Source of the DNA: an uncultured Clostridia bacterium
Lineage (GTDB): Bacteria > Bacillota > Clostridia > Oscillospirales > CAG-382
NCBI GenBank assembly: GCA_944375955.1
Contig: CALWBE010000062.1
Span: forward strand, 1,314-65,313
Direction of reading: 5' to 3'
Length of the DNA stretch: 64,000 nt
Below the pieces are notes generated by a model. The model was not told the origin of the DNA. It saw nothing but the letters and a program-made list of their open reading frames with translations, and ran no database searches. How positions within the stretch are numbered: position 1 is the first letter of the stretch; each line of letters opens with the position of its first letter. Position numbers and translations under genes: made by a program. Below, in pieces: positions 1-64,000 of this stretch.

Positions 1-1789
1 ACCCCGAAATGAGTGCTTTTAATGTAGCTTCATCAAAATCAGGATTTATATTGAAGTTCAACACAGGAATTCCTAAAGCTCTTTTTAAGTCAAGGGATGT
101 AACACTTTTCAAAAGTGCAGTAGGGCCCTCTGTATCTTTGCCGAAAATAGCACCTAGTGAATCGCAAAGTGGAGTTCCTTTTTCTCTTCCGTCAGGTGTT
201 GCTCCTATTTTCGCTCCTGCATACACTTGCGACATAAACTGAATGGATGACGGCAGAAAACCCTCACCAATATATGGCTTTTTATCATCAAGCATAGAAA
301 ATATATCAGTAGAAAGCTTATTTGTGAAATTATTAGCATCTCTGTTATCGTTACCAAAGCTTATTTTATGATTTCGTGTCTGAATCAAAAATTCTTTGCT
401 GTTTGTTTGCAGTAATTCAACAAATTCTTCCGCATTATATAGTTTTTCTTCAAATATAAAATCCCGTATTACGAGCATTGCATCAATTACATTTATCATG
501 CCGGCAAAGTTAACAATACTCCACTTGTATCTTGCACCGCCGGTATTAAACTCCAAACCGTTATCAATACAATCATCAACAAGCAATGTCCGCATAGGCA
601 CGGGATTATATTTTGCACGTTCTCTTTGTGAATTGCTGATTTCTGCGGTTACTATTTTAACAACAGATGCTACTTCTGATATGTAGTCATTATAGAAATT
701 TTCAAAGTTTTTCGAATCTGCAAGCTTTGTATATATAGTATTTTCTAAAATTAAAAGTAAATTTATGCCCGCATCAAGAGAACCGACATTTGAAAGTCCG
801 GCAATCATTGTTTCTGTACAACCGCCGCCGCAAAATTTCTTTATATCTTCGTCGCTGATAACAGGGAATCTAGCTTTTAGCTCTTCCATTATGGCTTTTT
901 CGTTATAAAAAGCAGGCTGACCATTGCTTGTTCTGATAACCTCGAAGGCTTTTTCCCATACCTCGTCAGGCGTATCGTCATTAACAAAAAGTTCAATCAT
1001 TGGTCGTCTTTTACCTTTTGATGCTTCTAAACATTGAATTGTAAGAGGTGTATAATCTACCCCCAGCGCCATTGAATATCCGCAATTTGCGTCAAGGTTA
1101 TCATATAGATTTTTTAGTACATCGACAATATCTTCGCCTTTATAATACGGGTAAAGACCAGATGCTACACAGCCAAGATTGTCACAATTATCAAGATAGA
1201 GAATAAAATTCCACGCAACAATGGCTTCGTATATATTTTCCGCAGGATAAAGCGGAACTTTCCTCAATGCATTTATGAGTTTTTCATCTGCCCCTGCTTT
1301 ATCGAGATACCTTATGCAACGGTTCAAATAGTTTTTTATTCCTTCTACGATATGTAAAAGACCTTCACGCATATCTTCATCTTCTATTTTTTTGATTCTT
1401 TGTATGTAAGATAATAAACCTTCTTTCAAAATGCGTTCATAGTTTGGCATGGAGTGTGTGAACATATCTCCTGCAACAGTATGCTCCTTTGGCACAGACG
1501 ACTGATATTTGCAAAATTCCGAACAATATAGTTCCGCCAGCTCTATGTCTTTCTCACACACAGCATTACGATTTATACTCATGCCTTCCATATAAGACGG
1601 ATATATACTCATTTTGTTTGCAATAACTCCCGATGGATATAAAAATTCTCCGTTGTAAACTGCAAGCTCACAGTTTTCGTAAAATCTTCTTATTCCAAGG
1701 GATTTTCTGTAAAAAAAGCTTCTGTACGGTTCTTCGTACATCCCTGCACCGCCGTACTCTCCAATGCTTTTAAATTTATCCGATATCAT
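1..1789 (-). CDS. Glycyl radical enzyme, pyruvate formate-lyase-like superfamily (N-terminal 596 codons; C-terminus runs off the left edge)
   Basis: Absent from the ORF track because it is open to the window edge. My own minus-strand translation from ATG 1789 (RBS AAGAAAGGGAGA just upstream) is stop-free to base 1. Motifs seen: NGQPAFYNE, Cys loop KKFCGGGC(324)TETM, IGATPDGREKGTPLCDS (aa 528-544), GPTALLKSVTSLD, VLNFNINP. The glycyl-radical RVxG motif would lie off-window. Confidence 0.75.
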   Translation of the reverse strand, partial: MISDKFKSIGEYGGAGMYEEPYRSFFYRKSLGIRRFYENCELAVYNGEFLYPSGVIANKMSIYPSYMEGMSINRNAVCEKDIELAELYCSEFCKYQSSVPKEHTVAGDMFTHSMPNYERILKEGLLSYIQRIKKIEDEDMREGLLHIVEGIKNYLNRCIRYLDKAGADEKLINALRKVPLYPAENIYEAIVAWNFILYLDNCDNLGCVASGLYPYYKGEDIVDVLKNLYDNLDANCGYSMALGVDYTPLTIQCLEASKGKRRPMIELFVNDDTPDEVWEKAFEVIRTSNGQPAFYNEKAIMEELKARFPVISDEDIKKFCGGGCTETMIAGLSNVGSLDAGINLLLILENTIYTKLADSKNFENFYNDYISEVASVVKIVTAEISNSQRERAKYNPVPMRTLLVDDCIDNGLEFNTGGARYKWSIVNFAGMINVIDAMLVIRDFIFEEKLYNAEEFVELLQTNSKEFLIQTRNHKISFGNDNRDANNFTNKLSTDIFSMLDDKKPYIGEGFLPSSIQFMSQVYAGAKIGATPDGREKGTPLCDSLGAIFGKDTEGPTALLKSVTSLDLKRALGIPVLNFNINPDFDEATLKALISG

Positions 1790-1895
1790 AATATCATCTC
1801 CCTTTCTTAGACCATATAATACGCTAAAAAAGCTGATTTGTCTATTGACAAATTAATCCATAATATGGTAAAATCATAACTAATAAGAAAGGGGA

Positions 1896-2705
1896 TTGCG
1901 TATGCGATATGAGATTTTTTCCGACAGCAGTATTTCTCCGCTTAAAATAAATACCATAGGCTTCAGCAGAGATGCTGAAGTTACGAAATTTGGTCCCGGG
2001 AAAAGAAATTTATATATCATACACTATGTAACCAAAGGAAAAGGGTATTTTAACGGCGTATCTGTAAATGAAGGTCAAGGTTTTTTTATTTATCCGGGAC
2101 AAGATGAAGAATACTACTCAGACCCGTGTGATCCTTGGGAGTTTTTATGGGTTATATCTTCTGATAATGCAATGAAAGAAATTTTCGACAGATACTATAC
2201 TGATAATGATGCTTATGTATTCGACTTTGATTCCGTTACGGAAGTAAGAAAAATTGCGAATGAAATTATGGCTAAAAACGGTGATATATTAGACTCATTA
2301 AAAATGTTGGAAATGTACTTACATATATTAAACAGCCATACCTATACAAAAATATCAACACGATGCAAGACAAATTGCGAAACGTATTTGGAATTTTGTG
2401 TTGACTATATCGAAATAAATATACATAAGAAAATTACAGTAGAGGAACTTTTGGATTTAGTGGGCGTTAGTCAACCTTACTTATACAAAATTTTCAAAAA
2501 CAAATTCAATATGTCGATAAAAGAATATATTACATGCTATAAGATAAATCGTGCTAAAAAATTATTAGTTGAAACAAATATGTTGATAACTGAAATTGCA
2601 AATTCCGTTGGATATAGTGATGTTCTTTCATTTTCTAAGGCCTTTTCCTCAAAGGAAAAAGTGTCTCCGCAAAAATATCGTTTGCTCACAAGAAAAACAC
2701 TGTGA
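1896..2705 (+). CDS. AraC/XylS-family transcriptional regulator (cupin-like N-domain plus dual HTH C-domain)
   Basis: C-terminus SQPYLYKIFKNKFNMSIKEYITCYKINRAKKLL...ITEIANSVGYSDVLSFSKAFSSKEKVSPQKYR is a typical AraC HTH. The N-terminus has YIIHYVTKGKGYF...GQGFFIYPGQ. The track start is TTG 1896; ATG 1902 after GGGGA is the more likely start. Divergent from the glycyl radical enzyme. Confidence 0.85.
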   Translation: MRMRYEIFSDSSISPLKINTIGFSRDAEVTKFGPGKRNLYIIHYVTKGKGYFNGVSVNEGQGFFIYPGQDEEYYSDPCDPWEFLWVISSDNAMKEIFDRYYTDNDAYVFDFDSVTEVRKIANEIMAKNGDILDSLKMLEMYLHILNSHTYTKISTRCKTNCETYLEFCVDYIEINIHKKITVEELLDLVGVSQPYLYKIFKNKFNMSIKEYITCYKINRAKKLLVETNMLITEIANSVGYSDVLSFSKAFSSKEKVSPQKYRLLTRKTL

Positions 2706-2786
2706 TTTTGTCCGGTACTGTAACAAGCAAGGAAGATGTGTACCATCTTCCGTAAATTCAGGTTAATCCTGATACCTTATACAACA

Positions 2787-2819
2787 AAACCCGAAACAAA
2801 AAAATTGTTTCGGGTTTTA
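2787..2819 (+). terminator. Rho-independent terminator of the AraC-family gene
   Basis: AACCCGAAAC (2788-2797), 9-nt loop, GTTTCGGGTT (2807-2816), followed by TT. Confidence 0.7.
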
Positions 2820-2874
2820 AACTGTCCTTAAGAACACTCTGCGTACTGCGTCCGGATTTTTTTATATATACAGT

Positions 2875-2905
2875 AAAAGGCTGCGTAACAAACGCAGCCT
2901 TTTTG
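2875..2905 (-). terminator. Hairpin terminator (bidirectional shape) downstream of the sugar ABC ATPase gene
   Basis: AAAAGGCTGCG / taacaaa / CGCAGCCTTTT. A/T runs on both sides. Lies 88 nt past the minus-strand stop at 2993. Confidence 0.6.
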
Positions 2906-2992
2906 AATTATGTACGATAATCCGCAAATATTGTCTTGCAGCTGTCCTTCTCTTATAAAAAAGCAATGACGGAGCAACTGTCAAACACAATA

Positions 2993-4108
2993 TCAGTGTA
3001 CTATACACTTTTCTGTATCTTTGTCAAATATATGAAGTCTTGAAATATCAAGTGCGATCTTAATAGTATCGCCGGATTTTGCCTGTGAACGTGATGATAC
3101 AGTAGCTATAAGACTTGCGGCTTCTTCCACATTAAGATAGAGGTGAATATTTGCACCCATGAGCTCAGTAACATCAACTGTTGCTTCTGTAACCCACTCT
3201 GACAAAGATGAAAGATACATAGGCTCGTCATGAATGTTTTCAGGACGGATACCGAGTATAACTTCCTTGCCGATATATTCCTGAAGTTCCGGAACTGCTG
3301 CTTTTTCAGCCGGAAGCTTAAATTCACAGCTACCGAAGCAAGCGTACAAGCTGTCGCCTTTCTTTTGGATAGTAGCGTTTATAAAATTCATCTGAGGTGT
3401 GCCGATAAATCCTGCAACGAAAAGATTTACAGGCTCATCATAAAGTTTTTGAGGAGAATCAACCTGCTGAATAATTCCGTCTTTCATAACAACTATACGC
3501 GAAGCCATTGTCATAGCCTCTACCTGGTCATGTGTAACGTATATAAATGTTGTTCCGAGTCTCTTGTGAAGCTTTGTAAGCTCAGTTCTCATGGAAGCAC
3601 GAAGCTTAGCATCAAGGTTTGAAAGCGGTTCGTCAAGAAGGAATACTTTAGGCTCACGAACTATAGCACGTCCGAGTGCAACTCTCTGGCGCTGACCTCC
3701 TGACAATGCCTTAGGCTTTCTGTCAAGCAAATGCTTTATATCGAGTATACGGGCTGCTTCTTCAACTCTTCTTTTTATCTCTTCCTTAGGAGTCTTGCGA
3801 AGCTTGAGTCCGAATGCCATATTTTCAAACACAGTCATATGCGGATAAAGAGCATAGTTCTGGAACACCATGGAGATATCTCTGTCCTTAGGCGCAACAT
3901 CGTTGACAAGCCTTTCGCCTATGTAAAGTTCTCCTTCCGTAATCTCTTCCAAGCCTGAGATCATGCGAAGAGTAGTGGATTTTCCGCATCCGGAAGGACC
4001 TACAAGAATAATAAATTCCTTATCCTTTATCTCAAGGCAAAAATCGGATACAGCAGTAACTCCTCCGGGATATCTCTTATAAATATGCTTTAATGATACA
4101 CTTGCCAT
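2993..4108 (-). CDS. Sugar ABC transporter ATP-binding protein, MsmX/MalK/UgpC type (stand-alone)
   Basis: 371 aa. Walker A GPSGCGKST, Q-loop FQNYALYPHMTV, signature LSGGQRQRVALGRA, Walker B FLLDEPLSNLD, and a C-terminal MalK-like regulatory/TOBE region. RBS GGAGGA upstream. No permease or binding-protein gene adjacent. Confidence 0.9.
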   Translation of the reverse strand: MASVSLKHIYKRYPGGVTAVSDFCLEIKDKEFIILVGPSGCGKSTTLRMISGLEEITEGELYIGERLVNDVAPKDRDISMVFQNYALYPHMTVFENMAFGLKLRKTPKEEIKRRVEEAARILDIKHLLDRKPKALSGGQRQRVALGRAIVREPKVFLLDEPLSNLDAKLRASMRTELTKLHKRLGTTFIYVTHDQVEAMTMASRIVVMKDGIIQQVDSPQKLYDEPVNLFVAGFIGTPQMNFINATIQKKGDSLYACFGSCEFKLPAEKAAVPELQEYIGKEVILGIRPENIHDEPMYLSSLSEWVTEATVDVTELMGANIHLYLNVEEAASLIATVSSRSQAKSGDTIKIALDISRLHIFDKDTEKCIVH

Positions 4109-4461
4109 TTAAATGTAATCCTCCTATAATTTAATACGAGTTTAGAAATATCAAACTTAAACATATATAATATACCAAAAATCAACGTGAAAATAAAGAG
4201 CTTAAATTCCCAAATTTTTTATATCCTATTTAGCAATTTTGCACAAAAAACGGCTCTTTTTTATTTTTTTAGTACTTATTTGTATTAGAATCTCTGATTT
4301 TTGTGCACTTTTTATGCTTTTAATGCGTTATAAAATATGATAAAAAATATTTTTTACCAAATAAACAAAATTCGTTCAAAAGATATATACAAGTTGTACG
4401 ATTTATTCTCTTTTATTCTCTATTTTACAGTTTAAAATCATGTCGTTCGCAATAATATTAT

Positions 4462-5649
4462 TTACTTTAAAGAATCTGCTGCTGCCTTCAGCGCCGCCGC
4501 TTTATCTTTACGCTCCCACGGAACATTAAGCTCTTCCCTTCCGAAATGTCCGTAAGCCGCAAGCTGCTTATATATCGGCCTGCGAAGATCAAGCATTTCT
4601 ATTATCGCCGCCGGTCTGAGATCAAACACCTCACACACGGCTTTTTCTATTATTTCATCGCTTACCCTACCCGTTCCCTGTGTATCTATCATAACAGAAA
4701 CCGGTCTTGCAACTCCTATCGCATATGCGATCTGCACTTCGCATTTTGACGCAAGGCCTGAAGCAACAACATTTTTCGCCACATATCTTGCTGCATAAGC
4801 CGCGCTTCTGTCTACCTTTGTAGGATCTTTTCCTGAAAAGGCTCCGCCGCCGTGCCGTCCGTATCCTCCGTATGTATCAACTATTATTTTTCGTCCTGTA
4901 AGACCGGTATCTCCCTGAGGTCCTCCTACAACAAAACGTCCAGTCGGATTTACGAATATCTTTGTCTTATCATCAAGCAAATCCGACAGGACAGACGGCT
5001 TTATGACTTTTTCTATTATATCCTCGCGTATCTTATCAATCTCTATTTCCGGAGAATGCTGCGACGATACAACTATCGTATCTACACGAACCGGCTTCCC
5101 GTCATCATACTCAACAGTAACCTGAGTTTTTCCATCCGGTCTCAAATAGTCTATTGTCCCGTTTTTCCTCACTTCCGAAAGCCTTTTCGCAAGTTTATGC
5201 GCTAATGATATAGGAAGCGGCATAAGTTCAGGAGTCTCATTGCAGGCATAGCCGAAAACCATTCCCTGATCTCCTGCGCCTATATCATATTTGCTTGAAT
5301 CCCCATGTTTTGCTTCGAAAGATTTATCTACTCCGAGAGCTATGTCAGGAGACTGTTCGTGTATCGAGCTTATTACTGCGCATGTCTGACAGTCAAATCC
5401 GAATTTTGCACGGTCATATCCTATCTCATTTACTGTGTTTCTCACTACAGTTTGAAAATCCACATATCCCTTTGTAGTAATCTCTCCCATTACAACAATA
5501 AGGCCGGTAGTCGCCGCTGTCTCACATGCAACCCGTGCTGTCGGGTCCTGTTCTATAATTGCATCTAATATTGCGTCGGATATGAGATCGCACATTTTAT
5601 CGGGATGACCTTCTGTCACCGATTCTGACGTAAAAAGCGTTTTTTTCAT
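4462..5649 (-). CDS. metK: S-adenosylmethionine synthetase
   Basis: [30 protein letters not shown]..., [31 protein letters not shown]. The track ORF starts at 5706, but the conserved N-terminus, RBS GAAAGGAA and the upstream riboswitch terminator place the start at ATG 5649. Confidence 0.95.
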
Positions 5650-5683
5650 TATTTTATAATTCCTTTCAGCATAAATAAAGCAT

Positions 5684-5832
5684 AAAAAAATTCCCCTTGC
5701 ACACAAAAAGGGGAATAAGACAATTTCTCATCTTCCGGAGCAATATTCTCCGCAGGAAGTGGCACCTTGAAAAAATAACAGGTTGCCGGGCTTCATTGGT
5801 CCTGTCCCCTCAGCCGCTCTTGATAAGATATA
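5684..5832 (-). promoter_or_regulatory. SAM-I (S-box) riboswitch with intrinsic terminator expression platform, controlling metK
   Basis: The minus strand reads TCTTATCAAGAGCGGCTGAGGGGACAGGACCAATGAAGCCCGGCAACCTG...AAGGTGCCACTTCCTGCGGAG...CTCCGGAAGATGAGAA, which are S-box conserved cores. This is followed by TTCCCCTT/tttgtgtgc/AAGGGGAA plus T7 (5684-5715), ending 34 nt before the metK ATG. Confidence 0.85.
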
Positions 5833-5861
5833 TTCAAATTTCGACATTTATATCCTTAGAT

Positions 5862-5890
5862 ATCATATCATACTATATCACATTTGTCAA
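5862..5890 (-). promoter_or_regulatory. Sigma-A-type promoter for the S-box/metK transcript
   Basis: Minus strand TTGACA (5890-5885), 17 nt spacer, TATGAT (5867-5862), about 30 nt upstream of the riboswitch. Confidence 0.5.
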
Positions 5891-5915
5891 CATCTAAACC
5901 TCTTTAATTTATTTC

Positions 5916-5944
5916 TTGAATAATAAAGACACATGTATTATAAT
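5916..5944 (+). promoter_or_regulatory. Sigma-A-type promoter for the WYL regulator gene
   Basis: TTGAAT (5916-5921), 17 nt spacer, TATAAT (5939-5944). Back-to-back with the metK promoter, 26 nt apart. Confidence 0.5.
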
Positions 5945-5991
5945 TAAATAAGTGAAATATATCTGACAAAAAACGACGGGAGGTAAAACTT

Positions 5992-6987
5992 TTGCCGAAA
6001 TCTGCAGCACACAAGCTAAAATTACTTTATCTTATGAAAATTTTTTTTGAATACACTGATGAAGAACACCCTCTTACAGCAGCGGAACTTATCAGTCATC
6101 TTAAGTGTTATGGGATATCCGCTGAAAGGAAAAGCATATACAGTGATATTGATATGCTTATAGAGTATGGGCTTGATATAATCGCTGTAAAATCAAAATC
6201 ATACGGTTACTACATTGCAAGCAGAGAGTTTGAGCTTCCCGAACTGAAGCTGCTGGTTGATTCTGTACAGTCGTCAAAGTTTATAACAAAAAAGAAAAGC
6301 TCTGAACTTATTAAAAAAATTGAGCGGCTCACAAGTAAATATCAGGCTACAAAACTTGAAAGACAGGTCTTTGTCGCCAATCGGATAAAAACGATGAACG
6401 AAAGCATATATTACACCGTCGACTACATACATACCGCAATATCCGAAAACGCCAAAATATCGTTTAAATATTTTGAGTGGACTGCCGAAAAGAAAAAAGT
6501 TCTGAAACACGGCGGAAAAGAATATATAACAAGTCCCTGGGCGCTTACATGGGACGACGAAAACTATTACCTTGTAGCATATGACTCTGAATCAGACGCA
6601 ATAAGGCATTATCGAGTCGATAAAATCACTGATATTAAGACACTCAATGAAAAGCGCGAAGGTGAAGTCTGCTTTGCAGAATTCGATATGGCTGTTTACT
6701 CAAAATCAGTTTTCGGCATGTTCGGAGGAAAAGCCGAGTATGTTACATTGCTATGTGATTCCTCTCTTGCAGGAATAATAATCGACAGATTCGGAGAAGA
6801 AGTAACTTTTCTTAAACGCGGAGAAAACAAATTTGAAATCACAGTAAATGTTGTTCTGTCTCCTCTATTTTATTCATGGGTATTTGGCTTTGCAGGCAGA
6901 ATGACTATAGAATCTCCGGAAAAGGCAAAATCAGAATTTAAAAGGCAGCTTCAGGCAGTAGAAAAATCGTTTTCAGATAATGAGTAA
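5992..6987 (+). CDS. WYL-domain transcriptional regulator (wHTH plus WYL plus C-terminal extension)
   Basis: 331 aa. N-terminal KLKLLYLMKIFFEYTDEEHPLTAAELISHLKCYGISAERKSIYSDIDML is a winged HTH. Central ISFKYFEWTAEKKKVLKHGGKEYITSPWALTWDDENYYLVAYDSESDAIRHYRVDKI is a WYL-type SH3-like barrel. TTG start 8 nt after GGGAGG. Confidence 0.8.
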   Translation: MPKSAAHKLKLLYLMKIFFEYTDEEHPLTAAELISHLKCYGISAERKSIYSDIDMLIEYGLDIIAVKSKSYGYYIASREFELPELKLLVDSVQSSKFITKKKSSELIKKIERLTSKYQATKLERQVFVANRIKTMNESIYYTVDYIHTAISENAKISFKYFEWTAEKKKVLKHGGKEYITSPWALTWDDENYYLVAYDSESDAIRHYRVDKITDIKTLNEKREGEVCFAEFDMAVYSKSVFGMFGGKAEYVTLLCDSSLAGIIIDRFGEEVTFLKRGENKFEITVNVVLSPLFYSWVFGFAGRMTIESPEKAKSEFKRQLQAVEKSFSDNE

Positions 6988-7082
6988 TTAAATTTTGCTC
7001 ATCATTGAAAATCTGAAAACTCAGGCAATTTATTTTAAGTATCTTTATATTGGTATAAAAACAAACAAATTAACCAAAACTC

Positions 7083-7111
7083 TTGAATTTTATAAAACTA
7101 TGAGATATAAT
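7083..7111 (+). promoter_or_regulatory. Sigma-A-type promoter for pgi
   Basis: TTGAAT (7083-7088), 17 nt spacer, TATAAT (7106-7111). Confidence 0.5.
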
Positions 7112-7156
7112 TAAATGTTAGTAATTCACATTTTATATTGCGGAGGATCTATAATT

Positions 7157-8506
7157 ATGGCTATTAAATGTAAAGCAGATTATCTGAAAAATTTTATTTC
7201 GGATGCTGATATAAAAGCGCTTATTCCGTCTCTTGAAAACGCTCATAAGCAGCTTACCGAAAAAAGTGGCGCAGGCAATGATTTTCTCGGCTGGTATGAC
7301 CTTCCTTTTGAGTATGACAAAGAAGAGTTCGAAAGGATTAAAAAAGCGGCCGAAAAAATAAAAAATGACAGTGATATATTCATTGCAATTGGTATAGGCG
7401 GATCATATCTCGGCGCAAGAGCCGCTATTGAATTTATTAAATCCCCATATTACAATAACCTTAAAAAAGATACACCCGACATATATTTTGCAGGAAATAC
7501 AATAAGCTCGTCTGCGGTTTCGGAAATTCTTAAGATATGCGAAGGCAAAGACGTTTCAATAAATGTAATTTCTAAATCCGGTACGACAACCGAACCCGGA
7601 GTCGTTTTCCGCCTGTTCCGTGAAATGCTTGAAAAAAAATACGGCAAAGAAGGCGCTGCAAAAAGAATTTACATAACTACGGACAAATCCCGCGGAAATC
7701 TTAAAAAATTTGCTGACGCTAACGGCTGTGAAACTTTTGTTATTCCCGATGATGTCGGAGGAAGATATTCTGTTCTGACAGCCTGCGGTCTTTTACCCAT
7801 CGCCGTTGCGGGAATAGATATTGACGCAATAATGCGCGGCGCACAAACCGCAGCAAACGCTCTCAAAAAATGCGATATTGCTTCCAATGATGCGTACAAG
7901 TATGCGGTGCTTCGCAATGCTTTGCTTGCAAAAGGAAAAGTAATGGAGATAATGGCTTGCTATGAGCCTGCGTTCCAGTATATGAACGAGTGGTGGAAAC
8001 AGCTTTTCGGAGAAAGCGAGGGCAAGGACGGAAAAGGTATATTCCCTGTTTCGGTAATATATTCGACTGATCTCCATTCGCTCGGTCAGATTATTCAGGA
8101 AGGTCAAAGAAATATATTTGAAACCGTGGTCGACATAAAAAAATCGAACGACACGGTCATTATACCAAATGACTCGGAAAATATCGACGGCATGAACTTC
8201 CTTTCAGGAAAAGAACTGTCTTTTGTAAATGAAAAGGCTTATTTGGGTACAGTATTTGCACACCTCGATGGCGGAGTGCCCAATATAATACTTGAGCTTG
8301 ATTCAAGATCTGAAGAAGACTATGGATATATGGTTTATTTCTTTGAGCTTGCATGCGCCATTTCAGGATATATTCTGGGAATAAATCCATTTAATCAACC
8401 CGGTGTAGAGGCATATAAGAAAAATATGTTTGCGCTTCTCGGAAAGCCGGGAGAAGAAAATGAAAAGAGAAAAGCAGAACTTGAAAATCTTATGAAAAGT
8501 TTCTGA
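7157..8506 (+). CDS. pgi: Glucose-6-phosphate isomerase (Firmicute ~450-aa type)
   Basis: [59 protein letters not shown]. The track ORF starts at 7115; ATG 7157 follows GCGGAGGA and gives the conserved MAIK... N-terminus. Confidence 0.93.
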
Positions 8507-8577
8507 TAATTAGATATTATTTAATACTTATTTACTTCTTTTTAATCTTTTTCTGAAATAATTATTAAATATAATAA

Positions 8578-8608
8578 CAAAAACGACCGCCAGCGGTCGT
8601 TTTTGTTT
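8578..8608 (+). terminator. Rho-independent terminator of pgi
   Basis: ACGACCG / ccag / CGGTCGT followed by TTTTGTTT. Confidence 0.7.
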
Positions 8609-8644
8609 AATTTGAACAATTATTTGCTTTTTTAATATATTTTA

Positions 8645-8673
8645 TTGACTTTTCACATAATATGATGTACAAT
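8645..8673 (+). promoter_or_regulatory. Sigma-A-type promoter for the mini P-loop gene
   Basis: TTGACT (8645-8650), 17 nt spacer, TACAAT (8668-8673), about 68 nt upstream of ATG 8742. Confidence 0.55.
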
Positions 8674-8741
8674 AATTATAGACAATAACAATATTTTTTA
8701 GTTGTCTTAGTTGTCTAATCATTCTTTGGAGGTACACATTT

Positions 8742-9152
8742 ATGCTCAAAATTTTCGCAGGACTCAAAGGTTCCGGAAAGACAAAGAATCTTATTGAAAT
8801 GGTTAATTCCGCTGCTGCAGACTCCCATGGCAATGTAGTCTGTATCGAACAGGGAACAAAGCTTATACACGAAATCACAAATAAAGCAAGACTTATAGAC
8901 ACATTGAATTACAGTATTGACAGCCATGAAAAGCTTTATGGATTTGTATGCGGAATACTTGCTTCCAATTATGATATATCTGATCTGTTCATCGACTCCG
9001 CATTAAAAATCTGCAGAAATGAAATAGATGGCTTTGAAGCTTTTATATTGAAAATAGCTCCTCTTCTTGAAGAAAATAATATCAACTTTACAGTTACAGC
9101 ATCCGTTGAAGTAGAGAAAATTCCGGAGTCTTTAAAAACGTACCTTGCATAA
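8742..9152 (+). CDS. Hypothetical 136-aa mini P-loop NTPase-like protein
   Basis: Walker A-like GLKGSGKT at aa 7-14. Walker B-like hydrophobic strand plus Asp (YDISDLFIDSA). GGAGG RBS, own promoter and own strong terminator (monocistronic). I do not recognise a named family. Confidence 0.6.
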   Translation: MLKIFAGLKGSGKTKNLIEMVNSAAADSHGNVVCIEQGTKLIHEITNKARLIDTLNYSIDSHEKLYGFVCGILASNYDISDLFIDSALKICRNEIDGFEAFILKIAPLLEENNINFTVTASVEVEKIPESLKTYLA

Positions 9153-9169
9153 TTTTTTATAATATAAAT

Positions 9170-9210
9170 AAAACGGTATACCTTATAAAACGGTATACCG
9201 TTTATTTTTT
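9170..9210 (+). terminator. Rho-independent terminator (12-bp stem) after the mini P-loop gene
   Basis: AAACGGTATACC (9171-9182) pairs with GGTATACCGTTT (9192-9203), followed by ATTTTTT. The 13-mer AAAACGGTATACC is directly duplicated here. Confidence 0.7.
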
Positions 9211-9287
9211 ATTTTATACAAAAAAATTCTTTTAAATCCATAAAATTTACAAAGACAAACAAGTTCAACTTTTCGCAGAAATATTCT

Positions 9288-9815
9288 TTAGCAGAATTTT
9301 TCAACATAACTGACCAGAGCTTTTTCAATAATAGATATCGCTCTTTCAGCTCCTCTGATTTCATTTACCGCTGTTTGTTTGCCTTCAAGCTCTTTGTACA
9401 CCGTAAAAAAGTGTATCATTTCATCAAATATATGCGATGGAATCTGGGAAATATCAGTGTAGGTATTATAACTCGGATCATTAAACGGTATAGCTATAAT
9501 TTTATCATCAGCATACCCATTGTCTATCATAGATATAACCCCGATAGGATAACAGCTTACAATTGTCAGCGGATTAATGCTTTCAGCGCAAAGAACCAGC
9601 ACGTCAAGAGGATCCAGATCTTCAGCATATGTGCGCGGTATGAATCCGTAGTTTGCCGGATAATGTGTAGAAGTATACAATATTCTGTCAAGTCTGAGCA
9701 ATCCGGTCTCCTTATCAAGTTCATACTTGTTTTTGCTGCCTTTGGATATCTCAATAACTGAAACAAAATTATCTTTTGTTATGCGTTTCGGATCAATATC
9801 ATGCCATATGTTCAT
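9288..9815 (-). CDS. ppa: Inorganic pyrophosphatase, family I
   Basis: 175 aa. VIEISKGSKNKYELD, YPANYGFIPRT, DLDPLDVLVL and DDKIIA are classic family I PPase motifs. Confidence 0.93.
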   Translation of the reverse strand: MNIWHDIDPKRITKDNFVSVIEISKGSKNKYELDKETGLLRLDRILYTSTHYPANYGFIPRTYAEDLDPLDVLVLCAESINPLTIVSCYPIGVISMIDNGYADDKIIAIPFNDPSYNTYTDISQIPSHIFDEMIHFFTVYKELEGKQTAVNEIRGAERAISIIEKALVSYVEKFC

Positions 9816-9946
9816 AGCCGCTCTCCTTTTTTATTAATTATATTCTTATTTGAAAATACTCGTGTTTTTCTGCTTTCTCAGTATAATAATGTTATTTTAT
9901 GCGCTTTTGTATTATTATATTAAAATTTACTAATGTAAATTATAAT

Positions 9947-9984
9947 AAAAACGGTATATACGTCTTCAGCGTCATACCGTTTTA
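9947..9984 (-). terminator. Hairpin terminator downstream of the prs-like gene
   Basis: AAAACGGTAT (9947-9956) pairs with ATACCGTTTT (9974-9983). Lies 20 nt past the minus-strand stop at 10003. Shares its arm sequence with the 9170 hairpin. Confidence 0.55.
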
Positions 9985-10002
9985 TAAAAGATCTTTATTA
10001 TT

Positions 10003-11121
10003 TTACATATTATGATTATCAAGGCCGGCAATAAGTGTCTTGATCTTTTCAAACGGATCAATTATGGTGCTGATTGACCGGTTTATATTTACTGCCTCTA
10101 TATAGTATGCTATGTATTTCAGAAGATTTACTTCTACATACCATTCTCTCGACAGAAGCTCCGGCGAATTATAAATAGTATTTGTAGTATAAACCTTGTC
10201 GAACATTCCTTCCTTGTAATATCTGTCCATTGTTTCCAACCCGTTGCAGAACAGACCAAATGTGAAAAATCCAAAAATTCTTCTTGCCCCCTGATTCTTA
10301 AGCTTGTCAAGAATATGCAAAAATGATTCTCCAGAGGAAGCTATGTCATCAACCACTATAAGGTCCTTACCGTTTACGTCATCACCGAGATATTCGTGTG
10401 ATTTTATAGGATTCCGTCCGTCATGCACAACAGAGTAATCGCGTTTTTTATAAAACATAGAGAGCTGTGTTCCAAGTACCTCGGAATAATACATTCCACG
10501 GGAAAGTGCACCTTCGTCAGGAGAAACTATCATAAGATTATTTTTATCAATATCGGATTCATGACTGAAGAAAGACTTTAACATCTGATATGTAGGCATA
10601 AGATTATCAAATCCCTTTAAAGGTATGGCATTGCGTACCCTATCATCATGCGCATCAAAGGTCATTATATTATCCACACCCATAGAAGCAAGATCCGCAA
10701 GCGCCTGCGCACAGTCAAGCGATTCACGTCCGCCTACTCTGTGCTGACGGCTTGAATAAAGCATTGGCATTACAACGGAAATTCTCTTTGCCTTACCGCC
10801 TATCGCCGAAATAATTCTCTTAAGGTCGCAGAAATGCTCGTCCGGGCTTGTCGGAACATCTATTCCGCGCATCTTATATGTGACGTTATAATTATAGCAG
10901 TCTGCAAGTATAAATACATCCTTGCCTCTTACAGATTCAGCTATAAGACATTTGCCTTCACCTGTACCAAAACGCGGAAAAGAAGTCTTAATTATATATT
11001 TTCCTTCTTCCTTACGCCACTCCCCTATGTATCTCTGAATACGCTCGAGCATCTGCTCAGTACCTCGCGTGCCGATTATAGCCAGTTCGCCGTATGGGAT
11101 CTCTCTCGATAAATCCTGCAT
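10003..11121 (-). CDS. Ribose-phosphate pyrophosphokinase family protein (long 372-aa paralogue type)
   Basis: Prs-like blocks: ISVVMPMLYSSRQHR, TFDAHDDRVRNAIP, VSPDEGALSRG, and PRPP loop VVDDIASSGESF. It is longer than the ~315-aa canonical Prs. Confidence 0.85.
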   Translation of the reverse strand: MQDLSREIPYGELAIIGTRGTEQMLERIQRYIGEWRKEEGKYIIKTSFPRFGTGEGKCLIAESVRGKDVFILADCYNYNVTYKMRGIDVPTSPDEHFCDLKRIISAIGGKAKRISVVMPMLYSSRQHRVGGRESLDCAQALADLASMGVDNIMTFDAHDDRVRNAIPLKGFDNLMPTYQMLKSFFSHESDIDKNNLMIVSPDEGALSRGMYYSEVLGTQLSMFYKKRDYSVVHDGRNPIKSHEYLGDDVNGKDLIVVDDIASSGESFLHILDKLKNQGARRIFGFFTFGLFCNGLETMDRYYKEGMFDKVYTTNTIYNSPELLSREWYVEVNLLKYIAYYIEAVNINRSISTIIDPFEKIKTLIAGLDNHNM

Positions 11122-11179
11122 ATTTTTTCCTCCGTAAAATATGATTTTAACCTATAAAACACTATTTTTTTACATAATT

Positions 11180-11208
11180 ATTGTATCATATATTTTTGTT
11201 TTTTTCAA
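11180..11208 (-). promoter_or_regulatory. Sigma-A-type promoter for the prs-like gene
   Basis: Minus strand TTGAAA (11208-11203), 17 nt spacer, TACAAT (11185-11180). Confidence 0.45.
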
Positions 11209-11313
11209 CTGCGTAAAAAAAACATATAAAAAATTTCATGAAAAAAATTTATGTTTTTTCCTCAAAAAACCGGCGTTTTCGACAAAATTATAAAACGAAT
11301 GCCTTAAGAAACA

Positions 11314-11859
11314 TCATTTTATATCATACTTCATGTATACTTCTCCCGTGCATATATTCTCCCATTTAAAACATGTGCCATCAAAAAGTATGCAGCTGTT
11401 ATACGAATTCTCTTTTGGAATAGATACTGAACCGGGATTTATATGCAAAAATCCATCTTTACTTTCACATAACGGCACATGAGTATGCCCGTTTACAAGT
11501 ATGCAGTTCATATCCGATATATCTTTTCTGATTTTATGGCCGTGAGTCAGATAAAGAGGTTTTAAAAGGCCTTCACTGTATATCATTGCTTCCTCTGCCT
11601 CTATTGGAAAATCAAGTACCATTCCGTCTACTTCACTGTCGCAATTGCCTTTTATGCACAATATTTTTGACGCCATGGGATTTAATATAGATATAACGCC
11701 TTTTGGGGAATAGTCCTTCGGCAAATCGTTGCGAGGTCCGTGATAAAGTATGTCTCCCAATAAGAAAAGCCTTTCAGCTTGCTCTTTTTCAAATCTCTCC
11801 GCAAGAGCTCGGCAATAGTATTCCGATCCGTGTATATCTGACGCTATTATAACTTTCAT
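11314..11859 (-). CDS. Metallophosphoesterase, YfcE/MJ0936 phosphodiesterase family
   Basis: 181 aa. SDIHG, LLGDILYHGPRN, GNCD, THGH and NGHTH are the calcineurin-like phosphoesterase motif set. Confidence 0.85.
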   Translation of the reverse strand: MKVIIASDIHGSEYYCRALAERFEKEQAERLFLLGDILYHGPRNDLPKDYSPKGVISILNPMASKILCIKGNCDSEVDGMVLDFPIEAEEAMIYSEGLLKPLYLTHGHKIRKDISDMNCILVNGHTHVPLCESKDGFLHINPGSVSIPKENSYNSCILFDGTCFKWENICTGEVYMKYDIK

Positions 11860-11879
11860 ATTTTTCTCCTTTTATAAAT

Positions 11880-11915
11880 AAAAAGCCCGTCTGCAAATCT
11901 GCAAAACGGGTTTTA
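11880..11915 (-). terminator. Rho-independent terminator downstream of parA-like gene
   Basis: Minus strand CCCGTtTTGCAgattTGCAgACGGG followed by CTTTTTATTT. Confidence 0.6.
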
Positions 11916-12032
11916 CTATTTTAAAAATATCGCCGGTTTCTGATTTATACACTTTTTTCCCGGCGTTTGAATCCGTATCCTGCAGTTTTTTAACAACGGA
12001 ACCGGTTACCCAGCTTGCCGAATAACCAAATT

Positions 12033-12791
12033 CTACATTTCCGTTATTTCCTTAGCAATATCGCAATATGCGACAGCTCCTTTAGAATACTTATCATAAT
12101 ACATCGCAGGCATTCCATAGCTTGGTGCTTCACTTAAGCGCACGTTGCGCGGAACCGGCACTTTGAAAATTTTCCCTTTAAAATGTTTTTTTATTTGCTC
12201 GAGAACCTGAAGTGAAAGATTCAGTCTTCCGTCAAACATTGTTATTATAACTCCGGACAAATTCAGGTTGGGGTTATAAAGCCGCTTTACCTGCGCGATA
12301 GTAACTGTAAGCTGAGAAAGTCCCTCAAGCGCAAAATATTCGCACTGCATCGGAACTATAACTCCATCGCTTGCACAAAGGCTGTTTATAGTAAGAAGTC
12401 CTAACGAAGGCGGACAATCAATAAATATATACTCGTATTCATCGCGTATGTCATCCAGTGCTTTCTTTAGAAAAAACTCTCGCTCCTTTTTGTCGACAAG
12501 TTCAAGTTCAGCTCCGGCAAGTGCTATAGTAGCAGGCAAAATGTCAAGTTTTTTATACTTAGTTTTCTTTACAACGGATTTAAAAGGGATATCACTTGCA
12601 ATGAGATCATATGCAGATTTTGAAACTGACTTTTTGCTTACTCCGACACCGCTTGTCGCATTACCCTGAGGATCCATATCTACGAGCAAAGTTTTTTTGC
12701 CAAGAGCACCTATGGCCGCCGCAATATTTACAGCGGAAGTTGTCTTGCCTACTCCGCCTTTTTGATTGGCAAAAGCATAAATCTTTGCCAA
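12033..12791 (-). CDS. ParA/Soj-family P-loop ATPase (no parB adjacent)
   Basis: Deviant Walker A NQKGGVGKTT, DMDPQGN, IFIDCPPSLG. The likely start is TTG 12791 (MAKIYAF...), 9 nt after GAGGAG, rather than the track start 12809. Confidence 0.88.
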   Translation of the reverse strand: MAKIYAFANQKGGVGKTTSAVNIAAAIGALGKKTLLVDMDPQGNATSGVGVSKKSVSKSAYDLIASDIPFKSVVKKTKYKKLDILPATIALAGAELELVDKKEREFFLKKALDDIRDEYEYIFIDCPPSLGLLTINSLCASDGVIVPMQCEYFALEGLSQLTVTIAQVKRLYNPNLNLSGVIITMFDGRLNLSLQVLEQIKKHFKGKIFKVPVPRNVRLSEAPSYGMPAMYYDKYSKGAVAYCDIAKEITEM

Positions 12792-12842
12792 AGTGCAATC
12801 ACTCCTCAAAGTTTATTCACCATATATCGGTGTACAAGCTTT

Positions 12843-12871
12843 ATTATATCAAAAACATCTATAAAAGTCAA
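12843..12871 (-). promoter_or_regulatory. Sigma-A-type promoter for the parA-like gene
   Basis: Minus strand TTGACT (12871-12866), 17 nt spacer, TATAAT (12848-12843). Confidence 0.5.
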
Positions 12872-12933
12872 ATATTTTATTGTCTATTATACACTTTTGC
12901 TCAAAATTCGTCGTTTTAACCTGTATAACGTCA

Positions 12934-12958
12934 GTAAAAAAGCGCCTTACAGCGCTTC
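12934..12958 (-). terminator. Rho-independent terminator after the amino-acid ABC operon
   Basis: AAGCGC / cttaca / GCGCTT with an A6 run on the plus strand (T6 on the minus strand). Lies 30 nt past the stop at 12990. Confidence 0.6.
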
Positions 12959-12989
12959 TTTCTAATGATTTTGGCCAATTTTCACATAT

Positions 12990-13760
12990 TTAGTCTTTAT
13001 CTATAAATCCCGATAAAAATTCCTGTGTCTTTACATTTTCCGGATTTTCAAAGATTTGCTTGGGAGAACCTGATTCAACTATTCTTCCTTCATGCATGAA
13101 TATAACCTTATCTGAAACTTCCTTTGCAAATTTCATCTCATGTGTAACTATAATCATAGTCATGTTTTCTCTTGCAAGTCCCTTGAGAGTTGCCAAAACT
13201 TCATTTGTAAGCAACGGGTCAAGCGCGCTTGTAGGTTCGTCAAAAAATAATATATCGGGATTTAAGGCAAGCGCCCTTGCTATCGCAACACGCTGCTGCT
13301 GTCCTCCTGACAGCTGAAACGGATAATAGGAAATTTTATCCCCGAGACCTACTCTCTCAAGATAACCGCATGCAATTTCAGATATGTTTCCATTGAATTT
13401 TTTCAAACCGTCCTTGGATAAAAGCTGCATTGCAAGCGTTACATTTTCGAGCGCCGTATATTGGGGAAACAAGTTAAAATTCTGAAAAACAAGGCCAAAA
13501 CGCAGCCGGTTTTTACGGATTTCCTTTTCGGTGAGCTTTTTCTGCGACAAAGCGTCAAAAATAGTTTCTCCTTCTACTTTTATTATTCCGCGCTCAGGAC
13601 GCTCAAGGAAAGTCAGGCAGCGCAAAAGCGTTGTCTTTCCATTTCCAGAAGAACCTATTACCGATACCACCTCTCCCTTTTCCACAGAAAAGCTGATACC
13701 TTTAAGTACGCTGGTATTTCCGAAACTTTTATACATATCTATTACTTCAAGTATAGGCAT
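12990..13760 (-). CDS. Polar amino-acid ABC transporter ATP-binding protein (GlnQ/ArtP-like)
   Basis: 256 aa. [41 protein letters not shown]. Confidence 0.92.
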
Positions 13761-13790
13761 TTTTTTCTCCTTATCGTCTCAGACTCAATA

Positions 13791-14486
13791 TCAGGTCTTA
13801 TAATAATCAAGCTTTTTCTCTATGTATCCAAACAAAAGCGTCAATGCTCCGCAGAATATCAAATAATACACCGCAGTGTAAAATATAGGCCATATGAGAC
13901 CGTCTGATTTTGCAAATTTCTGAGCCGCCCAAATTATTTCATATACCGCGATAACGCGCGCCAACGATGTGTCTTTTACAAGCGTTATTATCTCATTGCT
14001 CATCGGAGGTACGATCTTTTTTATAACCTGCATAAGTATAACCTTGAAAAATACCTGCGTTTTTGTCATTCCCAGCACAGCACCTGCTTCATATTGGCCG
14101 CGCGGCATGCTTTCTATACCTCCTCGGTATATCTCGGAAAAATAGCATGAATAATTGATTACAAATGCTATCATAACAGCAAGAAAACGATCCGGCACAG
14201 TCCAGTCTGCAAGCCAGTCTATGAAAAAATTCTCTATTCCAAGCTTTCCTGCCCACTTTCCCACAAATCCGGGAACATAAAATATTGCTATCAACTGCAG
14301 CATTAGCGGAGTTCCCCTTATAATCCATACAATGGTCTTTACAGTATACTTTAATGGCTTGAATTTGCTCATAGATCCGAAACTCATGATAAGTCCTATG
14401 GGAAGCGCAAAAAGAAGCGTTAAAGCAAATATTTTTACTGTTACGACAAAGCCGTCAAACAGCGATAACGTTACTTCATTAAACAT
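13791..14486 (-). CDS. Polar amino-acid ABC transporter permease (His/Glu/Gln/Arg/opine family)
   Basis: 231 aa with multiple TM helices. EAA-loop-like region YRGGIESMPRGQYEAGAVLGMTKTQVFFKVILMQ. Confidence 0.9.
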   Translation of the reverse strand: MFNEVTLSLFDGFVVTVKIFALTLLFALPIGLIMSFGSMSKFKPLKYTVKTIVWIIRGTPLMLQLIAIFYVPGFVGKWAGKLGIENFFIDWLADWTVPDRFLAVMIAFVINYSCYFSEIYRGGIESMPRGQYEAGAVLGMTKTQVFFKVILMQVIKKIVPPMSNEIITLVKDTSLARVIAVYEIIWAAQKFAKSDGLIWPIFYTAVYYLIFCGALTLLFGYIEKKLDYYKT

Positions 14487-14612
14487 TAACCTAAATTAAC
14501 CTTTCATTACAGGTGACTTTTTTTCTTCAACATTCTATACAGAGAAAAGCAGAAAGCTTTCCTTTAACAAGAAAACCTTCTGCTGTTATTTTTTATGATT
14601 TTCCCTGACCGC

Positions 14613-15467
14613 TTATTCTGCAGGCATTGCAAGCGTAAGCTCATATTTTTCTGCAAGAGCCTTAAGAGTTCCGTCGCTTGCAAACTGATTTATTATCTCA
14701 TTTACCTTAGCTGTAACATCAGAATCTTTGCGGAAACCTATTCCGTAAAACTCTTCAGTAAGTCTTATTGTATAACCGAGATCTTCATAGCTTGTTCCTT
14801 CTCCGGTCATAGCGTCTGCCATTGTTATATCGATAACGCATGCATCACATGATCCGGAAGCAACTTCCATTAAAGCATCTGCCTGTGTCTGAACCGCTGT
14901 AGATTCATATCCCAAATCATTTAACGCCGCTTCTCCGGCAGATCCCGATTCAACTGCAAAAGTAAGACCGTCAAGATCCTCTGCTGTCTCATAATCGGCA
15001 AGCTTATCGGCATCCATAACAACTACCTGTGCGTTTACGACATACGGATCAGTACAGTTCATTCCGTTTAAAACTTCATCTGTAAGTGTCATTCCATTCC
15101 ATACACAGTCGATCGCCTTCGATTCAAGCTCCATCAATTTTCCGTCCCAGTCGATTTCAATGAACTCCGCTTCAACTCCAAGCTCTTTTGCAACAGCTAC
15201 CGCAAGCTCGGTATCAAAGCCTGTCCATTCTCCGTTTTCCATATAGTTCATAGGCTCATACTCTGTTATTCCTATAACAAGTGTACCTTTATTCTGAATA
15301 TATGCAAGATCGCTTTCAGAGTTATCGGGATTCTCCTGTCCGTCTGTGTTGTCTTGAGTTCCCTGCTGATCTCCGTTTTCAACCGGGTCTTTTTCAGCAC
15401 ATGAAGCGAGAGACACTGCAGTCGCAAGCATAAGTGCCGAAAGAATAACTGCCATAATTTTTTTCAT
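14613..15467 (-). CDS. Amino-acid ABC transporter substrate-binding lipoprotein
   Basis: Start ATG 15467 after GGAGGA gives MKKIMAVILSALMLATAVSLASC, a lipobox. An acidic/polar linker follows (DPVENGDQQGTQDNTDGQENPDNSESD), then a type-3 SBP fold (LVIGITEYEPMNY..., GFDTELA...). The track start 15548 is upstream of the signal peptide. Confidence 0.88.
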   Translation of the reverse strand: MKKIMAVILSALMLATAVSLASCAEKDPVENGDQQGTQDNTDGQENPDNSESDLAYIQNKGTLVIGITEYEPMNYMENGEWTGFDTELAVAVAKELGVEAEFIEIDWDGKLMELESKAIDCVWNGMTLTDEVLNGMNCTDPYVVNAQVVVMDADKLADYETAEDLDGLTFAVESGSAGEAALNDLGYESTAVQTQADALMEVASGSCDACVIDITMADAMTGEGTSYEDLGYTIRLTEEFYGIGFRKDSDVTAKVNEIINQFASDGTLKALAEKYELTLAMPAE

Positions 15468-15613
15468 GATAGCATCCTCCGTAAATATTTTTAATCTGCC
15501 ATTGCAAAATGCGAGATGTTCTAATGCACAATATATTTCATTTTCCATTATTTTTTAGAAAAATCTTATTTATGCTTTATCACTTTAGAACACTAAAGCA
15601 GATTTACAATACT

Positions 15614-15641
15614 ATTATAACATATTTTCTGAAAATTGCAA
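15614..15641 (-). promoter_or_regulatory. Candidate sigma-A promoter (extended -10) for the amino-acid ABC operon
   Basis: Minus strand TTGCAA (15641-15636), 16 nt spacer, TGtTATAAT (-10 at 15619-15614). Confidence 0.45.
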
Positions 15642-15689
15642 TAGCTTTTACAATTTTTTTAAAATTAACATTTCTTATCGGATTCAGAT

Positions 15690-15718
15690 TTGCTTAATCC
15701 TCTTAATATGAATATTAT
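15690..15718 (+). promoter_or_regulatory. Candidate sigma-A promoter for the giant glucan-synthase-like gene
   Basis: TTGCTT (15690-15695), 17 nt spacer, TATTAT (15713-15718), 70 nt upstream of ATG 15788. Confidence 0.35.
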
Positions 15719-15787
15719 TTCATTTTGGGAAAACAATAGTATGAGAATTTATTAATAGATACATTAAAACTTGGAAGGAAAAAAGCG

Positions 15788-18700
15788 ATGAACTCTCCCG
15801 ACATTGAAAAAAACAGTTTTTCCGCCGCGCTTGCCTTGTGCGAAAATATAGCTCAGGAAATTTCTCCAGCCAAACATATGTGCCGCGGTTTACGGCTGCG
15901 AGGTATGCTTAAAAAGAGTTTTTCTGACACAAAAAAGATTTTTCTGCGTGCCGAGAACTATTCCGAAACCAGCGCAGCTCTTTCTGACGCTTTTTTATGG
16001 CTTACGGATAATTATTCTTTTATAGAAGAAGAATTCAGATACTGTATCTGTACCCTTAAAAAGAAGAAGGGCACTGCCTCAAAAAATGGTTTGCCTTTTG
16101 TTTATGAGGCTTCCATGCGTCTTTTTTCCATATGTGACGGGGATGTATCCGGAACTCAGATTGACGCTCTTGCCGCAAGCTGTGACAGCACTATTCCATC
16201 AGGAATGGGATATGATGATTTCTGTTCATTTTCTCATTTTTTAAAATGCGCTCTGCTTTCTTATATAGGCGGTATATCTGCAAAATTTTCCGGCTCAGAT
16301 GCCGTTTTTCAGGGTGATGAAAGCGGCGACCGTCTTATATCTGCCATAAAAACTTTAAAATATTTATCAGTGCATAATTTTACCGAAAGTTTTTCACTTT
16401 GCAAGCTTGAAAGAATATTGTCGAACGATCCAGCAGGCGTTTATCCTGTAATGACAGAAAATTCTTCAAGCGAGCTTCGCCGTCTTCTGCACTTTGAGGC
16501 AAAATCTTCGGGAATGTCAGACAGTGCATATGCCGAAAAACTATATGATCTGTCTGTTCACGGGAAAAGCAACGCCGAAAAATATATAGGTTATAACGTA
16601 GGGAAACTGCCTTCGGAAAGAAAATTATATTTTCCTCTTTTATACGGTCTAAGTGCCGCTGTGTCAATTTTGGCATCATATTATGTTAATATATGGCTTT
16701 TTCCGCTTCTATTTTTCCCTTTGCTTGATGCTTTAAAACCGGCACTTGATGCAGTAATATCAATGATATGCAAAAACACCGGTCTTATTCCGGCAATAAA
16801 ATTATCCGAAATTCCGGAAAATGCAAAGACTCTATGTGTAATAACTGCATTATTAAGAGGAGAAGAACACGACGGAGAGCTTTTTACTCGTCTTGAGCGC
16901 ATATACAATGCTAATAGCGGAAAAAACATTAAGTTCGGCTTGCTCTGTGATCTTTGTGACAATGACGGAGCCACAAAAAGTACAGATGAAGCAGTAGCCG
17001 GATATGCACGAGGAAGAATAGATTCTCTTAATGCAAAATACGGAAACGACTTTATTTTCTTTATAAGACCGAGAAGCTATTCAAAAAGCGAGCGCTCGTT
17101 TATGCCGTATGAGCGGAAAAGAGGCGCTGTTATAGAGCTTTCAAAGCTTATAAAAACAGGTGAATCTTCTTTTGATGCAGGAGTAAAAAGTCTTGCGGAT
17201 AATATTAGTTTTATAAAAGAAGTAAAATATGTAATAACACTTGACGCCGACACGAATCTTGGAATAGATATTGCCAGAGATCTTATTGGTAAAATGATAC
17301 ACCCTAAAAATATCCCGGTTATAGATACCAAATCCCACAAAGTTATAAGCGGATACGGTATAATGCAACCAAAAATGTCCACTGATCTTGACGGAGCTCG
17401 CGCGACTCCTTTTTCAAGGCTTATGTGCGGCGGCGGGGGTACCGACATTTACTCAGGTGCATCATTCGATTTGTATCAGTCGCTTTTCGGAGAAGGCATT
17501 TTTTGCGGAAAAGGTATTTTTGATGTTGATGCTTTTTACAATACTATAGTTCTTTCAGAATTTTTTCCCGATGACAAAATACTCAGTCATGATATCCTTG
17601 AAGGCGAGCGTCTGAGAACCGCTCTTTTATGTGACGTCGAGCTTACCGACGGATTCCCTAAAAATGAGCTTTCTTATTTAAAGCGCAAACATAGGTGGAT
17701 ACGTGGAGATATACAAAACTTGATGTTTCTTTCAAAAAAAATTAAAGTCGGAAATAAAAAACGAAAAAACGATCTCTCACTGCTTTCAAAATATAAACTT
17801 TTTGACAATGCAAGACGTGCGGTCACTCCAATTATTTCTCTTGCAATAATAATAGTCTCGTTTTTCTGGCCGCAACCTTATTCCGCAATTTTATTCTTTG
17901 CAGCTTTTTCTCCCTATATCATTCCTTTTGTAATAGATACAATAACTCTCATAACAACTCTTACAGTAAAAAGTGCCGCAAGAAAGTTTTTCTCTAAAGG
18001 TGTTACCGTGGGAATATGGCAAAGCTTTTTGAGAATGCTTTATTTCAGTGCCATGCTCGCAAAAGATGCCTTGATGTCATTAGGTGCATGTCTGACTTCG
18101 GCTTACAGAATGCTTATTTCCAAAAAAAAGCTGCTCGAATGGGTTACTGCGGCTCAGTCTGACAGCGGAAAATCCTCCGCTATGCTTTTTATAAGCAAGC
18201 ATATAGCTTCATCACTGCTCGGAGCTTTTCTGTTCTTCTTTGCACCGGGCGGACTTATTAAATTTACAGGACTTGCATTCTTCATAATGCCGATAGTCGC
18301 TTTTTTCACTTCAAAAGATTTTTCATCTAAAAAATCCATAAGTCCCGAAGATAAAAAGAAGCTGTCTGCATATGCGGCAGATATCTGGAAATTTTTCGAT
18401 GAAAACGTAAATAAGCAAAATCACTTTCTGCCGCCTGATAACATTCAGTTTTCACCTTATGAAAAAACAGCTCACCGCACCTCACCTACAAATATAGGGT
18501 TATACCTATCAAGCTGCCTTGCGGCACGAGATTTCGGATTTATAAATACGGCTGAGCTTTATGAAAAAATAAATGCATCAATAGAAACTGTAGAAAAGCT
18601 GAAAAAATGGAAAGGACATCTCTACAACTGGTATGATACCGAATCTCTGTCGATATTGAATCCGGCATATATATCGTCTGTTGACAGCGGAAATTTTGTA

Positions 18701-21700
18701 GCTTGTCTTATAACTGTGAAAAACGGTTTGGCTGATTATTCAGACGATGAGCCGCGCATGATAGATTTGATAAATCGCATTTCACGTATCGCCTCCGGAA
18801 CCGATTTTACAGTGCTCTACAACAAAAGCAGAAACCTCTTTTCAGTCGGCGCCGTAATATCGCCTGATGGCAGCGCTGAACTTGATACCGGCTGCTATGA
18901 CTTTCTTATGAGCGAAGCGCGAATATTAAGCTATATTGCAGTATCATCGCGTATAGTACCGAAAAGTCACTGGAAAAAGCTCTCCAGACCTCTAATAAGC
19001 TCTGGAGGATATATCGGTCTTTCTTCTTGGTCGGGAACTGCTTTCGAATATTTTATGCCTGATCTTTTTATGCCTATAAGAAAAGGCTCTCTCTTATATG
19101 AGGCTATGCTTTTTGCCTACCGTGCTCAGTCATCACGAAGAGCAGGGTCGGTATGGGGTATTTCGGAAAGCGGTTTTTTTGCCTTCGACTGTGATCTTAA
19201 CTATCAGTACAAGGCTTTCGGAGTGCCTCTTCTCGGTCAAAAAAGCGGTCTTGACGAAGATCTCGTGATTTCCCCATATTCCTCCTTCTTAGCATTATGC
19301 GTATCTGTATCAGGTGTACTAAATAATCTTTATTCATTGTCAAAACTGGGAATATACGGCAAATACGGGTTTTATGAGGCAGTCGATTTTACACGCTCAA
19401 GAGTTAAAAAGGGAAGCGCATGCGTCAAAAGCTATATGTCTCACCATCTGGGTATGAGCATGCTTGCTCTCGCAAATGCTTCTTTAGACGGCATAATAAC
19501 AAAACGTTTTATGCTTGACGGAAAGATGGAATGCGGCAAGGAACTTCTTGAAGAAAAAATCCCCGTTAACGCCGTGATAAAAAAGCTAAGGAAAATAAGT
19601 GCTCCGCATATACAGTTTGAAAAAATGCGTCCTCCGGAAAAAATAACCATTTCCGAGCATTCATTAGTATTGCCTGTGCCTGCGTGCTTATCTGACGGAA
19701 AACTATCCTGTATTATAAGCGACTGCGGTCAAATTATGATATCAAAAAACGGGGTAAACCTTTGCTCTTATTCAGAACCAAGCAAAAAATTTATTGCTGA
19801 CGCCCCCGTGTCACTTTATTGCTATCTTAAACTTGACGGCCGTGTTTACGGAATGACTCCGCTCGCTTATGCAGTTTTATCACGTGGAAAATATTCGTTC
19901 TCATATTCAGAATGCTCAGTCATTCATTCTTTTTCCTGCGAAAAGGGCGACTTCTCTTTATCATATACAATAGATTCAGGAAACCGTTCGCTTCTGCGAA
20001 TAAAACTTTCCGGTATCGCAAAAGCAGAAAAAGCTGATTTCAGATTCGTCTTCTTTCCTTGTCTTTCAGATAAAGATTCATATGGCGCACACCCTGCATT
20101 TTCAGAGCTTTTTATAGAATCGTCATATGACAAATCGGAAAATATAATATTTTATAAAAGACGGCGCAGAATTTCTTCTGAAGAAGAACTTATACTTGCA
20201 GTTGCGCTTTCTGACAAAAACTGCAGCCTCAGTTTTTCTGCAAAGCGCAGTCTTAATATGCCGGGAAGTTTTATAAATGATCCTTTTATGCTATTCGAAG
20301 AAAAGAATGACGGTGACAGCGGTGCATGCATAAATCCGTTATGCAAGATAGGCTCAGCATATGATGGCAGAAAAGGTGCAGAACTTCTGCTTGTTATGAC
20401 GCATTCCGCCGAAAGCGCAAAAGAAGCGATTCTTTCGGCAAGAAAAAGCAGTTTTGAAAACGCAGAAAGAGCTCTATCAGAAACCGCATCACAGTTTGCG
20501 CTCGGAGCCGGAATATCGTCGGTAGGAAATGACGGTGCTGTAAAAGAACTGTTGTCGGATATCATTTACGGAGATGAAAGCACAAACAATAGATGCAGGA
20601 TTTCAGATGTGTTTTTTTCGGATATGACTCCCCATATTTCTATCGACTCATTATGGAAATATGGTATTTCTGGTGATCTTCCGATAATAGCTGTAGATAT
20701 AGGAGAATATTTCTTCCCGTCTCCTATTGAAAAGCGCATACGCGCGTTTAAGCTGCTTACAATGAAGAATGTTAGATGCGATCTTGTTATATTTTACCGT
20801 GAGACCGACAAATATGACCGAAAGCTCGAAAAAAAACTTCGTGAACTTATTTCAAAATGCTCAGCTGAAGGTTATATCAAAAGACGCCGCGGGGGTATTC
20901 ATCTTATAGAAAAAAGCTCTATCGGGAATGATATGATCGCTTTCAGGCTTTTTGCTTCATCATATACCGACATCTATTCGGATATGGCAGCAAAAAAAAT
21001 TCACAGACCGGCAGAAAAAAATTTTTACACCGTTATAGACTCAGGGAAAAATATCTCTTGTCCTACAAATGGTCATAAAGTAAACGGAGGATATTTTTCA
21101 GATGGTAGCTTTATTATCGATAAAAGCGAAAATATTTCGCTTCCGTGGGCTCATGTCTTATCAGGTGAAAATATTTCAAGCGTACTGACTCAGAATTCTC
21201 TCGGCTATACCTTCTATAAAAACGCAGCGGAGAGACGCATAACTCCCTGGGCGGAAAGCGGAAACAATGAGCTTTCCGGCGAAAAACTATTTCTTTATGA
21301 AAACGGCGTCTTATTCGATCTCACACGCTGTTCGGCATTTGTGCGTTATTCCTGCGGAAAAGCAGAATATTTCGGAAGAGTTGCCGAAACAGATTATAAG
21401 ATAACGGTATTTTGTTCATCGCGCCTTCCAGCAAAAATAATAAAAGCTGATTTTAAAGGTAAATTATCCGACACTTCAAAAATTTACTTCTGCGTCGAGC
21501 CGTGTATGGGAAGGCATAAAAGCAAAAACGCAATAAAAGCTATTTCTGATTCTTCAATATTATTTAAAAATCCTTTATCTGAATCCTTCGGAAATTATTT
21601 CGGATTTGTTTCGGTTTTTTCAAGCAAAAAATGCAGCACCGAATGTGACAAAAGTCATTTTTACAGCTCTGAAAAAAACTCATCTTCTTTTCAAACACGC

Positions 21701-23431
21701 GATTTTGCATGTGTCGGCACAGAAGCCGGCGGAAATAATTTCTCTTGTCATTTTATTATCGGAGCAGCAAAGGACGGCTCTAAAATATTTGAAAAAATAA
21801 TCTGTGCAGCGCCTCAGAAAGAATGGTATGAAAAAGAACTGAAAACTGCAGAAAATTTCTGCTTAAATTTGATTCCTAAGATAAAATTTCTTCCGCAACG
21901 AAAAGATGACGCTTCTGAAAGCATTCTTGAAATGTTTAATAATTTCTTACCGTATTCTGCCGTTTTTTCGCGTATGCTCGCACGCTCGGGATTTTATCAG
22001 TCCGGAGGAGCATACGGTTACCGTGACCAGCTTCAGGACTGTCTCTCGCTTGTATATTCCGATCCAAAACGCGCCCTTAATCATCTTTTCCGCGCGGCCG
22101 CACATCAGTTTGCTGCAGGAGATGCGCTACACTGGTGGCATGCGCACAGCTGCCGGGGAGTAAGGACAAAATGTTCAGACGACTATTTATGGCTTCCGTT
22201 TACGGTATCTGAAATATGTTCTGTAACAGGTATGTATTCTATACTTGATACAGAAATACCTTATATTGAGGGAGAAGCGCTTGCTGACGGAGTTTCCGAA
22301 AAATACTTGCCATTTTATGTTTCACATTTGCAGGAAAATTTATATCTTCACTGCATCCGCGCGATTGACCGAGCATGCAGCCTTTTCGGAGAACATGGTT
22401 TATGTCTTATAGGCTCATGCGACTGGTGCGACGGATACAATCTTGTAGGAAAAGACGGAAAAGGCGAAAGCATATGGGTAAGCATGTTTCTTATATGCGT
22501 TATTGAAAAGTTTATTCCGATATGTGAACTTAGAGGAGAATCAGGCAGCGCAGAAAAATACAAAAATATCTCCCAAGCTCTGAAAAAAGCCATAATTGAT
22601 TACGGATATGATGATAAAAACGGATATTTTATACGCGGATATTATGATGACGGAACAATGCTCGGGGCAGAAACCTGTGATGAAGGCAAAATAGACCTGC
22701 TTCCTCAAAGCTTTGCACCTCTTTGCGGCATGCCTGAAGATATTTCAGCAAATGCGATCATGAAAGCAAAAGAAAAACTTTATGAACGGGATCTCGGAAT
22801 AATGAAGCTTCTTGATCCTCCTTTTGATAAAACAGAAAAAGAACCGGGATATATCAAAGGCTATCTTAAAGGAGTGCGTGAAAACGGAGGTCAATATACT
22901 CACGGTGCATTATTCTACGCCCTCGGATGTTTCAAATGTTCGGATATGCTTTATTCGCAGCATCCCGAAACTTCAGAGATGATATCAAGATCCGGCGGAG
23001 ATATTCTAATGTATTCAAATCCGGCGTTTCGCATGTCAGGAACCGTATCTGAAAATATAAGAAAAAGCTATATGGCCGAACCGTATGCAGCGGCGGCAGA
23101 CATTTATTCTAACGCTGATAATCCCGGACGCGGGGGCTGGACTCATTACACCGGAGCTGCAGGCTGGATGTACCAGCTTATTCTTAAATATGTTTTCGGA
23201 CTTGCTTTTTCTGATATATGCACTGATTCACCGAAAATATTCGTAAACACAGCACGTTATTTCCCGCTGCCGGAAATAATTTCAGGAGCATCTGTAAAAA
23301 TATACGATTTCGGATTCGATCTAACTGTAAAATTTATATCTGACGGTAAAAAATGCGTTATTACAGACGGCAGAGCGGCAGAAAATGGAATTATAACAAA
23401 AAATATAAAAAGCGCTGAAATTCATTTTTAG
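15788..23431 (+). CDS. Giant (2,547 aa) multidomain membrane glycosyltransferase with cyclic beta-1,2-glucan synthase (Cgs/ChvB/NdvB)-like architecture
   Basis: N to C: WLTDNYSFIEEE (aa 71-82); a TM pair around aa 283-325; a GT-A module with LD(486)AD(488)T, GYGIMQPKMS, ILSHDILEG and RWIRGDIQN (636-644); about 4 further hydrophobic helices (aa ~670-840); an alpha/alpha6-like block HRTSPTNIGLYLSS, HLYNWYDT, SSVDSGNF, WSGTAFEYFMP, WGISESGFFAFD, YGFYEAVDF; then a GH94-like block GGAYGYRDQLQD (R2079), HWWH, CDWCDGYN, RENGGQYTHGA (~2365), GRGGWTHYTGAAGWMYQ. Confidence 0.8.
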   Translation: MNSPDIEKNSFSAALALCENIAQEISPAKHMCRGLRLRGMLKKSFSDTKKIFLRAENYSETSAALSDAFLWLTDNYSFIEEEFRYCICTLKKKKGTASKNGLPFVYEASMRLFSICDGDVSGTQIDALAASCDSTIPSGMGYDDFCSFSHFLKCALLSYIGGISAKFSGSDAVFQGDESGDRLISAIKTLKYLSVHNFTESFSLCKLERILSNDPAGVYPVMTENSSSELRRLLHFEAKSSGMSDSAYAEKLYDLSVHGKSNAEKYIGYNVGKLPSERKLYFPLLYGLSAAVSILASYYVNIWLFPLLFFPLLDALKPALDAVISMICKNTGLIPAIKLSEIPENAKTLCVITALLRGEEHDGELFTRLERIYNANSGKNIKFGLLCDLCDNDGATKSTDEAVAGYARGRIDSLNAKYGNDFIFFIRPRSYSKSERSFMPYERKRGAVIELSKLIKTGESSFDAGVKSLADNISFIKEVKYVITLDADTNLGIDIARDLIGKMIHPKNIPVIDTKSHKVISGYGIMQPKMSTDLDGARATPFSRLMCGGGGTDIYSGASFDLYQSLFGEGIFCGKGIFDVDAFYNTIVLSEFFPDDKILSHDILEGERLRTALLCDVELTDGFPKNELSYLKRKHRWIRGDIQNLMFLSKKIKVGNKKRKNDLSLLSKYKLFDNARRAVTPIISLAIIIVSFFWPQPYSAILFFAAFSPYIIPFVIDTITLITTLTVKSAARKFFSKGVTVGIWQSFLRMLYFSAMLAKDALMSLGACLTSAYRMLISKKKLLEWVTAAQSDSGKSSAMLFISKHIASSLLGAFLFFFAPGGLIKFTGLAFFIMPIVAFFTSKDFSSKKSISPEDKKKLSAYAADIWKFFDENVNKQNHFLPPDNIQFSPYEKTAHRTSPTNIGLYLSSCLAARDFGFINTAELYEKINASIETVEKLKKWKGHLYNWYDTESLSILNPAYISSVDSGNFVACLITVKNGLADYSDDEPRMIDLINRISRIASGTDFTVLYNKSRNLFSVGAVISPDGSAELDTGCYDFLMSEARILSYIAVSSRIVPKSHWKKLSRPLISSGGYIGLSSWSGTAFEYFMPDLFMPIRKGSLLYEAMLFAYRAQSSRRAGSVWGISESGFFAFDCDLNYQYKAFGVPLLGQKSGLDEDLVISPYSSFLALCVSVSGVLNNLYSLSKLGIYGKYGFYEAVDFTRSRVKKGSACVKSYMSHHLGMSMLALANASLDGIITKRFMLDGKMECGKELLEEKIPVNAVIKKLRKISAPHIQFEKMRPPEKITISEHSLVLPVPACLSDGKLSCIISDCGQIMISKNGVNLCSYSEPSKKFIADAPVSLYCYLKLDGRVYGMTPLAYAVLSRGKYSFSYSECSVIHSFSCEKGDFSLSYTIDSGNRSLLRIKLSGIAKAEKADFRFVFFPCLSDKDSYGAHPAFSELFIESSYDKSENIIFYKRRRRISSEEELILAVALSDKNCSLSFSAKRSLNMPGSFINDPFMLFEEKNDGDSGACINPLCKIGSAYDGRKGAELLLVMTHSAESAKEAILSARKSSFENAERALSETASQFALGAGISSVGNDGAVKELLSDIIYGDESTNNRCRISDVFFSDMTPHISIDSLWKYGISGDLPIIAVDIGEYFFPSPIEKRIRAFKLLTMKNVRCDLVIFYRETDKYDRKLEKKLRELISKCSAEGYIKRRRGGIHLIEKSSIGNDMIAFRLFASSYTDIYSDMAAKKIHRPAEKNFYTVIDSGKNISCPTNGHKVNGGYFSDGSFIIDKSENISLPWAHVLSGENISSVLTQNSLGYTFYKNAAERRITPWAESGNNELSGEKLFLYENGVLFDLTRCSAFVRYSCGKAEYFGRVAETDYKITVFCSSRLPAKIIKADFKGKLSDTSKIYFCVEPCMGRHKSKNAIKAISDSSILFKNPLSESFGNYFGFVSVFSSKKCSTECDKSHFYSSEKNSSSFQTRDFACVGTEAGGNNFSCHFIIGAAKDGSKIFEKIICAAPQKEWYEKELKTAENFCLNLIPKIKFLPQRKDDASESILEMFNNFLPYSAVFSRMLARSGFYQSGGAYGYRDQLQDCLSLVYSDPKRALNHLFRAAAHQFAAGDALHWWHAHSCRGVRTKCSDDYLWLPFTVSEICSVTGMYSILDTEIPYIEGEALADGVSEKYLPFYVSHLQENLYLHCIRAIDRACSLFGEHGLCLIGSCDWCDGYNLVGKDGKGESIWVSMFLICVIEKFIPICELRGESGSAEKYKNISQALKKAIIDYGYDDKNGYFIRGYYDDGTMLGAETCDEGKIDLLPQSFAPLCGMPEDISANAIMKAKEKLYERDLGIMKLLDPPFDKTEKEPGYIKGYLKGVRENGGQYTHGALFYALGCFKCSDMLYSQHPETSEMISRSGGDILMYSNPAFRMSGTVSENIRKSYMAEPYAAAADIYSNADNPGRGGWTHYTGAAGWMYQLILKYVFGLAFSDICTDSPKIFVNTARYFPLPEIISGASVKIYDFGFDLTVKFISDGKKCVITDGRAAENGIITKNIKSAEIHF

Positions 23432-23432
23432 C

Positions 23433-23470
23433 AAAAATCTCCGAGGGAAAATTCTCCTCGGAGATTTTTA
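23433..23470 (+). terminator. Strong bidirectional hairpin terminator shared by the giant gene (+) and folD (-)
   Basis: ATCTCCGAGG (23437-23446) pairs perfectly with CCTCGGAGAT (23456-23465). It is flanked by A5 and T5 and starts 2 nt after the TAG at 23429-23431. Confidence 0.8.
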
Positions 23471-23652
23471 TAAATTATAGTGTTTATTTTCTTAATTAAA
23501 AATTTATTTAATTCTTTTTTTGAATACGATATTCATATATGCGACAAGACACAAACAAAGTATGAACGTTAAGGCTGACAATATCTGCTGTCCGTAAACA
23601 CGAAATCCGAACCAAGAAACAGAATTACAATAAGAACCGCATTAATAATTGA

Positions 23653-24510
23653 TTATTCTCCTTCGGCAAGCAGTTCAGCAGCTTTGAGTGTGTTCTTCAT
23701 AAGCATGGTTATTGTCATAGGACCAACTCCACCGGGCACAGGCGTAATATATGAAGCTTTTTTCTCACATGAAGCAAAGTCGGCGTCTCCACAAAGCTTG
23801 CCTGCAGCGTCGCGGTTCATCCCTACGTCTATTACAACCGCACCGTCTTTTATCATATCCCCTGTTAAAAATCCCGCCTTGCCTACTGCCGCAATCACAA
23901 TATCGGCATTTCTCGTTACGGCACCCACGTCCGGCGTCTTTGAATGACATATAGTTACTGTACTGTTTTTATGGAGCATAAGCATAGCCATAGGCTTGCC
24001 TACTATGTTGCTTCTGCCTATAACAGTGCAGCTTTTTCCGCATGTCTCTATACCATATTCATCAAGAAGCTCGGTAATTCCGGCTGGCGTACACGGTACA
24101 AAATCATAGTCGCCTATCATTATTTTACCTACATTTACAGGGTGAAAAGCATCGACATCCTTCTGCGGAAGTATTGCCGCCTGTATCTTCTTTTCATCTA
24201 TATGCGATGGCACCGGAGACTGAACAAGAATACCATGAACAGCTTTATCTTTATTCAGCTTATCTATAAGCGATAAAAGTTCAGCTTCAGTAGTCTCTGC
24301 AGGCAAGGCATATTCAAATGAATTATATCCTATCTCATCGCATGCTTTTTTCTTATTTCTAACGTATATTTTTGAAGCCGGATCATCTCCTACTATGACT
24401 ACTGCAAGTCCTGGAGCATATCCGTATTTCTTTTTAAATTCAATCGTCTTTTCGGCAAGTCCTCCCCTTATTTTAGCACTCGTAGCTTTTCCGTCAATTA
24501 AAACTGCCAT
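23653..24510 (-). CDS. folD: Bifunctional 5,10-methylene-tetrahydrofolate dehydrogenase / cyclohydrolase
   Basis: 285 aa. GLAVVIVGDDPASKIYVRNKKKAC, HGILVQSPVP, VIGRSNIVGKPMAMLL, TPVPGGVGPMTITMLMKNT. Confidence 0.95.
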   Translation of the reverse strand: MAVLIDGKATSAKIRGGLAEKTIEFKKKYGYAPGLAVVIVGDDPASKIYVRNKKKACDEIGYNSFEYALPAETTEAELLSLIDKLNKDKAVHGILVQSPVPSHIDEKKIQAAILPQKDVDAFHPVNVGKIMIGDYDFVPCTPAGITELLDEYGIETCGKSCTVIGRSNIVGKPMAMLMLHKNSTVTICHSKTPDVGAVTRNADIVIAAVGKAGFLTGDMIKDGAVVIDVGMNRDAAGKLCGDADFASCEKKASYITPVPGGVGPMTITMLMKNTLKAAELLAEGE

Positions 24511-24548
24511 TTTTGTTTCTCCTTATTATTGATTTTAATCAAGAGTTT

Positions 24549-25484
24549 TTATTCTTGTTCATTGCTTTTTCCGCCGTCACTCTCTGGCAAAATTTCACTG
24601 TGCTCAGTAAATTGCTCAGTATATCCGTCGCTTATTTTATTCTTATTCCGAGCATGCTTTCTACCAGCGATAAGTAATACGATACTGACTATTACAAGCG
24701 CAAGCGCAAGCATCTGAGATACCCTGAAATTGCCTAACATAAGGCTGTCACCCCTCATGCCTTCTATAAAAAATCTTCCGAATCCGTACCATGAAAAATA
24801 CATTAAAACTATCTCTCCGTTAAACTTTTTATGTTTAAACCGGAAATGTATAAATATTAAACCTAAGAGATTCCACACGGACTCATATAAGAATGTAGGA
24901 TGTACGGCTATTTCTCCTACACGGCTGTTTTCTATAACCATACGCAAAACAAAATCGTCTTCAAATGAAGGTGTATGTATAACGCCTATAAAAGGAAACT
25001 CTATCATATCAAGAGTACCATATGCTTCGGCATTAAAGAAATTACCCCATCTTCCAAAAATCTGTCCTATCATTACGCCGGGCGCAAAACAGTCAAGTAT
25101 CGCCGGCAAATTTATTTTTTTTACACGTGCAACTATGCAAACCGCGATAAATCCTCCTATTATACCTCCGTAAATCGCAAGTCCGCCTTCCCATATTGCG
25201 ATTATATCATAAAATGAATCGATTTTTCCCGAATCAAAAATTAAATAATACAGCCGCGCGCATATTATCCCTGCAGGAATAGCAAAAATGATACAGTCAA
25301 GCACATCATCAAGATTAATGCCGCTCTGTTTAGCCCGATATGCCGCATATATGACTCCGAGAATCATTCCTAAAGTAATTACAGCCCCGTACCAGCGAAC
25401 TGTAAAAAACGGAGTCGACACAAGCACCGGATCTATTTCAAAAGGGCCTATCGAAAGGCCGGGAAACGAAATAGTACTTGTCAA
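24549..25484 (-). CDS. lgt: Prolipoprotein diacylglyceryl transferase
   Basis: VRWYGAVITLGMILG, GGLAIYGGIIGG, GQIFGRWGNFFNAEAYG, HPTFLYES. The likely start is TTG 25484, 7 nt after AAAGGAGA; the track start is 25520. Polar C-terminal tail. Confidence 0.9.
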   Translation of the reverse strand: MTSTISFPGLSIGPFEIDPVLVSTPFFTVRWYGAVITLGMILGVIYAAYRAKQSGINLDDVLDCIIFAIPAGIICARLYYLIFDSGKIDSFYDIIAIWEGGLAIYGGIIGGFIAVCIVARVKKINLPAILDCFAPGVMIGQIFGRWGNFFNAEAYGTLDMIEFPFIGVIHTPSFEDDFVLRMVIENSRVGEIAVHPTFLYESVWNLLGLIFIHFRFKHKKFNGEIVLMYFSWYGFGRFFIEGMRGDSLMLGNFRVSQMLALALVIVSIVLLIAGRKHARNKNKISDGYTEQFTEHSEILPESDGGKSNEQE

Positions 25485-25557
25485 ATTTCTTTCTCCTTTC
25501 CTATAAACATTGTAAAACAAAAAACTATTTAGTATGAAAACTTATTATCTTTTAAAA

Positions 25558-26460
25558 TCATTTATTGCTTTTCGACACTTCAAAAGTCACTTTATTTCCG
25601 TTGCTTCTGCAAATTATATCACCGTTATAATCAGTTCTATAAACAGTCGCTCCGGAATCCCGCAGTCGGCTTAACGTATTCTCAGACGGATGATCGTAAG
25701 AATTGTCTTTTCCTACCGATATAACGGCATATTTCGGCATTACAGCCCTGAGAAAAGGATATGTCGTAGAACTGTCGCTTCCATGATGACCAACCTTTAA
25801 AACAGTACATGAAATATCATATCCGCCTTCAAGAATTGCAAGTTCGGTTTCCCTTTCAGCATCTCCTGTAAGCAAAAATGATGTATCGCCGTAAATGATC
25901 TTCATTACAATAGAAGTGTTATTCGCGTCGTCCTTTGTATTGCAGGCTATAATATTTACTTCCGCTTCTCCCAACGAAAATCTGTCGCCGGCTGACGGAA
26001 CACTTATTTCCTTTCCCTGCTTTTCTACATTTTTTACGAAATTGCTAAACGCTTTGCTGTCATATTGCGTAACCGGACACAATACCTTTTCTGCAGCAGC
26101 GTAATTAAGGGCTCCCGACAAACCTCCGACATGATCCTCATGAGCATGCGTTGCAACTATGTAATCAAGCTCGGTAACCTCATAATTATCAAGATAAGTA
26201 TATATAAGGTCAGAATCCTCAGAATTTCCTCCGTCTATCAGCATTGTTTCGCCCTTACAGAACACAAGCGCGGCATCTGCCTGTCCCACATCTATAAAGT
26301 GTATCTCAAAATCTTCTGTAAACTCCTTATGTTCTTTTTCTGATTCCTCATTTTTCAGCATTTTTGCCGCCGCAGCCGCAGCGGCAAAAATCAGAACTGC
26401 AAATAAAAATGTCAGAGTTTTTTTAAAACCGGAATGTTCACTGATCTTTCTGTTTCGCAT
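25558..26460 (-). CDS. Membrane-anchored MBL-fold metallohydrolase, ComEC C-terminal (beta-lactamase-like) domain type
   Basis: 300 aa. N-terminal signal anchor TLTFLFAVLIFAAAAAAA. FIDVGQADAAL, metal motif ATHAHEDHVGG, LKVGHHGSDSS. Confidence 0.8.
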   Translation of the reverse strand: MRNRKISEHSGFKKTLTFLFAVLIFAAAAAAAKMLKNEESEKEHKEFTEDFEIHFIDVGQADAALVFCKGETMLIDGGNSEDSDLIYTYLDNYEVTELDYIVATHAHEDHVGGLSGALNYAAAEKVLCPVTQYDSKAFSNFVKNVEKQGKEISVPSAGDRFSLGEAEVNIIACNTKDDANNTSIVMKIIYGDTSFLLTGDAERETELAILEGGYDISCTVLKVGHHGSDSSTTYPFLRAVMPKYAVISVGKDNSYDHPSENTLSRLRDSGATVYRTDYNGDIICRSNGNKVTFEVSKSNK

Positions 26461-26474
26461 CGCTCACCACAAAT

Positions 26475-27752
26475 TCATATAGGAAGTACTTTTGACAATA
26501 CCATACGTTCTTCTATAAAATCTGATCTAAAACGCTTTGTAACATCTTCAAGGCTAACATCAGATATTATTTGCGGATAGTCAAACATATTAAAACCTCT
26601 GAAAATATATGATATAAAATCATTAGCAATATCCTCGGTGCTATTAAATACACGCAGGCAAGAAGCGTAAAGAACCCTCTTAATACGCTCGAAATCCTGC
26701 GGATCAAAGCCTTGGCTCTTATATTTCTTAATTTCAGATAATACTTCTGCATATACAGCATCCGGATCTTTTGAATAACCGCTTATCTCACAAAAGCCAA
26801 AGTTTGTATGCGCCTCATATCCGGATGAAAAAGCCGTATTTATAAGTCCGTTTTCATAAAGTCTCGTATAAAAACCGCTTGCTTTTCCAAAAAGAAGCTC
26901 AAGAATTATCTCATATTCCGCCTGCTTTCTTGCAAGCTCAGATCCTTCGCTCGGTTGATGTGTATCTTTTATCCCTATTGAGAAAAGCGGCATGGAAACA
27001 CTCAGCTTTTGTGATATTTCTCTTTGAAATACAGTATCCGGCTCGTCAGGGAAAATACGCTTAACATCTGCGTGGGCAGCTTCGTTCAAATGTGCGTCGC
27101 ATACCTTTAACACCTCTTCCGGATCTATATTTCCGCATACGCATAATGCCATATTGCGAAGATTATAAAACGTATTATATGCAGTATATAGGATCTCCGG
27201 AGTTATCTTTGCAATGGTTTCAACAGTTCCCGCCGTGTCAATACGTGCCGGATGATTATGATACAAGGCTGTAAGCATGTTAAAATAAAGTCTCCAGCCG
27301 GGATTGTCATCGTACATACGTATTTCCTGTCCTATTATTCCCTGTTCTTTAGCAACTGTTTCATCAGTAAAATACGGGTGAGTTACAAAATCAAGCAGCA
27401 CTCCAAGAGATTCCTTAATATTTTCGGTTGCAGAAAACAAATATACTGTCTTATCGCTTGAAGTATATGCATTTGCACTTGCTCCGTATTCAGCATACTT
27501 TTTAAAGGTATCTATACCGTCTTCATTTTCAAAAAGCTTATGCTCAAGAAAATGCGCGATTCCGTCAGGAAGATTTACTTCTTTTCCTTCCGTTATAAAG
27601 TGGTTGTCTACCGATCCAAAATTAGTCCCGAAAACAGCATATCCCGTTCCGTGATTTTTTGGTATCACAAATATACGAAGACCGCTCTTATGTGTCGTAT
27701 AATAATATTTTTCTTCTATCAGCTTGTTTTCTTTCAGAACAAAACTGCTCAT
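26475..27752 (-). CDS. M16-family zinc peptidase (active-site-bearing subunit)
   Basis: 425 aa. Inverted zincin motif HFLEH within GIAHFLEHKLFENEDG. ATGA overlap with the upstream M16 gene. Confidence 0.85.
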   Translation of the reverse strand: MSSFVLKENKLIEEKYYYTTHKSGLRIFVIPKNHGTGYAVFGTNFGSVDNHFITEGKEVNLPDGIAHFLEHKLFENEDGIDTFKKYAEYGASANAYTSSDKTVYLFSATENIKESLGVLLDFVTHPYFTDETVAKEQGIIGQEIRMYDDNPGWRLYFNMLTALYHNHPARIDTAGTVETIAKITPEILYTAYNTFYNLRNMALCVCGNIDPEEVLKVCDAHLNEAAHADVKRIFPDEPDTVFQREISQKLSVSMPLFSIGIKDTHQPSEGSELARKQAEYEIILELLFGKASGFYTRLYENGLINTAFSSGYEAHTNFGFCEISGYSKDPDAVYAEVLSEIKKYKSQGFDPQDFERIKRVLYASCLRVFNSTEDIANDFISYIFRGFNMFDYPQIISDVSLEDVTKRFRSDFIEERMVLSKVLPI

Positions 27753-29035
27753 TCTTCACCGCCTCCGTCCTTAAGTGTCCCTTTTAAAAAGAATATGGTA
27801 TCAAGTTCTGTATCAGACGCACACTTCGAAATTTCTTCTTTTGTAACGCCTTCTATTTCCTTTATTACTTCCTCAAGTGTTTTTTCGCTTCCGCCTATTA
27901 GTCTAGACAAATACCACAGTGAAAGACTTGCTCCGTCATCATAAAGCTCCCTGTATGAATTTATCAGCGCCTTTTTTGCCGAGTCAAGTTCTTCATCAGA
28001 TATAATTCCGTTTTTAATGTTCTCAAGCTGCGCAAGTATCTCACTTACCGCCCGGTCGCGGTTTTCTGTCTCTATACCGCTTGCAACTGTAAGTATCCCT
28101 TTATGAGCTTCGGGAATTGACCGGCAATAATAGCACAAGCTTAGTTTTTCACGCACGTTTTCAAAAAGCTTACTTGTCGGTGAAACTCCGTACAGCTCAT
28201 TAAACAGCGAATAAGCACTGTAGTCTGAGTCAGAAAGACAATGTCCTGATTTAAATCCCAAAATCAGCTTGCCCTGCGCAACTTCCATTTCTTCAGTAAT
28301 CTCAGAAATTCCGCTGCGTTTCCGCACAAATCTCTCCGTAAATATATCTGCAGGCTTGCCTCTGCAAATGCCTCCTATTAGCTGTTTCGCCCGCGCAACA
28401 ATTTCATCAGTTCGGCATTTACCTGTATAAAAAAGTTCAATTCTGCATTCTGAAAGCAGTTTTTTGTAAAACTCATAAAGATTCTTGCCATTGATTTTTG
28501 CTACATTTTCTACGCTTCCGTTTTCTCCGACAGCAAAATTTTCTCCGCTGCACATGGCTTCATGACATTTTTTCATAGCATATGCGTTCTTATTGTTTAT
28601 CAATGAATTTATGGTATCTATAAGATTTTTCTTCTCTGATTCTACAAATTCTTCCTTAAATCCGCCATTCTCAGTTATAGGATTAAAAATAATTTCATGT
28701 ATGGTTTCAAATACCTCATCCGCAAGATTCTCTCCCGACGGTATCAGCGATCCGCGCAAAAAATCCGCCGTAAAACCTATTATCTGTACTTCTCCTCGTT
28801 TAATCACACGGGAAGAAAAGCCTGTCGCATAAAGATAATCAAATCTTTTTGATATCTCTGCCATGTTAGGAAACTTTGAGCAGCCTCTTTTCAAAACAAG
28901 CGGAAGCAATGCCGCATATGATGCAGTTTCCTCTCTAAGTGGAAGAATCATGTTAAAATCAAAATAATCCGTTTTAAATTTGTCCGTTTCGATTATATTA
29001 AGATAAATACCGTCAGACAACTGTACTCTTATCAT
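27749..29035 (-). CDS. M16-family peptidase homologue lacking HxxEH (probable non-catalytic partner)
   Basis: 428 aa with length and layout like M16. No HxxEH anywhere in the sequence; the expected position reads ASYAALLPLVLKRG. RBS GGAGG. 4-nt overlap with the downstream gene. Confidence 0.8.
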   Translation of the reverse strand: MIRVQLSDGIYLNIIETDKFKTDYFDFNMILPLREETASYAALLPLVLKRGCSKFPNMAEISKRFDYLYATGFSSRVIKRGEVQIIGFTADFLRGSLIPSGENLADEVFETIHEIIFNPITENGGFKEEFVESEKKNLIDTINSLINNKNAYAMKKCHEAMCSGENFAVGENGSVENVAKINGKNLYEFYKKLLSECRIELFYTGKCRTDEIVARAKQLIGGICRGKPADIFTERFVRKRSGISEITEEMEVAQGKLILGFKSGHCLSDSDYSAYSLFNELYGVSPTSKLFENVREKLSLCYYCRSIPEAHKGILTVASGIETENRDRAVSEILAQLENIKNGIISDEELDSAKKALINSYRELYDDGASLSLWYLSRLIGGSEKTLEEVIKEIEGVTKEEISKCASDTELDTIFFLKGTLKDGGGEE

Positions 29036-29166
29036 ATTTACCTCCGGTTTCTGATTTTCATTATTTATAAAACATATTATATACTAAACAGTATCTGATA
29101 TCAAGAAAATTCGGTAAATTTTACCTTTATTTTTTTATTTTATTGTTTTTCTCAATATCATTACTT

Positions 29167-29265
29167 TTACTTTCTGTCTTTAAATGCTTGTTCACTCACG
29201 GCAAGGCAACACATTATTACAACACCTATAAATATTCCTCCGATAAAGCTAAGTATATATCCCAT
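29167..29265 (-). CDS. Candidate 32-aa hydrophobic micro-protein (below the ORF-track threshold)
   Basis: My translation is MGYILSFIGGIFIGVVIMCCLAVSEQAFKDRK*. ATG 29265 lies 8 nt after GGGAG, and TATAAT sits about 20 nt upstream. One TM helix plus a charged tail. No homology evidence. Confidence 0.3.
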   Translation of the reverse strand: MGYILSFIGGIFIGVVIMCCLAVSEQAFKDRK

Positions 29266-29424
29266 ATTTATACTCCCGATTATATATTTTCTAACACTTT
29301 TTACTGTTTATATTTTGCTCATTTTATATTCGTTAATTCCGAAAAATTTGCTTTTTTAATAAGCATAGGGACAATAAAAAAATTTATTGTAACAAATTTC
29401 ATCACCGTTTAAATTCCTAACAAA

Positions 29425-29460
29425 AATAAAACTGACACCGTAAAAACGGTGTCAGTCTTT
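29425..29460 (-). terminator. Rho-independent terminator of the collagen-like gene
   Basis: ACTGACACCG / taaaaa / CGGTGTCAGT (29431-29456). The minus strand is followed by TTTATTTTTG. Lies about 75 nt past the stop at 29534. Confidence 0.65.
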
Positions 29461-29533
29461 AAATCATACCGGAGCTTTACATTTGCCGGTCATAATTTTT
29501 TATTTTTTATAAATGAGTAACAACTCAATAAAA

Positions 29534-30487
29534 TCATGAAGAAAGCAGTCCTGCATCACGAAGATTTTGCAAAAGTTCGTTAAATTGATCTACAACATCT
29601 CCGGTACCGGTAGCATCAGTAACAGCTGCTGCCGGAGTAACAGGACCTGTTGGACCGGTTGGTCCTGTAGGGCCGGTTGGACCTGTCGGACCTGTTGCTC
29701 CCGTAGCTCCATCGGCTCCGTCCAATCCTGCAATACCCTGTGCTCCTGCCGCACCTTCTGGTCCGGTCGGGCCGGTTGGACCTGTCGGGCCTGTTGGTCC
29801 TGTTGGACCTGTTGCTCCGGTCGGTCCTGCATCGCCTGCTCTTCCCTGAGCTCCTGTAGGGCCGGTTGCTCCAGTAGGCCCTGTCGGGCCCATTTGTCCA
29901 TTGCTTCCTGCAGTGCCGGTAGGTCCGGTAACTCCAGTCGCACCTGTTGCTCCGGTGGCGCCTGTTGCTCCGGTTGGTCCTGCAACACCTGTTGCTCCAG
30001 TTGGACCTTGAACTCCAGTCGCACCTGTTGGGCCTGTAGGACCCATTCTTCCGTTAGTGCCTGCTTCTCCGGTAGGACCGGTAGGACCTGTCGGACCCAT
30101 TGCTCCGTTTAGTCCCGCAGGGCCTGTCGGGCCTGTAGGACCCATAAGTCCATTAGAACCTGCCGGTCCTGTTGGTCCTGTCGGTCCTTCTGGACCCATA
30201 GCGCCTGTTGCTCCCGTTGCTCCGGTTGCACCTGTCGGGCCTGTAGGACCGCCTGCTGGACCTGTAGCTCCGGTTGCACCTGTTGGGCCTGTAGGGCCTG
30301 CAGCTCCAGTAGCGCCGGTAAATCCTCTCGGTCCGGTTGTACCAGGTATTCCCATGGGTCCCATGGGACCTGTCGGGCCTGTCGGGCCTGTTGGTCCAAC
30401 CACACAGTTACAGCAAGTACAGCAACTTGCAGGACGCCCACAGCGAGGACAAACATTTATCATTCTGCCGTAAGCATTAGAATTCAT
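29534..30487 (-). CDS. Collagen-like triple-helix-repeat protein (BclA-like architecture, Gly-Pro-Thr rich) with Cys-rich N-terminus
   Basis: About 80 G-X-Y triplets dominated by GPT/GAT. N-terminal 30 aa [30 protein letters not shown] carry 7 Cys. The 35-aa non-collagen tail is [35 protein letters not shown]. The track start GTG 30499 overlaps the AAGGAG RBS, so ATG 30487 is more likely. Confidence 0.85.
29650..30397 (-). repeat. Imperfect 9-bp (GGN CCN ACN) tandem-repeat tract encoding the collagen-like region
   Basis: Visibly G+C-rich against AT-rich flanks. It is stop-free in several frames on both strands, which produces four overlapping artefact ORFs in the track. Synonymous codons are heavily shuffled between repeat units. 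Confidence 0.9.
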
Positions 30488-30607
30488 ACATGCATACACT
30501 CCTTAAACTGTAAATGCCAGGCAAATATAAATTTACTCTGTTCATCTAAAACAAGTTATTTAGACAAATACAAATCTATACTGCCTCAATCCAATATATT
30601 CAAAAAA

Positions 30608-31690
30608 TCAGAGAATGTTCGAAGAGACGCTTTTAAAATACTCCAAATTATGAAGATATGCCGGCGAAGACGGACGATATTTACCTGCTATCTGATTATA
30701 TGCTTCTGATTTTTTTCGATCTCCTAATCTGTCATAGCACACACAAAGCTGTATGCATGGCAGATAACCATAACAATCCTGAGATACAAATCCTCCGCCG
30801 GTTTCATTTTTTGGTATTCTCAGTGCTGTTTCAAACCAGAATGCTGCTATACGATAGTTGTTTTTTTTCATAAATAAATTGCCAAGTTCACAGCAAATCT
30901 CTGCTCTAGGCGAATCATATCTGAACGAAACAGTCAGCGCATCCAACGCTTTCTGTATTTCATTTTTTTGCGTGTAGCAATAAGACATTATCTTACATGC
31001 CTCAATATTATTTTCCGTCCACCCCTCTCCAGAATTAAGAAATTCTTCTAATACAGTCAAAGCTTCTTCATATCTTTTGTGATAATAAAGCTCTCTGCCA
31101 TAATAAAATTGATCTCTTGGAGAAAAAGGGATACCGTCAGATTTTTGTTTCTCATATATTTTTAAGTTTCTGTCGGTGTATACTTTTTTTACCGAACGGT
31201 GCGTTACGGCGATCTCTTTATATAATGTCCGTCCCGAATGCACGATCGCTTCATGTACTCTCCCCTGCCACGAGAACTGTATGCTTCTTCGTATCAGCCG
31301 TGCTCTGTAATATGAAAAAACAGGATTTCCCTCTTCGTCAAATGCAGTATTATAACGCATCATTATTACATCTGCCGTATCGGGAATATTGTTTTTAAAT
31401 TCAATTAACGCAGCCCTATCTTTATCCTCTATTACATCATCCGCATCCAGCCACATGACAAAATCCATGTTAGCTTTTGAAAAAGAATAATTTCTGGCAG
31501 CTGAAAAGTCGTCTATCCATTCAAAATCATATATCCTGTTTGTATATCTTGCAGCTATTTCTTTTGTGGAATCGCTGCTGCCTGTATCAACAATTATAAT
31601 TTCGTCCACAGCGTCCTTTATACTGTCAAGGCATCTGCCTAACACTGCTTCCTCATCTTTTACTATCATGCATAAACTGATCCCAGCCAT
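30608..31690 (-). CDS. Family-2 (GT-A) glycosyltransferase fused to C-terminal TPR repeats
   Basis: 360 aa. ISLCMIVKDEEAVLGRCLDSI..., IIIVDTGSSDST, and DxD WLDADDV. The C-terminal half has TPR-like helices (YYGRELYYHKRYEEAL..., CYTQKNEIQKALD..., LGNLFMKKNNYRIAAFWFETAL). Confidence 0.85.
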   Translation of the reverse strand: MAGISLCMIVKDEEAVLGRCLDSIKDAVDEIIIVDTGSSDSTKEIAARYTNRIYDFEWIDDFSAARNYSFSKANMDFVMWLDADDVIEDKDRAALIEFKNNIPDTADVIMMRYNTAFDEEGNPVFSYYRARLIRRSIQFSWQGRVHEAIVHSGRTLYKEIAVTHRSVKKVYTDRNLKIYEKQKSDGIPFSPRDQFYYGRELYYHKRYEEALTVLEEFLNSGEGWTENNIEACKIMSYCYTQKNEIQKALDALTVSFRYDSPRAEICCELGNLFMKKNNYRIAAFWFETALRIPKNETGGGFVSQDCYGYLPCIQLCVCYDRLGDRKKSEAYNQIAGKYRPSSPAYLHNLEYFKSVSSNIL

Positions 31691-31820
31691 TATAAAGCGT
31701 CCTCCAATAAAGTCTCTATATTAAAATATGCCTAAAAGATAAATGTTGTTAAAACTACAATCATTAACATGCTGTATAGAATGTTTTTATATAAAATTTA
31801 TTATTCCTCCAAAAATTGCA

Positions 31821-31858
31821 TCAAAAAATGGGGATATGCTTAAAGCATATCCCCATTT
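31821..31858 (-). terminator. Rho-independent terminator of hpf
   Basis: TGGGGATATGCT / taa / AGCATATCCCCA (31829-31855), a 12-bp stem, with T6 following on the minus strand. Confidence 0.7.
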
Positions 31859-31902
31859 CAAAACCTAACAGTTTATATTTTTATTCTCTTTTTAATTACT
31901 TA

Positions 31903-32433
31903 TTATTCCTCTGGAATAATAAGACCATATTCACCGTTCTCCCTGGAATATACTACACATATATTCCCATCATCAATGTTTTTAAACATATAAAATCTGT
32001 GACCTAAAAGATTCATCTGCAAAACTGCGTCCTCAGGAGACATATCAGTCAGTATGAACTTTTTCACCTTTGTTATTCCGATAATATCTTCATCAAGCTC
32101 GTCAAGCGGTTCCGCTCCTTTTAAGGAGTCAAACGCATTTTCACGAAGTCTTTTTGAAAGTTTGGTTTTATTCTTTCTTATCTGACGGTCAAGAGTATCT
32201 ACTGCATCATAAAGTGCTATTACTACATCTGTATTTTCTTCTTCAGCACGGAATATCGTGCCTTTATAAAAAATCGTTATTTCAACCCTCGCAAATTTCC
32301 CACGAGTAGACAAAGTAATATTCGCAGTGACTTCATCCGGGAAAAACCGGTCAAGACGGGAAATCTTTCGGTCAATAATTCCTTTCAGTCTTTCGGAAGT
32401 TTCAAATTTTCTGTTCGTGATAACAGTCTTCAT
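31903..32433 (-). CDS. hpf: Ribosome hibernation-promoting factor, long form
   Basis: MKTVITNRKFETSERLKGIIDRKISRLDRFF..., ARVEITIFYKGTIFRAEEENTD, and a C-terminal dimerisation domain KKFILTDMSPEDAVLQMNLLGHRFYMFKN. ATG 32433 is 7 nt after AAGGAGG; the track start is 32463. Confidence 0.92.
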   Translation of the reverse strand: MKTVITNRKFETSERLKGIIDRKISRLDRFFPDEVTANITLSTRGKFARVEITIFYKGTIFRAEEENTDVVIALYDAVDTLDRQIRKNKTKLSKRLRENAFDSLKGAEPLDELDEDIIGITKVKKFILTDMSPEDAVLQMNLLGHRFYMFKNIDDGNICVVYSRENGEYGLIIPEE

Positions 32434-32543
32434 AACCATGCCTCCTTGAAAAACCTTTTGCAAAGAAAAGAATAATATATACTTTTTATATTTTCTTCTT
32501 TGCAGTTATCGTTAAGAATAAGAGAATCTCTTACCTTAATTAT

Positions 32544-32572
32544 ATTATAACATGATTATAAGGATTTGTAAA
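32544..32572 (-). promoter_or_regulatory. Sigma-A-type promoter (extended -10) for hpf
   Basis: Minus strand TTTACA (32572-32567), 17 nt spacer, TGtTATAAT (-10 at 32549-32544). Confidence 0.55.
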
Positions 32573-32660
32573 TGCTTTTTATGCATATTTCACATAAAAA
32601 ACACCGTTTTTTTAGAAAGTTAACACTTTTCTGTCCTTGCTGATTTTTATAAATACAACT

Positions 32661-33506
32661 CTATATAACTTCTGACGCATGTCTTGTAACATGACATCCG
32701 ATATTTACTGCACACGGCAGCCCTGCTATATGAGTAGGAAAATGCTCTATATTTACTGCAAGACATGTTGTGTTTCCGCCAAACCCCTGAGGGCCAATAT
32801 TTGTCCTGTTTATTTTCTCAAGTATTTCCGCTTCAAGTTCTGCGTAATCGGGATTTTTATTTTTTTCTAAAACATCTCTTAACAATGCCTTCTTAGAAAG
32901 AAACGCCGCGTATTCAAAATCCCCTCCGAGTCCTATTCCCACTATAATCGGAGGACACGGATTGCTTCCGGCTGTTTTCACAGTTTCAATTATATAATTT
33001 ACGATATCTTCGCGTTTTGCCGAAGGGGTAAACATTCTTACAGCACTCATATTTTCACTTCCGAAGCCTTTGGGGACCGCTGTTATCTTTACTTTATCAC
33101 CCGGGACTATAGAAGTATAAATAATTGCAGGTGTATTGTCATCCGTATTGGTACGGTCAAATAAAGGATCTCTCACTATAGATTTTCTCATATATCCCTT
33201 ATCATAAGCTTCCTTTACTCCTGCGTTTACCGCGTCGCTCAAAAGAGCCCCTTCTATATGCACGTCCTGTCCGATTTCAATAAAAACTATCGCCATACCG
33301 GTATCCTGACACACCGGTATATTCATTCTTTCAGCTGCGGCACAGTTTTCTATTAATTTATTTAAAATACTTTGTGCAATCGGAACTTTTTCTTCTTCGG
33401 CACTTCTCTTAATTTTATCATATATATCATCCGGAATCCTGTAATTTGATTGAATAAAAAGCTCACATACTTTATTCTTTATAATATCACTGCTTATTGT
33501 CCTCAA
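32661..33506 (-). CDS. Class I (Fe-S) fumarate hydratase / L-tartrate dehydratase alpha subunit (N-terminal domain protein)
   Basis: 281 aa. PVCQDTGMAIVF, GSNPCPPIIVGIGLGG, and NIGCHVTRH at the C-terminus. TTG start. No beta-subunit gene on either side. Confidence 0.85.
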   Translation of the reverse strand: MRTISSDIIKNKVCELFIQSNYRIPDDIYDKIKRSAEEEKVPIAQSILNKLIENCAAAERMNIPVCQDTGMAIVFIEIGQDVHIEGALLSDAVNAGVKEAYDKGYMRKSIVRDPLFDRTNTDDNTPAIIYTSIVPGDKVKITAVPKGFGSENMSAVRMFTPSAKREDIVNYIIETVKTAGSNPCPPIIVGIGLGGDFEYAAFLSKKALLRDVLEKNKNPDYAELEAEILEKINRTNIGPQGFGGNTTCLAVNIEHFPTHIAGLPCAVNIGCHVTRHASEVI

Positions 33507-33527
33507 TTTTATATATTCCTTTCAATA

Positions 33528-33815
33528 TCATCCTTCAGGCATATCATTTATATATTCTCTATCTGAAGGATTGCGGTAACCTTGATCGTATGCCTTTTCT
33601 TCCATATACTCTTCCGGATCGGTTTCCTGTTTCTCTTTCAGATATTCACGTCTGTCTACCTCTATGCGTGCAGCATCAACTTCTTCCTCAAGCGCTTCGC
33701 ATTCTGCGCGCAGCTCATTCAGCTCCATTTGCAATTTAAAACAAGCTATTATCAAAAATACCATTATTAAAAGAATTGCGCCGGCTGCGAGTTTACTGAT
33801 CCTTTTGTTTTCCAT
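33528..33815 (-). CDS. Septum formation initiator family protein (DivIC/FtsB-like)
   Basis: 95 aa. An N-terminal TM helix (AAGAILLIMVFLIIACF) is followed by a coiled coil (LQMELNELRAECEALEEEVDAARIE). Syntenic position after yabP-yabQ. The 5' end overlaps yabQ by 49 nt. Confidence 0.6.
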   Translation of the reverse strand: MENKRISKLAAGAILLIMVFLIIACFKLQMELNELRAECEALEEEVDAARIEVDRREYLKEKQETDPEEYMEEKAYDQGYRNPSDREYINDMPEG

Positions 33816-34378
33816 TTCTTCTTTTCTCCGTCATTGATATCATCATTCTTTAATACCATAAATAATCCAAAACCTGCGGAAGCCGCTTTTGCAAATTTTT
33901 TCTTTTCCCGTTTATATGATTTTTTTATTTGCTGCTTTCTGCAATAATTCGATATTTTTTTATAAGCTTTTAAAATATAAGATTCCAATAATTTTATTGG
34001 TTTTAATATAAGCCTTAATAAATACAATAATGCTCTTTCCACAATATTATATATAAAGCCTATCGCCTTTAAAACAGCTGACGATAAAGTATACTTATAA
34101 ATTTTATATCCTGCAGCACAGAAAAGAATGTGATACCACCTTATTTCGCCGTTATTGTAATTCAAAGCGCAGCAAAATAAAAAAAGATATCCGGAAAGCA
34201 CCGTAAAAAAATCAGTGAAAAAAATTATTATGCGGTTGACTCCGAATAATTTCACTGTAAGCGACATCATGTCAAAAAAAAGTCCTGCCGCTATTCCAGT
34301 AAAAAGAGCAAACAACATCAGCGGAACCGGATTTTCAAATCCGAATACCGTACCGGCAAAAAAATCATTCTCCAGCAT
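33767..34378 (-). CDS. yabQ: Spore cortex biosynthesis protein YabQ-like membrane protein
   Basis: 203 aa with about 5 TM helices, a NYNNGEIRWYHI motif and a Lys-rich tail. Lies immediately downstream of yabP with a 14-nt overlap. Confidence 0.7.
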   Translation of the reverse strand: MLENDFFAGTVFGFENPVPLMLFALFTGIAAGLFFDMMSLTVKLFGVNRIIIFFTDFFTVLSGYLFLFCCALNYNNGEIRWYHILFCAAGYKIYKYTLSSAVLKAIGFIYNIVERALLYLLRLILKPIKLLESYILKAYKKISNYCRKQQIKKSYKREKKKFAKAASAGFGLFMVLKNDDINDGEKKKWKTKGSVNSQPAQFF

Positions 34379-34661
34379 TCGAAAACATCCTTTTAAATAA
34401 TCCTCTGCGATATGCCGGCTGTGTTTTTCCGACGTATATTATAGAATCTATTTGACCTGTAAGAGTAACGTCTCCGCTGTCATTGCTGAATGATTCTATT
34501 TTTAAGCAGCTGCCCTCTACGTTAAGCTGAGAATCGGAAATATCAAATACCACGCACAATTCGTCAAAGCTTATTATTTCGGAAACTCCCGTAACCGTCA
34601 TGCTTTTTCTGTCACGTACTGTAATATTATGTTGTTTTTGCAAACTTTTTGTTTCTTCCAT
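34365..34661 (-). CDS. yabP: Sporulation protein YabP
   Basis: 98 aa. HNITVRDRKSMTVTGVSEIISFDELCVVFDISDSQLNVEGSCLKIESFS..GDVTLTGQIDSIIY is the YabP/YqfC-type repeat fold. Confidence 0.8.
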   Translation of the reverse strand: MEETKSLQKQHNITVRDRKSMTVTGVSEIISFDELCVVFDISDSQLNVEGSCLKIESFSNDSGDVTLTGQIDSIIYVGKTQPAYRRGLFKRMFSNAGE

Positions 34662-34724
34662 ATATACATTCTCCTTTCGGAAAATATATATTGCACAAGT
34701 GTGGAATTTATTCGTATTCTCAGA

Positions 34725-34967
34725 TCATTCTACCGCTTCATACATCATAGCGGCATCTTTTTTCATAGCATGCTCGTTTATCTCGAGCACACGCACCTTT
34801 ATAGTGCGTTCTCCCATCGTAATCTTTATAATGTCACCCGGCTTAACATCATATGAAGCTTTTGCAGGTTTATCATTTACAAATACCAGCGAATTGTCAC
34901 ATGCCTCATTTGCTACTGTTCTGCGCTTTATAAGCCGAGATACTTTAAGATATTTGTCCAGTCTCAT
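34725..34967 (-). CDS. S4-domain RNA-binding protein (YabO/Hsp15-like)
   Basis: MRLDKYLKVSRLIKRRTVANEACDNSLVFVNDKPAKASYDVKPGDII is an S4 motif. Start ATG 34967; the track start is 35006. Confidence 0.85.
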   Translation of the reverse strand: MRLDKYLKVSRLIKRRTVANEACDNSLVFVNDKPAKASYDVKPGDIIKITMGERTIKVRVLEINEHAMKKDAAMMYEAVE

Positions 34968-35065
34968 TGTGTTCCTTTTCTTTTTTATAATTTTGGCTGC
35001 CGCCACGATTTATGTTTTGCCGCGTTTTTGCGTCATTAAATATTCAAAATACATACAAGGAGCAA

Positions 35066-35107
35066 TTAAAAAGGAAAAGTGCCATATGCAAAGAAGCATA
35101 CGGCACC
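35066..35107 (-). terminator. Rho-independent terminator of the HU gene
   Basis: Minus strand GTGCCGTATGC / ttcttt / GCATATGGCAC followed by TTTTCCTTTTT. Confidence 0.6.
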
Positions 35108-35120
35108 GTGTCTTGGAAAA

Positions 35121-35405
35121 TTATTTGCCTGACTTTGCAACTGCATCCTTAAGCGCGCGTCCTGCAGTAAACTTTGGACGGTCTGTAGCAGGTACTACTT
35201 TTGATTCGCCTGTGCTGGGAATTCTTGCTACCTTTTCTGCACAGTGCTTTACGCTGAAAGTACCAAATCCTATAAGCTGAACTTTATCTCCCTTTGCAAG
35301 AGCGTCTGCCATAGAGTCAAATACAGCATTTACGGCTTTTGATGCCTGATCTTTTGTAAGGTTTGCTTCCTTAGCAACCTTAGCGATCATTTCTGTCTTG
35401 TTCAT
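35121..35405 (-). CDS. hup: DNA-binding protein HU
   Basis: 94 aa. MNKTEMIAKVAKEANLTKDQASKAVNAVFDSMADALAKGDKVQLIGFGTFSV...RPKFTAGRALKDAV. Confidence 0.95.
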   Translation of the reverse strand: MNKTEMIAKVAKEANLTKDQASKAVNAVFDSMADALAKGDKVQLIGFGTFSVKHCAEKVARIPSTGESKVVPATDRPKFTAGRALKDAVAKSGK

Positions 35406-35515
35406 ATTGTAATCTCCTTGTAATAATTTGGTATGTCTATATTATAATCATTCAAGCAAAAAATTGCAACAATTTATATGTAAAAATCAATTTTTTTCTA
35501 CGAAAAATCTCCGTT

Positions 35516-36325
35516 TTACTTAACTTTTTTAGCTTTTTTCCAAATTTCCTCGACTTTGTTTACAGGCAATTCACAAATTTTCTTTCCCTGCTCAGCAGCA
35601 ATCTGCTCCATTATTGAAAATCTTTCAATAAATCTTTCATTTGCTTTATACAAAATCTGTTCAGGTTCAAGCCCCGCCAGTTTTATCGCATATGAAACCG
35701 CAAAAAGAATATCTCCCCATTCATCTTCGCAATCCTTTGGATCTTTTTCTTTTAAAGCTTCGCAAATTTCTTGATATTTCTCATTTATCTTATTAACTGC
35801 AGATTTCATGTCTGAATAGGAAAATCCCGCTTTTGCTGCTTTTTGTTGAATTTTTCCCGCTCTCAGCAGTGCCGGCATTGCCGGAGATACAGAACGAAGA
35901 TTATCTGTTGCAGTCTTTCTTTTTTTCTCCTCTTTTTTTATTTCGTCCCAGTTATTTAAAACTTCTTCAGATGTGGATGCTTTTACTTCTGCAAAAATGT
36001 GAGGGTGTCTTCTTATCAGCTTTTTGCAGATACCGTCCGTAACGTCATCTATATTAAAGGCACCTTCTTCCTCCGCCATGCGCGTATGGAATACTACCTG
36101 TAAAAGCACATCCCCTAATTCTTCTTTAAGAATATCGTTGTCATTGCTGTCTATTCCTTCCACAACTTCATATGTTTCCTCTATGAAATTGTTTCTTATA
36201 GAAGCATGTGTTTGCTCTTTATCCCATGGGCATCCGTTTTCTGAACGCAATATTTCCATTATTTCTCTTAAATCGTTAAAATCATATCTTTTCTTTTCCG
36301 TTATTTTTTTTATATTTATGTCCAT
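35516..36325 (-). CDS. mazG: MazG nucleoside-triphosphate pyrophosphohydrolase (tandem MazG domains)
   Basis: 269 aa. CPWDKEQTHASIRNNFIEETYEVVEGI, EELGDVLLQVVFH, RRHPHIF, and in the second domain EDEWGDILFAV. Confidence 0.9.
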   Translation of the reverse strand: MDINIKKITEKKRYDFNDLREIMEILRSENGCPWDKEQTHASIRNNFIEETYEVVEGIDSNDNDILKEELGDVLLQVVFHTRMAEEEGAFNIDDVTDGICKKLIRRHPHIFAEVKASTSEEVLNNWDEIKKEEKKRKTATDNLRSVSPAMPALLRAGKIQQKAAKAGFSYSDMKSAVNKINEKYQEICEALKEKDPKDCEDEWGDILFAVSYAIKLAGLEPEQILYKANERFIERFSIMEQIAAEQGKKICELPVNKVEEIWKKAKKVK

Positions 36326-36326
36326 A

Positions 36327-38000
36327 TTAATCTCCCAAAAGTCCTGCTTTTTTAAGAATTTTTATAATTTTTTCAGATTTAGGAAGCATTTTTATATCAT
36401 CTTCCGATATACCTTTAAGTATCAACAGCAGCAAAACATATATTACTGCTGCAACCGCTATTGAAATCAAAGTTACAAGTTTATCGCCCAACACGCCTCG
36501 CATAAGCCTGTATATGCATATGCACGGAACTATACATACTGCCGCAGATATCAAAGGCTTTAAAAACGTTCTTCTTATACTTGGGAAAAAATGAATTTTG
36601 CACGCTATAAAGAAAATATTGAAGATCATTATTGTAAGATAGCACAAAGCCGTTCCTACAGCCGCTCCCGTAAGCCCAACCGACGGTATCCCGAGCAGAA
36701 TATATGTTGACAGCGCCTTTATTAAAATACCGCATACCGTTGATACGATAGTAAGATTCTGAAGATGATATGCCTGAAGTACAGAATTTGTAACCGATAT
36801 CATTCCAAGGAAAAATACCGATAATCCGAGAACCGTAAGACACGGAGCCGCAAGATCTATATTGCTGACAGTATCCGTTATAGCATTATTCGGGTATATA
36901 AGAGAAATTATAGGTCTTGCCATCGCCGACATTCCTAAAGCACAAGGAAGCGCAACTATTGACGACACCCTGAAAGTCGATTCCATAAGCTTTTTAGATC
37001 TTTCAGAATCACCTGAACTGTAATATTTTGACAATGCAGGCAAGGCACTTATGGCAAACGGATAAATCAGAGTTGTAGGCATATTGAAAAGAGTCTGCGG
37101 CATTGCATAAGCTCCGTAACTTTTTTTTGCGATGTCTTTTGCCGTCTCATATAACATTCCCCCGGAAACTGCGGTTTCTGTAAGCCGCCTTGTAACAAGC
37201 ATCGTATCTACAACATTGGTGAGCCCCATTATTGACGAAGCAAGAGATATCGGGATTGAAATTACAACAAGCTCATACAAAAGATCTTTTGTACTTCTTA
37301 CCGCCATTTTCGGCTGATCGGCCTCAAGCTGCGCCTGAAAAAACATGTGTTTGAATATAACGATATACACTGTTGCCGCTATTACTCCTATCGTTACTCC
37401 GGCTATGACAAATGCCGCTACAATATCAATAGGATATCCGCGCTTTAAAAAATACCATCCGGCAATTAAACCTATAGAAAGTTTGCCTACAGATTCTATG
37501 ACCTGTGATACCGCGGTAGGAGTCATATTCTGCAAGCCCTGAAAATATCCTCTGTATGCTGATGATATACATATAAAAAACAAAGTCGGCGCTATTGCTA
37601 TCATCGCATATTCTGATCCGTCAAGCTCTGCAGTCTCGGCAAAAAATTTCGCGCACGATATCATTATTATCGTCGCAGCAGCACCCACTGCAAAAAATAC
37701 CCAGTATGATATCCTGAAAATTCTGTTAACTTCGCGGTGATTTCCGTGACTGTTGCTTGTTGCTATCATTCTCGAAATTGCGACAGGAATACCTGCTGTC
37801 GAAATCATATAAAATGAAACATAAATATTGTATGCCGCCTGAAAATATGCCATTCCCTCTTCCATTATCAAATGCTGAAGCGGTATTTTAAACAATGCTC
37901 CTATCAGCTTGACAAGGACATTCGATACCATAAGTATTACTGCGCCAAGCATAAATGTCTGACTTCCCCTGCCGCTTCTTATTGATGTCTTATCTGACAA
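36327..38000 (-). CDS. MOP-superfamily polysaccharide/lipid-II flippase-like protein (SpoVB/YabM/MurJ-like)
   Basis: 557 aa with about 14 TM helices. Sits in the syntenic position of yabM upstream of mazG. TTG start after AGGTG. Confidence 0.8.
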   Translation of the reverse strand: MSDKTSIRSGRGSQTFMLGAVILMVSNVLVKLIGALFKIPLQHLIMEEGMAYFQAAYNIYVSFYMISTAGIPVAISRMIATSNSHGNHREVNRIFRISYWVFFAVGAAATIIMISCAKFFAETAELDGSEYAMIAIAPTLFFICISSAYRGYFQGLQNMTPTAVSQVIESVGKLSIGLIAGWYFLKRGYPIDIVAAFVIAGVTIGVIAATVYIVIFKHMFFQAQLEADQPKMAVRSTKDLLYELVVISIPISLASSIMGLTNVVDTMLVTRRLTETAVSGGMLYETAKDIAKKSYGAYAMPQTLFNMPTTLIYPFAISALPALSKYYSSGDSERSKKLMESTFRVSSIVALPCALGMSAMARPIISLIYPNNAITDTVSNIDLAAPCLTVLGLSVFFLGMISVTNSVLQAYHLQNLTIVSTVCGILIKALSTYILLGIPSVGLTGAAVGTALCYLTIMIFNIFFIACKIHFFPSIRRTFLKPLISAAVCIVPCICIYRLMRGVLGDKLVTLISIAVAAVIYVLLLLILKGISEDDIKMLPKSEKIIKILKKAGLLGD

Positions 38001-38017
38001 AAATCACACCTGCTCTC

Positions 38018-39484
38018 TCAATTATATTGTTCTGCATAAAACCGTATTATATTTTCCTTCTTTTTATAAATATAATCTGCAGCTCTTAAATATTCATACG
38101 GATATTTTGGATTGTATATTTTTCTCGTATTTGAAAGGTCTTTAGATACAAGTTTTGTCGCCGCACCGGCACCGGCTGCAAGAACAGTATGAAAGCCCTC
38201 CATCATATACACGTTATAAAGACCTGCTGAAAATTCATCTCTGGTATAACCCGTATTTTCAAAATTTCCTTCAGTATTTTTCTGCCTGTATATGTAATAC
38301 GGAAAATATCCGCTGTCTGTTATTTTTTTATATGAATACGAGATCATATCCGCTATTTTGTCGTCCGAAATATCAAACCGCCTTCCCTCACAGGTGTATT
38401 CGGATGATTTCTTAAGAGAAAAAGCATGTACCGTTATATTTCCGGGAAGCAATGAAACGACATCATCTACACTTTTGCGGAAGCTTTCAGTACTTTCTCC
38501 GGGAAGTCCCGCAATAAGATCTGTATTTACAGAAAATCCCAATTCCTCCGCCATATGATACGCTTTAATATAATCGCTGAATGTATGCCCTCTTCCGACC
38601 GAGCTCAATATGCTGTCATTTGTTGTCTGTGTATTTACGCTTATTCGACCTACTCCATACTTTTTCAGTAATTCAAGCTTTTTTTTATTTATTGTATCCG
38701 GCCGCCCTGCCTCGCAGGTAAATTCGACGTTCTGATTTAATTCAAAATTATTATTCAACATTTCAAGCAGCTTTTCCAGCTGCTTTTCTTCAAGTACTGT
38801 CGGAGTTCCTCCGCCTATATATACGCTTTTTAATTTTAGATTTAAGCTTCGTGCAGTTTCAGACAGCATACTGACCTCTTTTAAAAGTGCGTCGGTATAT
38901 TCCGGCAAAAGTGCTTTTAACTGCGGCGTAGCATATGACACGAACGAACAGTACCGGCATCTTCCGGGGCAAAACGGTATCCCTATATAAAGACTGTAAT
39001 CACGCTCTTTATATCTATTAAGAACCTTTTTATCAAATTCCGCAACTTCTACCGCAAGTGCTGCCTTTTCAGGACTTACAAGATATCTCTTCTCAAGCGC
39101 CTCACATACCTGCGGTGGCGCAAGTCCTTCATCAATCATAAGCCCTAACGCAAACCGAGCCGGTTTTACACCTGTCATGATCCCCCACGGCGGAATATAG
39201 CCAGTTCTCTCATTCAAAAGAGATATGATCATTTTCCCGCAGAAACATTTTACCGCTCCGCTGTATTCGGGCAAATATTCCTTCATCTGCTTTTCTGTTT
39301 TCTTTCCGTCGAAGGTGAGTAACGCCTTTCCGTAAATGCTGTCTTTCTCTCGGCTTATCAAAATATCAAGACACTTGTCCGAACTGCCTTTTCCGAATTT
39401 CTCACAAGGAAAATACAATAACACAAGAGCTTCTATATATCTCTCGCTTACCGTCGCATCGTTTGTATTAAGAACTATTTTCAT
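38018..39484 (-). CDS. Radical SAM protein, HemN/HemZ (coproporphyrinogen dehydrogenase-like) family
   Basis: 488 aa. YIGIPFCPGRCRYCSF is the CxxxCxxC motif. GGGTPT and a HemN-like C-domain are present. ATGA overlap with dtd. Confidence 0.8.
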   Translation of the reverse strand: MKIVLNTNDATVSERYIEALVLLYFPCEKFGKGSSDKCLDILISREKDSIYGKALLTFDGKKTEKQMKEYLPEYSGAVKCFCGKMIISLLNERTGYIPPWGIMTGVKPARFALGLMIDEGLAPPQVCEALEKRYLVSPEKAALAVEVAEFDKKVLNRYKERDYSLYIGIPFCPGRCRYCSFVSYATPQLKALLPEYTDALLKEVSMLSETARSLNLKLKSVYIGGGTPTVLEEKQLEKLLEMLNNNFELNQNVEFTCEAGRPDTINKKKLELLKKYGVGRISVNTQTTNDSILSSVGRGHTFSDYIKAYHMAEELGFSVNTDLIAGLPGESTESFRKSVDDVVSLLPGNITVHAFSLKKSSEYTCEGRRFDISDDKIADMISYSYKKITDSGYFPYYIYRQKNTEGNFENTGYTRDEFSAGLYNVYMMEGFHTVLAAGAGAATKLVSKDLSNTRKIYNPKYPYEYLRAADYIYKKKENIIRFYAEQYN

Positions 39485-39951
39485 TTTTTCATATCATCTG
39501 TATCAAGAATTATTGTTACAGGTCCGTCATTAAGCAAGGATACCTTCATATCCGCACCAAACTCTCCTGTTTTTGTAACTATGCCATGTTCGTTTGAAAG
39601 TCTCTCGGCAAAAAGCTCATACAGCTTCTTTGCTGTTTCAGGCTTTGCAGCCGCAAAAAAATCAGGTCTGTTTCCGCGTCGTGTATTTGCGCACAATGTG
39701 AACTGAGATATAACAAGCACTGAATAAGGCTTTTTGTTATCCTTAAAATCAAGCAGAGATAAATTCATTTTCCCGGCGTCATCGTTAAAAATCCTTAATT
39801 TTGCCGTCTTATCCGCAAGAAGTTTGCTTTCATTTTCAGTATCCCCTTCACAGACTCCAAGCAATATTAAAAAACCGTTTTCTATTTCTCCCAAAACTTT
39901 GCCTTCAACTTTTACCTGTGCAAATGTCACTCGCTGAATTACTGCTTTCAT
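39481..39951 (-). CDS. dtd: D-aminoacyl-tRNA deacylase
   Basis: MKAVIQRV..., ISQFTL, RRGNRPDF, GEFGADMKVSLLNDGPVTIILD. Confidence 0.93.
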   Translation of the reverse strand: MKAVIQRVTFAQVKVEGKVLGEIENGFLILLGVCEGDTENESKLLADKTAKLRIFNDDAGKMNLSLLDFKDNKKPYSVLVISQFTLCANTRRGNRPDFFAAAKPETAKKLYELFAERLSNEHGIVTKTGEFGADMKVSLLNDGPVTIILDTDDMKK

Positions 39952-40066
39952 TTCGTTTTACTCCAATATAAAATATAATTTCGGCTTTTAAAAAGCCTCC
40001 TTAAGTTTTGACGGATGCATTTACAGCAAAATAATATATTGTTTTGCCGTAAATTTAAAAAAAGTA

Positions 40067-42292
40067 TCATGAAAATCCGCGCGTCACATCAGAGACGTCC
40101 TCTAATTTGCGTATTCTTTGAAGAATAGTATTTACATGAGTAGTATTTTTACAGGTTATATTTATAGTTATCTGCAGCATTTTATTTGTCTTAATAACCT
40201 TTGAATTAAGAGTATTTACCTGAACCTTTAAATCATTCAACAAATTGGAGAGTTCAGCTATAACCGTAAGCGAGTTTTTAGCATAAATCTGAAGAATTGT
40301 TTCAAAACCGCTTTCAGAGTTGCTGTGATTTATAGAATACTGCGACCAGTGGACCGAAACCCATCTGTCCTTTTCACTTTCATCAGAAGTTCCGGCAATT
40401 GCGTTAGGGCAGTCCTGCTTATGCACCGATACACCGAATCCTCTTGTAACAAAACCTATTATTTTATCTCCCGGAAGCGGATTGCAGCATCTTGCAAATC
40501 TTATCTGACAATTATCTATTCCGTCTACTATTACAGCCTGATTTATACCATGCGGCTGTTTTTTAGAATTATCCTGATATGTCACGGACATGTTTCCTGA
40601 AATATCTGATAATTTATCATCGCCTTCAGGCATTACTACTCTTATAAATTCATCTCTGAGCTTAGGTACAATTTTAGAAAGAGACATGCCTCCATATCCG
40701 AGACTATTGTAAAAGTCATCCGGATCTGACATTCCTATACGTGCCGAAATATTTGAGATTATCTCATCGCGCTGCTGTTCGGTATACGCTTTGCCAAAAC
40801 CTTTTAGCTCGCGCTCTATCATACTTTTGCCTTCAGCTATGTTTTCTGTACGCTTCTCTCTCTTATACCACTGGCGTATCTTATTTTTTGCCTCGCTTGT
40901 CCTAACTATTTTAAGCCAGTCTTTACTCGGTCCTTTAGGAGTTGAAGAAGTTATAACCTCTACTATCTGTCCGGTTTGAAGTACTGTATCTATCGGTACT
41001 ATCATACCGTTTACTTTGGCGCCGATCATTCTGTTTCCTACTTCGCTGTGTATTGCAAAAGCAAAATCTATCGCAGTCGCTCCGCTCTGAAGACTGATTA
41101 CATCGCCTTTCGGAGTAAACACAAATATTTCATCCTCAAAAATATCTATTTTAAGAGGCTTTAAAAATTCATCGTTGTCAGCGTCGCCCTTTTCGGTTTC
41201 AACAAGTGTTCTTATCCATTTCAGCTTTTCAGCTATATTCTCTTTGTCCGCATCTCCCGATTTATATTTCCAGTGCGCGGCTACTCCGTATTCAGCTACC
41301 GTATGCATTTCCCATGTTCTTATCTGAACTTCAAACGGTATTCCGTGCCTTCCTATAACCGTAGTATGCAGCGATCTGTATAAATTGGGTTTTGGCGTGG
41401 AAATATAATCCTTAAATCTTCCGGGAATGAGATTGAACATCTCATGTATTATTCCCAATACCGTATAGCATTCAAGCTCGGTATCTACAATTATTCTTAT
41501 GGCGTAAAAATCATATATTTCATCAAAGCTTTTACCTTGATTGTACATCTTTTTGTATATACTGAAAATAGATTTTACCCTGCCCGACATCGAATATTTT
41601 ATTTTTTCACTGTCAAGCTTCTCTGATATTTGTTTTTGCGCATTCTCAAGAAAATCCCGGTTTTCTCCATAACGGTGTTCTACGTCATTTTTTACTTCGT
41701 CATATCCTATCGGGTCGAGGTATTTTAAAGAAAGATTTTCAAGCTCGCCTTTTATCTTCTGAATACCGAGTCGATGTGCGAGAGGTGCATACACATGCAT
41801 GGTCTCAAGGGCTATCGACCTCTGCTTCTCATCAGGCTGAGCAGAAAGAGTTCTCATATTATGAAGACGGTCGGCAAGTTTGATAAATATTACCCTTATG
41901 TCCTTTGACATTGCAAGGAACATTTTTCTTAAGTTCTCTACGCTCTCTTCTTCTCTGTTTTCAAAATGGATGTCTACAAGCTTTGTAAGTCCGTCAACAA
42001 GTTCGGATACTTCTTCTCCGAAAAGCTTTTTTATAGTCTCGCCGTTTGTCTTATCTTTACAGTCCTCCAAAGTATCATGCAAAAGCGCCGCACATACCGA
42101 GTCTGTATCAAGCTCGAGCTGCGCTACTATTTTTGCAACCGCAACAGGATGTGATATATATTCTTCTCCGGATTTCCTGTACTGACCTTCATGCATTTCA
42201 TGAGCATAGTCGTATGCTTTCTTTATTTTATCAAAGTTATACTGCGAACTTATATTTATAAGACTTTCATATAAATCAGAATAATAATCCAT
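40067..42292 (-). CDS. relA: Bifunctional (p)ppGpp synthetase/hydrolase (long RSH)
   Basis: 741 aa. HD domain (HPVAVA..., LHDTLED), synthetase YRSLHTTV, and TGS, zinc-finger (CC) and ACT regions. Confidence 0.95.
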   Translation of the reverse strand: MDYYSDLYESLINISSQYNFDKIKKAYDYAHEMHEGQYRKSGEEYISHPVAVAKIVAQLELDTDSVCAALLHDTLEDCKDKTNGETIKKLFGEEVSELVDGLTKLVDIHFENREEESVENLRKMFLAMSKDIRVIFIKLADRLHNMRTLSAQPDEKQRSIALETMHVYAPLAHRLGIQKIKGELENLSLKYLDPIGYDEVKNDVEHRYGENRDFLENAQKQISEKLDSEKIKYSMSGRVKSIFSIYKKMYNQGKSFDEIYDFYAIRIIVDTELECYTVLGIIHEMFNLIPGRFKDYISTPKPNLYRSLHTTVIGRHGIPFEVQIRTWEMHTVAEYGVAAHWKYKSGDADKENIAEKLKWIRTLVETEKGDADNDEFLKPLKIDIFEDEIFVFTPKGDVISLQSGATAIDFAFAIHSEVGNRMIGAKVNGMIVPIDTVLQTGQIVEVITSSTPKGPSKDWLKIVRTSEAKNKIRQWYKREKRTENIAEGKSMIERELKGFGKAYTEQQRDEIISNISARIGMSDPDDFYNSLGYGGMSLSKIVPKLRDEFIRVVMPEGDDKLSDISGNMSVTYQDNSKKQPHGINQAVIVDGIDNCQIRFARCCNPLPGDKIIGFVTRGFGVSVHKQDCPNAIAGTSDESEKDRWVSVHWSQYSINHSNSESGFETILQIYAKNSLTVIAELSNLLNDLKVQVNTLNSKVIKTNKMLQITINITCKNTTHVNTILQRIRKLEDVSDVTRGFS

Positions 42293-42311
42293 AATAAACT
42301 CTCCGATATTT

Positions 42312-44414
42312 TCACTTTCCCGAATTGCGAAGTTTTGTGAGAAATCTTGAATTTTCTATATTTATCTTGCCGTTTATGCTGTTGATACCTACAGATATTT
42401 CATTGAGAGAATATCTCTCCGAAACAATAAGCCCCATTTCACTGAAAATGTCCAGCATAATATTAAGCATACACGGCGTCACTGAGATTGCAAATTCTTT
42501 TGATAACGACCTTGCGGCTTTACATACGTCAAGTTCTGTCGTTTTTTCTTCTTTTGCCATTGAACGCAAATATATAAAGGCTGCTCTTAGTGCCTGCATA
42601 TCGGGAAGATTTTCTTTTGAAACTGCAAATGACGCTATTGCACGAAGATAATCCTTAGCCTGTCTGTTCATGTACTGCGCGGTTATGCCCGAAATCTTCA
42701 TATCCCGTACATTAAGTCTTACTGTACGGTTTCCGCGAAATTCATTTATTTCAAGGTTAAACGCTATATCCGCAGTATCTCCTTGTAAAAATCCGAATTT
42801 TTCCGGTGTTTTATTAAAATATACCGCTGTAAAACGCTTTCCGCTTTTTTCAATACTGAGTCTTAAATGCTTATTCATTCCTATAGGCGTGATATCTTCT
42901 ATCAAGGCTTCTCTTAAAATAAATACCGGCGCCGGATTTGAATTGCCGAACGGCTCAAGTATTTTCAGCATTTCTGCATGCTCTGTATCTATTTCTTCCT
43001 CAGTAATTTCACTATCTGCATATATGTGTGCAATACGCATTTCATCGGTTATTTTTTCAAACGCATAATCATTGATTGCCTTCTTAAAATCTTCAAAGCA
43101 TTCCTTTTTTATAGATAACCCAGCTGCAAGTTCATGCCCTCCGTATTTTAACAAAGTTTCTTTGCACTCTCTAAATGCTTCATTTATATTGAATCCTGCT
43201 ATACTGCGTGCCGACCCTTTGCCCGTATTGTCCGAAAAAGTTATGAGAACACATGGAAGTCCGTACTTTTCCACAATACGCGAAGCTACTATGCCTATAA
43301 CTCCCTGATGCCAGTTTTCACTTGCAAGAACTATCACCTTGTCCTTTTCCGAATCAAACTCTGTTTTTATCTTTTCTGCCGCTTCCGCAAGAATGCTGTT
43401 TTCTATCGCCTGACGCTCACGGTTAAGTCTGCATAGTTCTTTAGCAATCGCCTCGGCTCTCAGTTTGTTTGATGTAATAAGCAGCTCTGCCGCATACTTT
43501 ACATCTCCTATCCTGCCTGCGGCATTAAGCCGCGGGGCAACCGCAAATCCTATAGTAGAAGCCGTGATATTTCTCGGCACCCCGGGCGCTGCCGGAACTG
43601 CTTCAGTTAACAGTGCTTTTATTCCCACATTATTTTCATCATTTAAAACTTTAAGTCCATGAGCCACTATCCTGCGATTTTCTCCATAAAGCGGCATGAC
43701 ATCCGCAATGGTACCGAGAGTAACTATATCAAGATACCTATCACAAAGTTCTGAAATATCTGCTTTCTCCTCAAGCGCACATATAAGCTTAAATACCACT
43801 CCTACTCCCGCAAGTTCCTTGAAAGGATATCTGCTTCCCGGACGCTTCGGATTTATTATAGCTTCGGCTTCAGCCGGAAGTTCTAAAGGACATTCGTGGT
43901 GATCTGTTATTACTATACTCATTCCAAGCTGTTTTATATATGCACATTCTCCCACCGACGTAATACCCGTATCAACGGTTATTATAAGATCTATATGCGC
44001 TGCTGAAAATCTATCTATCGCATCTTTATTCAGGCCGTATCCTTCAGATACTCTTTCAGGTATATAATAGCATACGTTTGCTCCTTTTGATGTGAGATAA
44101 AGATAAAGCGCTGCAACTGACGATATGCCGTCGACATCATAGTCTCCGTATATAAGAATCCTTTCTTTTCCCGCTATCGCCGTTTTTATTCTTTTTGTCG
44201 CCTTATCCATATCTTCAAGCAGATATGGATCATGAAAATAAAAATCGTCCGTAGATAAAAAATCCCTTGCGGATTCCGTATCGCTTATTCCTCGCGCCGC
44301 AAGCAATCGGGCAAGAAAAGGTGAAAGTCCGAGTTCCTCGGACATTCGTTTTACAGCTTCGGCATCATATTCTTTTATAAGCCATTCTTTTTCGTCTTTT
44401 AATTTTATATTCAT
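42312..44414 (-). CDS. recJ: Single-stranded-DNA-specific exonuclease RecJ
   Basis: 700 aa. DHH motifs YGDYDVDGISS, ITVDTG, ITDHH; DHHA1 GGHELAAG. Confidence 0.93.
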   Translation of the reverse strand: MNIKLKDEKEWLIKEYDAEAVKRMSEELGLSPFLARLLAARGISDTESARDFLSTDDFYFHDPYLLEDMDKATKRIKTAIAGKERILIYGDYDVDGISSVAALYLYLTSKGANVCYYIPERVSEGYGLNKDAIDRFSAAHIDLIITVDTGITSVGECAYIKQLGMSIVITDHHECPLELPAEAEAIINPKRPGSRYPFKELAGVGVVFKLICALEEKADISELCDRYLDIVTLGTIADVMPLYGENRRIVAHGLKVLNDENNVGIKALLTEAVPAAPGVPRNITASTIGFAVAPRLNAAGRIGDVKYAAELLITSNKLRAEAIAKELCRLNRERQAIENSILAEAAEKIKTEFDSEKDKVIVLASENWHQGVIGIVASRIVEKYGLPCVLITFSDNTGKGSARSIAGFNINEAFRECKETLLKYGGHELAAGLSIKKECFEDFKKAINDYAFEKITDEMRIAHIYADSEITEEEIDTEHAEMLKILEPFGNSNPAPVFILREALIEDITPIGMNKHLRLSIEKSGKRFTAVYFNKTPEKFGFLQGDTADIAFNLEINEFRGNRTVRLNVRDMKISGITAQYMNRQAKDYLRAIASFAVSKENLPDMQALRAAFIYLRSMAKEEKTTELDVCKAARSLSKEFAISVTPCMLNIMLDIFSEMGLIVSERYSLNEISVGINSINGKINIENSRFLTKLRNSGK

Positions 44415-44441
44415 GAGCTTTATAAATTTATTTTATCCTCT

Positions 44442-44864
44442 TTATAATATTTTTACGATTTCAACACACAGATTTTTTTTCATGTACCTGTTAAGTCCAA
44501 GGCACAATGAAACAATAGAAATTATAAACGCTCCTAAAGCCGCAGCGGAAGCGAAAGCAAATGCGGAACCGTTTATCGAATACACGGTATAATATACCGC
44601 AAATGCAATTATTATCGGCAGAATAAACACTGCAAACGTACATCCTAAAATCAACGAGCTTTTTGCTGACAAAAGTACCTCGTCTCCCTGCTGGGCTCCG
44701 GCAGAGTTTATTACATTTATTTCAACCGGTTTAGCTTCTGAGCATTCTGCCCCAATGCCGGCGCACAAATTTTTCTGTCGGCAGCCTTCGCATGCCGACT
44801 TTCGGACAACAAGCACTTTTGCTGTGTTGCCGTCTGTTGAAATTACTTTTCCTTTTTGTAGCAT
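44442..44864 (-). CDS. RseC/MucC (SoxR-reducing system) family membrane protein
   Basis: MLQKGKVISTDGNTAKVLVVRKSACEGCRQKNLCA... followed by two TM helices. ATG 44864 is 7 nt after AAGGTG; the track GTG 44873 lies inside the RBS. Confidence 0.7.
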   Translation of the reverse strand: MLQKGKVISTDGNTAKVLVVRKSACEGCRQKNLCAGIGAECSEAKPVEINVINSAGAQQGDEVLLSAKSSLILGCTFAVFILPIIIAFAVYYTVYSINGSAFAFASAAALGAFIISIVSLCLGLNRYMKKNLCVEIVKIL

Positions 44865-44880
44865 GATTTTCACCTTAATT

Positions 44881-46539
44881 TCACACTAACCTGCATTTTT
44901 CAATAAATGCAAGCGCGCAGCGTATACCATCTACAGCTGCACTTGTTATACCCCCGGCATATCCTGCTCCTTCACCGCATGGATAAAGTCCTTTGCATAC
45001 AACAGACTCAAAGTATTCGTTTCGCAATATGCGAACTGGAGATGAAGTTCTGGTCTCGGGTGCTGTAAGAATCGCGGAATCAGTACTGAATCCATTTATC
45101 TGCCTATCAAAAAAAGTTATTCCTTCTCCTAAAAGTTTAGATATATTATGCGGAAAAAGGCTTGATATATCACATAACTCTGTTTTGCCGGTATATGACG
45201 GTTTTACATCTTTAATTTCAAGTTTTGAATGTCCCAAAAAATGACCTAAATTTTCTATCGGAGCCGCGCCGGCAGAACCTGCCAGCCGGTATGCTGCCCT
45301 TTCTATATCTTCCTGAAACCGCATCCCCGCAAAAAGTCCGCCTTGAAGATCAGTCTGATTTACGGAAACCGCTATTGCTGAGTTGGCATTAATTCCGTTG
45401 CGGCATGAATAGCTCATTCCGTTTGTTACTATTGTATCCTTCTCGCTTGCTGACGCAACTACTGTTCCTCCAGGGCACATGCAGAACGAATATACCGCAT
45501 GTTCTCCGAACCTTCTTGACAGCGAATATTCTCCCTGCGGCAAGGCAGGATTATCATAGTTTTTTCCATAAAGCGAACGGTTTATATTTTCCTGAAGATG
45601 CTCTATCCTTACACCTACGGAAAATGGTTTTGCACAAAGTTCTACTCCTGTTTCCGCAAGCATTTTAAAAGTATCCCTTGCGCTGTGTCCGACAGCAAGG
45701 AAAACCGAGTCGGTCTCTATTTCTCCATTGCTTGTTACAGCACCGCACACGCTGCCATCAGAATGCCTTCTTATTCCCGTAAGGCATGTGTTAAAATATA
45801 TTTCTCCGCCAAGCGATATTATTGTCTTCCTTATATTTTTCACAACCGCGCGAAGCTTGTCTGTTCCCACATGAGGTTTTGCATTCACCAAAATATCGTG
45901 ATTGGCACCGTGCCGGTAAAATACCTCCAAAACATATGAACACAACTTGTCGTTTATGCGGGTCATAAGCTTTCCGTCTGAAAAAGTTCCGGCCCCGCCT
46001 TCTCCAAACTGTACGTTCGTCTCGGTATCAAGCGCTCCGCCTTTCCAGTAGCTGTCTACTTTTTCAGCTCTAGTATCAACGTCGCTTCCACGTTCTATTA
46101 CGACAGGACAAAAGCCCGCTTGCGCCAATATCAGCGAAAGAAAAATTCCGCATGGGCCGAATCCGACTACAACCGGTCGTGTTCTACGGCATGTTTTAGA
46201 TGTGTCTAAGATAAGCTGAGAGTCATCAAGTACAGTCAACGAATGTTTTCTACAATAATTTAAAAAATCATCATATTTTTTTTCGTCAAGAAAAATTTCT
46301 TCGTTAAGTTCAAATATTACGGAATAAACAAACGAAATCTCTTCTTTTTTTCTCGCATCAACAGATTTCTTAAAAACAGCAAAACTATTTTCATTGCAGT
46401 ATATCTTTCCGCATGTACGTTTTACTTTTTTTACCGCCTCAAAAATTGCCGCTTTGTCATAATCAAACTTCTGTGCATTAGGGTTTAAAGGTATTCGCAC
46501 TTCACGCAAAACCAATTTTTTCACTCTTTTTTTAATCAT
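44881..46539 (-). CDS. FAD-dependent oxidoreductase (uncharacterised FAD-dehydrogenase, COG2509-like)
   Basis: 552 aa. Dinucleotide fold VVVGFGPCGIFLSLILAQAGFCPVVIERG. GGAGTFSDGKL. C-terminal GEGAGYAGGITSAAVDG. Confidence 0.8.
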   Translation of the reverse strand: MIKKRVKKLVLREVRIPLNPNAQKFDYDKAAIFEAVKKVKRTCGKIYCNENSFAVFKKSVDARKKEEISFVYSVIFELNEEIFLDEKKYDDFLNYCRKHSLTVLDDSQLILDTSKTCRRTRPVVVGFGPCGIFLSLILAQAGFCPVVIERGSDVDTRAEKVDSYWKGGALDTETNVQFGEGGAGTFSDGKLMTRINDKLCSYVLEVFYRHGANHDILVNAKPHVGTDKLRAVVKNIRKTIISLGGEIYFNTCLTGIRRHSDGSVCGAVTSNGEIETDSVFLAVGHSARDTFKMLAETGVELCAKPFSVGVRIEHLQENINRSLYGKNYDNPALPQGEYSLSRRFGEHAVYSFCMCPGGTVVASASEKDTIVTNGMSYSCRNGINANSAIAVSVNQTDLQGGLFAGMRFQEDIERAAYRLAGSAGAAPIENLGHFLGHSKLEIKDVKPSYTGKTELCDISSLFPHNISKLLGEGITFFDRQINGFSTDSAILTAPETRTSSPVRILRNEYFESVVCKGLYPCGEGAGYAGGITSAAVDGIRCALAFIEKCRLV

Positions 46540-46593
46540 TTTCAGAAACTTCCGGATATTTTCACTTTAACTTTAGCTTTAATTACCTTTGCC

Positions 46594-47943
46594 TTAATCA
46601 TCAATATCCAGCTTTCGGATCACAACTGTCGCCGTATATTCAGATTCCTTTATATACACATTTTGAACCGTCGAATCGGTTATCTGTACATTTACAGGAC
46701 AATCAAAATATTTTCCCTCGCCGAATCCGGAAACGTCAATTTCCAAAAGCAGTTCTTCATAACCTATTTTTCTCAGTGATGATGTCACTCCGCATACGGT
46801 AATGGAAATCTCATCCGAATTTACATATGCATCAAGATCGTCAGCAAGATTCATAAATCTAACGTTTTCTGACGGCACGCTTATTTCTTTTTCGTCATAA
46901 TTTTCCACAGACAGCGTAACTCGGCATGTATCATCCGATCCTGATAAACTTACGCCTGAGGGCAAATCATACCCTATTTGTAAACTACGTGATAACCCTA
47001 TCATAGTATCATCTATCGGTGCAGTAGATATCTCCGTTAACTTTTCAATCAAGCTGACATCTCCTCGCACAGTCACTGTACCTGGAAAAATATCACAGTT
47101 AATATTTTTACTTTCAAATATTCCGTACATATACTGAGGCACTACAGGCAGTTCCTTTATCATGTATACTGGAACATATACATCTATTCTTTTATCTTCC
47201 GCCGTTTCACCTATTTCAATGTATTCGTACTCTGCAGGATACGAATCTTTTATCAAAGCGCCGTCACTATCGAAAAGTTCAAGCTCGACATTTACTATAT
47301 TCACAGAATGGCTTATAAATCCATCCAGATTTACCGTTGCCTTTGCATACGCGATCTTTGATATTATTTCGAGCGGACCCTTTACAACAACGCTTTTTGA
47401 CGACGGTACAAGTTCTCCTATTTTCAGCGTCTCTTCATCACTTGTGCCGCCGGTATAATCAGCTTTTACCGATATTGTCCGGCTTGACGGCTCGTCAAGA
47501 TATACCCTTACGCTCACAGGCTCATAAGATACGACTGACGTATCATTTGACGTGCTTACTATAATATCAAGTTCTTCGTCAAAAGCTTCGGATATATGCG
47601 CAATATCAACTGTGGCACTTATATCCGAATTGCTCATCCTGTTAAGAACGCTCCGCTTCCCGGAAAGCGTAACATCCACACTTACCCTATTGCTTGACAA
47701 AACCTTAAGACCGTTCTCGTTTTTGTTAAATTCTATTTCTACACCTTTGAATACTTTTTCATATGTTGTGCTTTCGGTGTCTACTACATAAAACCAAAGA
47801 CACAGCGCAGCAAGAAGACATAAAAGTTTAGGTACGATATTTGTTGTAACAGCTTTCTTTAAAATCAGCTTGAAATTACGACGTTCGTTATCGGGAAGTC
47901 CCTGTTTTACTTTGTTTGAAAAAAAGTTAATTATTTTTTTCAT
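46594..47943 (-). CDS. cdaR: YbbR-domain protein, diadenylate cyclase regulator CdaR
   Basis: 449 aa. N-terminal TM, then repeated YbbR-like beta domains. Overlaps the cdaA 3' end by 17 nt. Confidence 0.8.
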   Translation of the reverse strand: MKKIINFFSNKVKQGLPDNERRNFKLILKKAVTTNIVPKLLCLLAALCLWFYVVDTESTTYEKVFKGVEIEFNKNENGLKVLSSNRVSVDVTLSGKRSVLNRMSNSDISATVDIAHISEAFDEELDIIVSTSNDTSVVSYEPVSVRVYLDEPSSRTISVKADYTGGTSDEETLKIGELVPSSKSVVVKGPLEIISKIAYAKATVNLDGFISHSVNIVNVELELFDSDGALIKDSYPAEYEYIEIGETAEDKRIDVYVPVYMIKELPVVPQYMYGIFESKNINCDIFPGTVTVRGDVSLIEKLTEISTAPIDDTMIGLSRSLQIGYDLPSGVSLSGSDDTCRVTLSVENYDEKEISVPSENVRFMNLADDLDAYVNSDEISITVCGVTSSLRKIGYEELLLEIDVSGFGEGKYFDCPVNVQITDSTVQNVYIKESEYTATVVIRKLDIDD

Positions 47944-48796
47944 TCTTTGGCTCCCCCTTCTCCTTATTTTTTACAGTTCCTACGCCTTTTGCCGTATCTG
48001 TAAATATAAGTTTTATAAGCTCTCTTTTAAGTGTAACACTGTCATAATCACGCGTCATATGTCCATCTACCGCAAGTGAAACAATGCCTGTTTCCTCAGA
48101 TACTATCACTACCACTGCGTCTGAGTTTTCACTCATACCTATACCCGCACGGTGACGTGTGCCTAGATCTTTCATTATTTCCGGATTCATCGATAAAGGC
48201 AGAAAACATCCGGCAGAATAAAGGCGGTTATTTCTGATTATAAGCGCTCCGTCATGCATAGGAGCTTTATTGAAAAAAATGTTTTTTATCATATATGCTC
48301 CCGGCTGAGCATCTATTATAGTTCCGGTCTTTATAACGTCCCCGAGCTTGGTGGAACGTTCAAATATTATCAGTGCACCCACCTTTTCCGCGGAAAAATC
48401 AGCTACAGCATCTACCACCGCGTCAATACATTGTATAGTCTGTGAATAATATTTTTTGTCCTTTTTCTTATTTTTGGATATAAAAGACTGTCCTCCCATT
48501 TTTTCAAGGAAAGCTCTCAGCTCAGACTGGAATAATATTATAACTCCTATTACACCTACCTGCACGATGTTCTCAATTAGAAAACTGAGTGCCTGCATTC
48601 CGAGAAGGTTGCTTACAAGCATTGCAAGTATTACAAGAAGAATTCCAAGCGCAAGTGTTCCCGCACGTCTGTCACGCACAAAACGATATATGTAATAAAA
48701 TATCACCGATACGATTATTATATCAAATATATCAAATATCCCTATTGAACTAATCTGTGCCGCGATATTCATCAGAGCATTTTTGACCGCATTCAT
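47927..48796 (-). CDS. cdaA: Diadenylate cyclase (membrane-anchored, DAC domain)
   Basis: 289 aa with 3 N-terminal TM helices. GALIIFERS, HDGALII, GTRHRAGIGMSENSDAVVVIVSEETG. Confidence 0.93.
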   Translation of the reverse strand: MNAVKNALMNIAAQISSIGIFDIFDIIIVSVIFYYIYRFVRDRRAGTLALGILLVILAMLVSNLLGMQALSFLIENIVQVGVIGVIILFQSELRAFLEKMGGQSFISKNKKKDKKYYSQTIQCIDAVVDAVADFSAEKVGALIIFERSTKLGDVIKTGTIIDAQPGAYMIKNIFFNKAPMHDGALIIRNNRLYSAGCFLPLSMNPEIMKDLGTRHRAGIGMSENSDAVVVIVSEETGIVSLAVDGHMTRDYDSVTLKRELIKLIFTDTAKGVGTVKNKEKGEPKNEKNN

Positions 48797-49644
48797 TATT
48801 CGTCAACCTTCTCCTTTCCGATAAGTTTTGTGCTTACCTCTCCGGTTCTGAGTATCTCTGTTCTCCCATCCTCGTACTGTACATAAAGCGACGCATCGTC
48901 ATCAATGCCAAGCACCTTGGCTCGAACGCTTATATCTCCTTTTATAACTATCACTTCTCTGCCTATTATTACAGAGCTGTCACGATAATCATCCAAAATC
49001 GCCGCCGCTTTTCTTTTATCTTTTACAAACAGCGTTTTCTCAAGATGATTCAATATACACGCAGCAAGCTCATTCTTTGAAAAACCGATATTTACAAAAT
49101 CCGAAAGCGATCCTGCTATTTCAGAGACTTCGCTGTCAAATGAGCTTTTCGGAGTAGTAACATTTACTCCTATCCCTAATACACTGAAATCACACAGTCC
49201 TTTTCTTGCCATACTTTCAGCAAGTATGCCGCATACCTTTTTATTGTCGCAGTATATATCGTTAACCCATTTTATTCCGATATCATGTAATCCGGTAATC
49301 TCCTTAAGTGCGTTCTTTACCGCTACCGCCGCTCTTACTGTAAGAGCCCCCGTGTTTTCAATAAAGTCTCGACCTATAAGGAGTGTGCTCATATACAAAC
49401 CGCCTTCCGGAGAAACAAATTTTCTTCCCAGACGCCCGCGGCCGGCATATTGTCTTTCCGACAATACAGTAAAACCGTCATCAAGAACAGATATCCGTTT
49501 TTTTATATATGTATTAGTTGAATCTATTTCTTTTATCACCGCCATAGTCGAGCCTAAAACAGTCGTGTCAAGATATGATGAAACGGCAGCTATGGACATT
49601 GGAAATGCAGACACAGGATGTATCCTGCCTTTTCCTGCGGTCAT
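48796..49644 (-). CDS. birA: Biotin--[acetyl-CoA-carboxylase] ligase (no obvious N-terminal HTH; start uncertain)
   Basis: QYAGRGRLGRKFVSPEGGLYMS is the GRGRxGRxWxSPxG-type motif. KWVNDI is present, along with a C-terminal SH3-like domain. TAATG overlap with cdaA. Confidence 0.85.
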   Translation of the reverse strand: MTAGKGRIHPVSAFPMSIAAVSSYLDTTVLGSTMAVIKEIDSTNTYIKKRISVLDDGFTVLSERQYAGRGRLGRKFVSPEGGLYMSTLLIGRDFIENTGALTVRAAVAVKNALKEITGLHDIGIKWVNDIYCDNKKVCGILAESMARKGLCDFSVLGIGVNVTTPKSSFDSEVSEIAGSLSDFVNIGFSKNELAACILNHLEKTLFVKDKRKAAAILDDYRDSSVIIGREVIVIKGDISVRAKVLGIDDDASLYVQYEDGRTEILRTGEVSTKLIGKEKVDE

Positions 49645-49726
49645 ACTTTAAAATTCACCTCGCTTAAGCAAATACATTGTTTGTAAAAGTTCTCGGCAAC
49701 ATTTAATATAAAACACGGTTTAGCAG

Positions 49727-50890
49727 CTATATTCCGGGTATGTTCATATCAAAATCTATAACTCTTGAAAGAATATAGTTAGAAACATACATCCCTTGGG
49801 GTGAAAAAGCGTATCCTTTGCTTGTTCTTAATACATGGCCGGAATTTATATAAGGTTTAAGCTTTTCGTAATATATATTATCGAAATCCCTGCCAAAAAG
49901 TTTAAAAAATTTAGCGCAGTCTATTCCGTCGCTGAGTCTCATACGAAGCATTACATACTCCGCAACTCTTGCCGACTGTGGAATATCTATCATTTCATCG
50001 ATTATAGATTCCTGACATGGACTGTCGGAAAAGCTGTCTATATAAAGCTTTATATCTTTTTTAAATGAAAAACGTTTCCCCGCAAAATATGAATGCGCCG
50101 CCGGACCTATTCCAAGATATTCGTCTCCGTTCCAGTATTTAATGTTATGACGGCAAAACATATCTTTCTTTGCAAAATTCGAAATTTCATACTGATAGTA
50201 TCCGTTCTGAAGCATAAGCTCGCGGGATACAAAGTACATTTCGCTCTCCGAATCTTCATTAGGCAAGTCAAGAGTGTCGCGCATATTGTAAAATGGCGTA
50301 CCTTCTTCAATTTTAAGTCCGTAAAATGATATATGCTCTACCCCAAGTTTAAATGCGGTTCCTAAACTTTGTATAACCTCTGCCATCGTCTGTCCTGGAA
50401 GTCCGTACATTATATCTAAGTTGATATTTTTATATCCCTGTGCACGCGCGTCGGATACCGCACGGAGATTGTCATTTACGCTATGAACTCTCCCGCATGC
50501 AGAAAGATCCTTGGAACAAAAGCTCTGTGCTCCCAGGCTAAGTCTGTTTACACCGGCTTTTCTCGCCACTTTCAGCTTACTTTTGTCAACTGTTCCCGGA
50601 TTTGCCTCCATTGTGATTTCGGCTTGCTTTGATACGTTAAACCTGCGGTATATGTGCTTTAACAGCGAACTTATTTGTTTTTCGTTCATAAGAGACGGAG
50701 TTCCTCCGCCTAAAAATATGGTGTCTACAACATATTCAGAATTTTGCAGCCCGTATTCGTCTATCTGTCGGGATACGGCGGCAAGATATTCATCCGGCAC
50801 TCCCGTGCTTACGGGAACTGAATAAAAATCGCAGTAATAGCATTTACTGAGGCAAAACGGGATATGAATATACAATCCCAATTTTTTCAT
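49727..50890 (-). CDS. hemW: Radical SAM heme chaperone HemW (HemN-like, non-oxidase)
   Basis: 387 aa. YIHIPFCLSKCYYCDF, FLGGGTPS, HemN_C domain. Classic position downstream of lepA. Confidence 0.88.
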   Translation of the reverse strand: MKKLGLYIHIPFCLSKCYYCDFYSVPVSTGVPDEYLAAVSRQIDEYGLQNSEYVVDTIFLGGGTPSLMNEKQISSLLKHIYRRFNVSKQAEITMEANPGTVDKSKLKVARKAGVNRLSLGAQSFCSKDLSACGRVHSVNDNLRAVSDARAQGYKNINLDIMYGLPGQTMAEVIQSLGTAFKLGVEHISFYGLKIEEGTPFYNMRDTLDLPNEDSESEMYFVSRELMLQNGYYQYEISNFAKKDMFCRHNIKYWNGDEYLGIGPAAHSYFAGKRFSFKKDIKLYIDSFSDSPCQESIIDEMIDIPQSARVAEYVMLRMRLSDGIDCAKFFKLFGRDFDNIYYEKLKPYINSGHVLRTSKGYAFSPQGMYVSNYILSRVIDFDMNIPGI

Positions 50891-50924
50891 AGATACACAA
50901 CTTTCTTTCTTTTTTAGTCAAGTC

Positions 50925-52733
50925 TCAGTCTTCATCGAATTTAAGAACAGCCATAAAGGCTTCTTGAGGCACTTCTACACTGCCGAAGGAACGCATGCGT
51001 TTTTTGCCTTCTTTTTGTTTTTCAAGCAGCTTTTTCTTTCTAGTTATATCACCGCCGTAACACTTTGCAAGCACGTCTTTGCGCAGCGCCTTTACTGTTT
51101 CCCTCGCAATTACTTTTCCTCCGATCGCTGCCTGGATCGGTATTTCAAAAAGCTGCCGCGGTATATTTTCTTTCAGTTTTTCAGCAATTTTTCTCGCTCG
51201 CCCATACGCCTTATCAGTATGAACTATAAATGACAAAGCGTCCACCGGCTCTCCGTTTAAAAGAATATCCAGCTTTACAAGTGAAGATCTCTCATAACCA
51301 TTAAGCTCGTAATCAAGCGATGCGTATCCCTTGCTGCGTGATTTCAGAGCGTCAAAAAAATCATATACTATTTCATTTAACGGCAGAAAATAATGAAGCT
51401 CGGCACGGGTTGTATCAAGATACTTCATGTCCTTAAAAACTCCGCGCCTGTCCTGACAAAGCTCCATTATTCCCCCGACATATTCTGTAGGAGTAATTAT
51501 ACTCGCCTTTACTATAGGCTCGCTTACAAACTCACAATCATCTGCTGACGGGAAGTTTGCCGGATTGTCTATATAGTATTCGCTTCCGTCTTTTCTGGTT
51601 ATTTTATATATTACGCTTGGTGCTGTTGTTATAAGATCAAGATTAAATTCACGCTCAAGCCTTTCTTCAATAACTTCCATATGAAGCAAACCTAAAAATC
51701 CGCAGCGGAATCCGAATCCCAAAGCTATTGAAGTTTCTGCCTCAAAAGTCAATGACGCATCGTTAAGGCACAACTTTTCAAGAGCATCCCGAAGATCGCC
51801 GTAACGCGCCCCGTCAGCCGGATATATCCCGCTGAAAACTACAGGGAGGGCTTTTTTAAATCCGGGAAGAGCCTCTTCTACAGGACAACTGTCAAGCGTT
51901 ATCGTATCTCCCACCCGGGTATCCGAAACCGTTTTAATAGCGGCAGTTATATATCCGACTTCACCGGCACAAAGATCGTCTGATCTTAAAAGTCCGAAAG
52001 GTCTTAAATATCCGACTTCATTAACTTCATATGTTACGCCACTTGACATCATCCTGATAACATCGCCCGCCTTTACCGTTCCGTCATATATTCTAATATA
52101 AACGACAACACCGCGGTATGAATCATAATACGAATCAAAAATAAGAGCCTTTAAAGGCGCCGATACATCTCCTTTCGGAGCCGGCACCGATTTTATTATT
52201 TGTTCAAGAACCTTATCAATATTTATTCCGGCTTTAGCTGAAATGCACGGAGCTTCATCTGCCGGGATGCCTATTATATCCTCTACTTCCGCACGAACTT
52301 TTTCCGGCTGTGCAGAAGGCAGATCTATCTTGTTAATAACCGGTATTATTTCAAGTCCGTTGTCAAACGCCAAATATGCGTTTGCCATTGTTTGCGCTTC
52401 TATTCCTTGAGTTGCGTCTATTACAAGCAGCGCGCCTTCACATGCTTTCAGCGATCTCGATACTTCATAATTGAAATCCACGTGGCCGGGAGTGTCAATA
52501 AGATTGAACACATACTCTTTTCCTTCATATGTGTAATTGAGTTTTACCGCGCGCGCCTTTATAGTTATTCCACGTTCTCTCTCAAGATCCATATCGTCAA
52601 GAAGCTGCTCTTCCATTTCTCTTTTGTCGACCGTATCGGTCAATTCAAGTATACGGTCTGCAAGAGTGGATTTTCCGTGATCTATGTGAGCTATAATGCA
52701 AAAATTTCGTATAAGTGACAAATCCTTAGGCAT
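50925..52733 (-). CDS. lepA: Translation elongation factor 4
   Basis: 602 aa. [33 protein letters not shown], and the characteristic LepA C-terminal domain. Confidence 0.97.
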
Positions 52734-52988
52734 TTATATGAGAAAATCCTTTCATAATTCTTTTTTCTTTTTTATAAAATTAAAGCATATTTTTTCTCAA
52801 AAATATCCAGTTTATATTTTTTGTATTACATATAATTATATACCAAACAAAACCATTTATCAATAGCTGAGTAAATAATTTTTAATATTTTTAATATTGC
52901 ATAAACTCATTATTTGTTTTATAATATTTATTGTGTAAGAAGCAAGTCTTGCCTTTAATCAATAGTGAAACGGGGAAAATAAAATTTT

Positions 52989-54125
52989 ATGATATATTTT
53001 GACAATGCCTCCACAACCCAAGTTTCGGAAGAGGCAGCTAAAAAGGCTTATGAAGTTATGACCGAGCAATACGGTAATCCTTCAAGCGTGCATGACTTCG
53101 GATATGAAGCAGAAAAAATTTTAAAATTATCAAGGAAAACTATTCTTGATTGTCTTGGCTCACAGAACAGAACCGACGACCTTATATTCACATCGGGAGG
53201 AACAGAAGCAAATAATCTCGCTGTATTCGGATTTTTGTCTGCACATCGCCGAGGCGGCAAAACGGTATTTTTTTCGGACTCTGAGCATGCGTCAAACTAT
53301 GCAATATCAAAAGAACTTGCATCACAAGGATATAAAGTAAAATACATTCCTACGTCAGGCGGAAGTCTTGATCTCGGATTTTGTGAAAGAGAATTTTGTT
53401 CAGATACCGCTCTTATTTCCTGCATGTATGCAAACAATGAAACAGGTGCAAAATACGATATTTTAGCTGTTTCAGAATTAAGAAGAAAGCTATGTCCGGA
53501 TGCAGTTTTGCATACCGACGGCGTTCAGGCTTTCGGGAAAACTTATGAAAAGCTGTGTTCATGCGGCGCCGATCTTATCTCAATAAGCGGTCATAAAATT
53601 CATGCCCCTAAAGGCGTAGGAGGACTCTTTATACGTTCAGGCCTTCGCATAAACGGAATAATTCTGGGAGGAGGGCAGGAAAAAGATATAAGACCCGGAA
53701 CCGAACCGCTGCCCAACATTGCAGCTTTTGCCACTGCCTGCAAAGAATCTTTTAACATAGAAAAAATAAATAAAGTTGAGTCATTAAAAAATGATCTTTT
53801 AGACAAAATTAAAATAATGCTCCCGTCAGTAAAAATAAATTCTCCAGAAAACTGTATACCACACGTTGTTTCGCTCTCGCTTCCCGGCATTAAGAGCGAA
53901 GTTATGCTTAGATATCTTTCGGCAAAACAAATATATGTTTCCGCCGGCTCCGCATGCTCTTCCAAGCACCGGGAAAACCGTGTTCTCACAGCTTTCGGAC
54001 TTGATCCCAAAACCGCTGACTGCACGATACGAATAAGCTTCAGCGATTACAATAAAGCCGAGGAAATAGATATTTTTATAAATGAACTTTCCAACGGCAT
54101 AAATTCTCTTATAGCGCTGAAATAA
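52989..54125 (+). CDS. Cysteine desulfurase, NifS/IscS class V aminotransferase family
   Basis: 378 aa. IYFDNASTT, PLP-Lys SGHKIHAPKGVGGL, catalytic Cys loop SAGSACSS. Confidence 0.88.
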   Translation: MIYFDNASTTQVSEEAAKKAYEVMTEQYGNPSSVHDFGYEAEKILKLSRKTILDCLGSQNRTDDLIFTSGGTEANNLAVFGFLSAHRRGGKTVFFSDSEHASNYAISKELASQGYKVKYIPTSGGSLDLGFCEREFCSDTALISCMYANNETGAKYDILAVSELRRKLCPDAVLHTDGVQAFGKTYEKLCSCGADLISISGHKIHAPKGVGGLFIRSGLRINGIILGGGQEKDIRPGTEPLPNIAAFATACKESFNIEKINKVESLKNDLLDKIKIMLPSVKINSPENCIPHVVSLSLPGIKSEVMLRYLSAKQIYVSAGSACSSKHRENRVLTAFGLDPKTADCTIRISFSDYNKAEEIDIFINELSNGINSLIALK

Positions 54126-54145
54126 TTTCTTTGGAGTATATTGCT

Positions 54146-55633
54146 ATGAATGTTAACGATATTATCAATTCACTCGGGACCGAACTCATCAGCCTTCGAA
54201 GAGGCTCAGACAATGTTTTTACTTCTTTGTGCTATGATTCAAGAAAAGCTCAGCCCGGATCTATTTTCGTATGCCTTAAAGGATCGCAGTTCGATGGGCA
54301 CTCGTTTCTTGACAACGCGGCAAAATCCGGCGCATCGGCTGTCGTTCTATCAGATGAAAATCTTTATGAGTCAAGCTGTCGCAAATATCCGGATATAACC
54401 TTTATAAAAACAGCCGATACCAGAAAAGCTCTCGCTCTTATTTCTGCAGAGTTTTTCGGACGTCCGGCTGAAAAACTGTTTGTAATCGGCATTACAGGTA
54501 CAAAGGGAAAAACCAGTACCTCGTTTATGATAAGAGCAATACTTGAAAACTCCGGTAAAAAAGTTGGAATTATCGGTACTACCGGTATATATTACGGCGA
54601 AAAATATGAGTATATTGACAATTCCACACCTGAAAGCTATGAATTGCACCGGCTGTTTTCAGATATGCTTTCTTGCGGAGTCTCGCATGTCGTCATGGAA
54701 GTGTCTTCTCAGGCGCTTATGATGCACCGCACATACGGTATAAATTTTGATATAGGAGTTTTTACAAATATATCCCCAGATCATATCGGAGAAAACGAAC
54801 ATTCTGATTTTGACGAATATCTTTATTGCAAAAGTCTTCTTTTTTATCAGTGCAAAAAAGCCGTGATAAATGCTGACTCTGACAAAATAGATTATATAAT
54901 CGCTGCTTTAAGGAAAAATTCCGTTCCGTATATAACGTTTTCAACACACGATCAAAATGCGGATTTCTTCGGCGAGAACATCTCTTTTGAAATAACCGAC
55001 TGCCTTTCAACTTCGTTCGACCTGCGCGGATTCGGCAAGATACACCTCAATGTTCCGGGTGAGTTTTCCGTCAGCAACGCTTTAGCTGCCGCTGCGGTTT
55101 CGATGAACTCAGGCGCCAATTTCGAAGATGTTGCAAAAAGCCTTGCATTGGTTCACGTCTTTGGAAGAGCAGAGCCGGTAAAACACGAAAAATGCAATTT
55201 TGCCGTGATTATTGACTACGCGCATAATGCTTTAAGTCTCGAGAGCTTGTTCTGTTCGGTAAAACATTACAAACCGAAACATATAATTACTGTTTTTGGC
55301 TGCGGCGGAAATCGCTCTAAACTGAGGCGTTACGATATGGGTGAAATTTCAGGCAAATATTCCGATCTTTCTGTAATCACATCAGATAATCCGAGAACAG
55401 AAAAGCTTGACGATATAATCGACGATATACTTACTGGCATTAAGAAAACAAATGGAAAATATGTTATAATTAAATCAAGAAAAGATGCTATCTGCCACGC
55501 TCTTTCGGTTGCTCGCAAAGGCGATATCGTTCTGATCGTAGGCAAGGGAAATCAATTATATGAAGAAATCGGACATGAAAAAATTCCGTTTGACGAAAGA
55601 AAGGTAGTAAAAAATTACTTTGATGAACTTTGA
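54146..55633 (+). CDS. murE: UDP-N-acetylmuramoyl-L-alanyl-D-glutamate--2,6-diaminopimelate ligase
   Basis: IGITGTKGKTST, a Mur ligase middle domain, and the DNPR motif (TSDNPRTE) typical of meso-DAP-adding MurE. ATG 54146 after TGGAG; the track start is 54131. Confidence 0.92.
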   Translation: MNVNDIINSLGTELISLRRGSDNVFTSLCYDSRKAQPGSIFVCLKGSQFDGHSFLDNAAKSGASAVVLSDENLYESSCRKYPDITFIKTADTRKALALISAEFFGRPAEKLFVIGITGTKGKTSTSFMIRAILENSGKKVGIIGTTGIYYGEKYEYIDNSTPESYELHRLFSDMLSCGVSHVVMEVSSQALMMHRTYGINFDIGVFTNISPDHIGENEHSDFDEYLYCKSLLFYQCKKAVINADSDKIDYIIAALRKNSVPYITFSTHDQNADFFGENISFEITDCLSTSFDLRGFGKIHLNVPGEFSVSNALAAAAVSMNSGANFEDVAKSLALVHVFGRAEPVKHEKCNFAVIIDYAHNALSLESLFCSVKHYKPKHIITVFGCGGNRSKLRRYDMGEISGKYSDLSVITSDNPRTEKLDDIIDDILTGIKKTNGKYVIIKSRKDAICHALSVARKGDIVLIVGKGNQLYEEIGHEKIPFDERKVVKNYFDEL

Positions 55634-56669
55634 CAGCTTTTTATCCGGAAAATATAAAATTTCAGATCTCGAACTTCTTCCATGGCCTGTTATAATCACC
55701 GACTACAAAGGCAGCGTGATTTATAAAAACGAATTTGCTTACAAGATTAAGCTAATAAGAAAAAGTATGAATTTCTTAAAGCTTATTTCTCCCTCTGATG
55801 CAGACATATTTCTTGAATGCATAAAGCAAGAAAAATCCCGCATTTTCAAATGCCGGCCCGATCTTGGAGTTTCTCATGCAGCAGTGATCGGCGTAAACGG
55901 GGTCGCAGTCATTTTTCTTACTATATGTTCGATAATTATCCGCGACGTTTTTAATTATAATTCTCCTGAATCCGAACATCAGGCCTTCTCGGCAAACGAG
56001 CGCATAATATCAGCGTACCAGGAAATGTGCTCTAAATTGAAAAAGGTTTCCGATCCGGCGGCAAAAGAACTGCTCAGGTGCAATTCTATGAGATTTTCAC
56101 GCGCCGCACGCCATTTCAGCATGTATACACACGCGCTTACAAAAACAGAAAATTTTGAAAATAATTCCTTCTGTGATATAGAAAAAATATGTACTTCGCT
56201 GATAAAATATTTCTCGCAGAAAGTTACACCTCTCGGATACAGATTAAATATAGAAATTTCTTCCGTCATTGCCGCAACATTGATTCAAAAATGCACGTTT
56301 ATATGTGTTTTTCTTGAGCTTGTCGCACTTTCTTTAAGAATATCTGTAAACTATGACTGCAATATAAAAATATATGAGCAAGATGGAAAAATACATATCA
56401 ACTATGATTTTCAATCCGTATCAAAAAGCGCTGCGGAAGCAAATTTTTATTTAGAATTTGACTTTCTTAAAAGTATATGCAGCCATTGCGGCTGGGATTT
56501 TTCCGGGCTTAACGTATTTGACGGAGAAGAAGCCTCTTTTCACCTTGCAATACCAGTTATCAAAGATAAAAATATTTCGGTTTCTGCAACCTGTACTTCT
56601 GATACTTTCGAACTCAACGCAATGTTTGAAATTGCAGATGAAGCGTTTACTTTGTTATATTTTTCATAA
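55623..56669 (+). CDS. Hypothetical cytoplasmic protein, PAS-like N-terminus plus degenerate kinase-like C-terminal half
   Basis: 348 aa. LLPWPVIITDYKGSVIYKNEFAYK looks like a PAS core. No TM helix, no H-box and no G1/G2 ATP-lid motifs seen. The ATG overlaps the last codons of murE, which implies translational coupling. Confidence 0.55.
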   Translation: MNFDSFLSGKYKISDLELLPWPVIITDYKGSVIYKNEFAYKIKLIRKSMNFLKLISPSDADIFLECIKQEKSRIFKCRPDLGVSHAAVIGVNGVAVIFLTICSIIIRDVFNYNSPESEHQAFSANERIISAYQEMCSKLKKVSDPAAKELLRCNSMRFSRAARHFSMYTHALTKTENFENNSFCDIEKICTSLIKYFSQKVTPLGYRLNIEISSVIAATLIQKCTFICVFLELVALSLRISVNYDCNIKIYEQDGKIHINYDFQSVSKSAAEANFYLEFDFLKSICSHCGWDFSGLNVFDGEEASFHLAIPVIKDKNISVSATCTSDTFELNAMFEIADEAFTLLYFS

Positions 56670-56780
56670 ATCGTTTTTATAATCATATATAAATACTATG
56701 TTTTAATGCGTGGTTGAAGATTTTGACATTTTATACTGTCCGATTTTATTGGTTTAAAATCTTATAAAACAAATAAGTGC

Positions 56781-56819
56781 AAAAATACCGTATCCTATTT
56801 TAAGGATACGGTATTTTTT
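56781..56819. terminator. Bidirectional hairpin terminator between the PAS-like gene (+) and rhaA (-)
   Basis: ATACCGTATCCT (56785-56796) pairs with AGGATACGGTAT (56803-56814). Flanked by A5 and T6. Confidence 0.8.
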
Positions 56820-56860
56820 AGTATATATCAAATTAATTGAAGAACTCTTTCTTTAAGAAA

Positions 56861-58117
56861 TTATCTCTTTATAAGTACATCTCTTTCATATGCGCGAACC
56901 TTTTCAAGCCAGCTCTCACGTGTAGGAACACCCATATTTTCACAGTAATAATCCCAAACTGCTCCGAACGGATATGATTTATATTCTTCCGTAAGCGCAA
57001 GCCTTGTAGTAAAATCAAGTTCATTCTCGGTCTTTTTCAAAGCTTCAACAGGCTCAAGCATTGCTTTCAGAAGTGCTTTTTGAGTATTTCTTGAACCGAT
57101 AACCCATGCGGCGATACGGTTTATACTCGCGTCAAAGAAATCAAGCGCTATATTTACGCGGCTTTCAAGATCGTTCCTGGTAATTTCCTGAGCTATAGCA
57201 ATAAGCTCATCATCGAGGATTACAACATGGTCACTGTCCCAGCGAACAGGACGCGATACATGAAGAAGCAGCTCGTCAGCAAAAAGAAGAATAGACGATA
57301 TTTTATTGGAAATAACCTCAGTAGGATGAAAATGTCCTGCGTCAAGCGTAACCATAACCCCCGGATTCTTCATCGCATAACTTAAATAAAATTCATGTGA
57401 GCCTACCGTATAAGCTTCAGCTCCCATGCCAAACACCTTAGATTCTACAGCATCAACAGTATATTTTGAGTCGAGCTTCTTAGCTTCGATTTTGTTAAGA
57501 GAATCAAGCAGACGTGCGCGAGGAGCAAGCTTGTCATAGCAATTATCCTTAAATCCGTCCGGAACCCAAATATTGTTTACAGAGCGAATACCAGTGCGTT
57601 TTCCGAGATATTCAGAGATTTCACGAGTTCTTATGCAATGATCAATCCAGAACTGACGTATACCTTCGTCCGGATGTGAAAGGGTAAGACCGTCTGAACT
57701 CTTCGGATGTGAAAAACATGTAGGATTAAAGTCAAGTCCTATTTTTTCTTCAACAGCCCAGTCTGCCCAGTTGGAAAAACATTCAGGTGTTATAGTATCT
57801 CTGTCTGTTTTAAGGCTCTTAGGCTCGCTGTAACATGCATGAATATTTGCCTTTTTTGGTCCGGGAATAAGTGAAAAAGCAAAGCTCATGTCAGCTCTTA
57901 ACTGGTCTGGTGTCTTAGCTTTTCCGGGATAATTTCCTGTTACTGCTATTCCTCCGTCAAGAGACGCACCCAGATTTTCAAAACCCGTAACGTCATCACC
58001 CTGCCAGCAGTGAATAGAGATTGGAATGTTTTTTAAACGCTCGATCGCCTTATCAGTATCAACTCCGATAGACGCATACTGTTCACGGGCAAGTTCATAT
58101 GATTTTTCAATAGACAT
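56861..58117 (-). CDS. rhaA: L-rhamnose isomerase
   Basis: 418 aa. [34 protein letters not shown]. Confidence 0.93.
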
Positions 58118-58165
58118 TTTAGTTATACTCCTTTTTATGTTTATGTTTAAGTTTACACTTATATA

Positions 58166-59647
58166 TTATTTTTCGAGAAGCTTCAAAAATTTTGCGTAGC
58201 CTTCATCCCACATAGCGGTATTTCTCGGTTCAAAATATTTAATTTCAAAAGAATTTGCGATAACCTCTCTCGCTTCCCTGACATTTGCTATTTCACCGGA
58301 CGCTATCGCCTGCACAGCTATATTTCCGAGTGCGGTAGCTTCTACCGGACCGGTATATACAGGTCGTCCGCAGGCGTCTGCAGTAAATCGGCAAAGCGGT
58401 TCTTCCTTTGTTCCGCCGCCTACTATATTTATGTATGGTGCCTTTTTTCCTGTTATATCGTCAAGGCTTTCTACTGTGCGGCGATAACAAAGCGCAAGAC
58501 TGTCAAAAATGCACCGTACGATTTCGCCTTTAGTCTGAGGAACATATTGTCCTGTTCTCTCACAGTATTCCTGTATCCTGCGCGGCATATTACCTGGAGC
58601 CTGAAACATTATATCATCAGGGTTTATAAGGCATTTTAAAGGTTCGGCAGCTACCGCCGCATCAGACAAATCATTAAACGAAACGTCTTCTCCCTGCCTC
58701 TGCCACTGACGGCGCGATTCCTGTTCAATCCAGAGTCCCATTATGTTTTTGAGAAAACGAATTTTTCTTTCAGCTCCGCCTTCATTTGTTATATCGTATT
58801 TATATGAAAGCTCTCCGGTTGAAGGTTCTGAAAGTTCTCTGCCCATCAAGGACCATGTTCCGCTCGAAATATATACAAAATCTTCCTTCTGTGAAGGAAC
58901 GGCAACAACCGCCGCCGCCGTATCATGTGACGCCGTATTTATAACTTTCGGACTGATTCCGCCGATTTCCTCAGAAATCTGCGGTAAAAGCTCGCCGCAC
59001 ACTGTTCCCGGTTCTACAATCTTTCCTAATATATGCTTAGGTATACCGAGTTTTTCTATAATGTCATACGCCCAGTCTCTCTTCTCCGCATCAAGCATCT
59101 GAGATGTGGAAGCAACGGTATATTCGGTCTGTTTTACTCCTGTAAGAAAATATTTCAGCAAATCAGGTATAAACAGCATGTCCTTAGCTTCGGAAAGAGC
59201 TCCCGGACGGTATTTTACAAGACTATAAAGCTGATATATTGTATTAAAATTTAAAAACTGCGTTCCGGTGATTTTATAAAGATCTTTTTTCGGAATAATT
59301 TTAAAAAGTTCCTCCATAATACCGTCGGCAGTCCTTGAATCACGGTAGCAATACGGATTTTCAAGCAGCTTGCCGTCCTTGTCAAGCAATCCGTAGTCAA
59401 CTCCCCACGTATCTATTGCCATTGATTTTATGTCTTTATTATCAGACATCGCACAATTATGTATAGCGCTTTTTATTTCGCCGAAAGTACGGAGTATATC
59501 CCAATAAAGACTTCCGTTAAGATTTACTGGACCGTTCGGGAATCGATGAATTTCTTCAAGTGAGATCTTTTTTCCGTCAAATTTGCCTACCATTCCTCTG
59601 CCGCTTGAAGCGCCAAGATCTATTGCAAGCATCTTAAGTGTTGCCAT
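58166..59647 (-). CDS. rhaB: Rhamnulokinase (FGGY carbohydrate kinase family)
   Basis: 493 aa. LAIDLGASSGR, IDTWGVDYGLLD, SHDTAAAV, VGGGTKEEPLC. Confidence 0.9.
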   Translation of the reverse strand: MATLKMLAIDLGASSGRGMVGKFDGKKISLEEIHRFPNGPVNLNGSLYWDILRTFGEIKSAIHNCAMSDNKDIKSMAIDTWGVDYGLLDKDGKLLENPYCYRDSRTADGIMEELFKIIPKKDLYKITGTQFLNFNTIYQLYSLVKYRPGALSEAKDMLFIPDLLKYFLTGVKQTEYTVASTSQMLDAEKRDWAYDIIEKLGIPKHILGKIVEPGTVCGELLPQISEEIGGISPKVINTASHDTAAAVVAVPSQKEDFVYISSGTWSLMGRELSEPSTGELSYKYDITNEGGAERKIRFLKNIMGLWIEQESRRQWQRQGEDVSFNDLSDAAVAAEPLKCLINPDDIMFQAPGNMPRRIQEYCERTGQYVPQTKGEIVRCIFDSLALCYRRTVESLDDITGKKAPYINIVGGGTKEEPLCRFTADACGRPVYTGPVEATALGNIAVQAIASGEIANVREAREVIANSFEIKYFEPRNTAMWDEGYAKFLKLLEK

Positions 59648-59668
59648 TGCAAATTCCTCCGTATTTAT

Positions 59669-60442
59669 TTATTTTTCGAAATATCCGGTCGACATTAGAT
59701 TATTGTAACTGAGTTTCATTGCATCAAACGGCTCTATTGTCGTGGTGTCAAGTTCCGCAAAGTTATACTCTATGCCGGCTTTCTGACAGGTCTCAAGAAT
59801 TTTCGGATAATCAAGATTTCCTTCCATTATCTCAATTATCGTCTGTTTTCCTTCATAAACTCCGAGATCTTTAAAATGAGTGCATGAAATTATATCCGCA
59901 TGATCTCTTAGCCAATCGCATTCGTTAAGACCGGCAAAATGAAGCCAATAAACATCTGCTGTTATCTTGACTGCACTCTTATCGGAATTTTCGATAAACG
60001 CATCTATAAAATGCTTTCCGTCTTTCTTCTCAAATTCCTGATAATGATTATGATAACTGAATATTTTGCCAGCTTTTCTTATTTTTTCAACTACCGGAGC
60101 TAAATCGTAAGCCATCTTTTTAAAACCTTCGTACGATTTGGTATAATCCCCTCCGTGTCCCAGTCCTATTATGTTACATCCGAACTTATCATGCTCTTCT
60201 ATTAGTCTGTCGGTATCGTTTAATATTCGGTCAAGCGGGCTATGAGTTATTATAACTTTAAGTCCGGTATCGTCTGAAGCTTTTTTTATTACGTCTGCAT
60301 TGACGTCAGCTCCGGCTCCAGATACCTGAACATATTTATAACCTATTTCGGCAACTTTCTGCATTGTTCTGTAAAAATCTTCAGGTGTTTTCATAAATTC
60401 GCGCAGTGTATAAAGCTGAGCGCTGAGTTTCATTTTTTTCAT
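59669..60442 (-). CDS. Sugar phosphate isomerase/epimerase, xylose-isomerase-like TIM barrel family
   Basis: 257 aa. KLSAQLYTLRE..., YHNHYQEF, HFKD. First gene of the apparent rhaB-rhaA operon. Confidence 0.8.
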   Translation of the reverse strand: MKKMKLSAQLYTLREFMKTPEDFYRTMQKVAEIGYKYVQVSGAGADVNADVIKKASDDTGLKVIITHSPLDRILNDTDRLIEEHDKFGCNIIGLGHGGDYTKSYEGFKKMAYDLAPVVEKIRKAGKIFSYHNHYQEFEKKDGKHFIDAFIENSDKSAVKITADVYWLHFAGLNECDWLRDHADIISCTHFKDLGVYEGKQTIIEIMEGNLDYPKILETCQKAGIEYNFAELDTTTIEPFDAMKLSYNNLMSTGYFEK

Positions 60443-60565
60443 TTTTATACCTCATATAAATATTTACTGTATTTATTAAGTTATTATATCAAACGATTGC
60501 GGTTTTGTAAACATAATTTTCTAATTTCCCGTCATCTTTTACAAAAAAACCGCATTTTGACATCT

Positions 60566-63001
60566 CTATTTCAGCGTCACAACCGTTACGCCGCTGTCAC
60601 CTTCTCCGAACATTCCGGCACGTATGGTTTTTACCCTCTTATCCTTGCGCAAAAATCCTGTAAGTGCCGTTCTTAAAGCTCCTGTGCCTTTACCGTGTAT
60701 TATAGTAACCTGAGATAAATTTGCAAGCACCGCTTCGTCAAGATATTTATCTACAACAAACCACGCGTCATCACCGGTCATGCCCCTTACATCTATTTCA
60801 GGTCTTACAGTAAGACTTGAACCGGGAGCTTTCGAACTTTTGAAATTCTTTTCTGGAGTTGCTGCTTCTTCATCAAGCATAAGATTTGAAAGTTTTGTCT
60901 TTGTTTTGATTATTCCCGCCTGAACTGTGACATTTTCACCATCGACCGACAGTACTGTGCCTTTTTTGTTTATATCGCGCAATATAACAGAGTCGCCTTT
61001 TTTTAATTCTCTCGGCAGCTCGTATTCTTCCTCTATACGTGCCGGCGCTTCTCTTAATTTGCTGCCTGCATCGCTGAGCTTTCTCCGAACTTCCTGTTTC
61101 GCCTTTTCAAGATTTTCCGCAAAATTCTCCTTATCCTTCTGCTTCTTTATGCGGTCTAATTCACCAAAAATATAGTCGGCTGCCGCTCTTGCCTGCTCTA
61201 TTAAACTTCTCGCCTGTTTTTCGGCTCTTTCTCCTTCAGCGTCAAGGCGCTTATTGAAACGCTCTCTTTCCTCTCTGGTCTTTCTGTGCATTTCCGATAG
61301 CTCTGCCTTCAGCTTTTGCGCCTTTTCCTTCTCATTCTCATAATATGATTTCTGCGTCTCAAGCTCGTCTATAAGACTTTCAAACCTTAACGTCTCTCCT
61401 GTCATACTGCTTTTTGCAGTCTCTATTATTTCAGGCGGGATTCCCAAACGCTCAGCTATCGCAAATGCGTTTGATTTCCCGGGAAGTCCTATAATCAGCC
61501 TATATGTCGGCCTTAAAGTTTCAACATTGAATTCACATGACGCATTTGATACGCCTTCTGTAGATAAAGCATACGCCTTAAGCTCAGCGTAATGTGTAGT
61601 AGCCGCGCAAAGACATCCCTTTCTTCGTACGCTCTCAAGTATCGCCTCGGCAAGCGCCGCACCTTCAAGAGGATCGGTTCCCGCACCAAGCTCATCGAAC
61701 AGCACAAGTGAATCAGGTGTTATTTTTTTCAGTATTGATACTATATTTACCATATGAGCCGAAAATGTCGACAACGACTGTTCTATGCTCTGTTCATCCC
61801 CTATATCGGCAAGTATTGAATCAAACACCGGCAGCGTTGAACCCTCCTCAGCAGGTATATGCAGTCCGCACTGAGCCATCATTGCAAATAGTCCCAGAGT
61901 TTTAAGTGTTACTGTTTTTCCGCCGGTATTAGGTCCGGTTATTACTAACATTGTATATTTTTTCCCGAGAATTATATCAATCGGAACAACTTTATCCCTG
62001 TCGAGAAGCGGATGACGCGCTTTTCTTAGTTCGACATAAGGTTTTCTTGATATAATGGGCTCTGATGCGCCAATACGGAATGAAAGCTCTGCTTTAGCAA
62101 AAACCGACGCAAGCTGACACAAATTTTCATAGTCGGCTTTCAAAGCTCCCGAAAAGCGGGCGCACTCTCCAGATATTTTATATAATATTTTCTCGATTTC
62201 CGCTTCTTCTTTTGATTTTAAAACACGGATCTCATTATTTGCCTCGACAACACTCATCGGTTCTACAAAAAGAGTTGATCCTGTAGATGATGTATCATGG
62301 ACAAGTCCTTTCACTTCTCCTCTGTATTCAGCCTTTACCGGAATAACAAATCTTCCGTTCCTTGTTGTAACTATATTCTCCTGAAGGAATTTGGATCCGC
62401 CTCCGGAAACATATTTCTGAAGGCTTTCCCTTATATGGTTTGACGCAGAGCGGATCTTTCTCCTTATATCATACAGTTCTCCCGACGCTGTATCTGCTAT
62501 CATATCTTCCGATACTATCGAAGTTGTTATAAGCTCTTCAAGAAATTTATTAGGCGAAAGTTGTTTTGCTATATCATTTAAACAAAACTCTTCAGATCCT
62601 TTATATCCCGAAAAATATTCTGAAACGCTTCTTGCAGACTGAAGCACTCCTGCTATCTGCAAAAGCTCAGCCATATTAAGCGGTGCGCCCTTATCACATC
62701 TCTCAAGCGAAAGCTTTATGTCTTTTACCCCGCCAAACGACGGCATGCCTTTTACAGACATCATTTGTTTCGCCTCGGTAGTCTGTCGCAGCATATATCT
62801 TACATTTTCCACTGATACTGAAGGTCTGATGCCGCTCAGCATTTCCCGGCTGCCTTCTACTGTCGTACATTCTATAAGCTGCTGTATTATTTTATCAAAC
62901 TCAAGAGACGATACGGCTTTTTCAAATCCGCAGAAATTTATATCAGCGATATCTTTAGATAAAAGTATACCGCTTGAATTTCCGTCTTTTTCCGTCTGCA
63001 T
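60566..63001 (-). CDS. mutS2: Endonuclease MutS2 (MutS ATPase core plus C-terminal Smr domain)
   Basis: 811 aa. LEFDKIIQQL, Walker A ITGPNTGGKTV, DELGAGTDP, and Smr domain IDVRGMTGDDA...IHGKGTGALR. Confidence 0.93.
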   Translation of the reverse strand: MQTEKDGNSSGILLSKDIADINFCGFEKAVSSLEFDKIIQQLIECTTVEGSREMLSGIRPSVSVENVRYMLRQTTEAKQMMSVKGMPSFGGVKDIKLSLERCDKGAPLNMAELLQIAGVLQSARSVSEYFSGYKGSEEFCLNDIAKQLSPNKFLEELITTSIVSEDMIADTASGELYDIRRKIRSASNHIRESLQKYVSGGGSKFLQENIVTTRNGRFVIPVKAEYRGEVKGLVHDTSSTGSTLFVEPMSVVEANNEIRVLKSKEEAEIEKILYKISGECARFSGALKADYENLCQLASVFAKAELSFRIGASEPIISRKPYVELRKARHPLLDRDKVVPIDIILGKKYTMLVITGPNTGGKTVTLKTLGLFAMMAQCGLHIPAEEGSTLPVFDSILADIGDEQSIEQSLSTFSAHMVNIVSILKKITPDSLVLFDELGAGTDPLEGAALAEAILESVRRKGCLCAATTHYAELKAYALSTEGVSNASCEFNVETLRPTYRLIIGLPGKSNAFAIAERLGIPPEIIETAKSSMTGETLRFESLIDELETQKSYYENEKEKAQKLKAELSEMHRKTREERERFNKRLDAEGERAEKQARSLIEQARAAADYIFGELDRIKKQKDKENFAENLEKAKQEVRRKLSDAGSKLREAPARIEEEYELPRELKKGDSVILRDINKKGTVLSVDGENVTVQAGIIKTKTKLSNLMLDEEAATPEKNFKSSKAPGSSLTVRPEIDVRGMTGDDAWFVVDKYLDEAVLANLSQVTIIHGKGTGALRTALTGFLRKDKRVKTIRAGMFGEGDSGVTVVTLK

Positions 63002-63099
63002 AAAAATTTATCTCCTTGTTTTTTTGTCTGTCCGAACAACGTTGATTTTTTATCTTTACAGAAATTATTATAACAAAAATGTCCGGCTTCTTTCTTTAT

Positions 63100-63879
63100 T
63101 CACATAGCGGCTACACTTTTATAAAAAGCTAAAGTTTCATATCTGCGCGAAGTCTGATAGCACAAGTATTTTTCGCAAAAATCACAAAATTCCTTTCTCA
63201 GATTATCATTATCAGGGATTGTAAATCCAAGCATTTTGCTTTGCGGCGCGCTCAGAATATATTTAACCGCATCTATCGTGCATGCAGTTACAGGTATTAT
63301 ATTGTTTCTCGGCTTTTTTAAAAGGCACTCAGGACATATCGGCGATCCATCTCCGGGAGAAAAAATATACACCCCATGTCTGTCTGTACTGTCGACGGAT
63401 GGTTTGCCGCATTCGGCACATGATGAAAAGTCAGGTGCAAGTCCATTTGCCGCCATACATTTTATCTCAAATGCCGCCTTTATTTTCCACAGCGGCTTAT
63501 TATTAAGGTGCGCCATGGCGTAAAAACTGTTGAGTATTAGTCTCAGCATTTCTCTCTCGTCATTATTTTCCGAGCATACAGTATTTGAAACATCGGAGAA
63601 ATATGACGCCAGCGCAAAGCATTCTATGTTGTCACGGACAGCATAAAAGCTGTCATTTATAGTTGCGGTCTTCAGTGTATATCTGCCATCTTTTTCTACA
63701 AGCTCAAAATATGAGTAGCAAAACAGCTGGACCGCAGATGAATTCTTGCTTTTTATGCTGCGCACACCTTTTGCCGCAACAGTTATCTTACCATATGCGC
63801 CGGTAAGCAAAGTCAATATTTTATCGCTCTCTCCATATAAGGTCTCACGTATGACTATACCGTCGCAAGTAATATCCAT
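63100..63879 (-). CDS. recO: DNA repair protein RecO
   Basis: 259 aa. N-terminal OB fold (GIVIRETLYGESDKILTLLT), zinc-finger cysteines CAECG...CPEC. Confidence 0.9.
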   Translation of the reverse strand: MDITCDGIVIRETLYGESDKILTLLTGAYGKITVAAKGVRSIKSKNSSAVQLFCYSYFELVEKDGRYTLKTATINDSFYAVRDNIECFALASYFSDVSNTVCSENNDEREMLRLILNSFYAMAHLNNKPLWKIKAAFEIKCMAANGLAPDFSSCAECGKPSVDSTDRHGVYIFSPGDGSPICPECLLKKPRNNIIPVTACTIDAVKYILSAPQSKMLGFTIPDNDNLRKEFCDFCEKYLCYQTSRRYETLAFYKSVAAM

Positions 63880-63905
63880 ATAGCTGTTTTTACCGCCTTT
63901 TGTTT

Positions 63906-64000
63906 TTATTTTTCTCCCTTAAAACCCAATCGGTTTAAATTAAGTATACTGTCACGCCAATTTTCGCGTACCTTTACCCAAACATCAAGATATACTTTCT
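63906..64000 (-). CDS. era: GTPase Era, C-terminal fragment (gene continues beyond the right edge)
   Basis: My translation of the minus strand gives ...YLDVWVKVRENWRDSILNLNRLGFKGEK*, an Era KH-domain C-terminus. Canonical era-recO synteny. Confidence 0.7.
   Translation of the reverse strand, partial: KVYLDVWVKVRENWRDSILNLNRLGFKGEK

Follow-up and report, generated by a model that had tools for sequence, protein, structure and literature searches.

An intact gene for a probable, compact synthase of cyclic beta-1,2-glucan in an uncultured spore-forming member of the Clostridia

Organization of the locus

Here we examined a homologue of the synthase gene for cyclic beta-1,2-glucan (hereafter cgs) that lies in a 64,000-nucleotide stretch of clostridial DNA, referred to below as the window. 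The initial annotation had described an uninterrupted open reading frame of 7,644 nt encoding 2,547 amino acids, which we recovered (Table 1), and all of the motifs it quoted were present at the quoted residue numbers. In the N-terminal and GT84 regions these are WLTDNYSFIEEE (71-82), LDADT (485-489), QPKMS (527-531) and RWIRGDIQN (636-644); in the cyclase region, HRTSPTNIGLYLSS (896-909), HLYNWYDT (944-951), VDSGNF (965-970), WSGTAFEYFMP (1081-1091) and WGISESGFFAFD (1123-1134); and in the GH94 region, YRDQLQD (2078-2084), HWWH (2115-2118), CDWCDG (2211-2216), ENGGQYTHG (2365-2373) and GWTHYTGAAGWMYQ (2450-2463). The G+C content of cgs resembles that of its surroundings. Comparison with a 99.3%-identical strain revealed 38 nucleotide differences in cgs, 33 of them at third codon positions and 5 amino-acid-changing; the gene is under purifying selection.

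The hairpin terminator reported after the stop codon is real and stronger than claimed, beginning 1 nt past the stop. Its two 14-nt arms (23433-23446 and 23456-23469) are 100% complementary and contain a 10-bp G+C-rich core, and none of 200 shuffled sequences folded as well (folding energy -22.7 kcal/mol, z = -6.3). Lying between convergent genes, it may act bidirectionally. The suggestion that cgs has its own candidate promoter was not borne out, since promoter-like sites (24, against 22.9 expected from shuffles) were not enriched. When the 240-nt spacer 5' of cgs was aligned with three syntenic loci, the sole conserved element was TTGCAA-16-TATAAT, which we rejected as the cgs promoter because it is on the minus strand and faces the divergent amino-acid ABC importer. 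An Rfam scan of the whole window detected no RNA element 5' of cgs; its only match was a SAM riboswitch at 5725-5829.

Table 1. Features of the cgs locus, in window coordinates
Feature	Coordinates	Strand	Remarks
Amino-acid ABC importer	12990-15548	-	Divergent neighbour; family-3 (amino-acid-type) binding protein
Sigma-70-like site TTGCAA-16-TATAAT (with TG)	15614..15641	-	Conserved in related loci
Shine-Dalgarno GGAAGG	15773..15778	+	9 nt 5' of ATG; read from sequence
Cgs homologue ORF	15788..23431	+	2,547 aa, ATG start, single uninterrupted reading frame
N-terminal scaffold domain, aa 1-279	15788..16624	+	Homologous to Cgs NTD; profile alignment from Cgs residue 63
WLTDNYSFIEEE box	15998-16033	+	Conserved as aewllDNhyvieea in Cgs
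First hydrophobic pair, aa ~280-320, tight hairpin	16625..16747	+	Kyte-Doolittle scan; aligns to first TM pair region of Cgs
GT84 domain, aa ~330-650	16775..17737	+	Residue equivalence to Cgs
Tyr555 codon	17450..17452	+	Aligns with Cgs Y694; conserved 120/120
Four hydrophobic segments, aa 677-842	17816..18313	+	Hydropathy scan; completes predicted 6-helix anchor
Cyclization (transglycosylase) domain, GH189-type (alpha/alpha)6, aa 860-1265	18365..19582	+	8wy1, E 5e-114
Start of C-terminal phosphorylase half, aa 1266-1785	19583..21142	+	Aligns with Cgs GP1 region
GH94 beta-supersandwich, aa 1786-1961	21143..21670	+	PF06165, E 5.4e-18
GH94 catalytic domain, aa 2043-2476	21914..23215	+	PF17167, E 4.6e-78
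Intrinsic terminator hairpin	23433..23469	.	14-nt perfect arms, A/T runs either side
MFS transporter gene remnant, last 41 codons	23507..23629	-	Intact in 99.3%-identical strain
folD	23653-24510	-	Neighbour
folD-lgt-metallo-beta-lactamase-fold-M16-M16 block	23653..29035	-	Inverted relative to related loci

The neighbours of cgs are, as annotated, an amino-acid importer and folD, and by geometry the gene is monocistronic. Of 52 related clostridial loci, 15 have M16-M16-lgt(-folD) directly downstream of cgs on the same strand, and the isolated arrangement seen here is the outcome of a local inversion; inverted repeats flanking the folD-M16 block were limited to short, imperfect pairs at chance level. 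In the 99.3%-identical strain an MFS transporter gene separates cgs from folD; the window's strain has deleted it apart from the last 41 codons. We rejected this gene as a conserved partner of cgs, as no homologue was found beside cgs in other loci, and an MFS gene next to cgs in Desulfosporosinus is unrelated to that of the sister strain.

The neighbourhood of the gene was also described as lacking an exporter, and no ABC exporter was found within the 64 kb of the window: only two ABC ATPases were detected, both too short for fused exporter subunits, and the one adjoining cgs belongs to the amino-acid importer. We queried every ORF of 80 related loci by phmmer with an ABC ATPase and then applied NCBIfam; no ChvA-type exporter was found in the window and none consistently near cgs across the 80 loci. 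Exporter-type ABC proteins occurred near cgs in 3 of the 80 (best score 296 bits, versus a chvA cut-off of 585), and the exporter-sized candidates were rejected as ChvA, being generic MsbA-type (L003, L016, L045) or ABC-F proteins (L023, L080). For the ABC-2 set adjacent to cgs in Thermoanaerobacter, neither the window nor the 80 loci gave homologues other than generic ATPase matches. Since the proteobacterial metagenome-assembled loci that we retrieved also had no adjacent ABC exporter in the same test, a missing adjacent exporter is not diagnostic. The claim of novelty is overstated in this respect, as exporter adjacency is not universal, the sister strain has its MFS gene next to cgs, and relatives show the M16-M16-lgt-folD linkage.

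Domain order and catalytic residues

A phmmer search of the PDB matched the protein to Agrobacterium tumefaciens Cgs (8rf0/8rf9) with an E value of 7e-282 in three stretches, which include 980-1684 and 1728-2476, and a 13-sequence family profile produced one continuous alignment to Agrobacterium Cgs residues 63-2808 (2,311 bits). Pfam matched PF10091 together with both GH94 domains, the supersandwich and the catalytic one. The module order ascribed to Cgs/ChvB/NdvB was found in full, namely NTD, TM pair, GT84, four TM segments, cyclase and GH94. The NTD is shorter than that of Cgs, with deletions at about residue 168 and before TM1 in our indel map. For the TM pair and the roughly four further helices of the initial annotation, the hydropathy scan, on which this pattern is based, gave six hydrophobic segments as 2+4 (aa ~280-313 and 677-842) with K/R-rich flanks (11 K/R in aa 640-680).

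The roles of the GT84 residues (UDP-binding Asp, DxD, base Asp and RW motif) have been defined in Cgs (PMC10901819), and their equivalents here are D388 (Cgs D527), R443 (R586), D486/D488 (D624/D626), D602 (D739), R636-W637 (R773-W774) and R639 (R776). Tyr555 is the putative primer tyrosine, the counterpart by alignment of Cgs Y694, which lies in the IF1-homology loop and carries the covalently bound glucan primer (PMC10901819). Identity as a GT2 cellulose or chitin synthase or as OpgH/MdoH was rejected: no GT2 Pfam family matched at E <= 0.01, in agreement with the original reading of the module, and MdoH matches were faint, around the RW motif, at 15 bits versus cut-offs of 328-419. The GH94-like C-terminus has intact catalytic residues as well as the Pfam domains, with R2079-D2080, D2212-W-C-D2215 (including the catalytic acid) and, in ENGGQYTH, E2365 and H2372. 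D2080 and D2215 align with Cgs D2393 and D2528, and both are kept in 120 of the 120 best homologues.

The (alpha/alpha)6-like block between these modules has the fold of a beta-1,2-glucan cyclase in its AF2 model (aa 855-1290; pLDDT 85.5, pTM 0.89), which superposes on both TiCGS and Cgs. In Foldseek searches with this model TMq was 0.85 for TiCGS (8wy1) and 0.88 for Cgs (8rf9/8rf0; rmsd 1.9 A), and beta-1,2-glucanases came next at about 0.71. Its cyclase residues are D966, the retaining pair E1043 (acid/base) and E1127 (nucleophile), and H1219, the last three corresponding to TiCGS E1356, E1442 and H1536, whose catalytic roles are established (PMC10834661); the residue offset was verified against the 8wy1 chain, in which 86 residues separate the two Glu. 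All three are conserved in 120 of the 120 best homologues.

With counterparts of Cgs S1101/D1104 and E1300 also read from the alignments, every catalytic position tested is kept. Each is conserved in 117-120 of the best 120 homologues, and all except two are invariant among them. Since every tested catalytic residue is conserved, the enzyme is very probably active. No orthologue making a different polymer was found, and the family assignment is an ordinary one. By analogy with its homologues we consider it probable that the gene encodes an intact, compact synthase of cyclic beta-1,2-glucan, its presumed substrate, product, ring size and topology being those expected from homology.

The compact form and its probable product

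The protein had been described as a few hundred residues shorter than the proteobacterial enzymes; relative to Agrobacterium Cgs it is about 270-285 aa shorter, and we mapped the missing segments. Within the cyclase domain, the VDSGN and SEAR motifs are 77 aa apart. Cgs has 196 aa there and the 8wy1 chain 229, and the alignment to that chain skips from chain residue 145 to 306. The long alpha5 of GH189 and the additional alpha4-alpha5 helices, which have been called conserved within the family (PMC12102758), are therefore absent. The short spacing is common to 90 of the best 120 homologues, and compact spacing is also found in some diderm lineages; in Cgs the four-helix motif of the CY domain is an outward protrusion that forms a back-to-back dimer and is not catalytic (PMC10901819). 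The cyclase-domain insert is a peripheral, variable feature. The protein belongs to a large compact subgroup (about 2,300-2,700 aa), common among Clostridia of the gut and rumen, which lacks this helical insert and about 140 N-terminal residues. Contigs representing one genome per species contained at least 599 matching stretches, and most of the best 80 were from Clostridia.

By homology with Cgs, whose 6-helix TM domain has no export channel (PMC10901819), the six helices would anchor the protein in the cytoplasmic membrane without forming a channel, all catalytic domains facing the cytoplasm. GT84 (D388, D486/D488, D602, R636-W637) would transfer glucose from UDP-glucose to Tyr555 and then extend a beta-1,2-chain on it, and GH94 (catalytic acid D2215) would trim over-long chains with phosphate to glucose-1-phosphate, so setting chain length. 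GH189 (nucleophile E1127, acid/base E1043, helper H1219) would then cleave the chain and join its ends by intramolecular transglycosylation, so that a cyclic product of some 17-25 glucoses is set free in the cytoplasm. Synthesis should need no partner protein, because purified Cgs alone produces cyclic glucan in proteoliposomes (PMC10901819). As the window encodes no dedicated exporter, the ring would either remain in the cytoplasm, where it could serve as solute, reserve or spore component, or leave by a transporter encoded outside the window.

Ring size, oligomeric state or efficiency could differ in the compact form, because the insert and about 140 residues of the N-terminal, primer-cradling domain are missing. 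These same losses would fit an enzyme that makes beta-1,2-glucan but lets it go mostly as linear chains, or as rings of unusual size, the more so as the extra helices have been treated as a GH189 hallmark (PMC12102758) and the primer glucan of Cgs makes contacts with the NTD (PMC10901819). We regard this as unlikely, since the cyclase nucleophile, acid/base and histidine are invariant in the best 120 homologues, 90 of which were scored as compact, the modelled barrel superposes closely on that of Cgs, the Cgs insert serves dimer contacts and not catalysis, and some diderm lineages share the compact spacing. It is very unlikely that breakdown or remodelling is the protein's main role, with GH94 and GH189 modules that process beta-1,2-glucans taken up from other gut bacteria and a GT that is secondary. 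GH94 phosphorylases are reversible and usually catabolic, as the PDB matches to cellobiose and chitobiose phosphorylases illustrate, and a distant relative in Limnochordia (L085) has GH116 and LacI regulator genes just downstream; however, the GT84 catalytic residues and primer tyrosine are conserved (117-120 of the best 120 homologues), the predicted membrane anchor resembles that of a synthase, no sugar importer or glucanase gene adjoins cgs, the neighbouring importer being amino-acid-type, and Cgs can do without its phosphorylase active site but not without GT and CY (PMC10901819).

A host that is not a true monoderm, such as a diderm Firmicute of the Negativicutes or Halanaerobiales kind in which the enzyme fills the periplasm as in Proteobacteria, seems highly improbable. 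The organism is known from assemblies alone and one review calls T. italicus Gram-negative, but its nearest relatives in sequence and synteny carry the labels Eubacteriales, Oscillospiraceae, Ruminococcaceae or Clostridia, and the annotation of the host as a spore-forming Firmicute agrees with a YabQ match above its cut-off and a SpoVB-like flippase in the window, among whose scanned ORFs no outer-membrane or LPS genes were seen. That cgs is a decaying, functionless relic, cut off from its usual neighbours by the inversion and next to a deleted gene, deserves next to no credence given an intact 7.6-kb frame with no stop codon, all catalytic residues present, differences from the sister strain concentrated at third codon positions (33 of 38), a good Shine-Dalgarno sequence and a terminator.

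Cyclic beta-1,2-glucans are periplasmic osmoprotectants and host-interaction factors of Proteobacteria. For the probable synthase described here, we tentatively raise the possibility that periplasm-less, spore-forming Clostridia of the gut and rumen widely make such a glucan with the compact enzyme and manage without an exporter of the ChvA type; the glucan would be retained in the cytoplasm, as an osmolyte, a reserve or a constituent of the spore, or would escape by some other route or on lysis. This locus and its hundreds of relatives show intact synthases to be common among the monoderm, spore-forming Clostridia of gut and rumen, in which the glucan can have no periplasmic role and a linked exporter is not evident; if the enzymes are active, they would account for an overlooked class of microbiome glycans. 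Clostridia would then be a natural source of beta-1,2-glucan that has so far gone unrecognised in the gut, where Bacteroidota have structural relatives of beta-1,2-glucanases in our Foldseek results (Parabacteroides distasonis 5Z06; Bacteroides 4QT9, 3EU8 and 4GL3). Because Brucella glucan activates dendritic cells, a clostridial glucan could be an immunologically active microbiome product. The compact architecture, with no cyclase insert and a shorter NTD, also represents a naturally minimal form of a 2,800-aa machine, which may help structural studies or the engineering of cyclic-sugar production.

Comparison with known systems

The enzyme had been presented as undescribed, but Firmicute Cgs-type proteins are already catalogued and partly characterised, so that this claim of novelty was overstated. 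GT84-GH94-GH189 proteins appear in Firmicute CAZyme inventories, for example Acetivibrio clariflavus Clocl_3028 (PMC12037645), the T. italicus domain has been characterised (PMC10834661), and at least 599 matching stretches exist. On how Gram-positive bacteria produce cyclic beta-1,2-glucan, or what it does in them, the literature that we found consisted only of such inventories and of work on the T. italicus domain.

The Agrobacterium enzyme is of one family with Brucella Cgs and Sinorhizobium NdvB. The protein is collinear over its whole length with A. tumefaciens Cgs (ChvB; 8RF0/8RF9/8RFE, PMC10901819), in the same NTD-TM2-GT84-TM4-CY-GP order, and shares its GT84 residues, primer tyrosine, CY residues and GP catalytic aspartates as well as, by prediction, its six-segment membrane anchor. 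It differs in a ~75-aa NTD gap, a shorter pre-TM1 stretch and the absence of the ~115-aa four-helix CY motif, with about 34% identity in the best Foldseek alignments, and in having a monoderm spore-forming host and no chvA-type exporter nearby.

The cyclization domain of Thermoanaerobacter italicus CGS (TiCGSCy/Tg, 8WY1), assayed in isolation and the founding member of CAZy GH189 (PMC10834661), is the best sequence match of the middle domain, has the same fold and likewise comes from a Firmicute. T. italicus-type enzymes are, however, long forms of about 2,880 aa with ~160 extra residues between VDSGN and SEAR, and in Thermoanaerobacter cgs is followed by an ABC-2 transporter set that has no equivalent in the window. 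The beta-1,2-glucanases of GH144, GH162 and the newer SGL-clan families (for example Chitinophaga pinensis 5GZH, Endozoicomonas 8XUJ, Parabacteroides distasonis 5Z06) share the (alpha/alpha)6 fold (TM ~0.7) and, like our protein, lack the GH189 helical insert; they are stand-alone inverting hydrolases of 12-21% identity, whereas our protein retains the GH189 nucleophile and histidine within a synthase. Finally, the cellobiose and chitobiose phosphorylases of GH94 share the supersandwich, catalytic domain and catalytic Asp with the C-terminal ~800 aa. Those enzymes are soluble, about 800 aa long and catabolic, whereas the module described here is joined to a synthase, for which it would, by analogy with Cgs, serve as chain-length ruler.

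Family membership and predicted mechanism

The initial annotation placed the cgs product in the Cgs/ChvB/NdvB family, an assignment that proved correct and is now supported by tests. The gene is, as had been noted, a single ORF of 2,547 codons with an ATG start and no internal stops, and all of the motifs quoted for it lie at the residue numbers first assigned to them. Pfam searches of the protein returned the GH94 catalytic domain (E 4.6e-78), the GH94 supersandwich domain and PF10091; no GT2 family scored, and NCBIfam gave only faint OpgH-type matches around the RW motif. In a PDB search the protein matched Agrobacterium tumefaciens Cgs (8RF0/8RF9) with E 7e-282; next came the Thermoanaerobacter italicus enzyme (TiCGS), whose cyclization domain (8WY1) was matched with E 1e-113 by the whole protein and 5e-114 by the domain alone. 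A family profile built from the query and 12 homologues aligned with residues 63-2808 of Agrobacterium tumefaciens Cgs in one continuous stretch (2,311 bits), so that the N-terminal domain is homologous too, and a 'WLTDN...EEE' box is common to both proteins. When aa 855-1290 were modelled with AlphaFold (pLDDT 85.5, pTM 0.89), the nearest structures were the TiCGS domain and Cgs (TMq 0.85-0.88; rmsd 1.9-2.2 Å to Cgs), with beta-1,2-glucanases ranking next at a TM of about 0.7. A hydropathy scan predicted six membrane segments, grouped 2 + 4 and flanked by K/R-rich stretches, a pattern that would match the six-helix Cgs anchor.

Residue equivalences (table) were read from alignments of the query with Cgs and TiCGS, and the roles of these residues were taken from published work (PMC10901819, PMC10834661). 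Every tested catalytic position is kept in 117-120 of the best 120 database homologues in our alignment. By sequence and by analogy, the best-supported reading is that the protein is probably an active synthase that operates in the way published for Cgs. The primer tyrosine, Y555, would be autoglucosylated by the GT84 domain, which would then use UDP-glucose to lengthen a beta-1,2 chain processively at the cytoplasmic face; the chain would be trimmed by GH94 phosphorolysis, and the ring closed and released by the GH189 domain. Since Cgs, once purified and placed in proteoliposomes, yields product unaided, and since its TM bundle has no channel (PMC10901819), synthesis would need no partner protein and the product would be released in the cytoplasm. 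The cyclase acid/base and nucleophile both have counterparts in TiCGS, and a linear or odd-sized product seems unlikely; a mainly catabolic role, for a protein that keeps its GT84 as well as its GH94 residues, seems very improbable.

Positions of the features discussed and residue equivalences of the query (window unless a locus is named)
Feature	Position (strand)	Counterpart or remark
metK	4462-5706 (-)	
SAM-I riboswitch	5725-5829 (-)	
TTGCAA-16-TATAAT	15614-15641 (-)	extended TG
cgs	15788..23431 (+)	
Hairpin arms	23433-23446 / 23456-23469	14 nt
MFS gene remnant	23507-23629 (-)	last 41 codons
folD-M16 block	23653-29035 (-)	inverted
Collagen-repeat protein	29534-30499 (-)	
GT2 with TPR repeats	30608-31690 (-)	
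yabQ, mazG/yabN-like, SpoVB-like flippase	33767-34378, 35516-36325, 36327-38000 (-)	
Rhamnose isomerase, rhamnulokinase	56861-59647 (-)	
cgs-M16-M16-lgt loci	L006 17342-21725; L015 16599-21365; L018 10931-14630	
MFS gene, sister strain	L081 17717-19018 (-)	
Thermoanaerobacter ABC-2 set	L082 16803-20752; L086 14817-18767	same strand as cgs
Fusion gene 5' of cgs	L084 3515-5962	
GH116 and LacI regulator genes	L085 14853-18604	
GT84	D388	Cgs D527
GT84	R443	Cgs R586
GT84	D486/D488	Cgs D624/D626
GT84	D602	Cgs D739
GT84	R636-W637	Cgs R773-W774
GT84	R639	Cgs R776
Primer site	Y555	Cgs Y694
Cyclase	S963/D966	Cgs S1101/D1104
Cyclase acid/base	E1043	Cgs E1300, TiCGS E1356
Cyclase nucleophile	E1127	TiCGS E1442
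Cyclase	H1219	TiCGS H1536
GH94	D2080	Cgs D2393
GH94 catalytic acid	D2215	Cgs D2528

Host and gene integrity

The window encodes lgt, murE, relA and lepA, together with yabQ (spore cortex protein, above the curated cut-off), a mazG/yabN-like gene and a SpoVB-like flippase gene, these last three forming a cluster that speaks for a Firmicute host able to sporulate. Those cgs loci that are closest to it, and have the upstream importer genes in common with it, are labelled Eubacteriales or Clostridiales. A spore-forming monoderm is thus a reasonable reading of these sequences, and a diderm host is highly improbable.

Three further features of the window were observed. A collagen triple-helix-repeat protein gene (Pfam E 1.3e-39) adjoins that of a GT2 glycosyltransferase with TPR repeats, a pair reminiscent of the glycosylated BclA-type proteins in the exosporium of spore-formers. 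Directly 5' of metK stands a SAM-I riboswitch (77.9 bits), and the rhamnose isomerase and rhamnulokinase genes are compatible with a methylpentose-fermenting lifestyle like that of Clostridium methylpentosum.

The sequence GGAAGG lies nine bases 5' of the cgs ATG. The promoter of its own with which the gene had been credited was not borne out, promoter-like sites being at chance level (24 found against 22.9 expected). The sole element of the upstream spacer conserved among syntenic loci is a minus-strand TTGCAA-16-TATAAT that reads toward the divergent ABC importer; because TTGCAA is its own reverse complement, the hexamer could be a -35 box for both divergent genes. The hairpin reported after the stop is present and strong, with perfectly complementary arms (-22.7 kcal/mol, z = -6.3 by folding against shuffles), and could terminate in both directions, since A/T runs flank it on both sides and it is placed between convergent genes. 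In composition cgs is like its surroundings, and 33 of its 38 nucleotide differences from a 99.3%-identical sister strain fall at third codon positions, with 5 changing an amino acid. By these measures the gene is native in composition and under purifying selection, and that it is a relic is scarcely credible.

Gene neighbourhood and export

The neighbours first described, an amino-acid importer and folD, were both recovered. The importer, upstream, is of the ABC type with a family-3 binding protein; downstream, folD is accompanied by lgt, a metallo-beta-lactamase-fold gene and two M16 peptidase genes, and all of these flanking genes are on the minus strand. By geometry cgs is indeed monocistronic in the window, and this isolated arrangement is a local peculiarity. 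M16-M16-lgt(-folD) lies directly 3' of cgs on the same strand in 15 of the 52 related Clostridial loci whose sequence extends beyond the gene, with gaps of -29 to +136 nt in 12 of these 15; in two loci the cgs stop lies within the first M16 gene, and one additional locus reads cgs-lgt-folD. The folD-M16 block is inverted both in the window and in the sister strain, where an intact 433-aa MFS gene separates cgs from folD (Logan contig ERR11474269_9804). Only the last 41 codons of this gene remain in the window, about 1.3 kb having been replaced by ~31 bp, so that the window strain has deleted it; the 80 other loci have no homologue of it beside cgs. Two other long-form Firmicute loci connect cgs with sugar metabolism: in one, an 815-aa sugar-nucleotidyltransferase/phosphoglucomutase fusion is encoded 39 nt 5' of cgs, and in the other, from Limnochordia, the genes 3' of it include those for a GH116 glycosidase and a LacI regulator.

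The initial annotation stressed that no exporter accompanies the gene. This stands for the 64-kb window, in which no fused ABC exporter subunit was found; the only two ABC ATPases detected are both too short, and the one adjoining cgs is part of the amino-acid importer. Among the best 80 of at least 599 matching stretches, an exporter-type ABC protein occurs near cgs in only 3, generic MsbA-like and far below the chvA cut-offs. The same test found no adjacent exporter in the retrieved proteobacterial MAG loci either; adjacency therefore cannot be relied on as a criterion, and its absence here is not diagnostic. In T. siderophilus and in T. kivui, a species with genetic tools, a four-gene ABC-2 set stands 3' of cgs and codes for an ABC ATPase, an ABC2-type membrane protein, a DUF4340 protein and a GldG-like auxiliary (PF09822), a candidate monoderm glucan exporter judging from sequence; its membrane parts have no homologues in the window or the 80 loci.

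The compact form compared with known enzymes

Firmicute members are not new to this family, and the novelty first claimed must be reduced: GH189 was founded on the structure and biochemistry of one (PMC10834661), GT84-GH94-GH189 proteins, Acetivibrio clariflavus Clocl_3028 among them, are listed in Firmicute CAZyme inventories (PMC12037645, PMC7996765), and GT84 transcripts were reported from pig colon metatranscriptomes (PMC8254964). Our literature searches found no paper on Gram-positive cyclic beta-1,2-glucan production, export or function. One review labels T. italicus, a Firmicute, Gram-negative (PMC11842490), a label that does not hold generally, and the monoderm question has seemingly never been raised.

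The query is, as had been noted, shorter than the Agrobacterium enzyme, by about 270-285 aa. Its N-terminal domain is short of ~75 aa found in Cgs; it is also shortened before the first TM pair, and is without the cyclase-domain helical insert (~115-160 aa) present in Cgs and TiCGS; the VDSGN and SEAR motifs are spaced 77 aa apart in the query, 196 aa in Cgs and 229 aa in the chain of 8WY1. In Cgs the insert is a protruding four-helix motif making dimer contacts (PMC10901819), and the helices added between alpha4 and alpha5 have been called conserved within GH189 (PMC12102758). As judged from sequence this statement is not general, for the helices are missing from 90 of the 120 closest homologues, which have the short spacing (20 have the long one). 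Short spacing was also seen in one Paenibacillus and in a few MAGs assigned to Acidobacteriota and Proteobacteria. The query thus belongs to a large compact subgroup of about 2,300-2,700 aa, most of whose members come from uncultured Clostridia in the guts of humans, ruminants and chickens; Paenibacillus species and Clostridium methylpentosum DSM 5476 are among the cultured organisms whose retrieved loci encode a full-length homologue. The enzyme family is already known, the subgroup to which the query belongs being compact and little noticed, and the question that cgs raises is a physiological one, namely what use monoderm spore-formers make of the ring.
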